Below, piece by piece: positions 1 through 61,787 of a stretch of 61,787 nt of DNA. Source of the DNA: Deltaproteobacteria bacterium. Lineage in GTDB: Bacteria; Myxococcota_A; Polyangia; Haliangiales; Haliangiaceae. A program made the translations under genes and the position numbers. A model generated the notes under the pieces. That model had not been told where the DNA came from. It saw only the letters and a program-made list of their open reading frames with translations, and did no database searches. The stretch spans positions 1-61,787 of the forward strand of contig JAFAOG010000040.1 of the NCBI GenBank assembly GCA_019237945.1, written 5' to 3'. Each line of letters starts with the position of its first letter. The stretch's first letter is position 1.

Positions 1-1395
1 ATCCTCCAGCTGCGCATCCCCGCCGATCTCGACACGCGCCACAAGCTCTCCGACTGCATCACCGACGCCGAGCGCCCGGTCGTGTTCATCGGCCCGTTCG
101 AGCACCACTCCAACGAGCTGCCGTGGCGCGAGTCGATCGCGGACGTCGTCGTGATCCACGAGGACGCCGATGGCCACGTCGATCTCGCGCACCTCGAAGC
201 CGAGCTCGTCAAGCACGCGGCGCGGCCGCTCAAGATCGGCAGCTTCTCGGCCGCGTCGAACGTCACTGGCATCGCGACCGATCAGATCGCGGTCGCCAAG
301 CTGCTCCATCAGCACGGTGCGCTCAGCTTCTGGGACTTCGCCGCGGCGGGCCCGTACGTCGACATCAAGGTCAACGAGGGCGACGGCGCGCACAAGGACG
401 CCGTGTTCATCTCGCCGCACAAGTTCATCGGCGGCCCCCAGACGCCGGGCGTGCTCGTCGTCAAGCGCCAGCTGCTGCGCAACACGGTGCCCGCGTGCCC
501 GGGCGGCGGCACGGTCGCGTACGTCAACCAGGAGGAGCACCGCTACGTCGTCGATCCGGTCGTGCGCGAGGAGGGCGGCACGCCCGCGATCATCGAGTCG
601 ATCCGCGCCGGGCTCGTGTTCCAGCTCAAGGAGGCGGTCGGCGCCGATGCGATCCGCGAGCGCGAGGTCGACTTCATCCAGCGCGCGATCGCGTCGTGGT
701 CGAAGAACGATCGCATCGCGATCCTCGGCAACAAGGCGGCGTGGCGGCTGTCGATCGTGTCGTTCATCGTGCGCCATCGCGAGGCGTACCTGCACCACAA
801 CTTCGTCGTCGCGCTGCTCAACGATCTGTTCGGGATCCAGTCGCGCGGCGGCTGCGGCTGCGCCGGCCCCTACGGCCACCGCTTGCTCGGCATCGACGTC
901 GAGACCAGCAAGGAATTCGAGCGCGAGATCGTGCGCGGCTGCGAGGGCATCAAGCCCGGCTGGGTCCGCGTCAACTTCAACTACTTCCTCAGCGAGACGC
1001 AGTTCCAGTTCATCCTCGACGCGATCCACCTGATCGCGAACGACGGCTGGCGCCTGCTGCCGCACTACAGCTTCAACCCCGATACCGGCGAGTGGCGCCA
1101 CCGCCGCGCGACGAACGCGAGCGTGATGCGGATGGCCGAGGTCAGCTACCGCACGGGCAAGATGGAGTACCGCTCGCGGCACGCGACCGAGCCGGAGTGG
1201 GCGCTTCCGGGCTATCTCGAGGACGCGCGCCGGATCATCGCGGCCGCGACCGACGAATTCCGCACGATGGAGCTCGAGGAGGCGCCGCGCACGCCCGACT
1301 TCGAGGAGCTGCGCTGGTTCCCGCTACCGAGCGAGGTGCTCGACGAGCTGCGCGGCAAGCCGACGGGCCGCCATGGCCGGCTATTTCGAACGTAG
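1..1395 (+). CDS. Aminotransferase class V-fold PLP-dependent enzyme (cysteine desulfurase-like), 5' end cut by the window edge
   Basis: Frame 1 is open from nt 1; track ORF 82..1395 is its Met-initiated part. The motif ISPHKFIGGPQTPGVLVV resembles the PLP-Lys region of class V aminotransferases. Strong G/C third-position bias. Confidence 0.8.
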   Translation: MLQLRIPADLDTRHKLSDCITDAERPVVFIGPFEHHSNELPWRESIADVVVIHEDADGHVDLAHLEAELVKHAARPLKIGSFSAASNVTGIATDQIAVAKLLHQHGALSFWDFAAAGPYVDIKVNEGDGAHKDAVFISPHKFIGGPQTPGVLVVKRQLLRNTVPACPGGGTVAYVNQEEHRYVVDPVVREEGGTPAIIESIRAGLVFQLKEAVGADAIREREVDFIQRAIASWSKNDRIAILGNKAAWRLSIVSFIVRHREAYLHHNFVVALLNDLFGIQSRGGCGCAGPYGHRLLGIDVETSKEFEREIVRGCEGIKPGWVRVNFNYFLSETQFQFILDAIHLIANDGWRLLPHYSFNPDTGEWRHRRATNASVMRMAEVSYRTGKMEYRSRHATEPEWALPGYLEDARRIIAAATDEFRTMELEEAPRTPDFEELRWFPLPSEVLDELRGKPTGRHGRLFRT

Positions 1396-1983
1396 CCGCA
1401 CGCCGAACAGCAGATCGAGATCGTAGCTCGTGTAGTCGAACGTGATCTCGTTCTTGCCGGCCTGCGCCTTGTGGTTGTGACCGCCGAACGGCAGCGCGAC
1501 CTCGCCGCCGATGTCGACATCGCCGAGGCTCCACCACACGCCGCCGCCGAGCTCGAACGCCCAGCCGACGTCGGTGTCGCTCGCGTGGAACGTCGTGCCG
1601 AGGATCGTCGTGTCGGCGCTCGCGTGCGCGATGTCGATGCCGCCCCCGGCGCGGCCCGCGACCGTCAGCTTCGGCGCGACCTGCTTCTCGAACAGCACGT
1701 GCGCCTGGATGCGGAAGCGGTGCGCGCCGACGTCGACCGCCTGGCTCTGGTAGTTGTACGAGATCGGCGTCCAGTCGGCCGTCACCATGCCGCCGACGTT
1801 CGATTCGCCGATCGCTCCGACGCGCGCGCCGAGCTTGGGGCTCGAGCCGACCTGGTCGCTCCAGCCGGAGTTGTCGGACTTGCTGTCGCCGAGCGGGATC
1901 ATGATGCCGCCGGTGGCGCCGAGGAAGCTGTCGGCGGCCGCGGGAGTGGCGGCGAGCAAGAGAAGGAGGGGCAGGCTACGCAT
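1381..1983 (-). CDS. Small outer-membrane beta-barrel (porin-family) protein
   Basis: Internal Met (residue 172) of ORF 1381..2496. Signal peptide MRSLPLLLLLAATPAAA. Alternating amphipathic strands (WAFELGGGVWW, FDYTSYDLDLLFGVRL). The N-terminal 171 aa of the long ORF look like Arg/Pro-rich shadow sequence. Confidence 0.7.
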   Translation of the reverse strand: MRSLPLLLLLAATPAAADSFLGATGGIMIPLGDSKSDNSGWSDQVGSSPKLGARVGAIGESNVGGMVTADWTPISYNYQSQAVDVGAHRFRIQAHVLFEKQVAPKLTVAGRAGGGIDIAHASADTTILGTTFHASDTDVGWAFELGGGVWWSLGDVDIGGEVALPFGGHNHKAQAGKNEITFDYTSYDLDLLFGVRLRSK

Positions 1984-2122
1984 GCGCGCGAGCGTATCCT
2001 CGGGTACTCGCGGTGTCACCCGCAGGCTAACAAGCCGCGAATCGGATTCCCGGTGATCTCGAATGGTTGGCCGTGGCACGAGGCGTGCTCTTGGGTCGGT
2101 CACCACCAAGGAGCATCCCACC

Positions 2123-2422
2123 ATGAAGACGATCGACACCAACCTCCTCGATACGGTCACCGGCGGCACGGGCTCGCTGCCGGTCTCGTCGACGCCGACG
2201 TCCGGCGGCACCAGCGACTCCAACAGCCAGGTGCTCTCGACGCTGCAGAACATCCAGAGCTCGCTCTCCGATCTCGGCAAGAACAACAACTCGTTGTTCG
2301 GCGGCCAGAACGGTGCGCTGCTGATGATGACGATGGCGTTCGCGTTCTCGCGCAACAACACCACGACCGTCGTGTACGGCGGCGGTGGCGGCTGGCACCA
2401 CTGGTGCCATCGCGGCTGGTAG
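2123..2422 (+). CDS. Double-glycine-leader bacteriocin/RiPP precursor-like peptide (99 aa), paralog of 13513..13782
   Basis: AAGGAG lies 10 nt upstream of the ATG. Leader is MKTIDTNLLDTVTGG, followed by a Ser/Thr-rich segment, the helix QVLSTLQNIQSSLSDLGKN, a Met-rich hydrophobic patch and a Gly5-WHHWCHRGW tail. Architecture matches the precursor next to the LanB/ABC locus. Confidence 0.6.
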   Translation: MKTIDTNLLDTVTGGTGSLPVSSTPTSGGTSDSNSQVLSTLQNIQSSLSDLGKNNNSLFGGQNGALLMMTMAFAFSRNNTTTVVYGGGGGWHHWCHRGW

Positions 2423-2431
2423 CATCGCCGC

Positions 2432-2878
2432 ATGGCGATGACGGATCGGATCGTGCCCCTGTGTGATCTCCTGCTCGGCGCGGCATACGCCGACAAGGAG
2501 CTGAAGGATCAGGAGCGCGACGAGGTCCGTGCGCTGCTCGAAGAGCTCGCCGGCGAGCTGCCGACCGAGGTCGAGCTGCGGCTATCGGGATTCGATCCGG
2601 CGACGTTCGATCTCGAGACGGCGGCCGCGCCGTTTCGCGGCGATACCGAGGACGAGCGCAAGAAGCTGCTGGTGCTCGTCAGCGCGGTCAACGAGTCCGA
2701 CGAGGAGATCGACTTCTCGGAGGACGACTACCTGCGCGATCTCGCGAAGGCACTCGGGCTGCCGAAGAAGGCGCTCGAGGGCCTGACGATGGAGATCGAG
2801 CAGGAAGAGGACGTCGACCTGACCGACCTGTTCGCGGAGGTCCGCAAGGGCCCGCCGCCGCCGCCGAAGAAGAAGTAG
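2432..2878 (+). CDS. TerB-family (tellurite-resistance-like) protein
   Basis: 148 aa and acidic. LLGAAYADKELKDQERDEV plus a second DEEIDFSEDDYL repeat, as in TerB-like domains. Good codon bias. Confidence 0.7.
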   Translation: MAMTDRIVPLCDLLLGAAYADKELKDQERDEVRALLEELAGELPTEVELRLSGFDPATFDLETAAAPFRGDTEDERKKLLVLVSAVNESDEEIDFSEDDYLRDLAKALGLPKKALEGLTMEIEQEEDVDLTDLFAEVRKGPPPPPKKK

Positions 2879-2884
2879 CGCGTC

Positions 2885-3529
<645 letters not shown>

Positions 3530-3643
3530 GGCCAATGGGGGTACCACGCCGCGCATTCCAGCCGGAGCTGCGTGCTGCCAACGGCCCATCGCAACCGGTG
3601 CGGCGTCGAGGCAGCGTCAGGTGTTCGCGACGTGCGCAGGCGA

Positions 3644-4942
3644 TTACGCGGCGCCGCGCTTCTCGACGAGCTCGATGCCGATGGTTCGCAGTAGCTCGCT
3701 CGGAGCACGCCCGCCGATCTGGATGATCACGGCATCGCAGGGCACGGTCTCGGTGCCTCGCGCGCCGCGCAAGATCACGCGATCACGATGAATCTCGGCG
3801 ACCTCGGTCCCGAGGTACGGCGTGATCTGACCGCTCCTGAACATCTTGTCGATCTTGTTGCGCACGAGGCCGCGCAACCGCCCGAGCTCGGTGCGCCGGT
3901 ACGACAGCGACACCGAGGCACAGTGCCCCTGCTCGACGAGCGCGATCGCGTTATCGGCCGCCGCGTTGCCTCCGCCGACGACGAGCACGTGCTTGTCCCG
4001 GTAGACCTGCGGCTCGAGCACCCGGTACGCGACCATCGGCAGCTCCTCGCCGGGAACGCCGAGCGTGTTCGGCGCGCCGCGCCGGCCGAGCGCGAGCACG
4101 ACGTTCGCCGCACGCTTGACCCAGCCGTTCGTGCCGACGACGCGCCACACGTTGCCCTCGGCGTGGATCGCCTCGACGCGCACGCCTTCCTCGATGTGGA
4201 GCTGCGTGCGCGCGCGGATGTCGCGCCACAGCTCGAGCAGCTGCTCCTTCGACATCGTCCTCTTGCGCACGGTGCCGTAGCCGGGCAGCTCGAAGCTGCC
4301 GGTCATGACGACCTTCGCGCGCGGGTAGTGCGCGATCGTGCCGCCCCACGCCGTCTGATCGACGACGAGCGTGCGGATGTTGTACGCCTCGAGCTGCAGC
4401 GCGGCGGCGGTGCCCGACGGACCGGAGCCGACGACGATCGCATCGTAGTCGCCGCCGCGCCGGCCTTCCTTGACGATCGCGGTCGCGGCCTGACGGCCCT
4501 GCTCGACGCAGTTGCGGATCAGGCCCATGCCCGACAGCTCGCCGACGACGTAGATGCCGCGCTGGCTCGTCTCGTAGTGCGGCGACAGCTTCGGCAGCTC
4601 CACACCGCGCGTCGCGGTGCCGTAGATCAGCTTGATCGCGCCGACCGGGCACGCCGACATGCACGCGGAGTGACCGACGCACGCGAGCGGGTTGATCAGG
4701 CGCGCGCGCCCGTCGGTGATCGCGAGGATGTCCTTCTCGGGACACGCGCGGATGCACGCGCCGGAGCCGATGCACTTGTCGAGATCGATCTCGGGGTGCA
4801 GCGTGATCGGGAAGATGTCATCGCCGAGCTGCTGCGCCTCCTCATGGCGCATCGCATTGCGCGCCTGGCGCTTCTTGTCCCAGTACGACCACGCCGCATA
4901 GGGAACGGCCGCGGCGAGGATCATCAAGACGACGACGTTCAT
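3644..4942 (-). CDS. Membrane-anchored 2x[4Fe-4S] ferredoxin / FAD-NAD(P)-binding oxidoreductase (thioredoxin-reductase-like)
   Basis: Start at MNVVVLMILAAAVPYAAW (TM anchor). Its ATG overlaps the stop of the upstream gene (ATGA at 4939-4942). Cys clusters CIGSGACIRACP and CVGHSACMSACP. Dinucleotide folds VVGSGPSGTAAA and VVGGGNAAADNA. Confidence 0.85.
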   Translation of the reverse strand: MNVVVLMILAAAVPYAAWSYWDKKRQARNAMRHEEAQQLGDDIFPITLHPEIDLDKCIGSGACIRACPEKDILAITDGRARLINPLACVGHSACMSACPVGAIKLIYGTATRGVELPKLSPHYETSQRGIYVVGELSGMGLIRNCVEQGRQAATAIVKEGRRGGDYDAIVVGSGPSGTAAALQLEAYNIRTLVVDQTAWGGTIAHYPRAKVVMTGSFELPGYGTVRKRTMSKEQLLELWRDIRARTQLHIEEGVRVEAIHAEGNVWRVVGTNGWVKRAANVVLALGRRGAPNTLGVPGEELPMVAYRVLEPQVYRDKHVLVVGGGNAAADNAIALVEQGHCASVSLSYRRTELGRLRGLVRNKIDKMFRSGQITPYLGTEVAEIHRDRVILRGARGTETVPCDAVIIQIGGRAPSELLRTIGIELVEKRGAA

Positions 4943-5304
4943 GGTGGAGTTGCCGGACCGTTTCCCGATGGGTGGCAGGACATGCAGAAGTCCGCGTTGA
5001 CCGGATCCCACGTGTAGCCGCTACCGGCGGATCCCGTGTGGATCGATGCCATGTCACCCATCGTGTGGCACGGGCCGCCGCACTGCGCGTGCACCGCGTT
5101 GAGACCCATGCCCTTCTTGAAGATGTGGCAGTCGGCGCAGTCGATGCCCATGTGGACGCCCGTCTTGATCGGGAACGCGTCCTCGGGATGGAGCAGCTTC
5201 TGCGTGTGGCAGTTCGTGCAGGAGCGCTCGGTGAACTCCACCTGCGACTGCGAGTGCGGCTCGGTGCACGCGGCGACGAGCGCGACGAGAACGAGCCACT
5301 TCAT
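4939..5304 (-). CDS. Small multihaem c-type cytochrome lipoprotein (121 aa)
   Basis: C-terminal part of ORF 4939..6051, from MKWLVLVALVAAC (lipobox). Motifs CTNCH, CADCH, CGGPCH and CMSCH. ATGA overlap with the upstream gene at 5301-5304. Confidence 0.8.
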   Translation of the reverse strand: MKWLVLVALVAACTEPHSQSQVEFTERSCTNCHTQKLLHPEDAFPIKTGVHMGIDCADCHIFKKGMGLNAVHAQCGGPCHTMGDMASIHTGSAGSGYTWDPVNADFCMSCHPSGNGPATPP

Positions 5305-6911
5305 GGCAGCGGCCTCCAGGCGAGCGTGGTGAGCAGTGCGAGCACGTCGCGATCCTGGCCTGTCGTGCCGAGCGCGTCGAGTGCGAAGTCGAACGCGGCC
5401 GACACGCTGTAGTGGAGGTCGAGCACGAGCGAGTGGATCACGAACGCCTCGCTCTGCGCCGCGTAGTCGAGACGCTCGGGGCGATACGTCACCGCGAGAT
5501 CGACGCGGCGGCTCGGCGACATCGCGAGGCCGAGATCGGCCGCTTCCCACGCCGAGAACGCGCTGTGACCGCCCGACACCGCGAGCACGGCGCGATGCGC
5601 ACGCGGTCCGAGCTCGCCGTGCACGTAGCCGGAGAAGTCCGTCTGTAGCGTGAGGCTCTGCGTCTGTCCGATCGAGCCGACCGCGTCGACGGCGTAGCCA
5701 TCGCCCGCGATCCCGCCCGACACCGTCGACGCGAGCCAGTAGTCGGCGCCGAGGCACGTCTCCGGCATCACGCCGGGCAACGCCTTCGTCGCGCACAGCC
5801 AGCTCTGCGGCAGCGCGGCCGCGAGGCGCAACGTGCGCTCGGGGCGCAGGAACGTGAAATCGAGGCCGACGTGGCTGCCGCGATGCCGCCACTCGCCCGA
5901 CGCGCCGGCGCCGGTGACGTCGATCGCGGGCGCGCCCCACGGGTTGTTCGCGTCGAACATCTGGACGTCGCCCCACGCGTTCAGGAACAGGGCGTCCTTC
6001 TGGGCGGCGGCGGCGATCGAGAGGATGCGCTCGTCGACCTGGCCGCCCCACGTCGAGCCGTGCGCATTGACGGCGAGATGCGGATGCCAGCCCGTGGGCG
6101 CGTCGTAGATCGCTTCCGCGCCGAAGCGCGAGGCGCTGGTGCCCGGCACGCCGCTGATCGGATCGGGCACGAGGCCGCCATACGCGGCGAGCTCGAGGTG
6201 ACCGGTGCGGAACGCGGCGCGGCCGCCGTCGAGCATGCCGACGCTCGTCGCGGCGTAGCGCAACCGGCCGAGCGCGATCGACGGATCCGCCGCATCACCC
6301 CAGCGCAGCGCGGCGGCGCGCACGAAGAACGGCACGCGCGAGCCCGAGTCGAAGCCGGTGCCGAACAGGCGAATGGCGGCGTCGACATCGGCGCCGAGCG
6401 CGCTGTCGGTGATCCGGTCGAAGCTGCCGACGATGCGCGCCTCGATCTGACCGCCCGAGCCGTCCTTGTCGAGGTTGCCGAACATGTGGCCGTAGACCGC
6501 GAGGTGATTGCTGCCGCGCGTCGCCGTCTCGCCGAGCGGGACCTCTTGGACCTGCTGCTGCGTCGCGGGCCGCACGGCCTCGGGCCACTGCTCCTTGAAC
6601 GCGTCGAGCGGCTTCGGCGCGGGGAGCTTCTCGCCCGGCGGGGCGCCCGGTTGCGTCGCTTGCGCCGAGGCGTCGGCGACTCCGGTCGTGCCGACCGGCA
6701 GCGACGCGTGCACCGCGCACGTCTTCTCGGTGCACTCGGCGATCGTGACGTCGCGCGCGCCGAAGCGCACGTGCATGCCCGCGCGCAGCCCGCTGACGGT
6801 GCCGCCGTCGATGTACGACGTGTCGCCCGCCGAGTCGATCACGCGCACGGTGATGCGATCCGCGAACGCCGCGTGCGCGACGAGCAACAGCAGCAGCGGC
6901 AGCTTCTTCAT
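5301..6911 (-). CDS. Putative outer-membrane beta-barrel protein of the cytochrome operon (536 aa)
   Basis: Met286 of ORF 5301..7766. Signal peptide MKKLPLLLLLVAHAAFA, a Pro-rich linker, then about 400 aa of alternating Gly/aromatic strand-like segments (LDFTFLRPE, VDLAVTYRPE, LVLDLHYSVSAAFDFAL). The barrel assignment is an inference. Confidence 0.7.
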   Translation of the reverse strand: MKKLPLLLLLVAHAAFADRITVRVIDSAGDTSYIDGGTVSGLRAGMHVRFGARDVTIAECTEKTCAVHASLPVGTTGVADASAQATQPGAPPGEKLPAPKPLDAFKEQWPEAVRPATQQQVQEVPLGETATRGSNHLAVYGHMFGNLDKDGSGGQIEARIVGSFDRITDSALGADVDAAIRLFGTGFDSGSRVPFFVRAAALRWGDAADPSIALGRLRYAATSVGMLDGGRAAFRTGHLELAAYGGLVPDPISGVPGTSASRFGAEAIYDAPTGWHPHLAVNAHGSTWGGQVDERILSIAAAAQKDALFLNAWGDVQMFDANNPWGAPAIDVTGAGASGEWRHRGSHVGLDFTFLRPERTLRLAAALPQSWLCATKALPGVMPETCLGADYWLASTVSGGIAGDGYAVDAVGSIGQTQSLTLQTDFSGYVHGELGPRAHRAVLAVSGGHSAFSAWEAADLGLAMSPSRRVDLAVTYRPERLDYAAQSEAFVIHSLVLDLHYSVSAAFDFALDALGTTGQDRDVLALLTTLAWRPLP

Positions 6912-7210
6912 CGGCGGATCCCCCGCGGATGACACGACAGGCACGCGCTCGCCGTCATCGCGACCGGCCGGCGGTGCTGCTTGCGGACGTCGCTGTGGCA
7001 GCCATCGCAGCGGACCATCTTCGGGCGCTGCCGATCGATGTGACAGTCGGCGCACGCGACGAGCTTGTGGCTGCCGGTCGACAGCGTGAACGACGTGTCG
7101 TGTGCGAGCGACTGCTGGATGCGCGGCATCACCTGCGTCGAGTCGGTGAACGCCTGGGAGAACGTCGTCGTGTTGTGGCACTGGCTGCACGTTCGCGGGA
7201 ACGGCGTCAT
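6908..7210 (-). CDS. C-terminal four-haem part of an interrupted decahaem cytochrome c (in frame with 7277..7729)
   Basis: Motifs CSQCH, CADCH, CDGCH and CLSCH. No signal peptide of its own. Same frame as 7277..7729, separated only by the TGA at 7277-7279 plus 22 sense codons. ATGA overlap with the barrel gene at 6908-6911. Confidence 0.6.
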   Translation of the reverse strand: MTPFPRTCSQCHNTTTFSQAFTDSTQVMPRIQQSLAHDTSFTLSTGSHKLVACADCHIDRQRPKMVRCDGCHSDVRKQHRRPVAMTASACLSCHPRGIRR

Positions 7211-7276
7211 GCTGCCTGACGGATCGGTGCCGTCGTGGTTGGGGTGCGTGTGCGGCGAGTGATAGTCCTTCGCGTG

Positions 7277-7729
7277 TCAGCCGTAGCAGTCGACGGGCAG
7301 GTCGCTGAACGTGCGCTCGGCCTGCCGCTTGTGGCACGCGTTGCACTCGACGATCGCGTGCGCACCGGTCAGCGGCATGCGCGTGCGGCGGTGCTGCTCG
7401 AGCTGCGCGACGTCGCTCCACGCGACCGCCGTGTGGCACTCGTAGCACTGGCCGTCCATGCGGCCCTGGTGCGGATCGCGGTGGCAGCCATCGCACGTCT
7501 CGCTGACCTGCGCGCCGTGGTGACACTCCTGACATCCGGTCTGCACGTGCTTGCCGCGCAGCGGGAACCCGGTCTTGTCGTGATCGAAGCCGGACTTCGC
7601 GGCGCCGCCGGCGAGCTTCCACGAGTCGCTCGTGTGGCACGCGCTGCAGTCGAGGCCCGCCGTGAGGCCGTCGTGCGCGTCGGCGAATGCCGTCGAGCAG
7701 AGGAGCAGGAGCACGAACAGCGCCTTCAC
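7277..7729 (-). CDS. N-terminal part of the decahaem cytochrome c (signal peptide + 5 CxxCH), ending at an in-frame TGA inside a sixth CxxCH
   Basis: Signal peptide MKALFVLLLLCSTAFA. Motifs CSACH, CQECH, CDGCH, CYECH and CNACH. Ends ...VDCYG-TGA-H. ATGA overlap with the upstream gene at 7726-7729. Confidence 0.75.
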   Translation of the reverse strand: MKALFVLLLLCSTAFADAHDGLTAGLDCSACHTSDSWKLAGGAAKSGFDHDKTGFPLRGKHVQTGCQECHHGAQVSETCDGCHRDPHQGRMDGQCYECHTAVAWSDVAQLEQHRRTRMPLTGAHAIVECNACHKRQAERTFSDLPVDCYG

Positions 7730-9522
7730 TTCGTCGGCCCCTTGTGCGGATCGGCGTGGCAGTCACGGCACGCGAAATAGCCGAGCCGGTAGCGCACGCT
7801 CTTGTCGCCGTTCTTCAGCTCCTCGGTCGGATGGCACTTCGCGCACTCGAGCGGCTTGTGCGCGCCCTCGAGCGGGTAGCGCGTCTTGTCGTGATCGAAC
7901 TTGTCGATCTTCCACTGCTCGACGGTGTGGCACGTCGTGCAGGCCTTCACCGGCTCGCTCGTGCGGAACTGCCCGGCGTGCATGTCCTCGTGGCAGCCCT
8001 CGCAGTCGCGCGGGATCCCGCGGAATGCAGCCGCCTCGGCGCCCTGCGCGACGTTGCCGTGACAGCCCGCGCAGCTCGCCCGCGCGTGGGCGCCGGTCAG
8101 CGGGAACGTCGAGTGATCGATCTTCGCCTGCTTCCATGCCATCGCCGTGTGGCAGTGCGCGCAGCCTCCGAGCTTCATCTCCTTGTCGAACTGCGTGCCG
8201 TGCGGGTTCTCGTGACACTCCGCGCACTGCTGCTTCGGCTGCTTCCACGTCAGCCGCGGGCGCGCGCCCGGGTGACAGCCGCTGCACGGAGTCGCCGCGT
8301 GCTTGCCGTCGAGCGTGTAGCCGGTCTGCACGTGCTGCGCGACGCCGAACGTCGTCGGCGTGAAGCCGCCGACCGAGTGGCACTGGTCGCAGGCGAAGCC
8401 CTTCATCTCGCCCTTGTGCTTGTCGGCGTGGCACGCCTCGCACGTGCCGAACGCGACCTTGCGATAGCGCGCGTCCGCGGGCTTGCTCGGCGCGTGACAC
8501 GCGGTGCACGCGGTCGTCTCGTGCTTGCCGGCGAGCGGATACTTCGTCTTGTCGTGCGACGAGCGGCCGATCGAGTCGGGCAGGCCGATCCACTTGATCG
8601 ACGCGTGACACGACTCGCATTTGTTGCCGAACGGCGCGTCGTGGACGTTCGGATGACACGCGACGCACGTCGAGCCCTTCGTCGGCGGCTTGTCGTTACC
8701 GCGGTCGTGACACGTCTTGCATCCGACCTTCGCGTGGCCATTCGCGAGCGAGACGACGGGATGCGCGCCGCCCTTGAGCGACGCCTCGCTCGCCTGCCAG
8801 CCCTTCGTGTCGTGACACTCGGCGCACGGCTTCGGCTTGAACGACGGGCGGTGCGGATCGGCGTGGCACTGATCGCACGTGTTGAACGCGAGCGGTTGCC
8901 ACTTCGGCGGCGCGCCGTGGCACTTGTCGCACACGACCGGTGCGTGCTGGCCGGTCAGCGGATAGCGCGTCAGGTTGTGATCGAACGTCCGCTGATCGAA
9001 CGCCTGCCACTTCGTGACGTTGTGGCACTTCTGGCAGGCCGCGGTGAACCGGCCCTTGTGCGGATCGGCGTGGCAGCTTCCGCAGGCGGTCGGCGTCTGC
9101 ACGAACTGCGGCTTGCCCTGCGGCGACTTCTTCGTGTGGCACTTGAGGCACGTCGGTGCGACGTGGCCACCCTCGAGCTTGTAGCCGGTCTCGTTGTGAT
9201 CGAGCTTCTCCATCGCGCCGCCCGGCCAGCGCGTCAGCTTCGCGCCGCGCCCGAGGTGATCGACGTGGCACTCCTCGCACGCCTTGCCCTTGTACGCGCG
9301 CCCGTGCAGGCCGCGCCCGCCGGCGATCTCGGCGCCGAGGTCCTTGTGGCAGTCGAGGCACAGGCGCGCGACGACCTGCTTGCCGGACTCGTGGCACTTG
9401 CTGCAGTCGTCGTCGCTGTCGATGTTCGCGTGCGCGCTCGCGAGCGGGCCGGGCGAGAGCAGCTGCGCGTGCGCGAAGCTCGGCCACGCGACCATCACCG
9501 CGAGCAGGACGATGTACTTCAC
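7726..9522 (-). CDS. Large periplasmic multihaem cytochrome c (about 598 aa; I count 23 CxxCH motifs)
   Basis: GTG start gives the signal peptide (M)KYIVLLAVMVAWPSFAHA and a GTGA overlap with the upstream gene. An alternative ATG lies at 9495. Reiterated modules F-D-H-x2-T-x-Y-P-L-x-G-x-H-x4-C-x2-C-H. The first 305 codons of ORF 7726..10437 are shadow sequence overlapping the real gene 9519..10355. Confidence 0.85.
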   Translation of the reverse strand: MKYIVLLAVMVAWPSFAHAQLLSPGPLASAHANIDSDDDCSKCHESGKQVVARLCLDCHKDLGAEIAGGRGLHGRAYKGKACEECHVDHLGRGAKLTRWPGGAMEKLDHNETGYKLEGGHVAPTCLKCHTKKSPQGKPQFVQTPTACGSCHADPHKGRFTAACQKCHNVTKWQAFDQRTFDHNLTRYPLTGQHAPVVCDKCHGAPPKWQPLAFNTCDQCHADPHRPSFKPKPCAECHDTKGWQASEASLKGGAHPVVSLANGHAKVGCKTCHDRGNDKPPTKGSTCVACHPNVHDAPFGNKCESCHASIKWIGLPDSIGRSSHDKTKYPLAGKHETTACTACHAPSKPADARYRKVAFGTCEACHADKHKGEMKGFACDQCHSVGGFTPTTFGVAQHVQTGYTLDGKHAATPCSGCHPGARPRLTWKQPKQQCAECHENPHGTQFDKEMKLGGCAHCHTAMAWKQAKIDHSTFPLTGAHARASCAGCHGNVAQGAEAAAFRGIPRDCEGCHEDMHAGQFRTSEPVKACTTCHTVEQWKIDKFDHDKTRYPLEGAHKPLECAKCHPTEELKNGDKSVRYRLGYFACRDCHADPHKGPTK

Positions 9523-10355
9523 GCAAAGATCCAGCGGTAGCCGTAGTGCCACGCGACGAGCGCGTGCAACAGCACCGCGATGATCATCAGCAGCGCGAAG
9601 AACCGGTGGAGGCCGCGCCACGTCCGAAGCAGCGCGCTGATCCCCTGCGCGCGAGCATCCGCTGCACTCGTCCGGTAGAGGTCGCGCTCCGCTCGCTTGA
9701 GCGGCTTCGTCATCTTGTGCGGCATCATCATCGCGAGCGCGACCCGGCGTGCTTTCGCGGCCGCGCGCCATTTCGGGATCGCGGCGACGGCCGTCAGGAG
9801 GTTTGCATTCGCGGCGACCGTCGGACCCGGTCGCTTCTGCATCGCGAGCACGAGGTCCTCGCGCATGCCGGGGAACTCGGTCTCGAACGCGTCGATCGCG
9901 GCGTCGAGGCGCTGCTGCGTGTTGCTCGGCGCGAGGAAGTGAAGCAGCCGGCCGAGCACGCCGGTCAAGACGACCATCGCGAGCGAGATCGTCGACGTCG
10001 TCGCGATCGGCGTGCGCAGCTGGAACGCCGAGTGGAACGACACCAGCGACGCGATCATCAGGCCCGTGAACACGTGGATGTCGAGCCACACCGCCATCGA
10101 GCCCCAGCGCGTGCCGCCGAGCCGTCGCCGCACGAGGTAGCCGAGGTTCAGGATGATCAGCAGCGCGGCGATCCAGCCGTAGCCGTTGCCGAGCATTCCG
10201 CTCGGGCGCAGCGTGCGGAAGTCGGGATGCTCCGGGCGATCTTGAACCGACATCCAGTAGAACGACCACCCGCGTGCCGCGAGGATGATCGTGGTGGCGA
10301 CGACGACGAGCGCGAGGCTCACCGTCAGCGCCGGACTTCTCCGGGTTGCAGACAT
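9519..10355 (-). CDS. Polytopic membrane protein, first gene of the cytochrome operon (possible b-type cytochrome/quinol-interacting subunit)
   Basis: 278 aa with at least 5 hydrophobic segments carrying His residues (WLDIHVFTGL, LVSFHSAF, RLLHFLAP, AVLLHALVAWHY). Good codon bias. Function is inferred from operon context only. Confidence 0.7.
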   Translation of the reverse strand: MSATRRSPALTVSLALVVVATTIILAARGWSFYWMSVQDRPEHPDFRTLRPSGMLGNGYGWIAALLIILNLGYLVRRRLGGTRWGSMAVWLDIHVFTGLMIASLVSFHSAFQLRTPIATTSTISLAMVVLTGVLGRLLHFLAPSNTQQRLDAAIDAFETEFPGMREDLVLAMQKRPGPTVAANANLLTAVAAIPKWRAAAKARRVALAMMMPHKMTKPLKRAERDLYRTSAADARAQGISALLRTWRGLHRFFALLMIIAVLLHALVAWHYGYRWIFA

Positions 10356-10739
10356 CTCCCGGCGCGGACGTTAAGCCCGCGTGAATCGAAAACGGAAGCG
10401 CACGACCCCTGTCATCGCACGACGAAACACTGTGCAAAGTGCGTACACCGAGACGCAGACTTCGAATTTGAAAATGAAATGCAGAGTCCCGTATGTCGGA
10501 TGTTTCGTACGATCAGCGTCTTGTACGTCTCGGGACAGTCAACGTCAGCAAGCTCACGGATCTTACGCGAACCTCAGCGCGAGTCATCGCCGATTCGCGC
10601 ACATCCGCGAACGACGGATCGCGCGGTTGGATCCTCTGTCGATGTCACGAAGGTTGGAGCACCAACAATTCTTACTCGTTGACGCCTACATCAGCGTGAG
10701 CCGAGCGTGAGCCCGATGATCACGGGGAGATCTATTTTT

Positions 10740-12302
10740 ATGCGTCTTCACCTGTTCGCTCCGCTGCTGTTCGTCGGTGCGTGCGCGACCGATCCGGCGA
10801 CCGATACCACCGAGCAAAACGCGTCCGTCACGCACGGCAAGGACGTGTGGTTCAAGAGCACGTTCGGCGGTGAAAAGCTCTTCAGCATCATCCTGCCGGG
10901 CCCGCCGTTCAACCTGACGCTCGGTCTGGATGCCGCGCTGACGTCGCCTCGCGACACGCGCTTCACGCAGTACGGTCTGATCAACGACCCGGACTGCGTG
11001 CAAGGTGACGCGTCGAGCGGCTACCTCGACAAGTGCGCCGATCCCGAGTCGGCGGGTGTCGTCGGCGTGCGCAAGAAGATCATCCTGACGGCGGGCGGAC
11101 CGAAGGTCCTCGTCGGCGTCGCGTGCGCCGCGTGTCACGCGGGTCTCGATGCGGCGAACCCGCCGGCGGATCCGAATCACCCGACGTGGGCGAACATTCA
11201 CGCGACGACGGGCAACCAGTACATCCAGATCGGCAAGCTGTTCGGCGCGCATCTGTCGCCGCACGATCCGCGCAAGCAGGTCTTCGATACGTGGGCGCCG
11301 GGCACCGTCGACACGACGGCGATCGAGTCCGACGGCGTCAACAACCCGGGCATCATCACCCAGTTCTTCAACACGCCCGAGCGCCCGTACTTCGACCTGA
11401 CCGACAACGGTCTCGCGATCCACGTGCACCGCGGCGGTCAGGGCGGCGAGGACGACGCGGGCTGCGAGAAGGCGGCGCTGCGCGTCTACTTCAACATCGG
11501 CATGTGCGCGGCCGAGTGCATGGTCCCGCACCTCGCGAACGGCCCGGGCGGCACGCAGACGCCGATCGACGACGCGGAGTGCAGCTCGCGCTGCCCCGAC
11601 TACGTGCAGGCGAAGGCCGACGTCGTCGACGAGTGCGCGTTCATGGCGACCAACACGCCGCCCGCGCTGCCGGCGAGCTACATCGATCAGGGCAAGGCGA
11701 ACCACGGCCGCGAGGTGTTCCGGAAGAACTGCGCGGGCTGCCACAACAACGGCGAGAAGCTCCAGGACGACACGATCCTCTCGGATGACCTGATCCATCC
11801 CGCGGCGGAGATCGGCACGAACTCGTGTCGCTCGAAGTCGACGAACTGGACCGCGGGTCACATCTGGGCCGAGTTCTCGTCGGATCAGTACAAGGCGCGC
11901 CCGACCGGCGGCCCGGGCTTCTACCGCGACGTCCCGCTGACGGCCGTGTGGGCGACCGCGCCGTTCTTCCACAACAACCGCCTCGGTACGTACAACGGTG
12001 ACCCGTCGATCAATGGCCGTCTCGCCGCGTACTACGACGCGATGGATCAGCTGCTGAACCCGTGGAAGCGCGACCTGCTGGGCTCGATCCTGCGCACGAG
12101 CGACTGGATCCAGATCCCGACGCCGCTCGGCCCGGCGACGCTGCCGGCCGGCACGCCGGTCGCGCTGTTCGCCAACGCGAATCCGGCGAACCCGCTCGAG
12201 AACCGCTGCCCGGACCTCGTCGAGAACGAGGGCCACTACTACGGCGCCTTGCTCTCCGACAAGGACAAGGAATCGCTCGTCGAGTTCCTGAAGACGAAGT
12301 AA
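10740..12302 (+). CDS. Di-haem cytochrome c peroxidase-like lipoprotein
   Basis: Met12 of ORF 10707..12302. Lipobox LLFVGAC. Two CxxCH motifs (CAACH, CAGCH). APFFHNNRLG resembles the distal-haem region of the CCP/MauG family. Confidence 0.75.
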   Translation: MRLHLFAPLLFVGACATDPATDTTEQNASVTHGKDVWFKSTFGGEKLFSIILPGPPFNLTLGLDAALTSPRDTRFTQYGLINDPDCVQGDASSGYLDKCADPESAGVVGVRKKIILTAGGPKVLVGVACAACHAGLDAANPPADPNHPTWANIHATTGNQYIQIGKLFGAHLSPHDPRKQVFDTWAPGTVDTTAIESDGVNNPGIITQFFNTPERPYFDLTDNGLAIHVHRGGQGGEDDAGCEKAALRVYFNIGMCAAECMVPHLANGPGGTQTPIDDAECSSRCPDYVQAKADVVDECAFMATNTPPALPASYIDQGKANHGREVFRKNCAGCHNNGEKLQDDTILSDDLIHPAAEIGTNSCRSKSTNWTAGHIWAEFSSDQYKARPTGGPGFYRDVPLTAVWATAPFFHNNRLGTYNGDPSINGRLAAYYDAMDQLLNPWKRDLLGSILRTSDWIQIPTPLGPATLPAGTPVALFANANPANPLENRCPDLVENEGHYYGALLSDKDKESLVEFLKTK

Positions 12303-12308
12303 CGAGCT

Positions 12309-12749
12309 CTACGCGAGCTTCGCCGTCATCGAGATCGGCGTCGCCGAGAGCGCCTTGGAGACGGGACAGCCCTTCTTCGCGTTCTCGGCGAACGTCTGGA
12401 ACTGCTCGGCGGTGACACCCGGTACCTTGCCGGTGAGCTCGAGGTGGATGCCGGTGATCGTCCAGCCGGCTTCCTGCTTCTCGATCGAGACCGTCGCATC
12501 GGTGCGCAGCTCGGTCGGCTCGTGCCCGGCGTTCGTCAGCTGGGCGCTGAGCGCCATCGTGAAGCAGCCAGCGTGGGCCGCCGCGATCAGCTCCTCGGGG
12601 TTCGTGCCGGCCTTGCCGTCCTCGCTCTGAAAGCGCGTGTTGACGCTGTACGGCTGGTCCTTGAACGCGCCGCTCTGCATCGAGATCTTGCCGCTACCCT
12701 TGGTGAGGCCGCCGTTCCACACGGCGGTGCTGCTTCGCTTGAGTGCCAT
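12309..12749 (-). CDS. osmC: OsmC-family peroxiredoxin
   Basis: MALKRSSTAVWNGGLTKGSGKIS..., with NPEELIAAAHAGCFTMAL and KGCPVSKAL, the two conserved OsmC Cys motifs. Confidence 0.9.
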   Translation of the reverse strand: MALKRSSTAVWNGGLTKGSGKISMQSGAFKDQPYSVNTRFQSEDGKAGTNPEELIAAAHAGCFTMALSAQLTNAGHEPTELRTDATVSIEKQEAGWTITGIHLELTGKVPGVTAEQFQTFAENAKKGCPVSKALSATPISMTAKLA

Positions 12750-12807
12750 AGGTGTTCCTCCGGGCGCGGGTATATCGCACCCGGTCCGGAGCACCTAGCG
12801 ACCTTGG

Positions 12808-13395
12808 CTAGCCAGCGCGCAGCTCGTGCTTTCCGTTGTTGCCGATCGTCTCGACCGTCGACGCCTGCGGGCCTTCGTTGCCCTGCTCCTCGGCGAAGCG
12901 GACCTCATCGCCGACCTCGAGGCCGTCCATCTTGCCCCCGAGCACGCTGTTGCGATGGAAGTAAACGCGGCGGCCGTCGTCGGGCTCGATCCAGCCCCAC
13001 TCCTTCTCGACGTCGAGGAACGTGACGACGCCATGCAGCCGATCGCCGCCGTTGTGCGACTTGACGTCGCGACGCAGGCGGACGCGCACCGCGTCCTCGA
13101 GCTGGCGCTTCGCGGCCTGGAACGCATCGCGCAGCGCGACGTAGACGTCCTCGTGCGCACCGTCCGGACCCGGATCGTGGCTCGACACGACCTCGCCGCC
13201 TGGAATCGTCAGGCGGACCGTGATGCTGAACGCATTGCCCTTGCGATGCCGGTGATGCGGCTGGCCGATGATGACCTCGCAGCGCGTGATGCGATCGTAG
13301 ACGCGTTCGAGCTTGTCCACCCACTCGCGGCAGCGAGTCTCGACGGCGTCACTGTGCTCGATATCCCGGAACGTGATCTCGACAGGAATCTGCAT
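12808..13395 (-). CDS. HPF/RaiA-type ribosome-associated domain fused to a cold-shock (CSD/OB) domain
   Basis: Start at MQIPVEITFRDIEHSDAVE (typical HPF N-terminus). C-terminal part GVVTFLDVEKEWGWIEPDDGRRVYFHRNSV...VGDEVRFAEEQG is CspA-like. Confidence 0.8.
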   Translation of the reverse strand: MQIPVEITFRDIEHSDAVETRCREWVDKLERVYDRITRCEVIIGQPHHRHRKGNAFSITVRLTIPGGEVVSSHDPGPDGAHEDVYVALRDAFQAAKRQLEDAVRVRLRRDVKSHNGGDRLHGVVTFLDVEKEWGWIEPDDGRRVYFHRNSVLGGKMDGLEVGDEVRFAEEQGNEGPQASTVETIGNNGKHELRAG

Positions 13396-13512
13396 GATTC
13401 TCTGTGACTGCATCGCTCGCGCCATTGCGCTCACAGTAGGCACGCGGAGTTGTGCGCAAACACCGCGTGGCGGTTGCGCACGGTCCGCAGTCGACGCGCG
13501 CTAGGAAGTTCT

Positions 13513-13782
13513 CTACGCGACGCGGACCCAGCCGTCACCGGGAGGCGGCTCGGGAGCTGCCTGAACCGGTGCCTGCTCGCGCTGGTGCATCATCATCATC
13601 ATCGGAAGCAGCATCATCATCGGATTTTGGTTGCTCTGGCTCGCGTTCTTCGCGAGGTCCTGAATCGACGACATCAGCTGCGTCAGCATCTGCGTGACCG
13701 CATCGTCCGAGCTCGCACCGCCGGTGACGGCGGCCAGCTGGCCCGGATCGATCGTGGGAATCTCGTCCTTGGTGTTCGACAT
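13513..13782 (-). CDS. Double-glycine-leader precursor peptide (89 aa), Cys-free, Ser/Thr- and Met-rich
   Basis: Met45 of ORF 13513..13914. Leader MSNTKDEIPTIDPGQLAAVTGG. Core ASSDDAVTQMLTQLMSSIQDLAKNASQSNQNPMMMLLPMMMMMHQ... Divergent from the NAT/exporter/LanB operon, with a 140-nt spacer. Confidence 0.65.
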   Translation of the reverse strand: MSNTKDEIPTIDPGQLAAVTGGASSDDAVTQMLTQLMSSIQDLAKNASQSNQNPMMMLLPMMMMMHQREQAPVQAAPEPPPGDGWVRVA

Positions 13783-13922
13783 GGCTACCGCCTTTGGTGG
13801 ATGCGCAGCCGTCACCACAGCAGCGGACGTGCCACGCCGCTCTCGCCGTGCTTCCGCGCGCTTGCGCGGTTCGGGCGAGGGTGGGGACCCCGGTTCGTCT
13901 ACCGCGGGTAACATCGCCGCGG

Positions 13923-14669
13923 ATGGACTACTTCGAGCGCATCGGGCTCGAGCGGCCGCGCGAGCCGACGTTCGCGGCGCTCTCGGCGATCGTCGGGAAT
14001 CACGTCCGCGCGATCCCGTTCGAGAACCTCGACGTCCTGCTCGGCCGCCCGCCGCGCCTCGATCTCGAGTCGCTGCGCCAAAAGCTCGTCGCGTCGCGCC
14101 GCGGCGGCTACTGCTACGAGCACGCGACGCTGTGCGCCGCCGAGCTCGAGGCTATCGGCTTCGCGGTGCGGCGTCACAGCGCGCGCGTCGTCATGGTCAC
14201 GCCGCGGGACAAGGCGCCTCGCACGCACATGTTCCTGACCGCGATGAACCACGTCCTCGATCCGGGGTTCGGCGGGCTCGCGCCGCACGCACCGGTGCCG
14301 CTCGATGGCACGCCGGTCGGCCATCACCGCGTCGTGCGCGAGGGCACCGAGCTCGCGCTCTATCACGGCGACCAGCGGCTGTGGGTGTCGTCGCTCGAGG
14401 CCGACCTGCCCGTCGACTTCGAGATGGCGAACCACTTCACCGCGACGTGGCCGCAGTCGCCGTTCGTGCAGCGGCTGATGCTGCGCGCGTTCACGCCGGA
14501 GGGCCGGATCACGGCGATGAACCGCGATGTGACCATCGTGCGGGGCGGCGAGACATCGACGCGCCAGCTCGCCGACCGTGCCGAGCTGCAGCGCCTGCTC
14601 TACGATGTGTTCGCAATCGACTGCGACATCTCGCAGCTCCGGGTTCCGACGATTCCCGAGTGGGGGTAG
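13923..14669 (+). CDS. Arylamine N-acetyltransferase (NAT family)
   Basis: MDYFERIGL..., IPFENLDVLLG, and RRGGYCYEHATL (catalytic Cys motif RGGxCxE). Lies 21 nt upstream of the next gene. Confidence 0.9.
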   Translation: MDYFERIGLERPREPTFAALSAIVGNHVRAIPFENLDVLLGRPPRLDLESLRQKLVASRRGGYCYEHATLCAAELEAIGFAVRRHSARVVMVTPRDKAPRTHMFLTAMNHVLDPGFGGLAPHAPVPLDGTPVGHHRVVREGTELALYHGDQRLWVSSLEADLPVDFEMANHFTATWPQSPFVQRLMLRAFTPEGRITAMNRDVTIVRGGETSTRQLADRAELQRLLYDVFAIDCDISQLRVPTIPEWG

Positions 14670-14690
14670 CTCGGGATATGATGCGGCGTC

Positions 14691-16438
14691 ATGGGCACGG
14701 TCGCCGTGGTGTGCTCGGATCACTCCGTCGAGGACTGGGTGTTTCGTGCGCTCGATGGCGCGCTCGTGATCGTCGATGTCGCGCCTGCGGACGTCATGGT
14801 GATCACCGAGGACTGCCTCGAGGCGATCGTCGCGCACGTGCCGCCGGAGAGCTCGGTCGTCGTGCTCGGCGAGCCGACGCGGACGTACTCGCGCGCGGAC
14901 TTCGTGATCACGCGCAGCTGGCGCGAGCACGACCTCCAGCGCCTGCTCGTCGCGCTCGCGAATCACAAGCCGCTGGCGCTGCCGCCGCTCGGTACGCCCG
15001 AGAATCCGGCGGAGGCCCGCGATGCGCAGCGCGCGTTGCTCGCGACGCGCAAGATGTCGACCGCGACGGACCTCGCGAGCACGGAGGCGATGACGGTCGA
15101 GAACGTCGTCGAGCTCGTCGATGCCGATCGTGCGTACTGCCTGTACTACGACGCCGAGAGCGCGGCGCTGTGGTCGGAATCTCGCCGCGGCGGCGAACCG
15201 ATGTCCGCGATCGTCGGAATGGCGGCGTTCGCGGCGAGGACCGGGCATCCGGCCGTCGCGCCGAAGGTCGGGGAGGATCCGCGGTTCTTCGGCGCCATCG
15301 ACGATCCGCAGGCCGACGAGGGCGATCACACCCTCGCGCAGCCGATCCTCGGCGCGGATGGTCTCGTGCACGCGGTCGTCGTCGTGTCGCGACGTGTGAA
15401 CCGGCCGTTCTTTCGGGATGCCGAGGTTCGCCTGCTCGCGCGGTTCGCGCAGCTCGCGGCACCGGTGCTCGATCAGCTGTCGATCCACGTCCATAGCGAG
15501 GCGCTGCTCGAGGAAGAGGCGGCCGAGAATCCGGTGTTCCGGCGCGCCGCGATCCAGGCGGCATCGGCGCCGACCTGGGGCGATGTCGTGCGCGTGTCGC
15601 CGAGCTGGATCACGTGGGCGTACTGGGTGCTCGTCGCGGTGCTCGTCGCCGCCGGCGTGTTCACGTTCGTCGGGCGCGTGTCGACGTATTCCGCGGGTCC
15701 GGCGATCGTGCGGTCGACGGCGCGCACGCCGATCGCAGCGCGCAACGGTGGGATCGTCGTCGCGCTCGACGTGTCGCCGGGCGATCGCGTAGCCGCGGGC
15801 GCTCCGATCGCGCGTCTCGACGACAGCGAGCAGCGTGCGGCCGTCGATCACCTGCAGCGCGAGCTCGAGACGCAGCTGCGCGCGCACATGCTCGATCCGG
15901 GCGACCTCGCGGCCGACAGCGCGCTGCGGACGATCCGGCACGACCTCGACGGTGCGAAGACGGCGCTCGACGAGCGCGTGATCCATGCGCCGGTCGCGGG
16001 CGTGATCGGCGACGTGCGCGCGCGGTCGAGCCAGCGACTCGAGCCCGGTGACGTGATCGCGACCGTCGTCGATAGCAACGAGGCGCTCGAGGTGATCGCG
16101 CTCTTGCCCGGCGAGGATCGCCCGCAGCTCGCGCCGGGGATGACGGTGCGGCTCGAGCTCGCCGGCTATCGGTATGCGTATCAATCGTTCGCGATCGAGA
16201 ACGTGTCGCAGGACGTGATCGCGCCGGCCGAGGCGAAGCGCGTGCTCGGCGCCGAGGTTGCCGATGGCCTGGCGCTGCCGGGACCGGTCGTGATCGTGCG
16301 CGGCAAGCTCGCGAAGCCGGAGTTCGTCGTCGACGGACGCACGCTGCGGTACCACGACGGCATGGTCGGCACCGCCGAGGTGCGCGTGCGCTCGGAGCCG
16401 ATCGTGTACGCGCTCGTGCCGGGCACGCGGAGGTTTCA

Positions 16439-16442
<4 letters not shown>
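14691..16442 (+). CDS. Cytoplasmic pseudo-receiver + GAF domain fused through one TM helix to a HlyD-family secretion adaptor
   Basis: GAF-like region (DRAYCLYYD..., GMAAFAARTGHPAVAPKVGEDPRF, LAQPILGADGLVHAVVVVSRR). TM helix WAYWVLVAVLVAAGVFTFV. HlyD hairpins (GIVVALDVSPGDRVAAGAPIARLDD, IHAPVAGVIGDVRA). Confidence 0.85.
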
Positions 16443-18678
<2,236 letters not shown>

Positions 18679-18682
<4 letters not shown>

Positions 18683-19533
18683 AGCGCCTGCTGCTGGTGC
18701 TGATCGCGGCGTGCGGAGTCGATCGCGGTCCCGCGCCTGCGCCCGCGCCGGCCCCGGCTCCGGTCAAGCCGGCGACGCGCGATGCGGCCGCCGCGCCCGA
18801 GGAATTCGTCGGCGTGCTCGCCGCCGCGCAGTCGGTCGACATCGCGCCGCGCGCGGCCGGGGTCGTGATGAAGCTCGATGTCGCGACGGGCGACGCCGTG
18901 ACGATGGGGCAGGTCGTGGCCGAGATGGATCCGGTCGGCCTGCAGGAGGAGCTGCGCGCCGCCGAGGCCGCGCTCGGAGCCGCGACGGCCGCGCATCGCC
19001 AGGCGATCGTCGACGTCGAGGATGCCAAGCGCAAGGTCGCGCTCGAGACGCAGGCGGTCGCCGATGGCGTGAGCGCGCGCAGCGTCCTCGAGGAGGCGAA
19101 GTTCGCGGTCAAGCGCGCGGAGGCCGCGGAGCAGAAGGCGGCCGCGACGCAGGCGGCGGAGGCTTCGCGCGCCCAGACCGCACGCGATCACGTCGGCGAT
19201 ACGCAGCTGCGCGCGCCGTTCGACGGCACGGTCGCGCAGCGCTTCCACGATGCCGGCAACCGGATCGAGGCCGGCGGCGCGATCCTGCGGATCGTCGGCA
19301 ACGGCGGCATGCGGCTGCGGTTCGCGGTGCCGCCCGATCGCGCGCACGCGCTGGCGCTCGGCGCGAAGGTCATGGCGACGATCGATACGGTCGCGGCGCC
19401 CGTGGCGGCGACGATCAAGCAGATCTCGCCGACGATCGACGCCGCATCGGGCATGGTGATCGTCGAGGCGGAGCTCGCCGATGGCGGCGGCGGTGCATTG
19501 CGGCCCGGTCTCGCTGCGCGGGTGAAGCCGTGA
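18679..19533 (+). CDS. Periplasmic adaptor (HlyD/RND MFP-type) lipoprotein
   Basis: Tail of ORF 16585..19533 starting at a GTG (GTGA overlap). Lipobox LIAAC, PAPAPAPAP linker, coiled-coil Ala/Glu region, then LRAPFDGTVAQRF. Confidence 0.8.
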
Positions 19534-22500
19534 GCGCGAAGAAACCGGCGACGACCGAACCGGCGCGCACGCACAAGCTCGCCGAGCGGTTCGTGCTGCG
19601 CTCGCCGGTGCTGCCGCTCGCCGCGCTCGAGCACCTCGACGTCCGCGCGCTACTCGCGGACCCGGGCGTGCGCGAGGCGCTGTTCATCGCATCGCCGGAG
19701 CTGACGACCGCGCTCGAGGCCGGCAGCACCGACCCCGGCGTGCTGCGCGCGGCCGTTCGCTACCTGTCGCGCATGGCGTTCCGCGCGACGCCGTTCGGGC
19801 TGTTCTCCGGTGTCGTGACCGGGACGTTCGCGGCGACGAGCGAGCTCCGGCTCGCCCCGCGCACCGAGCACGATCGCCACACGCGCCTCGACAACGACTA
19901 CCTCGCGAAGCTGTGCGATGCGATCGCCGCCGACCCGGCGATGCGCGGCGAGCTGACGTTCGGGCCGACGTCGAGCCTCTATCGCGTCGGCGACAAGTAT
20001 CGCTATGCGGCCGGCAAGCTGATCCGCGAGGTGCGCGAGTACCACCTCGTCGCGATCGATGCGACGCCGTACCTCGACGCGGTGATCGAGCGGGCGCGTG
20101 CCGGGGCCACCCTCGACCAGCTCGCCGCGGTGCTCGCGAGCGATCCCGAGCTGACGCGCGAGGAGATCGACGGCTATCTCGGCGAGCTCGTCGCCGTGCA
20201 GCTGCTGGTCCCGACGCTGCAACCGCGCGTGACCGGCCCCGAGCCCGCAACCGTGCTGCGCGGAATGCTCGATGCGATGCCGTCGGCGCGCGGGTTCGCG
20301 AGCGTGCTCGGCGATGTCAGCGCGCGGCTCGCCGCGATCGACGAAGCGCATGGCGCGGCGCCCGAGACCTATCGCGCGATCGCGGCCGCGCTCGAGCCGC
20401 TGCCCGCGAAGGTCTCGATCGCGCGCCTGTTCCAGGTGGACGTCACGCTGCGTGCCCCGGTCGTCACGCTCGGGCCGCGCGTCGCCGCCGAGATCACGCG
20501 CGCGTTCGAGCTCACGCGCAAGCTCGTGCCCGCTCGCAACGACGAGGCGTGGAGAAAGTTTCGCGAGCAGTTCAACACGCGCTACGAGACGCGCGAGGTG
20601 CCGCTCGTCGAGGTGCTCGACGAGGAATCGGGGATCGGCTTCGGCACGCCGAGCGGTGACACCGCCCAGGCGCCGCTGATCCGCGACCTGCCGTTCCCAG
20701 CGATGGCGGCGGGCGACCGCACGTTCACGGCACGCGAGGCGACGCTGCTGCGCCTGGTCGGCGAGTCGCGCGGCGCGACCGAGCTGGTGCTCTCCGATGC
20801 CGATGTCGCGGCGCTCGCCCACGATCCGGGCCCGCTCGCCGACACGGTGACGTTCACCGTGCGCATCGCCGCCGCGTCGCGCGAGGCACTCGACCGCGGC
20901 GACGTCACGATCGACTCGAACGGCTTCACGAGCGCCTCCGCGACGCGTCTGCTCGGCCGCTTCTGCCATGGGTCGCGCGAGGTGCACGCGTTCGTCGACG
21001 AGCTGGTCGCGCGCGAACACGCGCTCGCCGGCGACGCCATCCTCGCCGAGATCGTGCACCTGCCCGAGGGCCGGCTCGGCAACATCCTGCTGCGCCCCGT
21101 GCTGCGCGAGTACGAGATCCCGTACATGGGCACGAGCGGCGCGCGGGCCGACAAGCAGATCCCGATCACCGATCTGCTCGTCTCGGTGCACGGCAGCCGC
21201 GTCGTGCTGCGATCGCGCCGGCTCGGCCGCGAGGTCCGCCCGCAGCTCGCGACCGCGCACAACTATGGCCTGCGCAGCCTCGCGATCTATCGCTTCCTGT
21301 GCGCGCACGCGTCGCAGCACACCGAGGGCGGCCAGTGGTCGTGGGGCGCGCTCGAGTCGTTGCCGTTTTTGCCGCGCGTGCGCCACGGCAAGGTCCTGCT
21401 CGCGCGCGCGACGTGGTCGGTGCGCAAGCCCGACCTCGAGAAGCTCACCGACCCGGCCTCCGCCCGCGCGCTGCGCGATCGCCGAGGGCTGCCGCGCTGG
21501 ATCGTCGTCGCCGACGGAGACAACGAGCTGCCGGTCGACTTCGACAACGATGCGTCGCTCGACGCGTTCGTCCAGATCGTGCGCTCGCGCGAGGCCACGC
21601 AGCTCGTCGAGATGCATCCGGCGCCCGATCAGCTGATCGTCGACGGCGCCGACGGCAAGCACACCCACGAGATCGTCGTCGCGTTCGTGCGCGAGCAACC
21701 GGCGCCGCAGCGGCCCGTCGACGTGAGGCCGGTGACCGTCGAGCGCCGCTTCCCGCCCGGCTCGCGCTGGCTCTACGCGAAGCTCTACGCCGGCACGGCG
21801 ACGCTCGATGCGCTGCTGCGCGAAGCGATCGCACCGCTCGTGCGCGAGGCCATCGCGACCGGGATCGCCGATCGCTGGTTCTTCCTGCGCTACGCCGATC
21901 CGGACGACCACGTGCGGCTCCGCTTTCACGGCGATCCGGCGCGCCTCGCCGAGCTGCTGCCGCGCCTCGCCGAGCTCCCCGTGCGCCGCCTCGTGCTCGA
22001 TACGTACGAGCGCGAGGTCGAACGCTACGGCGGCGATCGCGGCATCGAGCTCGCGGAGCACATCTTCGCGGCCGACAGCGAGGCCGTGCTGACGATCGTC
22101 GAGCACACGCGGGGCGACGAGGGCGCCGACGTGCGGTGGAAGCTCGCGGTGCTCGGCCTGGATCTCATGGCGCGCGATCTCGGGCTCGATGTCCCGGCGA
22201 GACTCGCGCTTGCGACGCGCGTCCGCGATGGCTTCGCGGCCGAGCACGGCGTCGATACCGCATTCCAGAAGCGCCTCGGCGACAAGTTCCGCGCGCACGC
22301 GACCGAGCTCGCCGCGCTGCTCGCGACCCGGCTCGACGATCCGGATCACGACTACGCGCCCGGGCTCGAGGCGTTCGCCGCGCGCTCCGCCGCGATCGCG
22401 CCGCTCGCCGCCGAGATGCGCGCGCATGTCTCGTCGGTCGACGACGTGCTCGCGAGCCTGTGGCATATGCACGTCAACCGCATGCTGCCGAGCATGCAGC

Positions 22501-22580
22501 GCCGCCAGGAGCTCGTGATCTACGACCTATTGCGGCGCCACTACGACGGCGTGATCGCACGCCAGCGAGCGAAGAAATGA
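19530..22580 (+). CDS. Full-length LanB-type lantibiotic dehydratase family protein (N-terminal glutamylation + C-terminal elimination/SpaB_C-like domains)
   Basis: GTG start (GTGA overlap). FVLRSPVLPL, the FRATPFGLFSGV motif, and the C-terminal RWFFLRYADPDDHVRLRFHG motif typical of the thiopeptide/lanthipeptide dehydratase C-terminal domain. 1016 aa. Confidence 0.9.
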   Translation: MSAKKPATTEPARTHKLAERFVLRSPVLPLAALEHLDVRALLADPGVREALFIASPELTTALEAGSTDPGVLRAAVRYLSRMAFRATPFGLFSGVVTGTFAATSELRLAPRTEHDRHTRLDNDYLAKLCDAIAADPAMRGELTFGPTSSLYRVGDKYRYAAGKLIREVREYHLVAIDATPYLDAVIERARAGATLDQLAAVLASDPELTREEIDGYLGELVAVQLLVPTLQPRVTGPEPATVLRGMLDAMPSARGFASVLGDVSARLAAIDEAHGAAPETYRAIAAALEPLPAKVSIARLFQVDVTLRAPVVTLGPRVAAEITRAFELTRKLVPARNDEAWRKFREQFNTRYETREVPLVEVLDEESGIGFGTPSGDTAQAPLIRDLPFPAMAAGDRTFTAREATLLRLVGESRGATELVLSDADVAALAHDPGPLADTVTFTVRIAAASREALDRGDVTIDSNGFTSASATRLLGRFCHGSREVHAFVDELVAREHALAGDAILAEIVHLPEGRLGNILLRPVLREYEIPYMGTSGARADKQIPITDLLVSVHGSRVVLRSRRLGREVRPQLATAHNYGLRSLAIYRFLCAHASQHTEGGQWSWGALESLPFLPRVRHGKVLLARATWSVRKPDLEKLTDPASARALRDRRGLPRWIVVADGDNELPVDFDNDASLDAFVQIVRSREATQLVEMHPAPDQLIVDGADGKHTHEIVVAFVREQPAPQRPVDVRPVTVERRFPPGSRWLYAKLYAGTATLDALLREAIAPLVREAIATGIADRWFFLRYADPDDHVRLRFHGDPARLAELLPRLAELPVRRLVLDTYEREVERYGGDRGIELAEHIFAADSEAVLTIVEHTRGDEGADVRWKLAVLGLDLMARDLGLDVPARLALATRVRDGFAAEHGVDTAFQKRLGDKFRAHATELAALLATRLDDPDHDYAPGLEAFAARSAAIAPLAAEMRAHVSSVDDVLASLWHMHVNRMLPSMQRRQELVIYDLLRRHYDGVIARQRAKK

Positions 22581-23917
22581 CGCCGGGCGAGCGCATCGAC
22601 AACCGGTTCGTCGTCGAGAAGCTGGTCGCGACCGGCGGGATGGGCGTCGTCTATCGCGCGCAGGACACGCAGACCGGCCAGCCGGTAGCGCTCAAGGTGC
22701 TCGAGACACGCAGCGCCGAAGACGTGATCCGCGCGATCCAGGAAGTCGAGCTGCTCGCGAAGGTCAACCATCCGGGCATCGTCCGCCACATCGCCGACGG
22801 CCTGACGAAGGACGACGTCCAGTACCTCGCGATGGAGTGGATCGAGGGCCCGACGATCGCCGACCGCATGGAGAAGGACGGCTTCTCGCAGCGCGAGGTC
22901 GTCGAGGTCGGCCGCGCGGTCGCCGCGGGCCTCGGGGCCGCGCACGCGCACGGCATCATTCACCGCGACATCAAGCCGACGAACATCATCCTCGAAGGCA
23001 ACGAGTGCACGCGCGCCCGCGTGATCGACTTCGGCCTCGCGCGCCTCGCCGGCCCCGGCCAGCGCTCGCTGACGCGCACGGGCATGACGCTCGGCACGCC
23101 CGGCTACATGGCGCCCGAGCAGGCGCGCGGCCGCCGTGATCTGCTGCCCGCCGTCGACGTGTTCTGCCTCGCGACGATCCTCTACGAGTGCCTGACCGCG
23201 ACCGCCGCGTTCACCGGCAGCTCGCTCGCGTCGTTGATGGCGAACGTGATCCTCGCCGAGCCGACGCCGATCCTCGACATCGTGCCGACCGCATCTCCCG
23301 ACCTCGCCGCCGCGATCACGCAGATGCTGGTCAAGGACCCAACGCTGCGTGTCGCGAACGGCAATGTCGCGGTCGCCGTGTTCGACGCGCTCGCCGACAT
23401 CCCCGACGGCCCCCGCCGCCGCCGCATCGAGAGCGGCGCTCCCCCGACCGTCCGCGCCCACACCGGCGGCGCGGTCGCCACCCACGGCCTCGTGCTCGCG
23501 ACCCGCGGCTTCGTCGACGACATCGTCGATCCGCCCGCGCCGAGCGAACAGGCCCTCCTCCACGACGCGGCCGCCGCCGTCGGCGCCGTCCTCGAGGTGC
23601 TCGCGACCGGCTCGGTCGTCGTTCACTTCGCAGGCACCGCTCGCGACATCGCGGCCCGCGCCGCCCGCTGCGCGCTCGCGATCAAGCACATCCTGCCGCA
23701 GTGGGCGGTCGCGATCTCGACGCTCGACCCGGCGCTGACGCTCGTCTCCGACGCGGGCACCGACCTCCTCGGCCGCGCCGCAAAGGCCGCGATCTTCGCG
23801 AAGACGCCGGAGGCCCGCGGCGCGATCCTCGTCGACCCGCAAACGGCCAACTATCTCGACGGCACGTTCGAGATCGATCGCACGTCGCCTCCGCGCCTCC
23901 GGGGCGTCAAACGCTGA
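22577..23917 (+). CDS. Ser/Thr protein kinase with an uncharacterised C-terminal domain of about 170 aa
   Basis: ATGA overlap with the LanB stop. Motifs GGMGVVYRA, ALKVL, HRDIKPTNIIL, DFGLAR and GTPGYMAPE. Confidence 0.9.
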   Translation: MTPGERIDNRFVVEKLVATGGMGVVYRAQDTQTGQPVALKVLETRSAEDVIRAIQEVELLAKVNHPGIVRHIADGLTKDDVQYLAMEWIEGPTIADRMEKDGFSQREVVEVGRAVAAGLGAAHAHGIIHRDIKPTNIILEGNECTRARVIDFGLARLAGPGQRSLTRTGMTLGTPGYMAPEQARGRRDLLPAVDVFCLATILYECLTATAAFTGSSLASLMANVILAEPTPILDIVPTASPDLAAAITQMLVKDPTLRVANGNVAVAVFDALADIPDGPRRRRIESGAPPTVRAHTGGAVATHGLVLATRGFVDDIVDPPAPSEQALLHDAAAAVGAVLEVLATGSVVVHFAGTARDIAARAARCALAIKHILPQWAVAISTLDPALTLVSDAGTDLLGRAAKAAIFAKTPEARGAILVDPQTANYLDGTFEIDRTSPPRLRGVKR

Positions 23918-23934
23918 AGAGGACCAGATTGATG

Positions 23935-24017
23935 GGCCCCAAAGAACCCAAAGAACCCTAAGCCCAGAAAGACGAAGCCGGTCTCTTCCCTTTGGGTCCT
24001 TTGGGTTCTTTGGGGCC
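23935..24017. terminator. 24-bp-arm inverted repeat (23/24 paired) in a convergent intergenic region; likely bidirectional terminator or RNA-stability hairpin
   Basis: Arms GGCCCCAAAGAACCCAAAGAACCC (23935-23958) and GGGTCCTTTGGGTTCTTTGGGGCC (23994-24017), with a 35-nt loop. Lies between the kinase stop (23917) and the dehydrogenase stop (24040). No U-tract. Confidence 0.45.
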
Positions 24018-24039
24018 AACCCCTCCGGGATCCGAGCCG

Positions 24040-25347
24040 CTACGCGGCGACGGTGAAGAAGCGCGCCGGCTCGTGCGGCTCGTCGTAGAGCGCGCGGCCC
24101 GCGATCGCGACCTCGGCGAGCACCGGCGGCACCATCAGGCCCTCGCGGTCGAGCAGGTCGATCGTGCGCGCGGCGCCGATCGCATCGACGAGGACCGAGG
24201 GTGGGGCCCAGTTGAAGCCGAAGCCCATGATGCGGTCGACGTCGCGCGGGTGCTCGACGACCTCGCCGACGCGGCCGAGCGCGTACGAGATGTAGCCGAG
24301 CATGATGCGGCGCAGGAGCTTGGCGTCCTGGCCGTCGGTGGTGCAGAGCACGTCGAAGGCTTCGGCGTGCTTGCCGTCGCGGAGCGCGTGCTTCATGCGC
24401 TCGATGAACGTCGGCATCGGCGGCTGGACCTCGGCGAGCTTGGCGTAGTCGCCGGTCGCCGGATCGAGGACGAACGTGATGGCGTCGGCGCCCTTGCCCT
24501 CGACGCGGAAGAAGCCGCCCTTGTCGCGCGTCTTGCGGCCGAGGTGACCGCGGTCGATCATGCGCTGCATGTAAGCGGGGAGGGCGAAGTCGTCGTGGCA
24601 CTCGTCGCGCGTCGTCGCGTGGAGGTTGTCGACGATCGCCTTGTGGACGTCCCAGCCGACGAGATCGATCGTCGCGAGCGGCGCGAGCGCGCGGCCGGTG
24701 TGCGTGCCGACGAGCTGATCCATGTACGCGACGCCGTGTTGCTCGGCGAGCATCGCGACCTCGTTGAGCAGCTTGAAGCCGATGCGGTTGCCCGCGAACG
24801 CCGGCGTGTCCGCGCAGGTGACGACGACGCGATCGAGCGCCGACTCGAGCAGCTCCTTGACGGCGGTCGTGACCTGCGGGTCGGTGCCGGTGTGGGGGAT
24901 CAGCTCGCAGCCGCGGATGATCGTCGGCGGGTTGAAGAGGTGGATGCCGAGGAAGTGGGCGCGGAAGTCGTCCGACTGACCGGCGCACATCGCGGCGATC
25001 GACAGGCCCGACGAGACGGTCGCGACGACCGAGCCCTGCGCGCGCACGCGATCGACCTGCGCGAACACCTGGCGCTTCGTCTCGAGGTCCTCGGCGACGC
25101 ACTCGAAGATCAGATCGGCATCGGCGGCGACGGTCGCGAGGTCGTTGTCGTACGTGCCGACCGCGATCGACTTCGGCGCGACCTTGCCCTTCGACATCTG
25201 CTCGGCCTTGGCGCGCCCGGCCTCCGCCTTCTCGATCGTGCGAGCCAGCATCGTGGTGGGAATGCCGGCAGAAGCGAAGATGGCCGCGGCACCCGCACCC
25301 ATCGCACCATTCGCACCTAGGACGACGATCTTTCGAATTGCTCGCAT
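24040..25347 (-). CDS. 3-hydroxyacyl-CoA dehydrogenase family protein
   Basis: N-terminal Rossmann fold VVLGANGAMGAGAA. FLGIHLFNPP, the HFFNP-type motif of 3HCDH enzymes. 435 aa. Confidence 0.9.
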   Translation of the reverse strand: MRAIRKIVVLGANGAMGAGAAAIFASAGIPTTMLARTIEKAEAGRAKAEQMSKGKVAPKSIAVGTYDNDLATVAADADLIFECVAEDLETKRQVFAQVDRVRAQGSVVATVSSGLSIAAMCAGQSDDFRAHFLGIHLFNPPTIIRGCELIPHTGTDPQVTTAVKELLESALDRVVVTCADTPAFAGNRIGFKLLNEVAMLAEQHGVAYMDQLVGTHTGRALAPLATIDLVGWDVHKAIVDNLHATTRDECHDDFALPAYMQRMIDRGHLGRKTRDKGGFFRVEGKGADAITFVLDPATGDYAKLAEVQPPMPTFIERMKHALRDGKHAEAFDVLCTTDGQDAKLLRRIMLGYISYALGRVGEVVEHPRDVDRIMGFGFNWAPPSVLVDAIGAARTIDLLDREGLMVPPVLAEVAIAGRALYDEPHEPARFFTVAA

Positions 25348-25443
25348 CGAGGCCCAGTATTCAGCAAAACGCGTACCCGGCGAAGCATTGAAACTTGTTC
25401 GATATGGAAAAGATGGGCCGTGCGGGCGCGCGCACCACGTGCG

Positions 25444-28400
25444 CTAGAACGTGACGCGAAAGCCCACTTGCGCCGACGCGGGCGCGTACCTCGCCGTCGT
25501 GTGCCCGAAGTTCGGGTTGCGCGGCGTCGGCTGGCTCGTCTCCATGCCGTTCTTGTCGGTTGTCTTCGCCCAGATCAGATCGGCGTATTCACCGCCGCTA
25601 ATCGGGTTCACGCCGCCGGAGATCGCAGGCGTGTAGGTCTCGTCGACGTTGAACGTGCCCTGATGATTGTAGATGTTGAAGAAGTCCATGTAGAGCTCCG
25701 CCGACGTCGTCGCCGACAGCTTGCGCCGATAGCCGACGTGAACGTCGACACCGTGCTCGAGACCGGTGCGACCGAGGACGCCTCGCGGCAGCAAGAACGA
25801 TTCATTCGGCCCGTAGAGGTAGTGCGGTCCGAGTGCGTTGATCGGTACGCCGGAGATCGCGCGAATGCGGGTTCCGATGGTGAGCACACCTCGTCCCACC
25901 TCGAACCCGCGGTACGCGTCGATCTTCAGCGAGTGCGGACGGTCCTGCGGGAGAGGGCCGCGCCTGTTGGCAAGCAGCTCGATCAGATCGTACTGCGACG
26001 AGATGTTCGGATCGATCTGCCCGTTGTCGTACGACACGCTGCCCGGGTAATTGCCCTCCGCGCGCGAGTACGTGTACGAGCCCTGCAGGTAGAGCCCGCT
26101 CGTGAACCGCCGCGACAGCGATAGCTCGATCGCATCGTAGTTGCGGCTCGGCTTGTCGAACGTGCGGATGCCCTGGAACAGGCCGAGCTCGCGCGTCAGC
26201 CGGTTCTTCGTCGCGGCATCGCTCGTCATCGCGATCTGGCGCTGCAGCTGCGTCTCGGCATCGCGCGACCACTCGCCGGGGTTCGCGATGATGTACGTGT
26301 TCGCGCCGTCGGTCGACACGTCCTCGATCGCGCGCCCGAGCGTGCGGTGCTGCACGGTGACGCCGGCGACGACGTTCGGGATCACGGCGATCTCGGCGCC
26401 CGCGAGCACCTCGTCGACGTACTCGGCCTGGATCCCCGGCGCGACGAGCACACCGCTCGAGCCGATCAGCTGCTCGGTCGTCGGGTGCGCGCCCATCAGG
26501 CAGCCGCGGCCGTCGGGACCGCCGAGACGCGGATCGCTCGCGCCGCACTGCGAGGGCGCGAAGTCGCGGACGTCGGAGACCTCGCCGCCGAAGCTGCGAT
26601 CGTTGATGTCCATCGGGATCGCCTCGTAGAAGCGTCCCCAGCTCGCGAACAGCTTCGTCTTGCCCTCGTCGCTCGGATCCCAGATCGCACCGAGGCGCGG
26701 CGCGAGGTTTCCGGTCAGCGCCATCGCCGTCGTCCCGATGTGCTCGTGCGTGAGCGGATCGGTCGTGTTGCGCAGCGACTCGGCGTAGTTGAGCCGCTGG
26801 TCCTCGTAGCGCAGGCCGGCGTTCAACGTCAGCGTGCGATACGGACGCCACGAGTCGCGCAGGAACGCGGCCCAGTCGACGGTCTGACCGCCGACCTGCG
26901 TGCCGGGCGAGCCGACGGTTCCGCCGAGGAAGTGGCACTGGTACGACTTCATGCCCGCGTTCGGACCCGTCGAGTCGCCCGGCGTCTGGCAGGTCTCGCT
27001 GCCCTCGCCGAGCGCGGCCCATCGCTGGATGCGCACGTCCGAGCCGAGGTAGTTCGTGATCGCGGCGCCGCCGGAGAGCAGGCGCGCGGTGCTCTTCACG
27101 TTGTCCTCGACGTCGATGCCGGCCTTCATCTCGTGATTGCCGAGGAAGTCGCGGCGCTCGGTGACCGAGAGGCGCGCGGTGCGGCGATCCTCGGTGTCGT
27201 GGGAGAGCGCGCCGGGACCGCCGACCTCGTAGCCACGCGTGCCGAGCGGACAGTTGACGATCAATGGATACGGATCGCTCGCGGTGCGGTCCTGGCAGCC
27301 GTCGGCGTGGTCGTAGCCGAGCGCCGACAACGTCGCGAGGTCGCCGCCGATCAGCTGCTGTGACGGCTGGGCGTCGAGCGCGGGATCGATCGCGCCGCTG
27401 TTCAAGGTCGAGCGGTGCCACGCGACGAGCGCCTCGACCTCGGTGTGCGCGTCGTCGAACTTCGCGTTCCACTTCATGACCGCGTCGGTCGTCAGGCCGG
27501 TCGTGTGGCGGCCCGCGCCCGGGTTGCCGAACAGCTGCGGCGAGTCGCTGACGCTCGGCAGCGCGATCAGCGAGGCCTGCACGGTCTGCGCTTCGGCGGG
27601 CGCGGCGGTGATCTTCGCGAGCGATGCGAACGAGCGCGACGTCGAGGTGCGCGTGTCGTGGCCGATGATGTCGGTCAGGTAGAAGCCGGTCGCGGGATCG
27701 ATGTCGGGGACGCCGTCCGCGTACTGCTTCTCGCACGTCGAGATGCTGCCGTTGTCGAGGCGCACGTGACAGTCGGTCTCGCGCTTGATCGTGCGCGTGT
27801 AGTCGACGCGCGACAGCTGCGGCGCGACGCCGACGTACCACCACGCGCGTCCCTTGACGATCGGGCCGCCGAGCTCGACGCCGAAGTTACTGGTGTACGC
27901 CTGGTTCGGCGTGACGTCGATCGAGCTCGCGTTGACCGGCGCGCGCTGCACACCCGCGGTGAGAAAGCCCGGCGTGATCGCGCCGAAGATCGAGCCGCGC
28001 ACCGTATCGGTGCCGTTGCGCGTGACGAGGTTGACGACGCCGCCCGTCGCGCGCCCCATCTCGGCGTCCATGCCGCCGGTGATCACCTGGATGTCGTCGA
28101 TGAATGCGTTGGGCACCGGCGTGCCGACGTTGCCGAACGTCAGACCGGTGATGTCGACGCCGTCGACGATGTAGCGGTTCTCGAGCGACGTCGAGCCGGA
28201 GAACGCCGTGCCGACGCCGTCGTTCTGCGCGCCGCCGATCGCGCCGATCACGTTGTCGAAGTTTGGCCCGGGCACCGGCATGTCGTCCAGGTACGCGCGG
28301 TCGAAGTGCTTCTCGTGGCTGGGGTGGCGCAGATCGAGCGGCGGCGGCGTGCCGTGGATCTCGATCGCCTCGCCGATCTTCAGCTTCTCGTCGAGCCGCA

Positions 28401-28677
28401 GCGTCTGGCCGAGCTGTACGCGGACGCCCTTGTGCACCGCGCGCGTCGGATCCATGTCGAACACGACGTCGTAGGTGCCCGGCACGACATCGGTGACCTT
28501 GTAGGCGCCGTGGCCGTCGGTGACCGCTGACTGCGTGCCGATCGTGACGTAGACCGCGGCCAGCGGCTCCTTCGTGTCGCGATCGGTGACGATGCCCTCG
28601 ACGGAGCCCGTCGTGATCTCCTGCGCGTACGACACACTCGTCATCGCGACGAGAACCAAGCAAATCGAAAACCTCAT
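25444..28677 (-). CDS. TonB-dependent receptor-like outer-membrane protein with an N-terminal carboxypeptidase-regulatory-like domain
   Basis: Met111 of ORF 25444..29007. Signal peptide MRFSICLVLVAMTSVSYA. GSVEGIVTDRDTKEPLAAVYVTIG...VPGTYDV. Plug-like region ENRYIVDGVDITG. C-terminal ...AQVGFRVTF. Confidence 0.85.
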   Translation of the reverse strand: MRFSICLVLVAMTSVSYAQEITTGSVEGIVTDRDTKEPLAAVYVTIGTQSAVTDGHGAYKVTDVVPGTYDVVFDMDPTRAVHKGVRVQLGQTLRLDEKLKIGEAIEIHGTPPPLDLRHPSHEKHFDRAYLDDMPVPGPNFDNVIGAIGGAQNDGVGTAFSGSTSLENRYIVDGVDITGLTFGNVGTPVPNAFIDDIQVITGGMDAEMGRATGGVVNLVTRNGTDTVRGSIFGAITPGFLTAGVQRAPVNASSIDVTPNQAYTSNFGVELGGPIVKGRAWWYVGVAPQLSRVDYTRTIKRETDCHVRLDNGSISTCEKQYADGVPDIDPATGFYLTDIIGHDTRTSTSRSFASLAKITAAPAEAQTVQASLIALPSVSDSPQLFGNPGAGRHTTGLTTDAVMKWNAKFDDAHTEVEALVAWHRSTLNSGAIDPALDAQPSQQLIGGDLATLSALGYDHADGCQDRTASDPYPLIVNCPLGTRGYEVGGPGALSHDTEDRRTARLSVTERRDFLGNHEMKAGIDVEDNVKSTARLLSGGAAITNYLGSDVRIQRWAALGEGSETCQTPGDSTGPNAGMKSYQCHFLGGTVGSPGTQVGGQTVDWAAFLRDSWRPYRTLTLNAGLRYEDQRLNYAESLRNTTDPLTHEHIGTTAMALTGNLAPRLGAIWDPSDEGKTKLFASWGRFYEAIPMDINDRSFGGEVSDVRDFAPSQCGASDPRLGGPDGRGCLMGAHPTTEQLIGSSGVLVAPGIQAEYVDEVLAGAEIAVIPNVVAGVTVQHRTLGRAIEDVSTDGANTYIIANPGEWSRDAETQLQRQIAMTSDAATKNRLTRELGLFQGIRTFDKPSRNYDAIELSLSRRFTSGLYLQGSYTYSRAEGNYPGSVSYDNGQIDPNISSQYDLIELLANRRGPLPQDRPHSLKIDAYRGFEVGRGVLTIGTRIRAISGVPINALGPHYLYGPNESFLLPRGVLGRTGLEHGVDVHVGYRRKLSATTSAELYMDFFNIYNHQGTFNVDETYTPAISGGVNPISGGEYADLIWAKTTDKNGMETSQPTPRNPNFGHTTARYAPASAQVGFRVTF

Positions 28678-28809
28678 GCTCTCGTCGTACGCGCGACGAC
28701 GTACTTCGCGACAGCATGCGGTGCTCACGCTCTTACACACGCTGCGTGCGACACGCGCGAGTGGTGTCGCAGTATCTTGCGCGAGAGGCCCGCGCCGGGG
28801 AGCGACAAA

Positions 28810-29490
28810 ATGACCGACACGCTTCGCACGCTGACGCGAGACATCACGACGTGCCGCAGGTGCGCCCGTCTCGTGCGATGCCGGGAAGCAGCAGCTGCGA
28901 CGCCGCCGAAGCGATTCGCCGGACAGTCGTACTGGGCGCGTCCGATCCCCGGCTTCGGTGATCCGAAAGCGCGGCTGCTCGTCGTCGGCCTCGCGCCGGC
29001 CGCGCACGGCGGCAACCGCACCGGCCGCGTGTTCACCGGCGATCGCAGCGGCGACTGGCTCTACGGCGCGCTGTATCGCGCGGGCTTCGCGAACCAGCCG
29101 GAGAGCACAGGACTCGACGACGGGCTCGTGCTCGCCGATGCCTACGTGACGGTCGCGGTGCGGTGCGCGCCGCCGACGAACAAGCCGACGCCCATCGAGC
29201 GCGATCGCTGCACGGGCTATCTCGTGCGCGAGCTGCGCCTGCTGAAGAACGTGCGCGCCGTCGTCGCGCTCGGCGCGTTCGGCTGGGACGGCTTTCTACG
29301 CGCGGCGCGCGAGCTCGGTCACGACACGAAGCCACGCCCGGCATTCGCGCACGGCGCGCACGCGGCGGTCGGCCCGTACCGGCTGTTCGGCAGCTACCAC
29401 GTCAGCCAGCAGAACACGTTCACCGGCCGGCTGACGGAAGCCATGCTCGATGCGGTGTTCACTTCCGCGAAGGCCGCAGCTCCCGCCTGA
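28810..29490 (+). CDS. Uracil-DNA glycosylase, family 4/5 (UDGb-like, Fe-S type)
   Basis: Start at MTDTLRTL. CRRCARL Cys cluster. Motif A GLAPAAHGGNRTGRVFTGDRSG. SYHVSQQN motif B. Confidence 0.85.
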   Translation: MTDTLRTLTRDITTCRRCARLVRCREAAAATPPKRFAGQSYWARPIPGFGDPKARLLVVGLAPAAHGGNRTGRVFTGDRSGDWLYGALYRAGFANQPESTGLDDGLVLADAYVTVAVRCAPPTNKPTPIERDRCTGYLVRELRLLKNVRAVVALGAFGWDGFLRAARELGHDTKPRPAFAHGAHAAVGPYRLFGSYHVSQQNTFTGRLTEAMLDAVFTSAKAAAPA

Positions 29491-29869
29491 TCACGAGACG
29501 CAGCCCGCTCCACGTCTCGTCGATCGCGCAGACCTTGTTGTCGACGAGCCCGGTCGGTAATGCGACGTCGCGGATCGCCTGCTCGGTCATGTCGGTCGGC
29601 ACGCCCGACGCCTTCTTCGGCCACGCGATCCACAGCCCGGCCGCGTCGGTCATCTTCGGCCGCAGCTCGGCGATCTTCGCAGCGAGCGTGCTGCGCTCGA
29701 CGACGAACGCGACGATCACGTCGTGCTGCTTGCCGATTCGCTTCGCGACCGTCGCGCCGGTCGGCAACATGCCGAGATCGAAGCCCGCCGGCGCCCCGAC
29801 GAGCGCGACGCGGTGCCCTTCCTTGATCCCGAGCTTCTGCGGCAGCGGTGTCCCCGAGTAGCCGGCCAT
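29459..29869 (-). CDS. DUF3052-like protein
   Basis: MAGYSGTPLPQKLGIKEGHRVALVGAP... matches the characteristic DUF3052 N-terminus as I recall it. 136 aa with good codon bias. Confidence 0.8.
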   Translation of the reverse strand: MAGYSGTPLPQKLGIKEGHRVALVGAPAGFDLGMLPTGATVAKRIGKQHDVIVAFVVERSTLAAKIAELRPKMTDAAGLWIAWPKKASGVPTDMTEQAIRDVALPTGLVDNKVCAIDETWSGLRLVIRRELRPSRK

Positions 29870-29884
29870 TTGCTAAGCCTACTC

Positions 29885-30499
29885 GTGCGCCAGCTCGATT
29901 TGTTCGCCGCGGGGGCGGCGCCGGGGTTCGACCCGGCGTTCCGGTCGCTCGTGCGCACGAACCTCGCGCACGGTGCGTGGATCGATCACGTGCCCGGCTG
30001 GGTCCACGGCCACGACGCGCTGTTCGACGAGCTCGAGCGCGAGCTGCCGTGGCGGCGCGAGACGATGAAGATGTACGACAAGGTCGTCGAGGTCCCGCGC
30101 CTGCTGTCGGCGGTGCGCGAGCATCCGCTCGTCGAGCAGATGCGCGACGCGCTGAGCGAACGCTACGGCGAACGCTTCGTCTACATGACGGCGGCGCTCT
30201 ATCGCGACGGCAACGACTCGGTCGCGTTTCACGGCGACACGACCGCGCGCGACATGATCGAGGCGCTCGTCGCGACCGTGTCGCTCGGTGCGCCGCGCCG
30301 CTTCATGCTGCGGCCGACCGAAGGCGGAGAGCACAATAAGATCGCGATGCCGCTCGGCCGCGGCGACCTCGTCGTCATGGGCGGAACCTGCCAGCGCACG
30401 TGGCGGCACGGGATCCCGAAGGTCGCGAGCGCCGGGCCGCGGATCGCGCTGATGTTCAGGCCTGCGTGGGCGAAGAACTACCGGACATCGCTGAGCTAA
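29885..30499 (+). CDS. AlkB-like 2OG-Fe(II) oxygenase
   Basis: GTG start chosen downstream of the divergent gene; the start is uncertain. HxD in VAFHGDTT. GDLVVMGG...RTWRHGIP resembles the AlkB Fe/2OG ligand set. Confidence 0.75.
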   Translation: MRQLDLFAAGAAPGFDPAFRSLVRTNLAHGAWIDHVPGWVHGHDALFDELERELPWRRETMKMYDKVVEVPRLLSAVREHPLVEQMRDALSERYGERFVYMTAALYRDGNDSVAFHGDTTARDMIEALVATVSLGAPRRFMLRPTEGGEHNKIAMPLGRGDLVVMGGTCQRTWRHGIPKVASAGPRIALMFRPAWAKNYRTSLS

Positions 30500-30542
30500 T
30501 ACGATTTCCCGCCGCGGGCGCTACTCCCGCAATAAGATCACG

Positions 30543-31010
30543 ATGATGGGGTACGGGCGCATCGGCTATCACGTCGCCACTCCGCCTGCGGGAGTGGTCG
30601 TCGTCCGCACGGGCGACACGACGCATTGCCGCGAGGAGCAGGCGGGCGCGACGATCGGCGAGGTCGAGATCGTCCCGTTCAAGGCCGCGCTCGTGATCGA
30701 TCGCGACGGCATCCTCGAAGAGAAGGCGCGCCACGCGGTCGTCGACGAGGTCGCGGCGGGCGCCCACGTGCTCGAGCCCGCGCCGGTCGAGCTCGGCGGA
30801 CTCAGCGGCTGGCGGATCGATGCGGAGGTTCGGCGCGGCACGAGCCCGCTGCGCTACGTCCACGTGTTCGCGCTCGCGCCCGATGACCTCGGGATCGATG
30901 GCGGTGTGCTCGTCACGGTGCGCAGCGCGTCGCCCGAGTGGCCGGCCGCCGATCAGATCGTGCACTCGCTGAAGATCTTCGCGGCCGGCCGGAAGATCGC
31001 GAACCGCTAG
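30543..31010 (+). CDS. Hypothetical protein (155 aa)
   Basis: Complete ORF with high G/C third positions. No motif recognised. Confidence 0.55.
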   Translation: MMGYGRIGYHVATPPAGVVVVRTGDTTHCREEQAGATIGEVEIVPFKAALVIDRDGILEEKARHAVVDEVAAGAHVLEPAPVELGGLSGWRIDAEVRRGTSPLRYVHVFALAPDDLGIDGGVLVTVRSASPEWPAADQIVHSLKIFAAGRKIANR

Positions 31011-32251
31011 GCGGTGAAGCGGCTGCGCGCCTCGTCGATCGCGGTGCGCGCGGCGATCCGCAGGCGTGCGAGCTGCGTGAGCTCGTCGGGCGTCGCCTCG
31101 GCCTGGCGCTCCCAGTACTCGTCGAGCCAGCGCAGCGCCGCGAACGGCGACGCGATGACGACCGCGGCCGCACCGAGCGAGAGCGGCGGCGGCAGCACGA
31201 CGAGCGAGAGCCCGACGAGCCCGGCCGCCCATAGCGGATAGACGAGCAGCGCGGTGCCGAGCTTCACCGTCGAGACGGCATCGGGATCGTGCGAGCGCGC
31301 GACCATGCGCGGGATGAAGTACGGGATCGCGTAGAGCGCGATGCCGGAGACGGCGAGCGGAGCGAGGGCGAGGCGCTGCCACGCCGGCTGCGGCGTGCGG
31401 TCGGGCTGGCGATCGCGGCGGCCGAGCCGATCGAGCTCGGCGTAGTACGCGCCGACGTGCTCGCGGATCTTCGCGACGAGCACGGGGTCCGCCTCGCGCA
31501 GCGTCTTGCCGGCGAGCTCGACCTGGCGCCCGAGCGAGCTCCACGCGGCCATCGAGCCGTCGCCCGCGTCGTTCGCGAGCATCTCGGCAATGCGCGCGAT
31601 CAGCATCTTGTCCTCGTGCGTCGTCGCGTCGACGAGCAGGTCCTCGAGGTCGGCCTTCATCTGCGCCGTGATCGCGACGATCCGCTCCTCGCCGGTGCCC
31701 GTCAGGTCGGCGAGCCGCCGCACGGGGCCCCACACGACGAGGCAGCGCGACCGGAACTGCTCGCGGTCGTCGAACTCGAGCGCGACGGCCTGGAACGTCG
31801 GCGGCGTCCGCGCGGCGCCCTCGGCCGCGATCAGCATGCGCGCGGCTCCGGTCTTCAAGGGCGCGAGCGTCGGCTCGGAGTGGCTCGTGCCCTCGGGAAA
31901 GATCAGGATGTTGCCGCCGTCGGCGAGGTGCGACGCGATCTTCGCGAACATCGCCGTGTTCGAGGACGCGTCCTTGTCGGGCGAGTCCTTGCGGCGAACG
32001 ATCGGCACCGCGCCGGCGCGATCGAGGAGCCACGCGAGCCCCGGGATGTTCCACAGCGTCGACTTCGCGATCGGCGAGATCTCGCACGCCGCGTCGGTCA
32101 GCACGAGGATCGGGTCGATCAGCGCGTTGTGGTGATTCGACACGAACACCCGGCCCCGCGTATCGGGACCGGGCGGCTCGCCGATGCGCTCGACGCGCCG
32201 GAAGTAGAGGCGAATCAACCGCCGGAACGTTCCGAGAAGCGCGTCACGCAC
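31007..32251 (-). CDS. Lysophospholipid (1-acyl-sn-glycerol-3-phosphate) acyltransferase family protein with a C-terminal membrane extension
   Basis: GTG start. HX4D motif FVSNHHNALID. FPEGTSH motif. Hydrophobic C-terminal segments. Confidence 0.85.
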   Translation of the reverse strand: MRDALLGTFRRLIRLYFRRVERIGEPPGPDTRGRVFVSNHHNALIDPILVLTDAACEISPIAKSTLWNIPGLAWLLDRAGAVPIVRRKDSPDKDASSNTAMFAKIASHLADGGNILIFPEGTSHSEPTLAPLKTGAARMLIAAEGAARTPPTFQAVALEFDDREQFRSRCLVVWGPVRRLADLTGTGEERIVAITAQMKADLEDLLVDATTHEDKMLIARIAEMLANDAGDGSMAAWSSLGRQVELAGKTLREADPVLVAKIREHVGAYYAELDRLGRRDRQPDRTPQPAWQRLALAPLAVSGIALYAIPYFIPRMVARSHDPDAVSTVKLGTALLVYPLWAAGLVGLSLVVLPPPLSLGAAAVVIASPFAALRWLDEYWERQAEATPDELTQLARLRIAARTAIDEARSRFTA

Positions 32252-32260
32252 ATCGCGATG

Positions 32261-32854
32261 TCACCACATCAGGCTGCCGCCGGTCCACACGGTCATCGGC
32301 GTGACGGTGTGATCGACGCGATCCGGAGCACCGTGCTCGTCACAGAACCAGCGCTCGCCCTCGGTATCCTCGCGGACCGCCGCGCAGGCCGCGCACACCG
32401 GCGTGGTGTCGGCGTCCTGGGGCATGCCGACGACGAGCGTCGGGCACGTGGCGGCGTTGAGCACGCGGTTCGGCACCGTCTTGTACTTCTCGCGCGGGTT
32501 GTGCAGGCCGAATTGACCGATGACGATCAGGTCCGCGCGGATGTCGGCGGCGAGCATCGCGATCTGCTCGTCGGGCTTGCCCGTGCGCACGTGAAGGCGC
32601 GCACGCCACTCGGTGCCGTACTGGTTGAACGTCTGCAGCGCCGGATACACGGCCGACGCGAGCCGCTGCTTCAGCTCGTCACTCGACTGCTTCCGACTCT
32701 CCTTGACGTAGAGGAAGTGCAGCTCGGGGTACTGGTGCCGCGCCGCCTGATCGAGCGCGTGCTCGACCACGATCTCCGAGTACTCGGAGAGGTCGACACC
32801 GACCACGATGCGAAAACGTCGCGGGCGTACGGGAACTTCCGGGTGGCGAATCAT
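32261..32854 (-). CDS. Universal stress protein-like protein with a C-terminal Cys-rich tail
   Basis: Met37 of ORF 32261..32962. RIVVGVDLSEYSE and DLIVIGQFGLHN... are USP-like. Tail is PVCAAC...FCDEH. Confidence 0.75.
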   Translation of the reverse strand: MIRHPEVPVRPRRFRIVVGVDLSEYSEIVVEHALDQAARHQYPELHFLYVKESRKQSSDELKQRLASAVYPALQTFNQYGTEWRARLHVRTGKPDEQIAMLAADIRADLIVIGQFGLHNPREKYKTVPNRVLNAATCPTLVVGMPQDADTTPVCAACAAVREDTEGERWFCDEHGAPDRVDHTVTPMTVWTGGSLMW

Positions 32855-32879
32855 GATGTCCCACGTTGTTGCAGCCGTC

Positions 32880-33734
32880 ATGCCCAGCGGCGGAGGGCGC
32901 GAGCGCACGGTGCGCGCATCGGTTGAGGAGAGCCGCGATGCCGTGCAACTCTTCGCACCCATGGGGCGAGATACGCGAGAGGCCGCGGGCGAGCTGCGCT
33001 CCGTTGCCCCGCTCGTCGTGATCGGGAGTCCGCATCAGCTGGTGGGGCCGTGCACGCTCGTCACGAATGGCGCCCGGACGGTCGCATTTTCGAGCGCCGA
33101 GCTGCTGCGTCAGGCGGGTGAGCCGCTCGGCATCGCCGTGACAAATGACGGCAGCAAGGTCGTGCGCGTCGCATCGTGGATGATGGGCCGCCTCCCGGGC
33201 ATCGGCATCATCGAGCTCGCGGAGCCGCTGCCGCGGGGCATCGACATCGTGCCGCTGCAGCTCGGCGCCGTGATGGCGACGGTCGACACGCGCGGCATGC
33301 CAGCCGGCATCGTCACCGTCGCGCCGCACGGCTCGGCGTTCGAGCGCCGCGTGATCCCGGTCCACGTCGACATGCTCGACGGCAACGGCATGAGCGACGA
33401 GATCACGCGCCTCGCGACCCCCGACGATGCCGCCGACAACGGCGCTTCGATCGACGGCGCGGCGCTGTTCGCGTGGTTCGCGGCCGATCCGGTGCTCGGT
33501 CGCGAGAGCGAGGTCGTCGCGGTCGCGCTCGCGATCCCGTACCGGGCGCAGCTCTACAAGCCGCGCGCGAATCCGCCCGTTGCCGAGCTGATCGGCCTCG
33601 AGGACCTCGGGCGCGCGCTGCCGTGGGCCGCCGAGAAGCAAGAAGGCAGCAACGACCTCAGCCAGGTCGCGGGCGAGATCCGCGAGGTTCCGGTCGCGAA
33701 CGATCCGCTCGCGGGGCTCGACTCCGACGAGTGA
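32880..33734 (+). CDS. Hypothetical protein (possibly a degenerate trypsin-fold domain); start uncertain (32880 or 32961)
   Basis: ORF 32808..33734 trimmed so it does not overlap the divergent start at 32854. GIGIIELAEPLP resembles the trypsin-like DIALLKL region, but I saw no catalytic triad. The stop overlaps the next start (TGATG). Confidence 0.55.
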   Translation: MPSGGGRERTVRASVEESRDAVQLFAPMGRDTREAAGELRSVAPLVVIGSPHQLVGPCTLVTNGARTVAFSSAELLRQAGEPLGIAVTNDGSKVVRVASWMMGRLPGIGIIELAEPLPRGIDIVPLQLGAVMATVDTRGMPAGIVTVAPHGSAFERRVIPVHVDMLDGNGMSDEITRLATPDDAADNGASIDGAALFAWFAADPVLGRESEVVAVALAIPYRAQLYKPRANPPVAELIGLEDLGRALPWAAEKQEGSNDLSQVAGEIREVPVANDPLAGLDSDE

Positions 33735-35653
33735 TGTTACGATGCCGTGCGATGGGGCGTTCCATCGTGCTTGTGTTGTTGCTCGCGCACGCCGCGCGCG
33801 CCGACGAGATCCCGATCGTCACGCTGTCGGATGTCGGCGCAAACCAGGACGTACCGGTTCACCGGTCGTTCTTCATCGCGGGCGATGCGCCCTCGGGCGT
33901 GCAGAGCGTGCAGGCGCTCGTCGTGCGCAAGGGCTCGCCGGGGATGTTCGGCGACGATGGCGGCGACTGCCGCAGCGTGATCGCGGACCTGCGCGTCGAG
34001 TCCGTGATCGAATCGGGCGGCGACGACGACGACGACACGCCGGGCGACGACGACGCACAGGCGGTCGTCAAGTATCCCGCGGGCGTGCACGAGGCGTTCG
34101 AGCTATTCCCGCGCGCGTCGGGCAGCCGCGATTCCGCCGTGCTCGTCACCGCGCCGTGGAAGCGCAGCTCGCCCGAAGCGCGCGACTACAAGGTGTTCGT
34201 GCCGCACGACGCCGACTTCTTCGCGCCGGGCTACGGCTATTGCCTCGCGATCGTGACGACGGAACGCGCGCAGGCGCTCGACGACGCGACGCTCGCGGAG
34301 ATGGTCGATACGGTCGCGCACAAGCTCGTCGCGTGCGGGGACAAGTCGTCGTGCGACGACGATGCGCTCGCCGATCACGAGGCGCGCGCGGCGAAGACGC
34401 TGCCGAAGCAGGTCGCCGCGCACATGAAGGACATCGCGCGCGCGGAGCTCGCGGGGACGACCAGCCTCATCGAGGCGCTCGATCACCTGCGCGAGCGCTG
34501 GCACGACAAGACCGCCGTCCTCGCGCCGGGCTCCGGCACGGTGTGGGGCGCGACCGCGTCGGATCCGTTTGCGGGCGCCGTCGCGACGATGCTGTCGCGC
34601 AACGCGGGGCTGTTGCCGCAGGTGCGAGGCAAGGAGGTCGCGCTGTTCACGACCGACGGCAAGCTCGAGGTCCGCACGCTGCAGCTGCTCGACGACGGGC
34701 GCTCGATCCGTGTCGCGCCATCGGCCTCGCCGGCCGCCGCGCGCGTGCTGACCGCGACGACCGACACGCTCGCCGTCACCGACGGCATCACGCTGTTCGA
34801 TCTGATCCAGCTCGGCCAGGGCAAGCTGCGCGTCGACAAGGAGTGGACGACGCTCTCCGCGCTCGGCGACAAGGCCGCCGCCGTCGGCAGCGAGAGCTGG
34901 AGCACCGAGGATGCCGCGTACCTCGCATCGGCGAACGAGCACCTGCGGCGGCTCGCGAACTTCGTCGACAACGTGACGACCGGCGCGTCGTGCACCGGCT
35001 CGCCGCAAGAAGGCGATGTCGTGCGCAAGCTGCTCGGTCAGTGGCTCGTGTGCCAGCACGTCGATGCGGGCGCGCTCGAGGCGCTCGTCGAGCAGCTCGA
35101 CGAATTGCAGGGCGCCGACGCCGCGTGGAAGGCGGCGAAGGACAAGGTGCTCGCGCGCGACAAGGCCCTCGTCACGCTGACGACGACGAGCGTGATCGAT
35201 GCTCGCGCCGAGCGCGCGCCGCGCACGTGGCTGTTCAGCTACGTCACGCCGGTCGCGGGGTATGCCGGCATCCTGCGTCCCGACGAGTCGTTCGGGCTGT
35301 TCTACCTCGGCGCCGAGATTCACCTCGCGCCGAACCCGGTCGACGAGATCCAGTGGAAGCGCGGCTCACAGGATCTGCTGCGCGCGATCGCGCTCGAGCT
35401 GGCCATCGCGCCGTACGGCGGCTCGTTCGGCCCGGAGCATCGCTACGGCGGGCTCGGTGCGCTGCCGCCCGTGTTCGTCGGTGTCGCGTTCCACGCGATT
35501 CCCTACACGAGCGTCACCGTCGGTGGCGCGTTTCTCGAGCGGCGCAACTCGACGATCCCCGAGGAGCGCACGCACACGACGTTCGCGCCGTACGTCGGGC
35601 TCGCGCTGCAGCTCAACCTGCCGGACCTGCTTTACCAGGCGGTGACGCGATGA
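33734..35653 (+). CDS. Secreted hypothetical protein (about 639 aa) with a strand-rich C-terminal region
   Basis: Tail of ORF 33176..35653. Signal peptide MGRSIVLVLLLAHAARA (an alternative ATG lies at 33752). Acidic D-run. The last ~150 aa have an alternating pattern (FGLFYLGAEIHLAPN, FAPYVGLALQLNL). Confidence 0.7.
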   Translation: MLRCRAMGRSIVLVLLLAHAARADEIPIVTLSDVGANQDVPVHRSFFIAGDAPSGVQSVQALVVRKGSPGMFGDDGGDCRSVIADLRVESVIESGGDDDDDTPGDDDAQAVVKYPAGVHEAFELFPRASGSRDSAVLVTAPWKRSSPEARDYKVFVPHDADFFAPGYGYCLAIVTTERAQALDDATLAEMVDTVAHKLVACGDKSSCDDDALADHEARAAKTLPKQVAAHMKDIARAELAGTTSLIEALDHLRERWHDKTAVLAPGSGTVWGATASDPFAGAVATMLSRNAGLLPQVRGKEVALFTTDGKLEVRTLQLLDDGRSIRVAPSASPAAARVLTATTDTLAVTDGITLFDLIQLGQGKLRVDKEWTTLSALGDKAAAVGSESWSTEDAAYLASANEHLRRLANFVDNVTTGASCTGSPQEGDVVRKLLGQWLVCQHVDAGALEALVEQLDELQGADAAWKAAKDKVLARDKALVTLTTTSVIDARAERAPRTWLFSYVTPVAGYAGILRPDESFGLFYLGAEIHLAPNPVDEIQWKRGSQDLLRAIALELAIAPYGGSFGPEHRYGGLGALPPVFVGVAFHAIPYTSVTVGGAFLERRNSTIPEERTHTTFAPYVGLALQLNLPDLLYQAVTR

Positions 35654-36681
35654 AGCGCCTCGGCTTGTTGTTGCTGCCGCTGTGCGCGTGCGAAGGCCTG
35701 ACCACGCCGCCGGCGCCCGCGCTGTCGGTGCTCAAGCGCATGCCGGAAGGCTGCTTCGCGGTCGCGACGCCCGAGTCGCCGCCGGCCGACGCACTACAGC
35801 TGTTCGGCACGTGCACGTACCAGGCGGATCCGACGCTGATGGCGAACGTCGACGAGGCGGTCGTCGTCGTCGATTACGGTCCCGACGTCGAGTTCGATAC
35901 GACCGCCGACGTGCCGCCGCCGACGCTGACGGTCACGATCGACGGCGCACCGGCCGACGTGCCGATCCGCATCGGCACCGTGCAACGCGTCGGCTCGCGC
36001 GCGTACTTCGAGGCGACGCTGCGCGCCCCGGCGCAGCTCACGAACGATCTGCGGATCCGCGCGCAGGTCAACGCGGGCTTCGCGACCGAGCTCGCGCAGC
36101 CGTTCGCGGTCGTCGCGCCGCCGGTCGGCCTGTCGCTGTTCGAGTGCCCCGATGCGGCGAGCTGCGAATTGACGGCCGCGGTCGGCGAGGCGCACCTGGT
36201 CGTGTCGATCCCCGGCGATCAGCCGCAGCAGGTCACGGTGCGGCAGTCGCTCGGCGGCGTCGATGATCCGCATGTGATCGATGCGACGATCACGCCGCCG
36301 TCGTCGACGGTCGCGCTCCCCGTGCCGACCGCCCCCGACGGCACGACATGGACGATCTCGGCGTCGCTGCTCGGCGGGACGCCGCCGTCGGTGACCGCGA
36401 TCCTGCGAGCCCCTCTGATCACGACGCAGCTGTCGTGCGCGCCGAGCTGCGCACTGACGACCGGGCAGCAGGTCGGCCTGCACATCTTCGCGCCCGCCGG
36501 TATCCACGCGACGCAGGCGTTCGTGACGACCCGCCTGAACGGCGTGCCTCAGCTCGTCGGCGAGCCGGTCGCGCTCGATCCGGGCCTCGTCGCGCTCACG
36601 GTTCCCGGTCGCGGCACCTGGACGATCGACGTGTCGGTCGCCGGCTACTCGGCGCCCACGATCGTGCAGAACATCCCCTGA
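35650..36681 (+). CDS. Lipoprotein, hypothetical (343 aa)
   Basis: ATGA overlap with the upstream gene. Lipobox LLLPLCAC. Pro/Thr-rich Ig-like strand pattern. Confidence 0.7.
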   Translation: MKRLGLLLLPLCACEGLTTPPAPALSVLKRMPEGCFAVATPESPPADALQLFGTCTYQADPTLMANVDEAVVVVDYGPDVEFDTTADVPPPTLTVTIDGAPADVPIRIGTVQRVGSRAYFEATLRAPAQLTNDLRIRAQVNAGFATELAQPFAVVAPPVGLSLFECPDAASCELTAAVGEAHLVVSIPGDQPQQVTVRQSLGGVDDPHVIDATITPPSSTVALPVPTAPDGTTWTISASLLGGTPPSVTAILRAPLITTQLSCAPSCALTTGQQVGLHIFAPAGIHATQAFVTTRLNGVPQLVGEPVALDPGLVALTVPGRGTWTIDVSVAGYSAPTIVQNIP

Positions 36682-36702
36682 CCTGCTACACGACCCGCCG
36701 GG

Positions 36703-37458
36703 ATGAAGGTCGCGACCTGGAACGTCAACGGGATCCGTGCGCGATCCTCGCAGGTCGCTCACTGGATCGACGGCGAGACGCCCGACGTCATCTGCTTGCA
36801 GGAGACCAAGGCGCCGCTCGACAAGGTGCCCGAGCCGCTCGCGTCGATCGCGGGCTACCACGCGCACTGGCACGGCAGCGGCGGCTACTCCGGCGTCGCG
36901 CTGCTGCTGCGCGAGGCGACGTTCGGCAGCGCGCCCGCGTTCGTGCATCCGCCGTTCGACCTCGAGAACCGGATCGTCGTCGCGGAGGTCGGCTCGACGG
37001 TGTTCGGCTCGGTCTACATCCCGAACGGCGGGAAGGACTTCGCGGCGAAGATGGTGTTCCTGCGCGAGCTCGACGCGTGGGCGGGTGCGCTCGAAGCGGC
37101 GGGCAAGCACCTCGTGCTGTGCGGTGACTTCAACGTCGCGCGCACACCCGTCGATGTTCACCCCGTTCTGCGCAAGAACATGGTCGGGCAGAGCACGCAG
37201 GAGCGCGAGCTGATCGAGCAGCTGTTCTCGCACGGGCTCGTCGACGTCGGTCGCCACTGCGATCCCGACAACGATCGGTTGTTCACGTGGTGGGCGCCGT
37301 GGCGGAACATGCGGCAGCGCAACATCGGGTGGCGACTCGATTACATCGCGGCGCACCACGCGCTCGTCGACGGCACGACGACGTGCAAGAGCCATCGCGA
37401 GGTCGGCACGAGCGATCACGCGCCGGTGATCGCGCACCTTCGCGATACGCCGCTCTAG
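36703..37458 (+). CDS. xth: Exodeoxyribonuclease III
   Basis: MKVATWNVNGIRAR...DVICLQETKA, GDFNVA and SDHAPV are canonical ExoIII/EEP motifs. Confidence 0.95.
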   Translation: MKVATWNVNGIRARSSQVAHWIDGETPDVICLQETKAPLDKVPEPLASIAGYHAHWHGSGGYSGVALLLREATFGSAPAFVHPPFDLENRIVVAEVGSTVFGSVYIPNGGKDFAAKMVFLRELDAWAGALEAAGKHLVLCGDFNVARTPVDVHPVLRKNMVGQSTQERELIEQLFSHGLVDVGRHCDPDNDRLFTWWAPWRNMRQRNIGWRLDYIAAHHALVDGTTTCKSHREVGTSDHAPVIAHLRDTPL

Positions 37459-37799
37459 CGACGCGCGCGCGTGCTCGTCGCCTTGTTGCGCGCGGCCGTG
37501 CGATTGCGGGCGGCGGTCGGATTGCGGCGCTTGATGCCCTTGCCGCGCGGCGACGGCTCGTTGATGCGCGACGCGCCCTTGTCCTTGCGGCCGACGTGCT
37601 TGCCCATGCCGACGCGCTCGTCCGCGGCTTCGGTTGCCGATGCGCGACGCTTGCTGCTCGCGCGGCCGCCACCGACCACGCGATCCATGTCGTGCGCCGG
37701 ATGATCGTGCCATCCCTGGCCGTGCATCCGCGGACCGCCACCAGAGCGACGTTCATCGCGGTAGCGCTCGGTTCCTGGCTTCGCTTTGGCTCGCGTCAT
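37455..37799 (-). CDS. Small basic, low-complexity hypothetical protein (114 aa)
   Basis: Met30 of ORF 37455..37886, preceded by a strong AGGAGG about 8 nt upstream. Arg/Lys/Gly-rich with acceptable codon bias. Confidence 0.55.
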   Translation of the reverse strand: MTRAKAKPGTERYRDERRSGGGPRMHGQGWHDHPAHDMDRVVGGGRASSKRRASATEAADERVGMGKHVGRKDKGASRINEPSPRGKGIKRRNPTAARNRTAARNKATSTRARR

Positions 37800-37970
37800 C
37801 TGGGAAATCCTCCTGTGGAAGGAGGCTGCAACCGATGTGCCCCGGCGGGCTTGGCGCAACTCGTCATCGTTTGGGTGCAACTGCAACGAGTTGGTGAAAA
37901 TCTAGTACAGACGCATACTTGCGTGACTGCACCACGCCGTTTATCACCATGGGCGAGGAGATAACTGAAA

Positions 37971-38282
37971 ATGAAGAAGTTCATCCTGCTGGCTGCTCTC
38001 GTCTCGGCGTTCACGGTTGCGGGCTGCAAGAAGAAGAAGGCGGATGACACCGCCGGCAGCGGCGACATGGGCTCGGCTGCCATGACGACCACGACCACCA
38101 CCACGACGACGACGGGCTCCGGCTCGGCGACCGTCACGGCGACGGTCACTGGTTCCGGCGACACCGGCTCGGCCGCGGTTGCGGGCAGCGCGTCGGGTGG
38201 CTCGGGCGCGGGCAGCGCGACGGCGACCACGACCACGACGACCACGACGACGACCGGCTCCGCGGCCGGCTCGGCGAAGTAG
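37971..38282 (+). CDS. Low-complexity lipoprotein with poly-Thr runs
   Basis: GAGGAG upstream. Lipobox FTVAGC followed by KKKK. Two runs of about 10 Thr separated by a Gly/Ser/Ala-rich segment. Confidence 0.65.
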   Translation: MKKFILLAALVSAFTVAGCKKKKADDTAGSGDMGSAAMTTTTTTTTTTGSGSATVTATVTGSGDTGSAAVAGSASGGSGAGSATATTTTTTTTTTGSAAGSAK

Positions 38283-38286
38283 TCGG

Positions 38287-38309
38287 GCTGCGCTCGAAGC
38301 GAGCGCGGC
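38287..38309. terminator. Short GC hairpin filling a 27-nt convergent gap
   Basis: GCTGCGCTCG-AAG-CGAGCGCGGC: a 10-bp stem with one G-U pair and a 3-nt loop. No U-tract. Confidence 0.3.
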
Positions 38310-39002
38310 TTACGCAGCGAGCGCGCGGCTGACGGTCACGAGATCGTAGCCGCGTGCGCGCAGCGCCGGAACGATCTGGCGCACGGCGGCGACGGTGATC
38401 TCACCGCCGTCCCGGGCGTCGTGCATCAGGATGATGCTGCCGGGGCGCGTTCTCTCGAGGACGCGCTCGGCGACGTCGTTGGCAGGCTTGCCCTTCCAGT
38501 CGAAGCTGTTGACGTCCCACAAGACGGTGCGCTTGCCGGCGCGCTGAAATGCGCGAACGTTGCGCGGCGAGCGTCCGCCGTACGGCGGGCGTGCGAGCGT
38601 CGGCGTGATCCCGCATGCGCGTTCGATCGCGCCGTCGGTCGCGAGCAGCTCGGCGCGCACGGTCTTCGATCGCTTCAGCGGCAGGTACGGATGCGAGTAG
38701 GTGTGGTTGCCGATCTCGTGGCCTTCGCGCGCGATGCGAGCGGCGAGCTCGGGATTTTCGTCGACCTTCTGGCCGAGCAGGAAGAACGTCGCCTTGACGT
38801 CGAGCGCGCGCAGCGTGTCGAGCAGCTCTGGCGTGCGGGCTGGATCGGGGCCGTCGTCGAACGTCAGCGCGACGACGCGGCGATCGCGCGACGCGTGCGA
38901 GTCGGTCTGCATCGCCCAGTCGACGGGACCTTCGACGCCGCCGTAACAGAACAGGTAGGCAAAGCCGACCGAACCGAGCGGCGCGAGCAGCAATGGCAGC
39001 AT
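38310..39002 (-). CDS. Polysaccharide deacetylase (NodB homology) family protein
   Basis: VALTFDDGPDP, HEIGNHTYSHP and LMHD, the NodB motifs. Confidence 0.9.
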   Translation of the reverse strand: MLPLLLAPLGSVGFAYLFCYGGVEGPVDWAMQTDSHASRDRRVVALTFDDGPDPARTPELLDTLRALDVKATFFLLGQKVDENPELAARIAREGHEIGNHTYSHPYLPLKRSKTVRAELLATDGAIERACGITPTLARPPYGGRSPRNVRAFQRAGKRTVLWDVNSFDWKGKPANDVAERVLERTRPGSIILMHDARDGGEITVAAVRQIVPALRARGYDLVTVSRALAA

Positions 39003-39092
39003 GGCGGAGGGTTGTGCACCCGCGATGCCCGACGGAGTTCCGGGCAGTTAGCGTGCGATCTGTCAAAGGCTCGACGGTGATACCGTTGACGA

Positions 39093-39374
39093 ATGGACCT
39101 CCAGAAACAGGTCGAGAATCCGGGGAATGGAAACGAGGCCGAGCTCGCTGCGCTGAAGAAGCAGATCGACTTCATGCAGGGGCTCTATCTGGTGCTGTTC
39201 ATCACGAGCCTCGTCGTGCTCGTCATCAACTGGCAGGGCAACCAGCCGAGCTACATGCACCTGATCTGGGCCGGCTCGCTCGGCGGGGCGGTGATCACGC
39301 GGCTGACGCGGCAGAGCAAGGTCGCGAAGTACAACTCGCTGCTGCTCGGCGGACGCCCGGGCCCGCTTACCTAG
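39093..39374 (+). CDS. Small membrane protein (93 aa)
   Basis: High G/C third positions. Two hydrophobic helices (LYLVLFITSLVVLVI, LIWAGSLGGAVI). Confidence 0.6.
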   Translation: MDLQKQVENPGNGNEAELAALKKQIDFMQGLYLVLFITSLVVLVINWQGNQPSYMHLIWAGSLGGAVITRLTRQSKVAKYNSLLLGGRPGPLT

Positions 39375-39927
39375 GCTGGATCGTCAGCGCGGGCTTGTTG
39401 CGTGCCGCGAACGTCGCGCGATCGATCGCCATGACGATGTCGTCGGGCTCGTCGGCGTAGGCGCGCGCGGCGGGACTGTCGTCGACGACGCAGCCGAGCT
39501 TCTCGAACACGCGCTTGCTTGCCGTGTTCGCCGGGATCACCGAGGCGTAGACGCGCGCGAGGCCGAGCTGGTCGAACGCGAACGCGTAGATCATCGTCGC
39601 GAACTTCGTCCCGAGGCCTTTGCCCTGCGCGACAGGCGCGCCGATCATGAACGCGAACTCGGCGGCGCCGTCCGCGATGCCGCGCAGATCCGCGTCGCCG
39701 GCGAGCGCGCCGTTCGTGAACAGCAGGAACTGGTGCGCGCCTTCGTCGGCCATGTCGGCGTAGTGCTCGATGACTTCTTCGGGCGTCAGCGCGGCCGTAT
39801 GCCCCATCAGCGAGGCATTTCGCGGCTCGTTGTAGCCGATGGCGAGCTCGTCGGCGTGCGCGCGAACCTCGTCGAGCGTCGGCTCGATCGCCGCGAGCCC
39901 CTCGGCCTGCCAGTCGATGCGGAACAT
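39367..39927 (-). CDS. GNAT-family N-acetyltransferase
   Basis: The acetyl-CoA loop AQGKGLGTK, plus RVYASVIPANTASKRVFEKLG, typical of the GNAT motif A/B region. Confidence 0.9.
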   Translation of the reverse strand: MFRIDWQAEGLAAIEPTLDEVRAHADELAIGYNEPRNASLMGHTAALTPEEVIEHYADMADEGAHQFLLFTNGALAGDADLRGIADGAAEFAFMIGAPVAQGKGLGTKFATMIYAFAFDQLGLARVYASVIPANTASKRVFEKLGCVVDDSPAARAYADEPDDIVMAIDRATFAARNKPALTIQPR

Positions 39928-39944
39928 GATCTAGTCTTCGCACG

Positions 39945-42569
39945 ATGCAGGCGTGGGAGCGAATCGTTGCGGAGGCCAAGCAGCGGCGGCCGTTTCCGCT
40001 GCCGCCGTACTCGGAGTACATGCCGCCGCCGTACATCGGCGTGAAGCCGTATGCGCCCGACCTCGCGCGGCGCGATGCGACGAACGGGGTCACGCGACTC
40101 GATGCGCTCGACATCGACGAGTACGAGCAGGTGCACGACCTCGCGCCCGGCTTCGATCGGATCGCGACCAAGCTCGTCGACGTCGTCGGCAAGCTGCTGC
40201 ACGGCGTGCACGCGCTATCGAAGACGCTGCTCGACGGCAACCCGGCGTGGGATCCCGAGCTGATCGGCGCCAAGCATGATCCGCGAATCGTGCTCGCGCC
40301 GCTCGCGCTGTCGCGGTCGCAGGACGACAAGGGCATGGCGCGGTGGACGCTGTTCGGCACGAGCCACCGCGGCGCCGCGTGCTGGGACATGTTCGACGAG
40401 CGCGCGATGGCGGCGCTGCTCGCGTGGGCGAAGCTCGACGACGACTGGCGCACGCTCGGCGGACCGTATCGCGCACTCGGCGACGCGTTGCCGAAGGTGC
40501 TCGTCACGTTCACGCCGTTCACCGAGCTGCCCGAGCGCGTGCGCGCGGCGTATCACGCGGGCGATCTCGTGCTGGTGCCGACGCCGGCGAGCCTCGTGTT
40601 CTACAACCACCCGGGCTACCGGCGACTCGCCGAGCACCTGCCGCGCGCGACGCAGATTCCGATCCTGCACCTGTTTGAGCGTGTCGAGGGCAGCTGCGCG
40701 ATCCGCATCCCGCAGTCGGGATGGCTCGACGAGAAGGGCGATGATCCGCACGGTCACCGCGTCGAGAATCACATCGAGCGGCGCCATCGCTGGCAGCGCA
40801 TCGACCGCGACGCCGGGCTCGGCGCCGAGGCCTATCACGACAAGGTGAGCGTCGCACTGTTCGCGACGGACCCGGTGTCGATCGATCTCTACGACAAGCC
40901 GCTCGCGCGCAACTCGCAGATCTGGACGCACGAGTACCGCGCGCTGCTCGACGGGCCGCGCGCCGACAAGGCCGCGATCGCGCGCGCCGCCGCCGCGGTC
41001 GATATCGGCGGCCGCTACGGCTACCGCATGTACTACCCGCCGATGCGCGCGGGGCAGCGCGAGGTGTTCTGGCACTACCCGCTCGTTGCGAGCAAGCACG
41101 GTCGCTACACCGACGGTCCGACGGGCGTGGTGACCGCCGAAGGCGCCGACGTGATCGAGCTCGTGCCGAATCTGCTCGCGCGTGATGGCCACGCGGCGGC
41201 GGCGCAGCGCCCGGTGAAGGACGCGTACAACCTGCGCAAGCTGTACGAGGCGCGCGAGCTCCTCGACGGTCCGCTCGAGCCGACGTACGCGCGGGCGCTG
41301 CTGCGGATCCCGAAGCACGCGGAGCTCGAGCCGTGGCTCGACAAGCATCGCGAGGTCGCGCCACTGATCGGGACTGCTGCGCCGACGCAGGCGCCGCTCG
41401 TGATCGATCGCCTGGGCACGCGCGAGATCGAGGAGCAGATCTGGTCGACGATCTCGCACCTCGCGCACGGCGGCTTCCGCCAGAAGAACGACGCCGACGG
41501 CATCGCCGTCAACAAGGGCAAGCACGGCGGCCCCGCTGCGAAGAAGGCCGGCATCCACGTGCACGAGAAGCGCGACCTCGAGGCGCTCGGCGATCACCTG
41601 CACGCGCGCTATCGCGAGCTGATCGCGAGGTTCGGGACCGGCGAGGTCGTCGACCACGTGTTCCGCTGGGAGAGCGACCACGCGTTTCCGTGGATGGACG
41701 GCTGGCGCCGCAACCAGAGCGAGCCCGCCGAGCGCAACATCGTGATGATGATCCCCGGCCGCAACCGCGGCGAGGCCGTGATCATGGGCGACCACTACGA
41801 CACGGCGTACATGGAGGACGTGTACTGGGAAGAGAAGGGCGGCGACGGCTTGCGCGCACCCGCCGCGGGTGCCGACGACAACCACTCCGCGACGACGGCG
41901 CTGCTGCTCGCCGCCGAGCACCTGCTCCCGCTCGCCGCCGCCGGCAAGCTCGAGCGCGACGTCTGGCTCATCCACCTCACCGGCGAGGAATATCCGGCCG
42001 ACTGCATGGGCGCGCGCGCGATCGCGCAGGGCCTCGTCGAGCGCACGCTCGCATTCACCGCCGAGGACGGCTCGCCGCGAGACGTCTCGCAGGTCGAGGT
42101 CGTCGGCGCGTTCATCCTCGACATGATCGGGCACAACACCGAGCGCGACCGCGACGTGTTCCAGATCGCGCCGGGCGAAGGCGCCGGCTCCGCCCGCCTC
42201 GCGCGCATCGCGCATCACGCGAACCTCGCGTGGAACACCGCGTGCGCGACCTGGAACAAGGAGCGCCCCGGTCTCGGCCGCGCGAAGCGGATGCCCGACG
42301 GGCGCACCCCGCCACCGCTGTTCGCGCACCTGCCGCTGCAGGGCGAGGTCCGCGTCGAGTGGGAGCCGAAGTCGGCGCTCTACAACACGGACGGCCAGAT
42401 CTTCTCCGACGTCGGCGTGCCGGTCGTGCTGTTCATGGAGAACTACGACATCTCGCGCACCGGCTATCACGACACGCACGACACGATGGAGAACATCGAT
42501 CTCGACTACTGCACGGCGGTCACCGCGATCGCGATCGAGACGGTCGCGCGCGCCGCTAGCGAAAGATGA
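39945..42569 (+). CDS. M28-family metallopeptidase domain (C-terminal ~300 aa) fused to an uncharacterised N-terminal region of about 560 aa
   Basis: MGDHYDT, GADDNHSATTALL, HLTGEEYPADCMG and GYHDTHDT, an M28-like metal-ligand pattern. Confidence 0.85.
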   Translation: MQAWERIVAEAKQRRPFPLPPYSEYMPPPYIGVKPYAPDLARRDATNGVTRLDALDIDEYEQVHDLAPGFDRIATKLVDVVGKLLHGVHALSKTLLDGNPAWDPELIGAKHDPRIVLAPLALSRSQDDKGMARWTLFGTSHRGAACWDMFDERAMAALLAWAKLDDDWRTLGGPYRALGDALPKVLVTFTPFTELPERVRAAYHAGDLVLVPTPASLVFYNHPGYRRLAEHLPRATQIPILHLFERVEGSCAIRIPQSGWLDEKGDDPHGHRVENHIERRHRWQRIDRDAGLGAEAYHDKVSVALFATDPVSIDLYDKPLARNSQIWTHEYRALLDGPRADKAAIARAAAAVDIGGRYGYRMYYPPMRAGQREVFWHYPLVASKHGRYTDGPTGVVTAEGADVIELVPNLLARDGHAAAAQRPVKDAYNLRKLYEARELLDGPLEPTYARALLRIPKHAELEPWLDKHREVAPLIGTAAPTQAPLVIDRLGTREIEEQIWSTISHLAHGGFRQKNDADGIAVNKGKHGGPAAKKAGIHVHEKRDLEALGDHLHARYRELIARFGTGEVVDHVFRWESDHAFPWMDGWRRNQSEPAERNIVMMIPGRNRGEAVIMGDHYDTAYMEDVYWEEKGGDGLRAPAAGADDNHSATTALLLAAEHLLPLAAAGKLERDVWLIHLTGEEYPADCMGARAIAQGLVERTLAFTAEDGSPRDVSQVEVVGAFILDMIGHNTERDRDVFQIAPGEGAGSARLARIAHHANLAWNTACATWNKERPGLGRAKRMPDGRTPPPLFAHLPLQGEVRVEWEPKSALYNTDGQIFSDVGVPVVLFMENYDISRTGYHDTHDTMENIDLDYCTAVTAIAIETVARAASER

Positions 42570-42581
42570 TCCCAGAGCGCC

Positions 42582-42766
42582 GGGGACGCTTTCTCACTTA
42601 TCAACCATTCGAAGTGAGTGTTCGCGCGAACTTAGCTGGGGACGCTTTCTCACTTATCAACCATTCGAGGCACGTCGCCCCGGTTGGGTTGTGAAGTGAG
42701 AAAGCGTCCCCGATCAAGTGTGCGAAAACTCTCGGGAGCGTGGGTTGAGAAGTGAGAAAGCGTCCC
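42582..42766. repeat. Palindromic repeat element: two direct plus two inverted copies of a ~30-nt unit with 56-nt spacing
   Basis: GGGGACGCTTTCTCACTT occurs at 42582-42599 and 42638-42655. Its reverse complement AAGTGAGAAAGCGTCCC(C) occurs at 42694-42711 and 42750-42766. Flanking ATCAACC/GGTTG(T/A)G extends the pairing. Lies in a convergent intergenic region of visibly lower GC. Confidence 0.75.
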
Positions 42767-44850
42767 TACTCGAGCGGGCCTACCGTCGAGAGCTTGCCGC
42801 GCTCGCGATACATCCGTTCGACCGTCGCCCGCAGCAGCTCCTCGTCGATGTCGGTGCTGGCGGCACCCGCGACGTAGGCGGCACGTTCGCACGCGACCTT
42901 GATGAAGCCGCCGGTCAGCTCGTACTTCTCGGCGAGCGCGTCGAAGTCGATGTCGGCCTTGCGAGAGCGCTCGGGGAGCGTGCGGCGCCACAGCTCGGCG
43001 CGCATGTCGGGCGACGGGAACGTGAAGTAGACGTCGTACGTGAAGCGGCGCTTGAACGCTTGATCGATCGCGCCGGTGAGGTTGGTCGTCAGGATCGTCA
43101 GGCCGTTGAAGCGTTCGAGGCGCTGGAGCAGGTAGTTCGTCTCGAGGTTCGCGTAGCGATCGTTGGACGACTTGACATCCGAGGTGCGCTTGCCGAACAG
43201 CGAGTCAGCCTCGTTGAACAGCAAGACGACGTGGCCGGGCTCGGCGGCATCGAACACGTCGGAGAGGTTCTTCTCGGTCTCGCCGAGCCACTTCGAGACG
43301 ACCTGCGAGAGATCGATCTCGTAGATGTCGAGGCCGAGGCGGCGGGCGAGCACCGTGCCCGACATCGTCTTGCCGACGCCGGGGTGACCGGAGAACAGCA
43401 CGCTGATGCCCTGGGCGCCGCGCAGCTTGAACTGGTCGCGGATCTTGCGGCGCTGCTGGGCGGCGGCGGTGATCTCGAGCAGCGCGGCGCGCGTGTCGTC
43501 GTCGACGATCAGATCGTCGAGGTCGAACGGCGTCGGGAGTTTCTTGCCGAGCCGCGAGATGCGCTGGTGGAGCTGCGCGGCGACCGCCTGATCGAGATCG
43601 GCGGCGACGGCGGCGGGGGCGTCGGGGAGGCGGCCGGCGGCGGCGGCCTGCGCAGCGGCGACGATCACGCCGCCCGGGATCGCGAAGCGACCGGCGAGGC
43701 CCTCCGCATCCGTCTCCGTGAGCGCGGGGACGACCTGGCGCCACATCGCAGCGCGCACCGCAAGCGGCGGGACCTCGAGCGTGAGGTGGACGAGTGGACG
43801 CTGATGGATGCGCGGCATGCGCTCGCGCGTGACGGTCAGGGCGACGGGGCCGGTCCACTCGTCGAGGAACATGTCGAAGCATGCGGGCATCGCGTCGCGA
43901 TCGGAGTCCATGACGACGGCGTCGTCGGCTTCCGCGAACGCGGGGACGGCGCCGAGCAGCTTCAGCTCGCGGACGAGCGCGCGCACGATGAACGGTTGCG
44001 CGGCGAGCGGTTGCTGCGCGAGGCGCTTGGTGTCGATCAGCAGCAGGCGCTGGTTCCACTGCGCGGCGGCGACCTGGAGCAGCAGCCGCTTGCCGAGGCC
44101 GCGCTGGCCTTGCACGGCGAGCACGACATCGCTCGAGCGCAGGGCAGCGGTCGCGCGATCGACGGCGACCTGGGGAAACGCGCCAGCGACATTGCCCGCG
44201 CGCAGCTCGGCGATCTCCGCGAGCTCGGGATCGAGGTCGAGCGAGCCGCCGTCGAGCAAGTAGACGAGGCGCGATGCGGCGCGCAGCTTCTTGAACATCA
44301 GCGAGTCGGGCGTCGACTCGAGCAGGCGATAGCGCATCAGCGGCGACGTCGCGGAGAGGTCGCGCGCCATCAGAGAACGCGTCTGCGGCGTGTCGTAGAC
44401 GAGCTGGGCGAGCAGCCGGCCGTCGAGGCCGCGCACGTTCGGATCGCGCGACAGGTAGCGGTAGCCCTGCACGAGGTTCGGATCGATCTCGGGCAGCAGC
44501 GCGAACATCAGCGTCGCCCACTGGCGCGCGGTCAGCTCGAACGTGCGGATCAGATCGACGAGCGGCGATCGCGTGCGCGCCTGCATGCTCGCGCGGATCC
44601 GGCCCTCGACCTGCTCGTGCGCCGCGAGCCACGCGTCGAGCACCTGCTGTACGCCGGCGTCCTGCGTGTCGGCCGCGCCGCGCGCCTGCGAGAACAGCCG
44701 GCCCATGTCGTCGGGACTGACGACGTCCTCGCCGACCTTCGCCGCGCTCGCCTCGCGACGCCAGCTGTTGCGGATCTCGTACTCGAGGCGCAGCCACGCG
44801 CGTCGCAGCTCGTCGCGTACGTGCGTCGCGACGTCCGTGTAGGGCTCCAT
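42766..44850 (-). CDS. AAA+ family ATPase with an uncharacterised N-terminal region of about 400 aa
   Basis: Walker A GHPGVGKT, Walker [14 protein letters not shown], and second region of homology [15 protein letters not shown]. Its start overlaps the stop of the upstream protease gene (TGATG at 44848-44852). Confidence 0.9.
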
Positions 44851-46415
44851 CAGCTCAACTTTACTTGGAGCGTCAAGCAGTCGGGGTCGCCGACGATCAC
44901 GTAATCACCGTCGCGCAGCTCTTGCCGCGTGATGCGGCCGCGCATGACGTCGTTGACGTACGTGCCGTTCGTCGTGCCCTGGTCGATCGCGACGAGCCGG
45001 CCCTGATCGACGCCGATCCACACGTGCTTGCCGCTCGCGCGCGAGTCGTTGACGAGGATGTGCGCGACGCCCGGCTGGCGCCCGACAATGATCCCGCCCG
45101 GCGACAGCACGAACCGCTGGCCCGACAGCTGGCCGCGCACGGCGATGAGCCCGCCCATCGCGAACGATCCGGGACCCGGTGCGATCGCGACGGTCTTCGC
45201 GACCGGCTGGATCCCGCCCGACGCGCCCGCCGCGACGCCATACATCTGGCCCGAGCTCGCGACCGCCGCGACCTTCGGCTTCTTCTTGCCGCGCGTCACG
45301 ATCCAGATCATCAGCGCGAGAAACGCCGCCCCGCCCGACGCGGCCGCGACGATGATCCCGGTGCTGTCGCTCTTCTTCTTCTCCTTGCCGTCCTTCTGCG
45401 CCTGCTTCGATGCGAGCACCAGGCCGTGCGCCTCGGAGTGCTGCGGCCACTGCGTCTCGAGCTCCTCGAACTTGCTGATCGCGTCGGTGTACTCGTCATC
45501 CCAGTAGTGCTGCAGGCCGTCCTGCCACAGCTTCAGCGAGTCGCTCGGCTTGAGCTCGACCTTCGCATCCTTGACGAAGTCCAGCAGCGTCGACGCCGCG
45601 ACGAGGAAGTTGAAGCCCTGCACCTCGGTGCCGAACGTCGCGAGGCCGATGACGTTGCCGTGCTGATCGATCGCGGGGCCGCCGGAGTTGCCGTGCGTGA
45701 TCGCAGCGCTGATCTGCAGGAGCTGCTCGCCGGTCGTCGCGTGCTTGAGCGCGCTGACCGCGCCGTCGGTGACGCTCGGCTGCAGCTCGGACTTCTCGTC
45801 GAGCAAGTCCTTCGCGTCGGCGACGCCCGGGTACCCGATCACGATGACGTGATCCTCGACCTGCGACTTCGTCGAGTCGCCGATCGGCAGTGCAGGCGCG
45901 TTCTGCGTCTTGACCTTGATGATCGCGCAGTCGCGGCCGCTGCCCGGCACGCCGGTCTGCTTGATCTCGTAGTCGAGCTTGTCGCCGTTCTGCAGCACGA
46001 TGTACGCGCGGCGATCGAGCTTGATCAGCTTCAGCTGGTCGAAGATGCGCGACAGCTGCGCGTCCGTCATCCGGCTCATCACGTCGCGATAGCTCTGGTA
46101 CAGCTCCTTCTGCGCGGCCTCGACGAGCTGCTTCTTCGCGAGCAGGTCGCCGCCATAGATGTCGCTGACGACGTGCGCGTTCGTCGCGACGTAGCCGTCC
46201 GCGGTGATGAAGAAGCCGGTGCCGGTGCCGCCGATCGCTTCCTGGAACTTCTGGCCGTCGAACTCGAAGTCGGCGATGTACGCGCCCCACACGCGCACGA
46301 CTGACGGCTTCGCGACGAGCGCGATCTTCTGTTGCGGGCTCGGCTCCTCCGCCGACGCCACGCTGGAAACGACACACACGAACGCGAGCGCGACCGCCAG
46401 ACGCAGGCCCATCAC
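44850..46415 (-). CDS. Periplasmic trypsin-like (S1) serine protease - TM helix - cytoplasmic FHA domain protein
   Basis: Signal peptide present. Catalytic triad context TNAHVV / DCAIIKV / GNSGGPA. TM helix GIIVAAASGGAAFLALMIWIV. FHA region IVGRQPG...ILVNDSRASGKHVWI...IDQGTTNGTYVND. Confidence 0.9.
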   Translation of the reverse strand: MMGLRLAVALAFVCVVSSVASAEEPSPQQKIALVAKPSVVRVWGAYIADFEFDGQKFQEAIGGTGTGFFITADGYVATNAHVVSDIYGGDLLAKKQLVEAAQKELYQSYRDVMSRMTDAQLSRIFDQLKLIKLDRRAYIVLQNGDKLDYEIKQTGVPGSGRDCAIIKVKTQNAPALPIGDSTKSQVEDHVIVIGYPGVADAKDLLDEKSELQPSVTDGAVSALKHATTGEQLLQISAAITHGNSGGPAIDQHGNVIGLATFGTEVQGFNFLVAASTLLDFVKDAKVELKPSDSLKLWQDGLQHYWDDEYTDAISKFEELETQWPQHSEAHGLVLASKQAQKDGKEKKKSDSTGIIVAAASGGAAFLALMIWIVTRGKKKPKVAAVASSGQMYGVAAGASGGIQPVAKTVAIAPGPGSFAMGGLIAVRGQLSGQRFVLSPGGIIVGRQPGVAHILVNDSRASGKHVWIGVDQGRLVAIDQGTTNGTYVNDVMRGRITRQELRDGDYVIVGDPDCLTLQVKLS

Positions 46416-46444
46416 GAGCCATCGTACCGTGTATCCTCGGCGAC

Positions 46445-47479
46445 GTGGGCTTCGGCATCGACCTGCGCGCGACCAGCCGCAAGACCAAGGGACTGTTCCG
46501 GAGGGGCCCGGATCCTCGAGAGCTGGCCGAGCGCTTCGGCCGGTTGATGCCGCGGTCGTTCAAGACGTGGGATCGGAAGAGTTCGCAGATCGCGCTGCAT
46601 CCCGCGGCTCCCGCGGTGCACGTTGCGCTCGATGGCACCGAGCTGCGTGTGCAAGGCGAGACGTGGCAGGTTGGCCCCGGCTACCACGCCGACGTGCTCG
46701 CGCGGTTCGCGCCGCTGCTCGACGAGCTCGACCTCGCGTGGGAGGCGCCGTCGCTGGCGGACCTGCAGCGGCAGATGTGCGAGTGGCTCGCGAGCGAGCT
46801 GCGCGGTGGGCGCACGAAGTTTGTCGAGCGGCCGTACGTCGTCGACGGCGCCGCCGTGCTGACGATGCTCGGCCCGCGCGATGCGGCGTGGCGCGATGCG
46901 GTGCTCGCCGATCCGATGAAGGCGGCGGACGCGTTCGCGTGGTGGAACAAGGGCGATGCGGCGCGGTCTCGCGCGCTGCTCGCGATGTGGCACGAGGTCC
47001 CGTGGCGCGAGCCGCTCGACGACCGCGAGCGCGACGTGCTCGAACGCTTCGAGCGCGACGTCGAGGAAGCCGGGTTCGCGTTGCCCGATCCGCCGGTCGG
47101 CTATCGGCGTCACGACCTGGTGCTCGAGCTGTCGGGGGGCTGGCGCGTGCGGTTGCCGGGCAGCTTCGTCGGGCGGTGGGAAGACGACGGCGCGCGCTAC
47201 TGGGCGACCGACGGCGATCGCGCGATCGAATTCGAGAGCATGACCGCGCAGGACGAGGCCACCTCGCAGCAGCTGCTCGCCGTCGCGCCGGAGCGGCACG
47301 AGGTGATCGCGCGGCTCGCGGAGGGTACTCGCGTGGGGCGCGCCGAGGCGTTCACCGACGATGGCGTGCGGATCGTCGTCGGCATTGTGTGCGACGCGCC
47401 CGATGTCGCGATCCTCACGTGCAAGGGCGGCGACGACGCGTGGGCGCTCGCGACGTGGCGCTCGCTGATCAGATCGTGA
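46445..47479 (+). CDS. Hypothetical protein (344 aa)
   Basis: GTG-initiated ORF with good codon bias. No motif recognised. Confidence 0.6.
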   Translation: MGFGIDLRATSRKTKGLFRRGPDPRELAERFGRLMPRSFKTWDRKSSQIALHPAAPAVHVALDGTELRVQGETWQVGPGYHADVLARFAPLLDELDLAWEAPSLADLQRQMCEWLASELRGGRTKFVERPYVVDGAAVLTMLGPRDAAWRDAVLADPMKAADAFAWWNKGDAARSRALLAMWHEVPWREPLDDRERDVLERFERDVEEAGFALPDPPVGYRRHDLVLELSGGWRVRLPGSFVGRWEDDGARYWATDGDRAIEFESMTAQDEATSQQLLAVAPERHEVIARLAEGTRVGRAEAFTDDGVRIVVGIVCDAPDVAILTCKGGDDAWALATWRSLIRS

Positions 47480-49292
47480 ACAGCGTGCGCGCGTGATCCT
47501 GCGGATCGGGGACGCGCACCGCCGTGCTCCAGATCGCCTCCTCGATGCAGTGCGTGTCGTCGCCCGCGTTGCGCACCTGCACGTCGACGATCTCCTCGCG
47601 CGTCAGCGAGATCTCGATCGTCCCGTGCAGGAACGGCCCGCAGACGCCGAGCGCATCGATGAGCTGATCCTTCAGATCGAGCGCGCCGATCGCGCGCGCG
47701 GTGCCGAACCGATCGACGATCGCGCCGACCGAGCGCCCGCTCATCGTGCCGCTCGTGCCGAACCCCATCTGATCGGCGTAACCGCCGCGGCCGCCCCACG
47801 TGCCGAACAGTGACCACGCGCTGTCGACGGCGAGCGCCGCGCGATCGATCTCGAGCTGGAGCGGCGTGTCGAACGTGCCGGTCGCCGCGAGCTCGCGCGC
47901 GATCGCGAGCCCTCCGCTCTTCTGCGGCACGACGACCCGCGTGACCTTCGTGTTCCAGAGCAAGCCCGAGACGCGCACCGGTCCCGCGGCCGCCGCCGTC
48001 GCGCGCGCGAACCACGTGCACGACGTCCCGGCATCGAGCCGGTCGGGACAGCCCTCGAAGCCCTCGGCTTCCCAGCCCGTCCCTTCGATCGCGATGTTGT
48101 CGACGGAGATCGGGCGCACGAGCATCGCCGCATCGCCGAGCGTGCCGCCGGTCGCGCCGATGCCGCCCGTCGCCTTCGCGAGCGCGCCGAACATCACGTC
48201 GTCGTCGCGGGCGAGCGGCGCGTCGATGCTGCGCAGCGCGACGACGTGCACGACCGTGCCCGCTGGCACCAGGCCAGCCCACGAAGCGGCGTCTGCGCCC
48301 TCGAGCTCCGACTTCACCAGCTCGTCGGTCAGCACGATCACGCGGTGCGTTCCGGGCACGCGCGACAGCCACGCGCCGGCCTCGCCGATCGCGAGATCGA
48401 CGTTCGAGCCGTTCGCGGCGACGATCCGACGCAGCTCGCGATCGACGCGCGCAGCCGCCGCGCCGCTCTCCATCCAGCTCGGCAACAGCGGCCGCGGTCG
48501 CCGCGCAACGGCGATCACCTGCACCATCGAATGCGGCACCTGCGGGAGGTAGCTCGCGAGCAGCACGCGCTGGGCCTCGCGCTGACCGTCGGTCAGCGAC
48601 CGGCTCGCATCGACGAGGATCACCGTGTCGAGATCGTCGGGAACCGTCGCGAGCTCGCGCCCGAGATCGACCTCGACCTTCGCGAAGTCACCGCCCGCGA
48701 GCGCGAGCCGCCCCGCGATCACGCCGATCGGGAAATCGGGCGCAGCGGCGCGCAGGCCAAGCCATCGACCCTCGCCGACGGCGGAACATCCGGCGGGCGC
48801 CGCGTCGACGCTCCCCGCCACGTGCCAGCTGTCGGGCAGCTGCACCCATCGCCGGTCGTGCGAGAAGCAGGTCGGCGCATCGACCTCGAGCGCGATGTCG
48901 ATCGCACCGCCGCGCGGCGACGCGACCTCGATCTGCACCTCGGACGTCAGCGGCGTCACGAGCACGGCGATCGCGCGCGATGCGGTCGTCGACGCGGACC
49001 CGACCGCGTAGAACCCATCGCTCGCACGCGCGGTCTCGACGAGCGGCAGCGCATGCGCGGCGCCGTCCGCAAACGCCGTCCCGCCCGTGACGACGCCGCC
49101 GAGCGGCACCTCGACCTGCACAGACGCCGTCGGGAAGTACGCGCGATCGAGCGGGACGCGCACGCGGATCGCGAACGCGACGTGCGTGTCGCGCAGCCTC
49201 GCCGTCACGCGCTGCGGCTCGAGCTCGGTGTCGTCGGCGGCGGCCGCCGGCCGTGTCAGCGCGAGCAGGACCGCCGCGAGCAGCCAGCGCAT
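47469..49292 (-). CDS. Secreted vWA-domain protein
   Basis: Met177 of ORF 47469..49820. Signal peptide MRWLLAAVLLALTRPAAA. MIDAS-like VILVDASRSLT. 607 aa. Confidence 0.75.
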   Translation of the reverse strand: MRWLLAAVLLALTRPAAAADDTELEPQRVTARLRDTHVAFAIRVRVPLDRAYFPTASVQVEVPLGGVVTGGTAFADGAAHALPLVETARASDGFYAVGSASTTASRAIAVLVTPLTSEVQIEVASPRGGAIDIALEVDAPTCFSHDRRWVQLPDSWHVAGSVDAAPAGCSAVGEGRWLGLRAAAPDFPIGVIAGRLALAGGDFAKVEVDLGRELATVPDDLDTVILVDASRSLTDGQREAQRVLLASYLPQVPHSMVQVIAVARRPRPLLPSWMESGAAAARVDRELRRIVAANGSNVDLAIGEAGAWLSRVPGTHRVIVLTDELVKSELEGADAASWAGLVPAGTVVHVVALRSIDAPLARDDDVMFGALAKATGGIGATGGTLGDAAMLVRPISVDNIAIEGTGWEAEGFEGCPDRLDAGTSCTWFARATAAAAGPVRVSGLLWNTKVTRVVVPQKSGGLAIARELAATGTFDTPLQLEIDRAALAVDSAWSLFGTWGGRGGYADQMGFGTSGTMSGRSVGAIVDRFGTARAIGALDLKDQLIDALGVCGPFLHGTIEISLTREEIVDVQVRNAGDDTHCIEEAIWSTAVRVPDPQDHARTLFTI

Positions 49293-49376
49293 GCTCGTAC
49301 GACACCCGCGCCTTGTCCCGGTTCCGGAATCATCGCACCCGGCGTCCCGAATCGTTATGCTGCGGCCGTGGACTCG

Positions 49377-50039
49377 ATGATCTTGATGTCGGTGTTCGGG
49401 CAGGTGGTGACGTACGTCGCGGTGGTCGGCCTGCTGCTGCCGTTCGTGCTGTACGTCGTCGCACGGTGGCGCGCGTACAAGGCGACCAGCCACGACCCGC
49501 AGCTCGGCATCAAGGTCGCGCTCGGCTACTTCATGGTGACCGCGCTGCAGGTGCTGCTCGCCGGCGGCGCGGCGCTGCTCTACGCGATCATCTCGTCGGA
49601 TGAGGACAAGGGCTCGATCTACCGCGCCGCGTTCGGCCTGATCGTGCCGGGCGCGCTCGTGTTCTTCTCGCACGCGTCGCTGCTCAAGATGACGAACCAG
49701 GAGCAGTACCCGGCGGTGCGCCGGATGCTCGCCGGCTACAACCTGCTGCTGACCGGCCTGATCGGGATGACGGCTCTCGTGGCCGCATTCGAGGCGCTGT
49801 TCCAGCGCGGCAGCTCGCACGGCTTCGGTCGCGCGGCGGCGGCGGGCGTGCTCGTCTACGGCTCCGCATGGGCGGTCACCGGCTGGCGCTTCGCGCGCAT
49901 GGTGCTCGGCGATCGCAGCGGCTCGCCGGAGAACATCGTGCCGCCCGGGCCCCCGTCGTCGCAGCCGCCAGCCGCTGCGCCGCCCGCGCAGCCCGGCTTG
50001 CCGCCGCTCGGAGGCGGAGCGTTCCCGCCGATCCGCTAG
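49377..50039 (+). CDS. Polytopic membrane protein with a Pro-rich tail
   Basis: Tail of ORF 48246..50039 starting at MILMSVFGQVV (an alternative GTG lies at 49368). Five to six hydrophobic helices. C-terminal PPGPPSSQPPAAAPPAQPGLPP. Confidence 0.7.
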   Translation: MILMSVFGQVVTYVAVVGLLLPFVLYVVARWRAYKATSHDPQLGIKVALGYFMVTALQVLLAGGAALLYAIISSDEDKGSIYRAAFGLIVPGALVFFSHASLLKMTNQEQYPAVRRMLAGYNLLLTGLIGMTALVAAFEALFQRGSSHGFGRAAAAGVLVYGSAWAVTGWRFARMVLGDRSGSPENIVPPGPPSSQPPAAAPPAQPGLPPLGGGAFPPIR

Positions 50040-50057
50040 GCGATTCCGGAACAGAGC

Positions 50058-50253
50058 TAACGCGAAAACACGAAAGCGCGAAGTTCCGGACCGGAAAGAG
50101 CAGAGCAGAGTCGGTCGGGCGGCTCGGCGTACTGGCGAAGCGCCAGTTCACCTCGCCCACTGGTTGTTGAAGACGGAACAGCTCGCCCTCGCGACGCTGC
50201 CCGAATCGGCCGGTCTCCCTTGTTGGCTTCGCGTTTTCGCGTTTTCGCGTTAA
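50058..50253. repeat. ~196-nt lower-GC element bounded by 26/27-nt inverted repeats (MITE-like or structured RNA)
   Basis: TAACGCGAAAACACGAAAGCGCGAAG (50058-50083) pairs with CTTCGCGTTTTCGCGTTTTCGCGTTAA (50227-50253), about 24/26 complementary. Internal palindromes TTCCGGACCGGAA and CTGGCGAAGCGCCAG. Lies in a convergent intergenic region. Confidence 0.5.
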
Positions 50254-50279
50254 TCAGGGTCCGAGCCCAGTGGGCAGAG

Positions 50280-51274
50280 CTACGGAGCTACGCTGATCGC
50301 GGCGGGCTCGATGTGATCGGGGATGAAGCGGCGGTCGATCAGATCGCCGAGCGGGATCTCGTGCTTCAGGATGCCGGCCTTGATCGCGTAGTGCTCGATC
50401 GCTTCCATGTCCTCGTCGGTCGGCGTGAGCTGGCGATACGACACGCGGTCGGGCGGCTGCGTCAGCACGAACTCGAGCAGCTTCTGGTCCTGGCGGTAGT
50501 ACGGCGCGGCCACCTTCGCGGCGGCGAGGCGATTGCGCTCGGCCCACTCGCCGGACTCGGCGATGCCGCGCACGAGGTCGCGCACGATCTCCGGGTGCTC
50601 GGCGATCAGCTCGTCGCGCACGACGAGCACGCACGACACGAAGTGCGGCCAGATGTCCTTCGCGTAGTAGAGGACGCGGCCAGTGCCGTCGAGCTCGGCC
50701 TTCGCCGCGAACGGCTCGCCGACGAAGTAGGCGTCGATCGCGCCGGCGGCGAGCGCGCTCGGCATGTCGGGCGGCGGCATGTCGACGAAGTTGATGTCGT
50801 CGGGCTGCATGCCCTCGTCCTCCATCAGCTTCGTGATCACGAGGTACTGGTTCGAGAACCTCGACGGGCGCGCGAACGTCTTGCCCTTGAGGTCGCGCAG
50901 CGAGCGCGCGGTCGAATTCTTCGGCACGATCACGGTCGAGCCGTCGCGGTGGCCGAGGTAGACGATGTGGATCGGCACGCCTTGCTCGCGCAGCACCATC
51001 GCGAGTGGCGCGAGGATGAACGTCGCGTCGATCTTGCGCGCCTTGAGTGCCTCGACGACGGTCGGGAACTCGGTGAAGCGCTGCGACTGAAAGCGCGTGC
51101 CGGTCGTCGTCGTCTTCGTCGCGAAGTCGGTGACCGGGCACGTGAGGTGACACGTCACCGGCAGGTAGCCGACGGCGAGCTCGGCCGCCGCGGCGGCGCG
51201 CGTCTGCCACGGCTTGAGATGCGCGACCGTGAGCACGAGGAGCGTGCCGATCGTGATGAGGGCGAGGCGGAGCT

Positions 51275-51278
<4 letters not shown>
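50280..51278 (-). CDS. ABC transporter substrate-binding protein (NitT/TauT family, nitrate/sulfonate/bicarbonate type)
   Basis: GTG start within a GTGA overlap. N-terminal anchor KLRLALITIGTLLVL. IDATFILAPLA and AIDAYFVGEPF are typical of NMT1/SsuA-like SBPs. Confidence 0.85.
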
Positions 51279-51966
<688 letters not shown>

Positions 51967-51970
<4 letters not shown>

Positions 51971-52719
51971 CGCTCGAACCCCCATCGCACCGAAGGGATC
52001 CGCGCCAGCCGCGCGAACACGAGATCGAGCGCGATGCCGATCGTGCCGATCGTGATCATGCCGCACACGACGAGGTCCATGCGTAGGCCGTTGCGAGCGT
52101 CGACGATCAAGTAGCCGAGGCCCGAGCGCACCGCGATCATCTCGGCCGCGACGACGACCATCCACGCGACTCCGATCGCGACGCGCAGCGCGGTCACGAG
52201 TTGCGGCAGGATCGCGGGCAGCGTGATGTGAAGCAGCACGCCGGCGCCGCGCAGCCCGAGGTCCTCGCCGACGCGGTAGTAGACCTTCGGCACGCTCGCC
52301 GACGCGGCCGCCGTCGCGAGCACGATCTGGAAGAACGTCGCGAGGAAGATGATGAAGATCGCCGGCGGATCGCCGACGCCGAACCAGATGATCGCGAACG
52401 GGATCCACGCGATCGGCGAGAGCGAGCGGAAGAAGTTCACCCACGGAAGCAGCGCCGCGCGCGGCCGCGCCTGCCGGCCGATCACGAGGCCGAGCGGCAC
52501 CGCCGTGACGACCGCGCCCGTGAACCCCCATGCGACGCGGAACAGCGACGCGATCGTGTCGTCGAGCAAGCGGCCGCTCGCGATCTCGTGGCCGAACGCG
52601 CGCGCGACCTCGTCGGGCGCGGGCACGGTGCCCGTCGGGAACAGCCCGGCCGCCGATGCGCCCCACCAGATCGCGAGGATCAGCAGGCCCGTGACCACCG
52701 GTAGGACAACGCGCGACAC
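51967..52719 (-). CDS. ABC transporter permease (BPD-type); start uncertain (GTG 52719 or GTG 52767)
   Basis: Six hydrophobic segments. EAA-like loop AAEMIAVRSGLGYLI. Confidence 0.8.
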
Positions 52720-52785
52720 GCGGTCGGCATCGTGACACGCCAAAGCTGACAATAGGCTGACACCCACGCCGCGTATCACCAGGAC

Positions 52786-53631
52786 ATGAACATCACCCTC
52801 CCGACCACGAAACCGTTCTCGTTCGACCAGACGTTGACGTTCATCCGCCGCTTCCCCGGCTGCCAGACGCAGGCGCGCGTCGGCGACGACGAGGTCACCG
52901 GCGCGTTCTCCGCCGGTGGCCGCGGCTGGGCGGTGACGCTGCGCGCGCCGAAAGGCGAGGTGATCGCCGAGCTGCCCGCGGGCGCCCCGAAGCAGCTCGC
53001 GCAGCGCGCGGCCGAGTGGATCGGCGCCGCCGACGACGTCGAGTCGCTCTACGAGCGCGCCGCCGGTGACAAGCCGTTTCGTCCGATCATCGCGAAGCTG
53101 CACGGCCTCCATCACGTCCGCTTCCTCGGCCTCGAGGACATCGCGGTGCACAGCGTGATGATGCAGCGCCAGTCGCCGCTCCAGACCGCGCGCATGAAGC
53201 ACAAGTTCCTCGCCGCGCTCGGCCACCCAGCGGGCGACCTCGTGGCGATGCCGGAGCTCGCGGAGCTCGCCGAGCTTTCACCCGCGCGGATCGAGAAGGC
53301 GATCGCGCACGGCGCGAAGGCGGAGCGCATCGTCTCGGTCGTCCGCGGCGTCGCGCGACTCGGAGAGGCGTTCCTGCGCACGGCGCCCTACGACGACGCG
53401 AAGCGCGCGCTGCTCGAGATCCCGGGCATCGGGCCCTTCTCGGCGACCGCGATCCTGATGCGCGGCCTCGGCCGCCACGATCAGAACCCGGTGCTCGAGA
53501 TGTTCGCCGACGAAGTCCGCAGCGTGTACGGCACCGCGTGGGACGAGGCCGCGATCACGCGGCGCTACGGCGATCAGATCGGCTACTGGACGTACTACCT
53601 GAAGGCGGGCGCCGCCCAGCTCAGGGGTTGA
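52786..53631 (+). CDS. DNA-3-methyladenine glycosylase 2 (AlkA-like, HhH-GPD) family protein
   Basis: HhH-GPD element LLEIPGIGPFSATAILMRGLG with a downstream Asp. 281 aa. Confidence 0.8.
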   Translation: MNITLPTTKPFSFDQTLTFIRRFPGCQTQARVGDDEVTGAFSAGGRGWAVTLRAPKGEVIAELPAGAPKQLAQRAAEWIGAADDVESLYERAAGDKPFRPIIAKLHGLHHVRFLGLEDIAVHSVMMQRQSPLQTARMKHKFLAALGHPAGDLVAMPELAELAELSPARIEKAIAHGAKAERIVSVVRGVARLGEAFLRTAPYDDAKRALLEIPGIGPFSATAILMRGLGRHDQNPVLEMFADEVRSVYGTAWDEAAITRRYGDQIGYWTYYLKAGAAQLRG

Positions 53632-54598
53632 GGAACTCCATCATCGACGGCGCGCTCGTCACCGTCGTCAGGCGCGGCAGCGCGAGCAGATCCTCGACCG
53701 TCGCGAGGTAGCTCGCGTGCGTGAACGCCGTGCTCGACGTCATGCCCGGCTGTTTCACGCGCGGGGACAGGATGATCATCGGCACCTTGTCGGGGTCATC
53801 GCCGTTGCGGCCCTCGGACTCGTCCCACGTGATGATGAGGACGCCGCCCGACGTGAAGCCCTCGCTCTGGAGGATCTTCGGCACCTGATGCGACATCCAC
53901 GTGTCGCTCGTCGTCAGCGCGGCGACCGGATCGTTCGCCGGATCGTGGCCGTCGCTCGTCAGGTTCGGCGTGATCCACATGTAGCGGTACTCGTTCGACG
54001 CGAGGTCGGCATCGAAGTTCGTGTAGTCGACGTTGCGATTAGCGCACACCGTCGAGCCCTGCATGTCGGTGAAGTAGAGGAACGGGTCGTGCTTCGTCGC
54101 GTAGGGGCTCGCGTCGGTCAGGTTGCACGGCGTGCCCATGCTCTCCTGATACGAGCGCCAGTTGATGTGCGCGGCCTCGAGCTGCGTGCCGAGGTTGTCC
54201 TTCATCGCGGGGAAGTACGGGATCTGGTTCGGGCCGATGTCGATGATGCCCGGGTACTGGTTGTCGCCGCTGATCATGTGCAGGTAGTTCGGCAGCGACG
54301 GATGCGCGGTGTCCTTGTAGTTCGTCGCGAGCGCGCCCATCGCGATCAGCGAGTTGATGTACGGCGCATGCGACGAGCCGACGATCTCGGCATAGTCGTG
54401 GTTCTCGAGCACGATCGTGAACACCGTCTTCTTCGACGATGTCATCGGCGCATCGTGCTGACCGTTGTTGTTGTTCCCACTGTCGCCGCCACCATGGTTG
54501 TTGTTCGGCGCATCGGGATTCATGCCGTTCGGGCCCGTGGCACTGCCGCTGCTGCACGCTGCCGTCAGTGCGATCGCGATCGTCATCATCCGCTTCAT
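53621..54598 (-). CDS. Phosphoesterase-family (AcpA/PLC-like) lipoprotein
   Basis: Lipobox LTAAC. VLENHDY...APYINSL...HPSLPNYL...DGHD resembles the phosphoesterase (PF04185-type) signature as I recall it. Confidence 0.75.
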   Translation of the reverse strand: MKRMMTIAIALTAACSSGSATGPNGMNPDAPNNNHGGGDSGNNNNGQHDAPMTSSKKTVFTIVLENHDYAEIVGSSHAPYINSLIAMGALATNYKDTAHPSLPNYLHMISGDNQYPGIIDIGPNQIPYFPAMKDNLGTQLEAAHINWRSYQESMGTPCNLTDASPYATKHDPFLYFTDMQGSTVCANRNVDYTNFDADLASNEYRYMWITPNLTSDGHDPANDPVAALTTSDTWMSHQVPKILQSEGFTSGGVLIITWDESEGRNGDDPDKVPMIILSPRVKQPGMTSSTAFTHASYLATVEDLLALPRLTTVTSAPSMMEFLNP

Positions 54599-54733
54599 GC
54601 CGGCAGTCGTACATCAGCGACACGCAGATCGAGAACGTGAAAATCGACGGAGAACCGAAACGTAACGAGGTGTTAGTGTGCACACTTCGTACGGTTCTCG
54701 GTTGTGCACGCGTCGTACAGGTAAGATCAGCGC

Positions 54734-56140
54734 GTGAAGTCCGTCGTCGCGTTGCTGCTCGCCTCTGCGTGCGGGCGGTTCGGCTTCGACGCGCAGAAGG
54801 TGGCCGGTGACGGCGCGATTTCCGACGGAGATGGCGCGGATACCGGCTCGGCCGGCTCGACGTTCACGCCGTGGTGGCACTCGGGTCCACGCCTGCGCGC
54901 GCGCCTGCTCGTCGGCGGTGGCGACCCGATCTTCTATGGATGGCACGACACCGCGCTGGCCTCGGATTGCCAGCCCACGTTAGCGAGCGACGGCGTGGAG
55001 CGGTGCATGCCGTTTCGCGCGCGCGTCGGCCCGTACTTCGCGGATGCCGCGTGCACGCAATCGCTCGCGATCGTCTACAAGGGCACGTGCGGCAGCGATA
55101 GCTACGCGTTCGACGACTCGGCGGGCTCGGTGACCGAGTATCCGATCGCCGGACTGTTCGCGGGGACGGTCTATCAGAACGTCGGTGGCTGCACGATCGC
55201 ATCGCTGCCGATCAACACCGAGGCGCACATCATCGGTGCCGCCGCGCAGCCGACACAATTTCTGGCGTCCACCTATCACCGCCAGCAAGTCGGCTCGTTC
55301 CTGCACTCGTTCAACGACTACGCCGATGGCGCGACGATCGACATCGGCAGCCTCGTGCTCGGGAACACGTCGTGCGCGCCACAGCTGACGCAGCTCGGTC
55401 CCGCGCCGTGCACCGCGGGCGCGCGTCGCGCGACGCTCGGCTACAGCGATGCCATGTGCACGAAGCCGGTGCTGATCTGGGCGCGCACGCCCTATGATCC
55501 GCCGACCGCGAGCGAGCTCGTCGTCTATCCGCCGCAGGCGTGCGACTCGGCGTACACCTACTACCAGACGATCGCGAACGTCACCGGCCCGTCGTACTAC
55601 ATCAAGCACCCCGGCTCGTGCGACATGATCCCGACGCCGGGAAACGTCGTGATGTACACGGCGACGCAGATGGCGGATCCGTCGCCGACCGGCACGATCG
55701 TCAAAGGTCCGGATCGCGGACGCATCGGCACGTTCTACTGGATCGGCCCCGATCAGGTCGGCATCGCGGTCGGCAACTTCGATCAGCAGCTCGGGCTGCC
55801 GTGCCTGCCGTTCAACGCGAGCGACGGGATGCTGCGATGTCTTCCGCAGGCCGCGGTCCGCGAGACGGCGAACGAGAACGCGAGCTGCACGGGCTCGATC
55901 GGCAACCTCGCGGGCGAGTGCTTCGGCGTGCCGCCGCTCTCCGGGCCGACGTACTCGTCGTGCATCGACAATGGTGTTCGCGTGCGTCCGCTGACCGCGT
56001 CGTTCGCGTCCGCGTCACTTTCGTACGACGGCGCATGCACGACGATCGATCTCCCGAACGGCATCGGCTACGACGCCACGTCGCTCGGGAGCGAGCTGCC
56101 GCCTTCGATGTTTCCCGCGCTCGCGGAGATGATCGAGTAG
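54734..56140 (+). CDS. Cys-rich lipoprotein, hypothetical
   Basis: GTG start. Lipobox LLASAC. Repeated C-x-P-x3-SDG-x2-RC-x-P modules (CQPTLASDGVERCMP, CLPFNASDGMLRCLP). Confidence 0.7.
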   Translation: MKSVVALLLASACGRFGFDAQKVAGDGAISDGDGADTGSAGSTFTPWWHSGPRLRARLLVGGGDPIFYGWHDTALASDCQPTLASDGVERCMPFRARVGPYFADAACTQSLAIVYKGTCGSDSYAFDDSAGSVTEYPIAGLFAGTVYQNVGGCTIASLPINTEAHIIGAAAQPTQFLASTYHRQQVGSFLHSFNDYADGATIDIGSLVLGNTSCAPQLTQLGPAPCTAGARRATLGYSDAMCTKPVLIWARTPYDPPTASELVVYPPQACDSAYTYYQTIANVTGPSYYIKHPGSCDMIPTPGNVVMYTATQMADPSPTGTIVKGPDRGRIGTFYWIGPDQVGIAVGNFDQQLGLPCLPFNASDGMLRCLPQAAVRETANENASCTGSIGNLAGECFGVPPLSGPTYSSCIDNGVRVRPLTASFASASLSYDGACTTIDLPNGIGYDATSLGSELPPSMFPALAEMIE

Positions 56141-56161
56141 CGGCGGGTGTACCGTTCGCGC

Positions 56162-56809
56162 ATGAAGAAAGTCGCGGTCCTCGGATCAGGTCAGGTCGGT
56201 GAAGTCCTCGGCAACGGATTTCTGCAGCACGGCTACGCGGTGATGCGCGCGTCGCGCGAGCCGGCGAAGCTCGCGGGCTGGAAATCCGCTGCCAAGGGCG
56301 AAGCGCACACCGGCACGTTCGCCGACGCTGCGAAGTGGGGCGACATCATCGTGCTCGCCGTCAAGGGCGCCGCCGCCGAAGCCGCGCTCGATCAGGCGGG
56401 CCTCGCGAACCTCGCGAACAAGACCGTGATCGACGCGACGAATCCGATCGCCGACGCGCCACCGCAGAACGGCGTGATCGTCTACTTCACGAATGCGAAC
56501 GAGTCGCTGATGGAGCGCTTGCAGAAGAAGGCGCCGCAGGCCAAGTTCGTCAAGGCGTTCAACTCGGTCGGCAGCGGGTTCATGGTGAACCCGAAGTTCC
56601 CGACGCCGCCGTCGATGTTCATCTGCGGCAACGACGCCGGCGCGAAGACCGAGACGACCGAGATCCTCGGCAAGTTCGGCTGGGAGACGATCGACATGGG
56701 TCCGATGGAGGCGGCTCGCCCCATCGAAGCGCTGTGTCAGCTGTGGTGTTTGCCGGGCTTTCTCCGCAACGACTGGGCGCACGCATTCAAGTACATGAAA
56801 CCCGCGTGA
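56162..56809 (+). CDS. NADPH-dependent F420 reductase-like NAD(P)-binding oxidoreductase
   Basis: Start at MKKVAVLGSGQVG (Rossmann fold). VKAFN motif. 215 aa. Confidence 0.8.
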   Translation: MKKVAVLGSGQVGEVLGNGFLQHGYAVMRASREPAKLAGWKSAAKGEAHTGTFADAAKWGDIIVLAVKGAAAEAALDQAGLANLANKTVIDATNPIADAPPQNGVIVYFTNANESLMERLQKKAPQAKFVKAFNSVGSGFMVNPKFPTPPSMFICGNDAGAKTETTEILGKFGWETIDMGPMEAARPIEALCQLWCLPGFLRNDWAHAFKYMKPA

Positions 56810-56901
56810 CGAGCGCCACGTGGCTACCCCGGTAGCCACTTCTCCTCGGCAAACCGCGCGTGTACGTTCCGCGGCCTCCACTCACGAAGGCTCAACGACA
56901 C

Positions 56902-58278
56902 ATGCGCAAGTTCTCCGCTCTTCTCCTGCTTGCCGCGGCTTGCGGCACCGACCCGACGACGCCCACCGCGAGCGGCGTGTTCCCGGCCGAGGGCTTCACC
57001 GGCCGCACGCTGCGCGTCGAGATCAGCGGCGACGCGACGACGTGGAAGGACGGCGCGACCGTCGACTTCGGCACCGGCGTCACCGTCAACGCGGTCACCG
57101 TCGCGAGCCCGACCGACCTGTTCGCCGACATCACGATCGATCCGGCGGCCGCCGAGGGCAAGAACGACGTCACCGTCAACAACGGCGGCAAGAAGTACAC
57201 GCTGACGAAGGCGTTCGAGCTCGTGTCGCCGACGCCGATCAGCTGGTCAGGCGACGTCGCGCAGGGCGGCGTCCCGTTCTTCACGATCGAGAACCTCGAC
57301 TTCTCGCACCAGTTCGACACGACGAGCGACCCGAACACCGGCGCGTTCACGAACACGACGATCATGGGCCCTCCGGGCACGGACGTCGTCCTGACGTCGG
57401 TCACGCCGTTCGAGATCCAGGGTCAGGTGTTCATCGACGTCAACGCGCCGGCCGGTACGACTCCGCTGACGCTCATGAGCGGCAAGCCGGGCGCCGTCGC
57501 CACGTCGCAGGCGGGCACGATCGACATCAAGGCGCGCTCGCCGATGCCGTTCACCGGCTCCGCGACGGTCAGCCTCGCCGAGGAGGGTAGCTCGCAGCTG
57601 TTCTCGTACTCGGCGACCGGCGCGACGCTGATCCACTACACGCTGAGTGGCAATGCCGCGAGTAGCTCGCCGGTCTCCGAGGTACTCGCCTCGGGTGGCA
57701 CCTGGACGACGACGGACGAGCTCGGCGCGAGCCCTGTCCTGCTCGAGAACGGTGGGATGGGTTACATCCTCGTCGAGAACTTCGGCACGAGCGCGGACAC
57801 CGTGACCATGTCGGGTGGCGTCGATGCGCTGACCTCCGCGCCCGAGGGCGCCGACGCGACGAACGGCAGCGCGAACGGCACGACGGTCCTCAATGCCGGC
57901 ACGCTGCCGTTCCGCCAGACGGGTGGCATGCTGTCGTCGGCGAACGATGTCGACTTCGTCAAGTTCACCGCGCCGACCGGCTCGACGGGCAAGCACCTGC
58001 ACGTGACGTCGAACCTTGGCTCGGATGCGAACACGAACTCGGTCGTCGAGGTCGACACCGGCAACCTCGGCGCGACCGTGTTCGAAGCCGCGCACGATGA
58101 CGACTCGAACTGCAGCCTCTTCGGCTGCACCAACCTCGGCGAGGACTTCGTCACCAGCGGCACTGTCACCGCCGGGTCGACGTACTGGATCAAGGTCTCG
58201 GCGAGCCCGGGCAACGGCTTTGACCCGCCGTACTCGACGTCGCACAAGGCGTATACGCTCGTCTTCTGGCTCGAGTAA
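56902..58278 (+). CDS. Lipoprotein, hypothetical (458 aa), with a C-terminal pre-peptidase/bacterial-collagenase-like beta domain
   Basis: Met15 of ORF 56860..58278. Lipobox LLLAAAC. DVDFVKFTAP...YWIKVSA resembles PPC-type domains; this is an inference. Confidence 0.7.
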   Translation: MRKFSALLLLAAACGTDPTTPTASGVFPAEGFTGRTLRVEISGDATTWKDGATVDFGTGVTVNAVTVASPTDLFADITIDPAAAEGKNDVTVNNGGKKYTLTKAFELVSPTPISWSGDVAQGGVPFFTIENLDFSHQFDTTSDPNTGAFTNTTIMGPPGTDVVLTSVTPFEIQGQVFIDVNAPAGTTPLTLMSGKPGAVATSQAGTIDIKARSPMPFTGSATVSLAEEGSSQLFSYSATGATLIHYTLSGNAASSSPVSEVLASGGTWTTTDELGASPVLLENGGMGYILVENFGTSADTVTMSGGVDALTSAPEGADATNGSANGTTVLNAGTLPFRQTGGMLSSANDVDFVKFTAPTGSTGKHLHVTSNLGSDANTNSVVEVDTGNLGATVFEAAHDDDSNCSLFGCTNLGEDFVTSGTVTAGSTYWIKVSASPGNGFDPPYSTSHKAYTLVFWLE

Positions 58279-58293
58279 TCGCGCCAAAAAAAA

Positions 58294-58317
58294 GCCCCCG
58301 GCAGCATCGCCGGGGGC
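58294..58317. terminator. Perfect 9-bp GC hairpin 16 nt after the stop codon
   Basis: GCCCCCGGC-AGCATC-GCCGGGGGC, preceded by A8. This gives a U-tract only on the minus-strand transcript. A second hairpin GACTCGCG/CGCGAGTC follows at 58319-58348. Confidence 0.5.
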
Positions 58318-58505
58318 CGACTCGCGCTCATGCGGCAACACGCGAGTCAATCGTGCAGGTTCGGGTTGGTCTCGACCTGGGGTATTGCACGTCGGTTGCC
58401 AGCCCGGCAGCGCGCGCTGGAGCACGGCGTGCGGTAGTCGCACCGTGGCGGCGTCGCGATCTCGCGATGTTGGCCGCGGCGCGGCGCTTGCTGAGAAAGC
58501 TCCGC

Positions 58506-59132
58506 ATGCGGCTTTCTCGAACTGTTGCTTTCGTCGTGCTGACGGCAGCGCCCGCCGTGGCACTTGCCGACAACGACCCCGCTCACGCGGACCCGGCCGA
58601 TGCGCCTTCACCGACGATCGCGCCGCATGTCAGCGACACGTACGGTCGTACTACGCAGTACGGCCAGCTCGGCACGGTCGAGCTCGGCGCGTCCGCGGGC
58701 CTCACGCTCGCATCGAACCTGCGCGACGTCAGCTTCTCGCCGTCGGTCGGCTACTTCGTCGGTGACACGTTCGAGATCTCCGGCCTGCTCGGTGTCACGA
58801 ACATCGCGGCCGGCAACGAATCGTCGACGGTGTTCTCGGCGCTGGTCGAGCCGTCGTTTCACTTCGCGACGAACCGCGACATGTTCGCGTTCATCGGCAT
58901 GGGTGTCGGTGGCGCGTACGTCAGTCCGCTCGGCGCCGCGCTTGCGGTGCAGCCGCGTGTCGGTTTGAATTTCCTCGTCGGTCAGTCGGGCGTTCTGACG
59001 CCGTCGCTGTCGTACGAGTACACGATGCACAACACGATGTCGGCGAGGCTGCCCGACGGCACGACCGACGTCACGCTGCTCGCGGTGTCGAGCACGCTGC
59101 GCGCGAACATCGGCTACAGCGTGATCTGGTAG
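58506..59132 (+). CDS. Small outer-membrane beta-barrel protein
   Basis: Start at MRLSRTVAFVVLTAAPAVALA (an alternative lies at 58467). Alternating strands. C-terminal RANIGYSVIW. Confidence 0.7.
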   Translation: MRLSRTVAFVVLTAAPAVALADNDPAHADPADAPSPTIAPHVSDTYGRTTQYGQLGTVELGASAGLTLASNLRDVSFSPSVGYFVGDTFEISGLLGVTNIAAGNESSTVFSALVEPSFHFATNRDMFAFIGMGVGGAYVSPLGAALAVQPRVGLNFLVGQSGVLTPSLSYEYTMHNTMSARLPDGTTDVTLLAVSSTLRANIGYSVIW

Positions 59133-59687
59133 CTAGTTGCCCCACTGCATGCCGAAGCCGGCGAGCAGGCCGGTGCCGTCATCGACGATGATCGCGCGCA
59201 CGAGGATCTCGAACTCGAAGACGCGCGACGGCGAGTCGGTGTGCATGAAGTCGTAGCCGCCGCGCAGGCCGACGAAGCCGGTCGGCAGCATGCGAACGCC
59301 GAGCACGCTGTCGTCGAGGACGGAGAGGCCGCCGCCACCTTCGACGTCGAGGTAGGTGCGGAAGTGGCCCTCGCGCTTCTGGGCGAGCGTGTGGCGCAGG
59401 CCGGCGAGCACGCGATGACCGCTGCCGTGCTGCATCGTCATCTGATCGCGATCGATCCACATCCAGTCGTACTCGCCGAACGCGCGCCAGGTCTTCGTGA
59501 TCGGATGATCGACGTCGAGGCCGAGCGTGAATGTCGTCAGCTGCTGGTCGGCGACCGGGAGCTTGCCGGCCGCGAGCCGGAAGCCGAGCAGGAGCGGCGG
59601 GCCGTTGTCGACGGGATCGCCGCCGTCGTCGTCATCGGCGTGAGCGACCGCGCAGAGCGCGAGCAGGCAGAGCAGCGTCTTCACCAT
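59133..59687 (-). CDS. Small outer-membrane beta-barrel protein
   Basis: Tail of ORF 59133..60470 from MVKTLLCLLALCAVAHA. C-terminal LLAGFGMQWGN. Its stop abuts the convergent stop at 59132. Confidence 0.7.
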   Translation of the reverse strand: MVKTLLCLLALCAVAHADDDDGGDPVDNGPPLLLGFRLAAGKLPVADQQLTTFTLGLDVDHPITKTWRAFGEYDWMWIDRDQMTMQHGSGHRVLAGLRHTLAQKREGHFRTYLDVEGGGGLSVLDDSVLGVRMLPTGFVGLRGGYDFMHTDSPSRVFEFEILVRAIIVDDGTGLLAGFGMQWGN

Positions 59688-60226
59688 CCGGCCACCACCC
59701 CGGCAGCGAAGCCCGCATCGCCCTTCGAGAACACGAGGTCGACGTCGAGGCGCACGAAGATGTCGTGGCGCCCGAAGCGCCGCACGCCGCTGCCGACGCC
59801 GACGGTGAGGTCGGGACGCTGCGAGCGCTCGTTCATCCAGCGATAGGAGGACAGGCCGGCGGCGGCGTGCAGGTACATCTCGACGCCGAGCGGATCGACG
59901 GGGATGAACTGCCGCGCGAGCCAGCGCACGCCGAGCGCGCCGCGCAGGCGACGGCCGGGCAGGGTGGTCATCTCGGTCGTGCGGAGGTCGCTCGACTCGA
60001 CGTCGCCCTCGGCGGTGTACTGCCAGCGGCCGCGGCCGTAGCCGAGCTCGAGCATCGCGCCCATGCCGCCCTCGCCGTGGCCGTCGATGCGACCGCCGTG
60101 GCCGCCGAAGCCGGCCGCGAGCGTGTGCTTGCCGAACGCCGCGAAGTACGCGTCCTCGTCGTCGTCTTCGGCGTGGGCCGGTGTGCTGATCGCCACGAAG
60201 GCGAGCGCGATGAGGATGTGACGCAC
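59681..60226 (-). CDS. Small outer-membrane beta-barrel protein
   Basis: GTG start gives (M)RHILIALAFVAISTPAHA (an alternative ATG lies at 60253). C-terminal FAAGVVAGW. 7-nt overlap with the next gene. Confidence 0.65.
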   Translation of the reverse strand: MRHILIALAFVAISTPAHAEDDDEDAYFAAFGKHTLAAGFGGHGGRIDGHGEGGMGAMLELGYGRGRWQYTAEGDVESSDLRTTEMTTLPGRRLRGALGVRWLARQFIPVDPLGVEMYLHAAAGLSSYRWMNERSQRPDLTVGVGSGVRRFGRHDIFVRLDVDLVFSKGDAGFAAGVVAGW

Positions 60227-60273
60227 GCCAGACGAAACGCACGACACCGCCATTGGGTCTATGCTTGGGCAAG

Positions 60274-61260
60274 ATGAAAGCGGCGGTGCTCGCGGTCGTG
60301 CTCCTGGCGTGCAGCTCGCCGGGCAAGCACATCGACGCGCCCGCATCGGCGTGGTCGCAGGGCAGCGACGTGCCGAAGCCGCGCCTCGAGCCGGGCGTGA
60401 CGGCGCTCGGGCAGCGGATGATTGTCGTCGGCGGGTTCGACACAGATCTGCAGGCGGGCCTCGACATCACGAAGCGCGTCGACGTCTATGACGCGGGGAC
60501 GGACTCGTGGTCGGAGCTGCCCGATGCGCCGGTCGCGTGGACGCACATCCAGCTCGCCGGGCTCGGCACGCGCGTGTACTTGCTCGGTGGGCTCGAAGGA
60601 CAGAGCTACACGGCGAAGGGCGATTGCTTCGTGCTCGACACGGCCGACGCGACGCCGGCGTGGCAACCGATCGCGCCGATTCCGCCGGGGTTCGAGCGTG
60701 GGTCGGCCGCGGTCGTCGTCGCGATGCCGCGGATCTACTTGCTCGGCGGCGCGAGCACGACCGGCGCGGTCGCGACGAACATCTACTACGACGTGCAGGC
60801 GAACATGTGGGCGCAGCTGATGCCCGACTTGCCGATGGCGCGATCGCATCCGGCCGGGATGCGCACCGTCGACGGGCGCTTGATCGTCGCCGGCGGGCTC
60901 GCGACGCTCGATGCAACGCAGCCGGCGAAGGACGTGTGGTCGCTCGTGCCGACCGGCACGATGTGGGAGACCAAGGCGCCGATGCCGACGGCGCGCGGCG
61001 GCTGCGCGTACGGCGTGATCCAGGGCCAGCTCATCTGTGCGGGCGGCGAGGCGGGGCAGGCCGCGCAATCGACGACGGCGAGCTACGACCCGCTCGGCGA
61101 TGTGTGGACGACCGTCGAGGACATGCCGGAGTCGCGCGCGGGTACGCAGGGCGCCGCGATCGGCAGCCGGCTGTTCGTGCCCGGCGGCGCGGCGGCGCTC
61201 GTCTTCGAGCCGACCTCGACGCTCTACATCTATTCGCCGCTCGACACCGCGGCTCGATAG
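60274..61260 (+). CDS. Kelch-repeat lipoprotein
   Basis: Start at MKAAVLAVVLLAC (lipobox). About six repeats of the type R..VVGG....(D)VY(D)...W..(L)P. Confidence 0.85.
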   Translation: MKAAVLAVVLLACSSPGKHIDAPASAWSQGSDVPKPRLEPGVTALGQRMIVVGGFDTDLQAGLDITKRVDVYDAGTDSWSELPDAPVAWTHIQLAGLGTRVYLLGGLEGQSYTAKGDCFVLDTADATPAWQPIAPIPPGFERGSAAVVVAMPRIYLLGGASTTGAVATNIYYDVQANMWAQLMPDLPMARSHPAGMRTVDGRLIVAGGLATLDATQPAKDVWSLVPTGTMWETKAPMPTARGGCAYGVIQGQLICAGGEAGQAAQSTTASYDPLGDVWTTVEDMPESRAGTQGAAIGSRLFVPGGAAALVFEPTSTLYIYSPLDTAAR

Positions 61261-61293
61261 ATCCTTGGCCACCGTCGTGCGTCGATAGCGCAC

Positions 61294-61787
61294 ATGTGGC
61301 TTCACATCCTCGCGTTCTGCGGGTTCTACGTCGGCGGCGCCGGCCAGAAGATGTTCAACAACGCGACCGAGGTCGTGCTGATGCGACACGGCACGACGAC
61401 CGTGCTGTCGATGGAGAACAACTACCAGGGCCCACCGTCGGACTTCGCGATGGTCGTGCCGGTGCCGGTCGTCGTCAAAGAGAACCAGGTCAAGACGCTC
61501 GATCGCGCCGTGTTCGACAAGGTCGACACGCTCGGCGCGCCGCGGCTCGTCGAGTACTGGGAGCACGACCCGTGCACGCCGTATTACGACGAGGATCAGA
61601 TGATGCTCGCGCCGACCGCGGTGCGCGAGGAAGCGGACGACGAGGACGCCGAGGTCGAGAAGAAGGAGTACCACGTCAAGATCGAGGCGAAGTTCTCCGT
61701 CGGCGAGTACAACATCGTCGTGCTGTCGGCCGAGCAGTCGACGGGCCTCGACCGCTGGCTGCGCGATCACCACTACACGATCCCGCC
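61294..61787 (+). CDS. DUF2330-like protein, 3' end cut by the window edge
   Basis: Absent from the ORF track because it is open-ended. My hand translation of frame 1 from the ATG at 61294 is MWLHILAFCGFYVGGAGQKMFNNATEVVLMRHGTTTVLSMENNYQGPPSDFAMVVPVP... This resembles the DUF2330 N-terminus. High G/C third positions. Confidence 0.7.
   Translation, partial: MWLHILAFCGFYVGGAGQKMFNNATEVVLMRHGTTTVLSMENNYQGPPSDFAMVVPVPVVVKENQVKTLDRAVFDKVDTLGAPRLVEYWEHDPCTPYYDEDQMMLAPTAVREEADDEDAEVEKKEYHVKIEAKFSVGEYNIVVLSAEQSTGLDRWLRDHHYTIP

Follow-up and report, generated by a model that had tools for sequence, protein, structure and literature searches.

Analysis of a 61,787-nt stretch of DNA from a Haliangiaceae bacterium (the whole of which is called the window below) revealed a conserved and unstudied operon of inferred function, which is novel in its barrel family and in its proposed NAD(P)H entry, while its porin-cytochrome layout is already known. 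We read the operon as a self-contained trans-envelope electron path that would be fed by cytoplasmic NAD(P)H and not by the quinone pool, a functional inference that we favour by a modest margin (probability about 0.6).

Six genes (g1 to g6) lie on the minus strand between 3644 and 10355 (Table 1), and the ORF scan with translations showed that they are coupled by five 4-nt start/stop overlaps: GTGA at 9519-9522 (g1/g2) and at 7726-7729 (g2/g3), and ATGA at 6908-6911 (g3/g4), 5301-5304 (g4/g5) and 4939-4942 (g5/g6). Overlaps of this length recur in relatives, at four of the five junctions in locus L001 and at all five in L005. The first-pass annotation had given the same six-gene order on this strand with a 4-nt overlap at every junction, and both statements held (5/5); its junction sequences were right in four cases, and only ATGA at 7726-7729 was wrong, GTGA being found there.

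Table 1. Features of the operon and its flanks in the window.
Feature	Position	Strand	Description
g1	9519..10355	-	278-aa inner-membrane protein, putative di-haem cytochrome b
g2	7726..9522	-	598-aa periplasmic cytochrome c, 23 CXXCH, signal peptide, GTG start
g3	6908..7729	-	decahaem cytochrome c, 273 codons, signal peptide, one in-frame TGA
TGA in g3	7277..7279	-	codon 151; replaces second Cys of haem motif 6 (CYG*H)
g4	5301..6911	-	536-aa outer-membrane protein, signal peptide, predicted beta-barrel
g5	4939..5304	-	121-aa lipoprotein cytochrome c, 3 CXXCH + CGGPCH
g6	3644..4942	-	432-aa TM-anchored ferredoxin-like + FAD/NAD(P)H flavoprotein
g7	2885..3529	-	possible accessory; lipoprotein, poly-Gly tether + beta-rich domain
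Upstream intergenic region	10356..10706	-	presumed promoter + leader of operon

The gene set is kept as a unit in dozens of assemblies from Kofleriaceae, Haliangiales and Polyangiaceae, and this conservation is shown by computation. The order g1-g2-g3-g4-(g5)-g6 was found in at least 15 genome loci (barrel identity 38-80 %), and in Polyangiaceae, with barrel identities of 29-30 %, g1 to g4 are retained and g6 is divergent. Further examples of the operon were detected in soil and sediment metagenomes, and in more distant Myxococcota it is present in rearranged or fused form. The gene g6 is present at every g1 locus whose contig reaches far enough, and both genes are absent from a second operon subtype (six loci).

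The domain identities of g6 are likewise computational results, and its cofactor loading is inferred. Pfam search gave Pyr_redox_3 (1.3e-35) and Fer4_10 (5.3e-11), and the protein carries an N-terminal transmembrane anchor in the N-out/C-in orientation, with positive residues following the helix. Its nearest solved structures are YpdA/Bdr proteins and ferredoxin-NADP reductases of the thioredoxin-reductase (TrxR) type. Assignment as a thioredoxin reductase or YpdA-type disulfide reductase was rejected because the scores were below the family cut-offs (144 bits for TIGR04018, cut-off 339.9; 60.6 for TIGR01292, cut-off 343) and there is no CxxC in the flavoprotein part, which meets only the broad Pyr_redox_3 and Pyr_redox_2 folds. 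The ferredoxin domain has the motifs C-x2-S-x2-C-x3-C-P and C-x2-H-x2-C-x3-C-P (CIGSGACIRACP and CVGHSACMSACP in letters), and a canonical 2x[4Fe-4S] domain was rejected, as there are only six Cys and not eight, though the Fer4_10 fold family is matched. In an alignment of 18 homologues the substituting residues, Ser60 and His91, are kept in at least 90 % of the sequences, and the fusion proteins described below have them too. We conclude that g6 is a thioredoxin-reductase-like NAD(P)H flavoprotein with a non-canonical domain for putative Fe-S clusters.

The g1 product spans the membrane with five helices, of which TM4 and TM5 are separated by a helical domain of ~100 aa on the cytoplasmic side. 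Four of its five invariant His form two H-x13-H pairs on transmembrane helices (H94/H108 on TM3 and H250/H264 on TM5, pair spacing 14), which are invariant in 17 and in 35 homologues, and by the positive-inside topology each membrane face has one His from either pair close to it. This is a four-His di-haem cytochrome b signature able to ligate two stacked haems, with haem binding itself inferred. DUF4405, whose proteins bind haem b (PMC11334425), was matched by 33 of the 35 family members (best E 5.5e-5) and Ni_hydr_CYTB by five (best E 1.1e-5), all weakly; these Pfam matches are under the gathering thresholds (g1 scores 20.2 bits for DUF4405, cut-off 26.7). The structure model is of only middling confidence (pLDDT 75, with lower values in the membrane part), and no significant structural match was obtained with it. 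Some g1 homologues have been named 'cytochrome b561' by JGI.

In the search, about a dozen of 150 listed matches were fusion candidates of ~740-760 aa with the g1 domain at the C-terminal end. Two of these, P0309 and P0315, and the reverse-order P0308 were confirmed as g6+g1 fusions by Pfam, which puts the fusions among the features shown by computation. A g6+g1 fusion is 44 % identical to g6 over 394 aa and has the same CxxS/CxxH motifs, and both fusion orders fit the predicted topologies. The fused genes, found in Archangium, in a cultured Myxococcus isolate and in two assemblies (L033 and L036), stand first in operons of the same type, which also encode a cytochrome with 20-23 haems, another with 10-13 and a distant barrel homologue (A1 HMM, E 1e-9 to 1e-11). 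A single protein that unites flavoprotein and cytochrome b within this operon type ties NAD(P)H oxidation to the haem chain. Additionally, three of four fused-gene operons add an 11-, 27- or 29-haem cytochrome (L035, L033 and L038, respectively), which in Myxococcaceae/Archangium apparently takes the role of g5.

The haem chain begins with g2, which has exactly 23 CXXCH and 49 His, arranged as seven tandem tri-haem c7-like units of ~72 aa each plus two further haems; Pfam Cytochrome_C7 matches it in 6 stretches (E 3.6e-31). Its homologues are 45-87 % identical and hold the same operon position in relatives. The following gene, g3, has nine CXXCH and one CYG[TGA]H, giving ten motifs if read through, and all ten are invariant in its homologues (273-296 aa). 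The g3 gene is always directly upstream of the barrel gene in related loci. The His counts of the operon's cytochromes permit bis-His ligation of every haem.

The TGA in g3 might be taken for a selenocysteine codon, giving a CXXUH haem-binding motif. In favour of this, a UGA aligned with the Cys of homologues is the classical selenoprotein signature, and a multihaem selenoprotein exists in Geobacter (PMC13510729). However, in that protein the selenocysteine is catalytic and lies away from the CXXCH motifs (PMC13510729), and all 45 relatives checked have Cys at this position: the equivalent codon is TGC in L001 and L002 and in 43 of the 43 metagenome contigs matching the degenerate pattern, with no second TGA anywhere. 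Furthermore, there is no SECIS hairpin, the 77 nt downstream of the TGA folding no better than shuffled sequence (z 0.05), and neither tRNA-Sec nor sel genes are present within the window. The selenoprotein reading is all but excluded and was rejected on the TGC in the 45 relatives and the missing hairpin; for the same two reasons we judge the TGA to be a lesion or a base-call error, and the copy as assembled either does not work or has one wrongly called base. Divergence of g3 from L001 is equal before and after the stop.

The barrel fold of g4 is shown by computation, in that the AlphaFold2 model (59 homologues; mean pLDDT 83, >90 over most of the barrel) predicts with confidence a 22-strand outer-membrane barrel. 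A small N-terminal beta domain (residues ~19-80) is followed by a disordered linker and 22 antiparallel strands (residues 135-535), and the connecting loops are short except for one 35-residue insert (356-390), in which a conserved C373/C386 pair sits according to the strand coordinates of the model. All significant PDB matches listed by Foldseek are outer-membrane barrels (porins, AlgE and the FimD/PapC ushers; TM 0.3-0.4). No Pfam or NCBIfam match was obtained for g4 at E <= 0.01, none of the 59 family members matches any Pfam model, and the family profile found no PDB chain at E <= 1. The family is thus without any Pfam or NCBIfam model, and current annotation is therefore unlikely to recognise it.

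These matches also bear on the possibility that g4 is a translocon, usher-like or Slam-like, which exports or assembles the lipoprotein cytochrome(s) at the surface, electron transfer across the outer membrane then taking another route or not occurring. In its favour are the FimD and PapC usher pores at Foldseek ranks 3-7 and the extra N-terminal periplasmic domain, as in ushers. However, the low TM-scores are not above those of ordinary porins, g4 lacks the usher plug and C-terminal domains (Pfam Usher in 0/59 members), and it is linked most tightly to the periplasmic decahaem protein, not to the variable lipoprotein. We regard this explanation as very improbable.

The haem motifs of g5 stand behind the lipobox LVAAC, and its homologues are variable (120-155 aa, 3-5 haems) and duplicated in some loci. 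In g7 a poly-Gly tether of ~60 residues is joined to a beta-rich domain with the conserved motifs GHHNPGQNCLNCH and CNxSGCH; no Pfam or NCBIfam match was found for it, and the gene is conserved in L001, where it directly follows g6, and in L005, where it lies beside the operon but on the other strand. The upstream region is shared with a divergently transcribed gene for a di-haem lipoprotein, which is peroxidase-like. Compared with L001, this region has long identical blocks despite an overall identity of 84 %; it contains a terminator-like hairpin at 10399-10421 and matches no Rfam family.

Another explanation is that the cytochromes are purely periplasmic and store electrons or reduce a soluble compound (a metalloid, nitrogen or sulfur oxyanion, or peroxide), with g4 an ordinary solute porin or substrate channel. 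Large multihaem proteins can be capacitors or reductases, the peroxidase-like lipoprotein is encoded next to the operon in the window and in L001, and the best Foldseek matches to g4 include substrate-specific porins. Against this, a survey of haem motifs and sequences found no CXXCK motif and no catalytic subunit or reductase in the operon, all of whose haems can be bis-His, and the peroxidase-like neighbour is limited to the window and its closest relative, L001. The link between the barrel gene and the decahaem gene is also invariable, despite wide divergence and gene rearrangement. Moreover, operons of related type include 27-29-haem cytochromes that weakly match MtrC/MtrF domains, and that of L038 (the one inspected) opens with a signal of the lipoprotein type, as is typical for cytochromes at the cell surface. 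We consider a purely periplasmic role unlikely.

The first-pass annotation, made from sequence alone, had proposed identities for all six products, most of which held: a periplasmic cytochrome with about 23 haem motifs for g2 (exactly 23), a 10-haem cytochrome of 273 aa on read-through for g3 (only the status of the TGA needed correcting), a 536-aa signal-peptide protein with barrel-like periodicity for g4 (AlphaFold2 and Foldseek) and a 121-aa multihaem lipoprotein for g5 (3-4 haems). It was right to call g1 a polytopic membrane protein (five helices) and wrong to call it 'His-rich' (8 His in total); for g6 the membrane anchor and the flavin/NAD(P) oxidoreductase held and the canonical 2x[4Fe-4S] part failed. 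It had proposed HMM searches against the MtrB/OmbB families, which were run for MtrB/PioB without a match, and synteny analysis. None of the three outcomes that it had named as refuting a conduit was met: g4 is predicted to be a barrel and not soluble, the operon is conserved as a unit over ~29-80 % barrel identity, and a known periplasmic reductase pathway is not indicated, the operon being without a catalytic reductase. Its inference of a comparable trans-envelope conduit with inner-membrane and NAD(P)H-linked modules is supported, with function still inferred. It was also right not to recognise the composition as one already described, there being no curated family matches, and no description of this composition was found in the literature searched.

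In the main reading, that of an outward path from NAD(P)H, the flavoprotein domain of g6 would oxidise NAD(P)H at the cytoplasmic face of the inner membrane, and electrons would pass through the two Fe-S clusters of g6 to the cytoplasm-side haem b of g1 (H94/H250) and across the membrane to its periplasm-side haem b (H108/H264). They would then span the periplasm along the 23-haem chain of g2, enter the decahaem g3 threaded through the 22-strand barrel of g4, and exit via g5, perhaps with the tethered g7, to an extracellular acceptor, for which Fe(III)/Mn(IV) minerals, humics, other metals and O2 are candidates. The loading of cofactors, the physical g3-in-g4 complex, the surface exposure of g5, the direction of flow and the acceptor are all inferred. 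With NAD(P)H (about -320 mV) as the donor, outward flow runs downhill and is helped by the membrane potential.

Electrons might instead flow inward, from extracellular Fe(II), minerals or other cells through g5, g3 and g2 to g1 and g6, which would reduce NAD(P)+ or a cytoplasmic ferredoxin-type acceptor, as in iron oxidation of the PioAB/MtoAB type. Porin-cytochrome conduits work both ways (MtoAB/PioAB), no sequence feature fixes the direction, and the flavoprotein family of g6 includes reversible ferredoxin-NADP reductases. However, reducing NAD(P)+ with electrons taken from Fe(II) or cytochrome c is a strongly uphill reaction, electrons entering the negative interior cost membrane potential, the operon encodes no proton- or ion-coupling subunit, and no linkage to carbon fixation or oxidase genes was seen in the loci examined. 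Inward flow is therefore thought improbable.

Several points weigh against the outward NAD(P)H-fed path. No experiment has been done on any family member, the atypical Fe-S motifs of g6 leave cluster type and potentials undetermined, the g4 barrel is narrower than that of MtrB, g5 possibly faces the periplasm, and g3 of the present copy has a stop codon. Electron export from NAD(P)H by itself conserves no energy. In addition, a respiratory role in mineral reduction is not obvious in these lineages, which are known mainly as aerobes.

A bolder version, which we think slightly more likely to be wrong than right, is that Myxococcota, including the cultivable aerobic and predatory Myxococcus/Archangium, have a quinone-independent 'split NOX on a wire', in which a TrxR-type flavoprotein (g6) and the five-helix g1 would feed a 20-23-haem cable that leads to a new family of cytochrome-filled barrels. 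If true, this would be an NAD(P)H-driven reductase at the cell surface, with possible uses in redox balancing, in metal or humic reduction, or in generating reactive oxygen or Cu(I)/Fe(II) during predation.

Among known systems, MtrCAB of Shewanella oneidensis, MtoAB and PioAB are alike in having a decahaem gene tightly coupled with genes for a large barrel and a lipoprotein cytochrome, and in the presumed wire-in-a-sheath arrangement. One MtrA/DmsE criterion is satisfied by g3 (ten CXXCH, one interrupted here; secreted; ~300 aa). However, g4 has no match to MtrB_PioB (PF11854, TIGR03509), g3 has none to DmsE/MtrA (TIGR03508) and only a weak one to HmcA (NCBIfam, E <= 0.1, read-through), and the read-through g3 does not match the MtrA chains in the PDB at E <= 1. 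Because these and other curated family matches are missing, the likeness to Mtr/Pcc is one of architecture and not of family membership. MtrCAB further differs in the barrel (26 strands in MtrB, 22 predicted in g4), in the outer cytochrome (the decahaem MtrC against the 3-4-haem, ~100-aa g5) and in the electron feed: Mtr electrons come from the quinol dehydrogenase CymA, whereas here the operon itself encodes an NAD(P)H-flavoprotein and a cytochrome b. For the functional class of porin-cytochrome conduits (Pcc/Ext/Oet/Mtr), the adjacent-gene criterion is met by g3, g4 and g5 and the arrangement is conserved, with barrel spanning and electron transfer inferred.

The conduits of Geobacter (OmaB/OmbB/OmcB, Ext and OetABI-type), whose clusters were found by genome context (PMC10553843), share the trio of periplasmic multihaem cytochrome, porin-like protein and lipoprotein cytochrome, and their outer cytochromes are also variable. 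No match listed in the barrel search had an OmbB/Ext-type name or came from Geobacter. The known inner-membrane partners there, ImcH, CbcL and CbcBA, are quinol oxidases (PMC6295460) and, unlike the proposed g6-g1 module, are not NAD(P)H-linked. Similarly, the tandem tri-haem c7 chain of g2 resembles the poly-c7 nanowire cytochromes of Geobacter, GSU1996 (12 haems) and GSU2210 (27 haems), and by analogy g2 is presumably an extended haem wire, although no direct sequence match to the solved dodecahaem structure was found at E <= 0.01. It differs in its 23 haems and in being embedded in a conduit operon; the partners of GSU1996 and GSU2210 are unknown. In the Hmc/Tmc complexes of sulfate reducers, too, a membrane cytochrome b connects a large multihaem cytochrome in the periplasm with an Fe-S protein in the cytoplasm. 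These complexes carry electrons inward to sulfate reduction and are without flavoprotein, outer-membrane barrel or lipoprotein cytochrome, and g3 scores 25 bits against HmcA, far under the family cut-off of 400 bits.

The proposed inner-membrane module is most like the NOX/ferric reductases of eukaryotes and bacteria, MsrQ+Fre and DUF4405/PepSY-like cytochromes, in which NAD(P)H, a flavin and two stacked bis-His haems b lead to an acceptor outside the cytoplasm, with two haem-ligand His per helix and 13 residues between them. It differs in that g6 is of the TrxR type with two dinucleotide domains, where NOX enzymes have an FNR-type dehydrogenase domain; there is an intervening Fe-S domain, the five-helix g1 has a large insert on the cytoplasmic side, and the acceptor would be a multihaem chain across the outer membrane. 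To our knowledge, no characterised Gram-negative pathway of extracellular electron transfer starts anywhere but at a quinol dehydrogenase (CymA, ImcH, CbcL, NetBCD). Direct entry from NAD(P)H, if true, would be a different bioenergetic design, non-conserving, driven by membrane potential and nearer to NADPH oxidases than to respiration, and it would change the reading of multihaem-plus-barrel clusters in metagenomes, which are now routinely scored as "iron respiration". The operon type is common in soil and sediment Myxococcota, which apart from Anaeromyxobacter are not considered electroactive. Because the fused form occurs in a cultured Myxococcus isolate, the hypothesis is open to genetics and biochemistry, provided that this isolate is as tractable as the model Myxococcus strains.

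The window has a G+C content of about 69 %, and the six minus-strand open reading frames in 3644-10355 show high third-position G+C. A 4-nt start/stop overlap is present at all five junctions of these genes (g1-g6), and identical 4-nt overlaps were found in relatives (four of five junctions in L001, the locus nearest to the window, and five of five in the related locus L005). The first-pass annotation had reported this overlap-coupled operon, and the observation held with small corrections: the ATGA it gave for 7726-7729 is GTGA in the sequence, and the canonical pair of [4Fe-4S] motifs it assigned to g6 was not upheld, as Ser and His stand in the two motifs. Its counts of haem motifs held. 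Its interpretation, a porin-cytochrome conduit with its own inner-membrane and NAD(P)H-linked modules, is supported to the extent that computation allows. The domain identities are shown computationally, while occupancy of the cofactor sites is inferred throughout.

Coordinates of the operon genes and of neighbouring features
Feature	Position	Strand	Description
g1	9519-10355	-	278 aa; putative di-haem cytochrome b
g2	7726-9522	-	598 aa, GTG start; 23-haem cytochrome
g3	6908-7729	-	273 codons; decahaem cytochrome
g3 internal TGA	7277-7279	-	in place of the second Cys of haem motif 6
g4	5301-6911	-	536 aa; outer-membrane barrel
g5	4939-5304	-	121 aa; lipoprotein cytochrome
g6	3644-4942	-	432 aa; membrane-anchored ferredoxin and flavoprotein
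Tethered lipoprotein gene	2885-3529	-	poly-Gly tether of about 60 residues, beta-rich domain
Leader	10356-10706		long blocks identical to L001
Hairpin	10399-10421		terminator-like, directly upstream of g1
Divergent lipoprotein gene	10707-12302	+	two CXXCH
Lanthipeptide- or thiopeptide-type cluster	14691-22580	+	GAF-domain HlyD-like protein; C39-peptidase ABC exporter; 1289-aa LanB-type dehydratase
Outer-membrane protein gene	25444-29007	-	1187 aa; TonB-dependent-receptor-like, carboxypeptidase-regulatory-like domain

The prediction that g4 forms a barrel was also borne out, and the fold is shown computationally. Its AlphaFold model, built with 59 homologues, has a mean pLDDT of 83 (above 90 for most of the barrel). 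In the model, a disordered linker separates a small beta domain at the N-terminus (residues 19-80) from 22 antiparallel strands (135-535), whose connecting loops have 2-11 residues except for one 35-residue insert. This insert (356-390) holds two short helices together with C373 and C386, which were located there by the strand coordinates of the model and are both kept in at least 90 % of the 59 homologues; a possible role is that of a docking element or of a lid stabilised by a disulfide. When the model was used as a Foldseek query, the best 50 of 285 matches at E <= 0.001 were all outer-membrane barrels, namely porins, AlgE and FimD/PapC ushers, with modest TM-scores of 0.3-0.4. These low-scoring matches are the only suggestion that g4 might be an usher-like exporter, which we consider improbable. 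Neither g4 nor the 59 homologues had a match in Pfam, and g4 had none in NCBIfam. When every protein, and every aligned member of the barrel and g1 families, was scanned against Pfam and NCBIfam, there was no qualifying match to Mtr, DmsE or another curated family, and sequence searches of solved structures with g2, g3 and the barrel profile gave nothing useful.

Three cytochromes accompany the barrel. The 23 CXXCH motifs of g2 form seven tri-haem units in tandem, each about 72 residues long, plus two further haems, six stretches match the cytochrome c7 family (E = 3.6e-31), and its 49 histidines would be enough to give each of the 23 haems bis-His ligation; g2 is like the poly-c7 cytochromes of Geobacter. 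Downstream of a lipobox, g5 carries three CXXCH motifs and one CGGPCH, making it a three- or four-haem lipoprotein, and its homologues differ in size and copy number. In g3, nine CXXCH motifs and one CYG[TGA]H were identified, and all ten motif positions are invariant among homologues; its family matches are generic c7/c3 only, with no match to the DmsE/MtrA family or to the solved MtrA chain.

The in-frame TGA of g3 could in principle be read as selenocysteine. The corresponding codon is TGC in the two closest relatives, L001 and L002 (protein 88 % identical), and in all 43 metagenome contigs, which were retrieved with a degenerate pattern permitting either codon (an earlier, stricter pattern gave zero matches). 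The 77 nt downstream of the TGA fold no better than shuffled sequence and contain no SECIS-like fold, no tRNA-Sec was found in the window, and the single known multihaem selenoprotein has its selenocysteine outside the haem motifs (PMC13510729). Selenocysteine was rejected on the lack of a SECIS-like fold and of tRNA-Sec in the window and on TGC in the relatives, and is very unlikely. The stop corresponds to a single C-to-A change, and divergence from L001 is equal upstream and downstream of it. The window's copy carries a one-base lesion as assembled, which is a nonsense allele of recent origin if it is not an error of base calling.

The protein encoded by g1 has five hydrophobic helices, of which the fourth and fifth are separated by a helical insert of about 100 residues. 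Five histidines are invariant among 17 locus-derived and 35 database homologues. Among them are two pairs with a spacing of 14 residues, H94/H108 in helix 3 and H250/H264 in helix 5; according to the positive-inside rule, each pair places one histidine close to each face of the membrane, as would be expected of two stacked bis-His haems b. The geometry is inferred from sequence features, and occupancy by haem is likewise an inference. Weak matches to DUF4405 (33 of 35 family members) and to prokaryotic cytochrome b561 (5 of 35) were detected, all below gathering scores. Binding of haem b has been demonstrated for DUF4405 proteins, which were proposed as transmembrane electron carriers (PMC11334425). 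Because the AlphaFold model of g1 is of moderate quality (pLDDT 75) and had no Foldseek match below E 0.1, the cytochrome b assignment rests on the sequence features.

From its N-terminus, g6 comprises a helix, a cluster of positive residues, a ferredoxin-like domain and a two-dinucleotide-domain flavoprotein; the positive residues follow the helix, and therefore the remainder of the protein is expected to be cytoplasmic. The flavoprotein part belongs to Pyr_redox_3 (1.3e-35), lacks CxxC, and has YpdA/Bdr proteins and thioredoxin-reductase-type ferredoxin-NADP reductases as nearest solved structures. Both cluster motifs (residues 57-99), CIGSGACIRACP and CVGHSACMSACP, lack the canonical second Cys, reading C-x2-S-x2-C-x3-C-P and C-x2-H-x2-C-x3-C-P. 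In an alignment of 18 homologues, at least 90 % keep this Ser and this His, and fused Myxococcaceae proteins have them too. The motifs therefore suggest [3Fe-4S] or Ser/His-ligated clusters instead of the canonical pair.

To examine g1 more widely, its profile was compared with 1.84 billion representatives, and 2134 relatives were obtained. Among the 150 listed, about a dozen are proteins of roughly 740-760 residues in which the g1 domain is C-terminal, and in one it is N-terminal. Pfam confirmed that the homologues P0309 and P0315 are fusions in the order g6-then-g1 and P0308 in the opposite order. P0309 is 44 % identical to g6 across 394 residues, with CxxS and CxxH motifs alike, and its listed organism-named homologues come from Myxococcaceae, Archangium and Myxococcus, including the cultured Myxococcus sp. 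RHSTA-1-4. Predicted topologies accommodate both orders: the g6 anchor runs from outside to inside, g1 from inside to outside, and P0308 contains, as expected, an additional helix linking the two parts. Fused genes lie first in, or inside, operons of like components: one cytochrome with 20-23 haems, another with 10-13 haems, and a barrel protein of 540-940 aa without Pfam match. Of four loci that were examined closely, three have an additional 11-, 27- or 29-haem cytochrome. The HMM of the Kofleriaceae barrel recognises three of four tested fused-operon barrels (L033, L036 and L038, E 1e-9 to 1e-11); that of L035 gave no score at E <= 10. In another fused homologue, P0370 (873 aa, from the representative library), an FHA domain lies between the ferredoxin and flavoprotein parts, a possible hint of phospho-threonine-dependent regulation in some lineages.

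A word-filtered search identified 153 barrel homologues at E <= 0.001. Every listed match bearing a name is a 'hypothetical protein', and most named ones are from Kofleriaceae assemblies. In all, 27 genome loci were obtained (Kofleriaceae, Haliangiales, Myxococcales and Polyangiaceae assemblies), and mapping of the six proteins onto them gave three patterns. The order g1-g2-g3-g4-(g5)-g6 is found in at least 15 loci with barrel identity of 38-80 %. Polyangiaceae loci (barrel identity 29-30 %) retain g1-g4 and have g6 close by, divergently transcribed. A second subtype (L003, L007, L009 and L022-L024) lacks g1 and g6 and retains g4 and a g5-like gene; its multihaem cytochrome is shorter and in four loci forms a single protein with the decahaem (507-543 aa). 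Both subtypes occur in the Haliangiales genome Co_metawrap_2332, on separate contigs (L013 and L023). Wherever the contig is long enough, g1 and g6 are both present or both absent, and the same gene sets are present on additional soil and sediment contigs. As gene sets, the system is widespread in Myxococcota and found in cultured strains, and the expectation that the genes stay together in many related loci held. If the cytochromes were purely periplasmic and g4 a solute porin, the invariable pairing of decahaem and barrel would be hard to explain, as would the presence, in related operons, of large outer cytochromes that weakly match MtrC/MtrF domains, so this alternative is unlikely.

Several features flank the operon. 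The tethered lipoprotein, which has conserved GHHNPGQNCLNCH and CNxSGCH in its beta-rich domain and no family match, is conserved beside the operon (downstream in L001; upstream and on the opposite strand in L005), and might be a surface redox or metal-binding accessory. The divergent lipoprotein gene gave weak matches to di-haem cytochrome c peroxidase and RoxA-like proteins; its position is kept only in L001, the closest relative, so it was rejected as a component and probably lies outside the system. The leader shares CTGCATTTCA.TTTCAAATTCG and CGCGTCTCGGTGTACGCAC.TTGCACAGT, among other blocks, with L001, and could be a regulatory site; terminator-like sites occur at chance level, no sigma-70-like promoter was found among the regulatory signals sought, and an Rfam scan of the leader gave no family. 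The lanthipeptide- or thiopeptide-type cluster is unrelated to the conduit operon. A PEGA/TonB receptor similar to the one encoded in the window adjoins the fused operon in L033, possibly by coincidence.

The main evidence that the flavoprotein feeds cytochrome b is the combination of Rosetta-stone fusions, locus-level co-occurrence and a common operon, the fusions and the conserved association being shown computationally; the same three lines indicate, by inference, that cytochrome b feeds the haem chain. In the reading we prefer, an NAD(P)H-fed conduit across the envelope (probability roughly 0.6), electrons would pass within g6 from NAD(P)H through FAD to the two Fe-S clusters, then to the inner and outer haems b of g1, along the 23-haem periplasmic chain of g2, and through decahaem g3 within barrel g4 to g5 and on to an acceptor outside the cell. 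That g3 sits inside g4 and that g5 is exposed at the surface are inferences, as are the direction and the acceptor. By established bioenergetics, NAD(P)H is strongly reducing and membrane potential assists electron export, so outward flow is favoured. Uptake of electrons to reduce NAD(P)+ is not excluded by the sequence; it would be uphill on two counts, without a coupling subunit among the encoded proteins, which makes it unlikely. Since export is helped by membrane potential, the outward path would by itself conserve no energy, and therefore the system would be more like a NOX-like redox-balancing or surface-reductase device than a coupling site.

The literature searched contains neither a description of this system in Myxococcota nor a porin-cytochrome cluster linked to NAD(P)H; the inner-membrane components of extracellular electron transfer in reviews are quinol oxidases only (PMC6295460). 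Within that literature, the NAD(P)H-flavoprotein/cytochrome b entry module, whose function is inferred, is previously undescribed. The architecture is that of a porin-cytochrome conduit, like MtrCAB and the Geobacter Pcc/Ext/Oet clusters; unlike MtrCAB, the window's proteins are placed outside the Mtr families by family tests. The conduit is likely to involve a new barrel family, judged without the Geobacter barrels. The nearest systems to the g6/g1 pair in function are NOX/ferric reductases and MsrQ with Fre, from which the pair differs in using a TrxR-type flavoprotein with an interposed Fe-S domain and, in g1, a five-helix cytochrome b that is distant kin of DUF4405/b561.

Follow-up and report, generated by a model that had tools for sequence, protein, structure and literature searches.

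The window, by which we mean the whole 61,787-bp stretch of DNA that was analysed, carries on its minus strand a cluster of six genes (3644-10355) that are linked to one another by 4-base ATGA or GTGA overlaps. The third gene of this cluster encodes a decahaem c-type cytochrome and is interrupted by an in-frame TGA, and the two pieces on either side of the stop were deposited as separate proteins. The features of the cluster, from its first gene to its last and with the parts of the decahaem gene given below the gene itself, are the following.

9519 to 10355, minus strand: integral membrane protein of 278 aa, first gene of the cluster, with a weak match to DUF4405; linked at its stop by an overlap to the start of the 23-haem gene.
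7726 to 9522, minus strand: upstream cytochrome of 598 aa, carrying 23 CxxCH motifs; linked to the start of the decahaem gene through a GTGA overlap (7729-7726) at its stop.
6908 to 7729, minus strand: full gene for a decahaem c-type cytochrome, 273 codons and a stop, with a GTG start, ten CxxCH positions and the signal peptide MKALFVLLLLCSTAFA.
7277 to 7729, minus strand: annotated N-terminal fragment of 150 aa that contains the signal peptide and five intact haem motifs; deposited as a protein of its own.
7277 to 7279 (the TGA reading 7279-7277), minus strand: in-frame TGA, codon 151 of 273, at the second cysteine of haem motif 6 (CYG-TGA-H).
6908 to 7210, minus strand: annotated C-terminal fragment of 100 aa, beginning at an internal ATG; it has four haem motifs, lacks a signal peptide and was likewise deposited as a protein of its own.
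5301 to 6911, minus strand: secreted protein of 536 aa; its ATG overlaps the stop of the decahaem gene as ATGA (6911-6908).
4939 to 5304, minus strand: putative lipoprotein cytochrome of 121 aa with the lipobox LVAAC, three CxxCH motifs and one CGGPCH; joined by an ATGA overlap to the stop of the preceding gene.
3644 to 4942, minus strand: ferredoxin (two 4Fe-4S clusters) fused to an FAD/NAD(P) pyridine-nucleotide-disulfide oxidoreductase, last gene of the cluster; its ATG, probably the one at 4942, overlaps the stop of the gene before it.

Around the stop the minus strand reads GTC GAC TGC TAC GGC TGA CAC GCG AAG GAC TAT CAC, which translates to V D C Y G stop H A K D Y H. The open reading frames at 7277-7729 and 6908-7210 lie in one frame, with the TGA and 22 sense codons (7276-7211) between them, and reading through the TGA gives 273 codons with ten CxxCH positions, the first five being intact, the sixth broken by the stop and the last four following it. 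The first-pass annotation of this DNA had claimed the minus-strand reading with the TGA at 7279-7277, the common frame of the two reading frames, a read-through protein of 273 aa with ten haem motifs and the stop at the second cysteine of the sixth, and overlap coupling at both ends of the gene. All of this was borne out by the sequence and its translation, by the positions of the motifs and by the GTGA and ATGA overlaps at the 5' and 3' ends, respectively. Its further claim that the downstream fragment lacks a signal peptide also holds, by inspection: the fragment starts MTPFPRTCSQCH and has no hydrophobic leader. The full-length protein carries an N-terminal hydrophobic leader ending in AFA, likewise by inspection. 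Both cytochrome fragments occur in the protein collection solely on the source contig of 61,787 bp.

Judged by its sequence, the read-through product is a multihaem c-type cytochrome of the cytochrome c3/c7 superfamily. It scored above the Pfam thresholds for the cytochrome c7, c3 and class III families, with 40.5 bits for PF14522 (cut-off 24.8), 29.8 bits for PF14537 (cut-off 25) and 24.8 bits for PF02085 (cut-off 22.9). A search of solved structures with the family profile returned a single and marginal match, to a nonahaem cytochrome (E = 0.009), and hence no direct structural homologue, and the NCBIfam scan of the read-through protein gave solely a sub-threshold match to HmcA (25 bits vs a cut-off of 400).

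The same gene was found intact in other assemblies of the same strain. Three contigs, obtained from ENA and JGI (L001 and L003, 1646 nt, identical to each other) and from an independent Logan assembly of SRR8113284 (L002, 1442 nt), agree with positions 6144-7789 of the window, over 1.4-1.6 kb, in all bases but 7277. At this base the window has T on the plus strand and thus A on the coding strand, while the other contigs have T on the coding strand, so that codon 151 is TGT and encodes cysteine; no other letter distinguishes the window from them. The intact gene was also found at the protein level, where the 90% cluster includes P0128 (JGI) and P0130 (Logan and ENA), both of 273 aa and both with cysteine at position 151. 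P0130 equals the read-through protein with Cys151 at every residue, and P0128 does so save that its GTG start codon is written as V.

Public sequencing runs were queried with a 106-base sequence and six sampled index words around the TGA site. The best indexed runs were X1, a root metagenome, and X5, a rhizosphere sample with a different study code, each holding five of the six words. No indexed public run contains all six, and none contains the word spanning the TGA version; these runs were read as assembler contigs, which drop rare variants. The contigs of X1 over window 1-20000 represent the same population at roughly 5x depth and, away from contig ends, differ from the window solely at 7277 (T>A). 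A 242-nt contig of X5 covering 7107-7348 shows the same single difference. Small differences between runs were observed elsewhere in the window, and the population is therefore not clonal. The strain occurs in the runs X1-X6, which come from root, rhizosphere and rock. The Logan contigs of X2, X3, X4 and X6 begin within 7317-7358 and one X5 contig ends there. This breakpoint stretch adjoins the coding stretch for an invariant QHRRTRMPLTG, and the breaks are likely due to graph branching where related strains share words; they account for the lack, in most runs, of a contig that covers the TGA. A further member of the 90% cluster, P0129 (251 aa, from a Logan contig), consists of the first approximately 200 residues of the decahaem cytochrome followed by the C-terminal approximately 50 residues of the 278-aa membrane protein, and reflects either a chimeric contig or a deletion or rearrangement.

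Homologues of the read-through protein number more than 600, nearly all of them full length, at about 260-400 aa. Their sources are metagenomes of soil, rhizosphere and sediment and, where named, Kofleriaceae, Haliangiales or Myxococcales MAGs. In the homologues aligned with the window protein the stop column is cysteine in 19 of 19 (CY[GAS]CH), and it is an invariant cysteine in a second alignment of 15 sequences. As gene callers would split any selenocysteine gene, the codon itself was read from DNA at 127 loci, of which 44 lie in species-representative genomes, 80 in metagenomes and three on the contigs of the same strain. Opposite residue 151, 87 of the 127 loci have TGC, 40 have TGT and none has TGA, and no internal stop occurred in the best alignments of these loci. 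The orthologue comparison that the first-pass annotation had proposed for this codon thus returned a cysteine codon everywhere. Distant relatives in five runs (X7, X26, X46, X48 and X62) have A or G at 7277, corresponding to TGT or TGC, and never T. The closest species-representative locus, L004, belongs to a different species with 88% protein identity. In one homologue from ENA (P0002, 82% identical) it is haem motif 2 that is altered, to AFTECH, by replacement of the first cysteine with phenylalanine. P0002 lies in a cluster of four member sequences, and the change is either natural, giving a haem site with a single cysteine, or a further sequence error affecting a haem cysteine.

Three readings of the TGA had been offered at the outset: a single-base change of TGC or TGT to TGA, by nonsense mutation or by sequencing error; selenocysteine; and programmed read-through. 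The same-strain TGT and the 127 loci with TGC or TGT speak for the first of these. The other two were not upheld, given that no homologue has TGA, no structure follows the UGA and the flanks equal those of the cysteine-coding copies.

Folding of the RNA 3' of the TGA, a check also put forward in the first-pass annotation, came out against a SECIS element. The 55 nt from the UGA onward fold at -5.9 kcal/mol vs a mean of -7.5 for shuffled sequences (z = +0.72), and an 86-nt stretch at the UGA gave z = +0.19, so that no hairpin or SECIS stem-loop was found by folding in either stretch. An Rfam scan of the region downstream of the UGA gave no SECIS or other relevant match even at E <= 10. In the 61.8-kb window no tRNA was found, tRNA-Sec included, and no SelA, SelB or SelD domain was recognised by Pfam among the roughly 45 of its ORFs that were scanned. 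As the flanks of the TGA are letter-for-letter those of the cysteine-coding copies, no recoding signal could have evolved at this site.

These results bear directly on the reading in which the TGA is a real allele of a selenocysteine-competent Kofleriaceae strain, decoded as selenocysteine, with haem c bound at a CxxUH site through a selenoether in place of a thioether. What speaks for it is that the UGA falls exactly at a cysteine position, as expected of the Sec/Cys pairs in real selenoprotein families, and that multihaem selenoproteins exist, namely MccSep/ExtKL, the GSU2204 family and the octahaem tetrathionate-reductase family. MccSep (ExtKL) of Geobacter sulfurreducens has five ordinary CxxCH motifs with its catalytic selenocysteine outside them; its UGA belongs to a Sec/Cys pair conserved across many genomes, a SECIS-like hairpin lies within 30 nt of it and insertion of selenocysteine has been shown by mass spectrometry (PMC13510729). 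A 2026 review lists two more selenoprotein families associated with multihaem proteins, with no haem motif of the CxxU type given for either (PMC13188914). The window gene resembles MccSep/ExtKL in encoding a periplasmic multihaem c-type cytochrome that an in-frame UGA splits in annotation, but differs from it in having no conserved UGA, no hairpin and no match to the family models, the read-through protein having given none to either the ExtKL or the GSU2204 model (NCBIfam NF040886 and NF041027). A CxxUH haem-attachment site would be new, as none is described in either publication (PMC13510729, PMC13188914). With TGA at none of the related loci and TGT in identical flanks in the same strain, selenocysteine was rejected, and we consider both its insertion here and the attachment of haem through it to be extremely improbable.

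In bacteria, termination is weak at a UGA that has C as its next base, and the codon context here is UGA-C. The downstream frame is moreover open throughout and identical to that of the intact gene. Both points would fit a real stop that is bypassed by programmed or leaky read-through, in which a near-cognate tRNA adds tryptophan or cysteine and some full-length protein is made. An open downstream frame is, however, expected of any very recent or artefactual change and is not evidence of selection, and a tryptophan at position 151 would leave the haem singly attached. As no relative has a stop here and no stimulatory structure is present, programmed read-through was rejected; UGA-C permits incidental leakiness only, and any background leakiness would be incidental and not programmed. 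We regard this explanation as very unlikely.

The deposited proteins could also be taken at face value, as two products, one secreted and with five haems, the other made from the internal ATG at 7210 and with four. Both pieces are indeed ORFs with start codons and were annotated as proteins. The second, however, has no signal peptide by inspection and so would receive no haem in the periplasm, the homologues are never split and the 22 codons that lie between the pieces are identical to those of the intact gene. A functional division into two proteins was accordingly rejected, and the chance that it exists appears vanishingly small.

The explanation that we hold with high confidence is that of an ordinary decahaem gene with a private TGT-to-TGA letter, being a consensus error or a rare nonsense allele, with no recoding involved. 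The single-base difference, the absence of the TGA elsewhere, the cysteine in the relatives and the lack of a recoding signal are direct observations. According to this explanation, the gene is an ordinary conserved decahaem c-type cytochrome gene of a bacterium of the Kofleriaceae (Myxococcota) that is present in metagenomes of root and rock, codon 151 is normally TGT and its cysteine provides the second thiol of haem motif 6. In the source contig the third base of this codon is A in place of T (7277), turning TGT into TGA, and the stop is a wrong consensus letter or a rare nonsense allele caught by the assembler and is not recoded. The case agrees with premature stops that arise by single-base substitution in metagenome-assembled genomes: one base differs, the frame is intact, the relatives are full length and there is no recoding signal.

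That both samples covering the site in the same strain give T on the coding strand speaks for a consensus error or a minority allele. A real allele is favoured by the fact that genuine single-nucleotide variants occur far more often than errors in a consensus, and by the differences between runs in a population that is not clonal. What speaks against the preferred explanation is the presence of the TGA in the deposited contig, with both fragments deposited as proteins. If the allele were present in cells, the product would stop at 150 residues, a stub with five haems, and the remaining four would be lost for want of an export signal on the C-terminal piece. The next gene, which encodes the 536-aa protein, would probably lose its translational coupling as well, disabling that copy of the cluster.

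The position of the stop at a haem cysteine is unremarkable, as this is often what a random nonsense change looks like in a cysteine-rich gene of high GC content. The decahaem protein has 21 cysteines in 273 residues, and TGA is the sole stop one step from TGT or TGC. The intact gene offers 75 single-base substitutions that would give a stop; 20 of these (27%) affect a cysteine of a CxxCH motif, which makes the location of the TGA unsurprising, and 10 (13%) affect a second cysteine. An in-frame TGA at a cysteine codon in such a gene is a common false lead for selenocysteine. As a recoding event the TGA has no importance, since the gene is otherwise normal and carries a blemish of one letter or a rare null allele, and the deposited fragments of 150 and 100 aa are to be read as one decahaem cytochrome of 273 aa.

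The cluster in which the gene lies is more interesting than the stop codon and may deserve attention in its own right. Its gene order is kept in approximately 25 Kofleriaceae, Haliangiales and Myxococcales MAGs and is conserved across soil Kofleriaceae and Haliangiales. The gene that follows the decahaem gene encodes the secreted 536-aa protein, which matched no Pfam or NCBIfam family, MtrB/PioB included; an NCBIfam scan of the neighbouring cluster proteins likewise gave nothing. The family of the 536-aa protein comprised 153 scored matches at E <= 0.001, and the 120 matches listed were all unnamed or labelled "hypothetical protein" and had no Pfam or NCBIfam domain. C373 and C386 are invariant in this family. 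An AlphaFold model of the protein, built with 39 homologues (pLDDT 79, pTM 0.60), consists of a small beta domain at the N terminus, then a disordered linker, then a predicted outer-membrane beta-barrel of about 22 strands, and its fold resembles those of porins, ushers and TonB-dependent receptors.

Decahaem or other cytochromes combine with porins into modules for outer-membrane electron transfer in MtrA-MtrB of Shewanella, in MtoAB and PioAB, and in the porin-cytochrome complexes of Geobacter. The window is laid out in a similar manner, in that immediately after the gene for a secreted ten-haem protein, and translationally coupled to it, comes one that encodes a large predicted outer-membrane barrel, as in MtrAB, MtoAB and PioAB, the likeness being one of layout. 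The gene for the putative lipoprotein cytochrome comes next after the barrel gene, which was counted as a further likeness to porin-cytochrome modules. The decahaem protein, however, gave no significant sequence match to MtrA, and no MtrA chain was among the matches to solved structures. The MtrC/MtrF-like outer-membrane domain family PF22113 reached 26 bits against the cytochrome, below the 30-bit cut-off. The window barrel also differs from MtrB/PioB in being smaller, with its roughly 22 predicted strands in 536 aa, and in matching no family. No sequence homology of the cluster to Mtr or Pio proteins was detectable by Pfam, NCBIfam or solved structures, and for lack of detectable homology to MtrAB, MtoAB and PioAB we describe the cluster as one that may work like a porin-cytochrome conduit and not as a member of that family. 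It would thus resemble such a conduit in its layout while standing outside the Mtr/Pio family, and we propose the six genes as a candidate extracellular electron-transfer system in Myxococcota.

Two further loci of the window were observed outside the cluster. On the minus strand, a single ORF of 230 aa at 12808-13500 joins, in an unusual fusion, the domain of a ribosome hibernation factor (Ribosomal_S30AE) and a cold-shock domain. On the plus strand, positions 14682-22580 hold a lanthipeptide-type cluster encoding a GAF domain-containing protein of the HlyD family, an ABC transporter that carries a C39 peptidase domain and a large dehydratase of the LanB type, the latter matching both Lant_dehydr_N (E = 3e-154) and Lant_dehydr_C.

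Follow-up and report, generated by a model that had tools for sequence, protein, structure and literature searches.

A LanB, kinase and C39-exporter operon without LanC and its relation to class I lanthipeptide clusters

Five genes at 14691-23917 of the window (the whole 61,787-nt stretch of DNA analysed) encode a LanB dehydratase, a Ser/Thr kinase and a C39 exporter with its partners. The reading we favour, at somewhat better than even probability, is that they form a cassette from class I lanthipeptide clusters from which LanC has been lost, whose substrate, and cyclase if there is one, would be encoded elsewhere and whose kinase would serve regulation. An earlier note on this DNA had regarded the LanC-less operon as a genuine export and modification unit, and that view is upheld here.

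Gene layout and module proteins

The features discussed are as follows; coordinates are those of the window and related loci carry L numbers.

13513-13782, minus strand: pep89, small protein of 89 aa
13819-13834, minus strand: sigma-54-type -24/-12 element TGGCACGTCCGCTGCT, a pattern match 37-52 nt upstream of the pep89 start codon
13923-14669, plus strand: NAT, arylamine N-acetyltransferase, 248 aa (PF00797, 7.6e-45)
14664-24043: accessory segment relative to module-less relatives (blastn breakpoints with L007, L011, L009 and L005)
14691-16442, plus strand: GAF-HlyD, module gene 1, 583 aa (GAF_2, 2.3e-8; HlyD_3, 1.2e-13; also GAF and HlyD_D23)
16439-18682, plus strand: C39-ABC exporter (PCAT), module gene 2, 747 aa (Peptidase_C39, 9.7e-34; ABC_membrane; ABC_tran)
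18679-19533, plus strand: lipoprotein adaptor, module gene 3, 284 aa (HlyD_3, HlyD_D23)
19530-22580, plus strand: LanB, module gene 4, 1016 aa (Lant_dehydr_N PF04738, 1.6e-154; Lant_dehydr_C PF14028, 2.1e-66)
22577-23917, plus strand: Ser/Thr kinase, module gene 5, 446 aa (Pkinase, 2.5e-42)
23935-24017: near-perfect palindrome of 83 nt, in the gap where the kinase and 3HCDH genes converge

The module genes are chained by 4-nt overlaps (GTGA at 16439, 18679 and 19530; ATGA at 22577), the NAT stop lies 21 nt from the GAF-HlyD start, and pep89 starts 140 nt from NAT in divergent orientation, all as originally described. The overlaps are not due to chance, since each is seen again at those of the corresponding junctions that the relatives L002, L018 and L019 have. 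GC3 is 0.84-0.94 for all genes, as expected of real genes in a ~69% GC genome. Each arm of the palindrome contains two copies of CCCAAAGAACCC, a word found four times, always within the palindrome, against 0.02 expected; its RNA fold of -57.4 kcal/mol has a z-score of -4.0, and it is a probable bidirectional terminator marking the end of the operon. Most of the other genes called in the window were also scanned with Pfam, and nothing RiPP-related came up among them.

GAF-HlyD is a membrane-fusion protein comprising a cytoplasmic N-terminal region, a GAF domain (residues 126-261), one TM helix predicted from a hydropathy peak at about residues 310-328, and a periplasmic HlyD-type domain. Its orthologues are 82% identical in L002 and 86% in L103, L001 has the same architecture, and dN/dS is 0.165. 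The exporter consists of a C39 domain, a six-TM ABC domain and an ATPase with all motifs intact (Q40..DC46G and His119 in C39, Walker A, LSGGQ), and its dN/dS against L002 is 0.142. It resembles double-glycine PCATs (NHLP-type TIGR03796; bacteriocin_ABC TIGR01193) in its C39 domain with catalytic Cys and His, its ABC core and its HlyD partners, but falls under both equivalog cutoffs, scoring 629.5 bits against 853.3 for TIGR03796, its best NCBIfam match, and 428.5 against 523.85 for TIGR01193; neither an NHLP nor a Nif11 precursor accompanies it. The periplasmic adaptor, the module's second HlyD/RND-MFP-type protein, reads as a lipoprotein from its N-terminal lipobox (…LIAAC) and matches NCBIfam TIGR01730 with 121 bits, over the 94.9 cutoff.

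LanB is a class I lanthipeptide dehydratase of full length, its glutamylation and elimination domains both present (dN/dS 0.23-0.29). It shares its two-domain architecture with the structurally characterised MibB (5EHK), MadB (9G04) and NisB (4WD9), to which it is homologous, and retains the motifs RATPFG, YxRExERYGG and HMHxNR, which, along with FFxRYxDP…HxRxR, are invariant among 25 clade members including the window protein. Unlike these enzymes, from which it is distant in sequence (E 2e-55 to 8e-34), it has no partner cyclase at its locus. The LanC-less subclade differs at just 10 of 284 highly conserved LanB columns, and six of these ten changes fall in the first 200 residues.

LanC, LanA and the related clusters

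As the earlier note had reported, there is no LanC in the 61.8-kb window: four LanCs of related loci, used as tblastn queries, produced no match better than E = 0.21, and a two-round LanC HMM, which detects 72 LanCs among the loci fetched, identified none. The note had concluded that the product would lack rings. This does not follow, since the LanC-less loci L002, L029, L057 and L070 carry Cys-containing LanAs; in L002, the sister locus (LanB 75% identical), a canonical two-Cys LanA lies 3.5 kb upstream. Nor is the suggestion of a new RiPP class supported, since 7 of the 37 related LanB loci with full flanks are likewise without a nearby LanC. The note had named a consistent link of this LanB to a cyclase and a Cys-containing LanA as something that would tell against its proposal, and much of this is seen in its relatives, whose LanBs go together with LanC and with such LanAs.

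More distant relatives retain LanC. The order in L001 (LanB 59% identical) is GAF-HlyD / PCAT / adaptor / LanC / LanB, the LanC gene lying between adaptor and LanB in an arrangement otherwise as in the window, while L106 (60%) has LanC and two LanAs, and L004 (57%) has three LanCs, one LanA and a homologue of the kinase. Since these relatives (57-60%) keep LanC, and L001 the same order, the cassette appears to descend from canonical clusters. The LanC-less order GAF-HlyD / PCAT / adaptor / LanB is itself kept in at least four lineages, three of them with the coupled kinase; the adaptor directly adjoins LanB without LanC in L002, L018 and L019.

Twenty-two LanAs that adjoin related LanBs share the leader KLxLxKETLRxL…ELxxVxGG. 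It is the LxLxKx5L/GG leader motif that has been described with C39 proteases (Walker et al. 2020, PMC7268733). An HMM of the leader recovers the L106 LanAs, on which it was not trained, with E-values of 1.8e-9 and 4.7e-7; its best match in the window (E = 0.29) lies inside a large gene, and there is no canonical LanA within 62 kb. pep89 is not among the matches listed, which extend to E of about 81. LanAs can be remote: L001, with LanB, LanC and PCAT, has no detectable LanA within 10 kb and 17 of 30 LanC-positive loci have none by the leader HMM. The searches for LanA and LanC covered the 61.8-kb window; the cassette's substrate is most likely, and a LanC perhaps, encoded elsewhere in the genome.

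Among known systems, the closest are the class I clusters with this leader type and C39 exporters (PMC7268733; pinensin-related group). The window LanB is orthologous to LanBs beside such LanAs in L002, L004, L106 and many GTDB loci, and the C39 PCAT with membrane-fusion partners and the L001 gene order are further points of likeness. The window differs in having neither LanC nor an LxLxKx5L LanA, and in its LanB-coupled Ser/Thr kinase and the fusion of GAF to HlyD.

pep89, NAT and the backbone

The surrounding backbone is conserved as 3HCDH … pep – S30AE/CSD – OsmC – cytochrome c, with an S30AE/CSD gene or OsmC downstream of pep89 in every locus with downstream sequence except L012. In blastn comparisons with module-less relatives, backbone homology breaks off cleanly, ending on the left at 14663/14664 and restarting on the right at 24039-24044; a stretch of about 400 bp in L007, with a 74-aa gene missing from the window, is replaced by 9.4 kb. 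Homology to L002 begins at 14677, and in that locus the cassette (14691-23917) has different surroundings, with neither pep89 nor NAT. The closest backbone relative, L104/105 (TonB, 3HCDH and CSD 94-95% identical in aa), has pep89 and lacks the LanB cassette. By these comparisons, the cassette sits at a point where the otherwise conserved, Kofleriaceae-like backbone varies, on the downstream side of the resident NAT gene.

In L007, L011 and L014, NAT adjoins pep89 without the module and is itself followed directly by 3HCDH. The two genes are neighbours on L010, L013 and L017 as well, but these contigs are short and the sequence beyond NAT is out of view. It is absent from L005/6 and L104/105, and other lineages have a GNAT in its place or alongside it. 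A tailoring role for NAT, which had been thought possible, is therefore not supported; it is an adjacent backbone gene outside the module, probably co-transcribed with it in the window.

The double-glycine leader attributed to pep89 stands up to inspection, with GG at residues 21-22 and hydrophobic residues at -4, -7, -12 and -15, and GG-leader scans find no other such ORF in the whole window. This leader is minimal (22 aa); the Met-rich remainder of 67 aa, ending PPGDGWVRVA, has 10 Met and, as stated before, no Cys, but calling it rich in Ser/Thr was an overstatement (8 of 67, or 12%). In 31 homologues of 48-88% identity (dN/dS 0.12-0.33), L16, V19, G21 and G22 are invariant and S38, S39 and T30 are conserved. 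The gene occurs without the module in six independent lineages (L005/6, L007, L009, L011, L014 and L104/105), with no difference in sequence from module-bearing ones. Its TGGCACGTCCGCTGCT element is invariant in 8 of 8 aligned pep loci, module-bearing and module-less alike, and no sigma-54-type element is found upstream of 13 canonical LanA genes, of NAT or of GAF-HlyD. pep89 is thus a resident backbone gene, independent of the cassette.

There is perhaps a modest chance that the PCAT and the two adaptors cleave and secrete unmodified pep89, besides or instead of a lanthipeptide, with LanB acting on something else or on nothing. The pep89 leader fits the generic C39 pattern, as does the GG-proximal half of canonical LanA leaders, the catalytic Cys and His of C39 are intact, and pep89 and the module are adjacent in two lineages. 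However, of the six lineages whose flank is informative, not one has a PCAT beside pep89, so pep89 must normally use another exporter, and it is regulated separately.

We consider it unlikely that, as the earlier note had it, pep89 is a dedicated precursor, dehydrated by LanB without ring formation, acetylated or phosphorylated by NAT and/or the kinase, and cut after GG and exported by the PCAT as a linear dehydropeptide. Its position as sole GG-leader ORF, its conserved S38, S39 and T30, the LanC-less state being conserved and under selection, and the same pep – NAT – module adjacency in a second lineage (L100-103, which shares its samples with L018) would all suit such a role. Yet pep89, those three residues included, is equally conserved where the module is missing, its leader has no LxLxKx5L box, its promoter element is foreign to canonical LanAs, NAT is interchangeable with GNAT, and the L002 module does without either gene; the 67-aa core with its low Ser/Thr content also argues against it, as does the presence of Cys in 41 of 43 clade LanAs. 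A new RiPP pathway of pep89 and NAT with the cassette is accordingly unlikely.

The kinase and the working of the cassette

It is improbable that the cassette is an orphaned remnant, decaying or idle after loss of the LanA and LanC that are missing from the 61.8 kb. The five genes are all full length, their start/stop overlaps are kept, and each is under purifying selection (dN/dS 0.14-0.32 across lineages 75-86% identical); because of this selection and the intact catalytic motifs, the module is taken to be functional.

The kinase is of Hanks type, with VALK, HRDIK, DFG and APE motifs intact. Its 180-aa C-terminal domain belongs to a small family and resembles the part that separates Pkinase from AAA_16 in STAND kinases ~1290 aa long. 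A full-length homologue (36% identity, 440 aa) is present in the L004 LanBC cluster, and L107, in which no LanC is visible, has a kinase-domain homologue immediately before LanB. Where other kinases adjoin related LanBs, they are large signalling proteins of STAND or WD40 type, and the LanC-less sister L002 has no kinase after LanB. Class III/IV synthetases (LanKC, LanL), whose kinase domain does the dehydration, likewise put a Hanks-type kinase domain in a lanthipeptide-related locus, but the window kinase is stand-alone, without lyase or LanC-like domain, and scores only 100 bits with NF038150 (cutoff 650) and 64 with NF038151 (575), while LanB already supplies dehydration.

Among known systems are myxobacterial Ser/Thr kinases that work with FHA or sigma-54 enhancer-binding proteins. 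Similarly, FHA or receiver sigma-54 activators lie beside LanB in L001, L004 and L027, in L004 together with the kinase homologue, and a sigma-54 regulator occurs in a described myxobacterial LanBC cluster (PMC11876861); unlike such systems, the module has no enhancer-binding protein encoded in or beside it in the window. Judged by its shared STAND domain and the activators of related clusters, the kinase is most likely of a regulatory, signalling type. The LanB-kinase overlap is kept in L018 and L019, and its conservation could mean more than regulation.

That the kinase-fold protein replaces LanC as cyclase or scaffold, paralleling RosX of class V lanthipeptides, is very improbable: its translational coupling to LanB exactly at the missing-LanC position, the L107 arrangement and the existence of kinase-fold cyclases (PMC12291118) fit, but its motifs are those of a true kinase, its homologue accompanies three LanCs in L004, L002 dispenses with it, enzymes of the RosX type come from class V pathways, which have no LanB, and the other kinases near related LanBs are signalling proteins.

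Counting against our preferred reading, a class I cassette with its substrate elsewhere, are the unseen LanA and LanC of the module, the status of pep89 as the only GG-leader ORF, the adjacency in L100-103, the LanB-kinase overlap and the LanB N-terminal changes. Under that reading, the ancestral clusters would be of the "LxLxKx5L leader + Gly-Gly + C39 exporter" type, the cassette itself holding no precursor gene. LanB would use glutamyl-tRNA to dehydrate the Ser/Thr residues of a canonical LxLxKx5L…GG LanA encoded elsewhere, and rings, if any, would come from a LanC encoded elsewhere or form non-enzymatically. The PCAT would cut the leader after GG and, with GAF-HlyD and the lipoprotein adaptor, export the product across the Gram-negative envelope, while the coupled kinase and the GAF domain would be signalling inputs, not tailoring enzymes. 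The concentration of subclade-specific changes in the N-terminal part of LanB is compatible with altered partner or leader recognition.

The module and its class I relatives

The five-gene module and the genes beside it are as follows.

Features of the window around the module
13513-13782, minus strand: pep89, the double-glycine-leader peptide gene, 89 aa
13923-14669, plus strand: arylamine N-acetyltransferase (NAT), PF00797, 140 nt from the pep89 start
14691-16442, plus strand: GAF-HlyD fusion, starting 21 nt past the NAT stop
16439-18682, plus strand: C39-ABC exporter (PCAT)
18679-19533, plus strand: lipoprotein adaptor
19530-22580, plus strand: LanB, 1016 aa, PF04738 and PF14028
22577-23917, plus strand: Ser/Thr kinase
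Four junction overlaps within the module, in order: GTGA, GTGA, GTGA, ATGA
23935-24017: palindrome, 83 nt, -57 kcal/mol, closing the operon against a convergent 3HCDH gene

All features listed in the earlier note were found in place when the sequence was re-read, and its domain assignments were upheld throughout by Pfam and NCBIfam. The GC content of the window is about 69%, and a third-position GC of 0.84-0.96 sets real genes apart. Reading of motifs shows that the exporter retains the C39 Cys and His, Walker A and LSGGQ, and the kinase VALK, HRDIK, DFG and APE. The LanB is a single full-length protein that aligns with MibB, MadB and NisB; residues invariant in 25 members of its clade are, by definition, all present in it. 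Judged by these features, the module proteins look active. Most of the remaining called genes in the window were also scanned with Pfam, and nothing RiPP-related came up.

The palindrome consists of repeated CCCAAAGAACCC words, absent from the rest of the window, and may be a terminator that moves together with the module. Similar word repeats are also seen 3' of the kinase gene in two relatives, at L018 5377-5572 and L019 5806-5899. A foreign-DNA signature was sought and rejected, since the GC difference (71.6% vs 68.8% elsewhere, with equal GC3) is too small, as was a plasmid origin, the best plasmid LanB being only 35% identical. In PADLOC the kinase hit nothing beyond general kinase-domain models (PD-T4-6, mad6), and LanB and pep89 had no match; the module is no recognised defence system.

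LanB homologues number more than 1400, the nearest named ones belonging to Kofleriaceae MAGs (Myxococcota), and all close relatives of the module are metagenome contigs. Where LanB is 57-60% identical, the relatives are ordinary class I clusters. The locus L001 has the order GAF-HlyD, PCAT, adaptor, LanC, LanB, which is that of the module plus LanC, and its LanC occupies the exact point where the window passes from adaptor directly into LanB. L106 (LanB 60%) carries LanC and two LanAs, while L004 (57%) has three LanCs and one LanA, besides an FHA-sigma-54 activator and a kinase of 440 aa whose homology to that of the window spans its full length. The module derives from, and works like, class I lanthipeptide clusters with C39 exporters, and both its identity and its boundaries are solid. 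Within the window it is without two defining features of the class, LanC and LanA. For LanC this bears out the earlier note: neither tblastn nor an iterated HMM detected one anywhere in the 61.8 kb.

Other known systems differ from the module. In class III/IV synthetases one protein joins the kinase to a lyase and a cyclase of LanC-like type, whereas the module kinase comprises only Pkinase and a 180-aa domain of signalling-kinase type, and scores for NF038150 and NF038151 are far under cutoffs. Likewise, the exporter falls under the cutoffs of TIGR03796, TIGR03797 and TIGR03794, which represent NHLP/Nif11 export, and the window contains no NHLP or Nif11 precursor. Thiopeptides and other LanB-using RiPPs employ a split LanB with YcaO or a [4+2] enzyme, but the module LanB is unsplit and has no such partner among the Pfam-scanned genes of the window.

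Precursors of the LanB clade

Small ORFs beside related LanBs encode short cores behind a leader of two parts, KLxLxKETLRxL…ELxxVxGG. This is the motif of the subset of class I LanAs in which Walker et al. (PMC7268733) described LxLxKx5L and a Gly-Gly end together with C39 proteases. Two features of this subgroup are found in the window: a C39 peptidase-ABC exporter is encoded alongside LanB, and the LanB is orthologous to LanBs neighbouring such LanAs (L002 75%, L106 60%, L004 57%, and many GTDB loci). An HMM built on 22 LanA leaders picks up the L106 LanAs, on which it was not trained (1.8e-9 and 4.7e-7), and 41 of its 43 matches have Cys in the core. Across all six frames of the window its best match (E=0.29) lies within a large gene, and pep89 is not among the matches listed (E up to about 81). 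A hidden canonical LanA was also sought with a strict GG-motif scan and a survey of intergenic small ORFs, which, with the leader HMM, gave just pep89; leader HMM and motif scans found no LanA with a recognised leader and Cys-containing core in the window. The absence of LanC and LanA from the window is solid. The genes upstream of the L002 operon, for a 348-aa erythromycin-esterase-like protein and a WD40 kinase, were tried as guides to a displaced LanA, and gave only a generic kinase-domain match in the window.

The earlier note had reasoned from the missing LanC and the Cys-free core to a ring-free product. Against this, four loci without LanC in their fetched flanks encode canonical LxLxKx5L…GG LanAs with 2-5 Cys.

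Cys-containing LanAs at LanC-less loci
L002, 1006-1182, minus strand
L029, 13335-14046
L057, 706-894
L070, 9644-9877

The last three are among the 41 matches with Cys, and that of the sister locus L002 (leader end ELARAVGG, then ATFTNTKGESDTCTVVSQKLDTCA) lies 3.5 kb upstream of the operon. It cannot therefore be concluded from an operon without LanC that the product is free of Cys and of rings. Candidate routes to ring closure at such loci are a LanC acting in trans, spontaneous reaction or another enzyme. Furthermore, LanAs can be remote from LanB: L001, with LanB, LanC and PCAT present, has no LanA detectable inside 10 kb, and by the leader HMM 17 of 30 LanC-positive loci are without one.

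The explanation that we favour, and hold to be probable to a modest degree, is that the module arose from an LxLxKx5L/GG class I cluster as an accessory offshoot without LanC, with LanA and any LanC elsewhere, kinase and GAF domain as regulators, and pep89 and NAT as unrelated neighbours. LanB would dehydrate a LanA which we infer to be encoded elsewhere in the genome, PCAT and its two adaptors would cleave and export the product, and the kinase and GAF domain would regulate.

pep89 and the insertion site

pep89 is a real, conserved family. It has 31 homologues (48-88% identity; dN/dS 0.12-0.33), and in 32 homologues GG, V-4 and L-7 of the leader are invariant and I-12 nearly so, while the C-terminus PPGDGW[IV]RVA is conserved. 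The leader fits a GG type with hydrophobic residues at -4, -7, -12 and -15; there is no Cys and no LxLxKx5L box. The core had been described as rich in both Met and Ser/Thr, of which the former holds (10 of 67 residues after GG) and the latter does not (8 of 67). AlphaFold2 with 32 sequences gave a low-confidence model (pLDDT 59).

A sigma-54-type -24/-12 element, TGGCACGTCCGCTGCT (13819-13834, minus strand), stands 37-52 nt 5' of the pep89 ATG and is invariant in eight of eight aligned loci. Two further boxes, CAAGCGCGCGGAA and CCCGCGGTAGACGAA, lie upstream of it, reaching about 13905, and are largely conserved across eight lineages. The invariant element and conserved boxes suggest a putative enhancer-dependent promoter for pep89. 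The element was considered as a regulatory tie between pep89 and module and rejected, since none is present upstream of NAT, GAF-HlyD or 13 canonical LanA genes.

A gene for an S30AE-like ribosome-hibernation domain fused to a cold-shock domain (CSD) stands co-directionally 3' of pep89 in every fetched locus with downstream sequence, except L012, a short contig, and L016, where OsmC alone is visible; the pair spans window 12808-13782 (minus strand) and is seen also in L005, L009, L017, L100 and L105. OsmC and cytochrome c genes usually come after it. On the other side are 3HCDH and a TonB-type receptor. Usp and 2OG-oxygenase genes also lie near the pep89-S30AE/CSD block. By its gene content, the pep89 neighbourhood looks like one of stress or dormancy type, rather than RiPP type. 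To the left of this backbone block the window has a series of multihaem cytochrome c genes (7277-12302), among whose products are Cytochrome_C7 and c3 repeats, a domain resembling MtrC/MtrF and a dihaem protein similar to RoxA.

Content of the 3HCDH-pep89 interval
L005/6: 74-aa gene only
L007: 74-aa gene and NAT
L011: 74-aa gene, GNAT and NAT
L014: GNAT and NAT
L104/105: GNAT only
Window and L100-103: NAT and the five-gene module

The closest backbone relative is L104/105, whose TonB, 3HCDH and CSD proteins are 94-95% identical to those of the window. By blastn, the breakpoints of backbone homology lie at 14663/14664 on the left and 24039-24044 on the right. Homology with L002 begins at 14677, and there the module has a different context, with the WD40 kinase and LanA upstream and without NAT or pep89. 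Interval contents and breakpoints thus reveal pep89 without the module in six lineages, and the module without pep89 in one. The operon is a newcomer beside the resident pep89 and NAT, whose independence of it is solid. pep89 sequences are alike in module-bearing (window, P0127) and module-less (P0123, P0141) lineages.

The 74-aa gene fills the 9.4-kb module site in L005 (7785-8009), L007 (8748-8972) and L011 (6974-7192) and is absent from the window; its conserved product carries a single TM helix plus CxxC…CxxC motifs (…PLACPACHYDG…RCRSCKAAF…). The gene divergent from pep89 is, in most lineages, an acetyltransferase of varying family (window 13923-14669; L011 7191-8677; L014 1106-2493; L104 1941-2579): NAT (PF00797) in some and GNAT (PF00583) in others; L011 and L014 have the two together, and L005/6 has none. 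pep89 may have some functional connection with acetylation.

PCAT might simply export unmodified pep89, which would be compatible with our main explanation. The pep89 leader does fit a generic C39 leader, but the linkage is inconsistent, PCAT lying near pep89 in none of six module-less lineages with informative flank and only in the window and L100-103, and we consider such export unlikely. The pathway of the earlier note, in which LanB, kinase and NAT together convert pep89 to a Cys-free dehydropeptide, is distinctly improbable. Within 62 kb no ORF other than pep89 has a GG leader, the adjacency of peptide, NAT and module is repeated in L100-103 (from the same samples as L018), and six of the ten LanB changes specific to the LanC-less subclade lie in the first 200 residues; yet pep89 persists without the module in those six lineages, and the L002 module occurs without pep89 or NAT. 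If true, the pathway would be a new RiPP class, which the comparative evidence makes unlikely. Of equally small probability is a recruitment of the LanC-less cassette to pep89 in the lineage of the window and in its relative L100-103/L018: some of the conserved T30, S38 and S39 would be dehydrated despite the missing LxLxKx5L box, and PCAT would secrete a long, linear, Met-rich dehydro-amino-acid peptide. That would put a class I dehydratase to work on a product without rings, and the coupled kinase would control or assist it.

The LanC-less lineage and its kinase

LanC-less LanB loci are not unique to the window. Among 37 loci of GTDB species representatives in which a related LanB is flanked by 8 kb or more on either side, LanC was in range at 30 and missing at seven. 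The adaptor-LanB junction without LanC is found again in L002, L018 and L019 (75-80% identity), and the 4-nt LanB-kinase overlap in the latter two. All five module genes have dN/dS of 0.14-0.32, and the LanC-less subclade differs at only ten of 284 strongly conserved LanB columns, none inside RATPFG, FFxRYxDP…HxRxR, YxRExERYGG or HMHxNR. The LanC-less state has therefore been maintained as a variant and is no sign of decay; the idea of an idle remnant, contradicted by this purifying selection, is very improbable. An alternative cyclase common to such loci was sought by clustering the neighbours of 29 of them; none emerged, the neighbours being just exporters, kinases, sigma-54 regulators and sporadic families.

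In an exhaustive search of representatives the 180-aa C-terminal domain of the kinase formed a family of small size, with 16 clusters at E<1e-10 that are for the most part kinases of about 440 aa; its more distant matches are to the segment between Pkinase and AAA_16 in STAND kinases roughly 1290 aa long. Beside the LanB clade, kinases of about 440 aa are met repeatedly, 3' of LanB in the window, L018 and L019, 5' of it in L107 (kinase-domain match only), and within the LanBC cluster L004, where one coexists with the three LanCs; no kinase follows LanB in L002. Related clusters encode FHA or receiver sigma-54 activators, and a described myxobacterial LanBC cluster also has a sigma-54 activator (PMC11876861). 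The STAND-like C-terminus, recurrence, coexistence with LanCs, absence from L002 and activators in relatives together lead us to infer that the kinase and GAF domain are regulatory inputs. Least probable of all is that the kinase substitutes for LanC: RosX is a kinase-fold cyclase (PMC12291118), but the intact Hanks catalytic motifs make a similar role unlikely here. AlphaFold2 on the single kinase sequence was of low confidence (pLDDT 39).

In L107 (152-4700) the gene for a 434-aa kinase lies 35 nt 5' of a LanB 58% identical to that of the window; the following 7 kb contain polysaccharide deacetylase and glycosyltransferase genes, and no LanC, PCAT or LanA was seen there. At 42766-46415 (minus strand) the sole FHA protein of the window, a trypsin-like protease with a C-terminal FHA domain, adjoins an AAA+ winged-helix protein; it is 20 kb away from the kinase.

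Gene adjacency in a single genome is weak evidence for assigning a RiPP precursor. The Met-rich, putatively sigma-54-driven pep89, with its GG leader, is an uncharacterised Kofleriaceae family of interest in itself. LanC-less LanB/PCAT cassettes, which make up about one fifth of the LanB clade and are kept by selection, are missed by LanC-anchored genome mining (e.g. Walker 2020).
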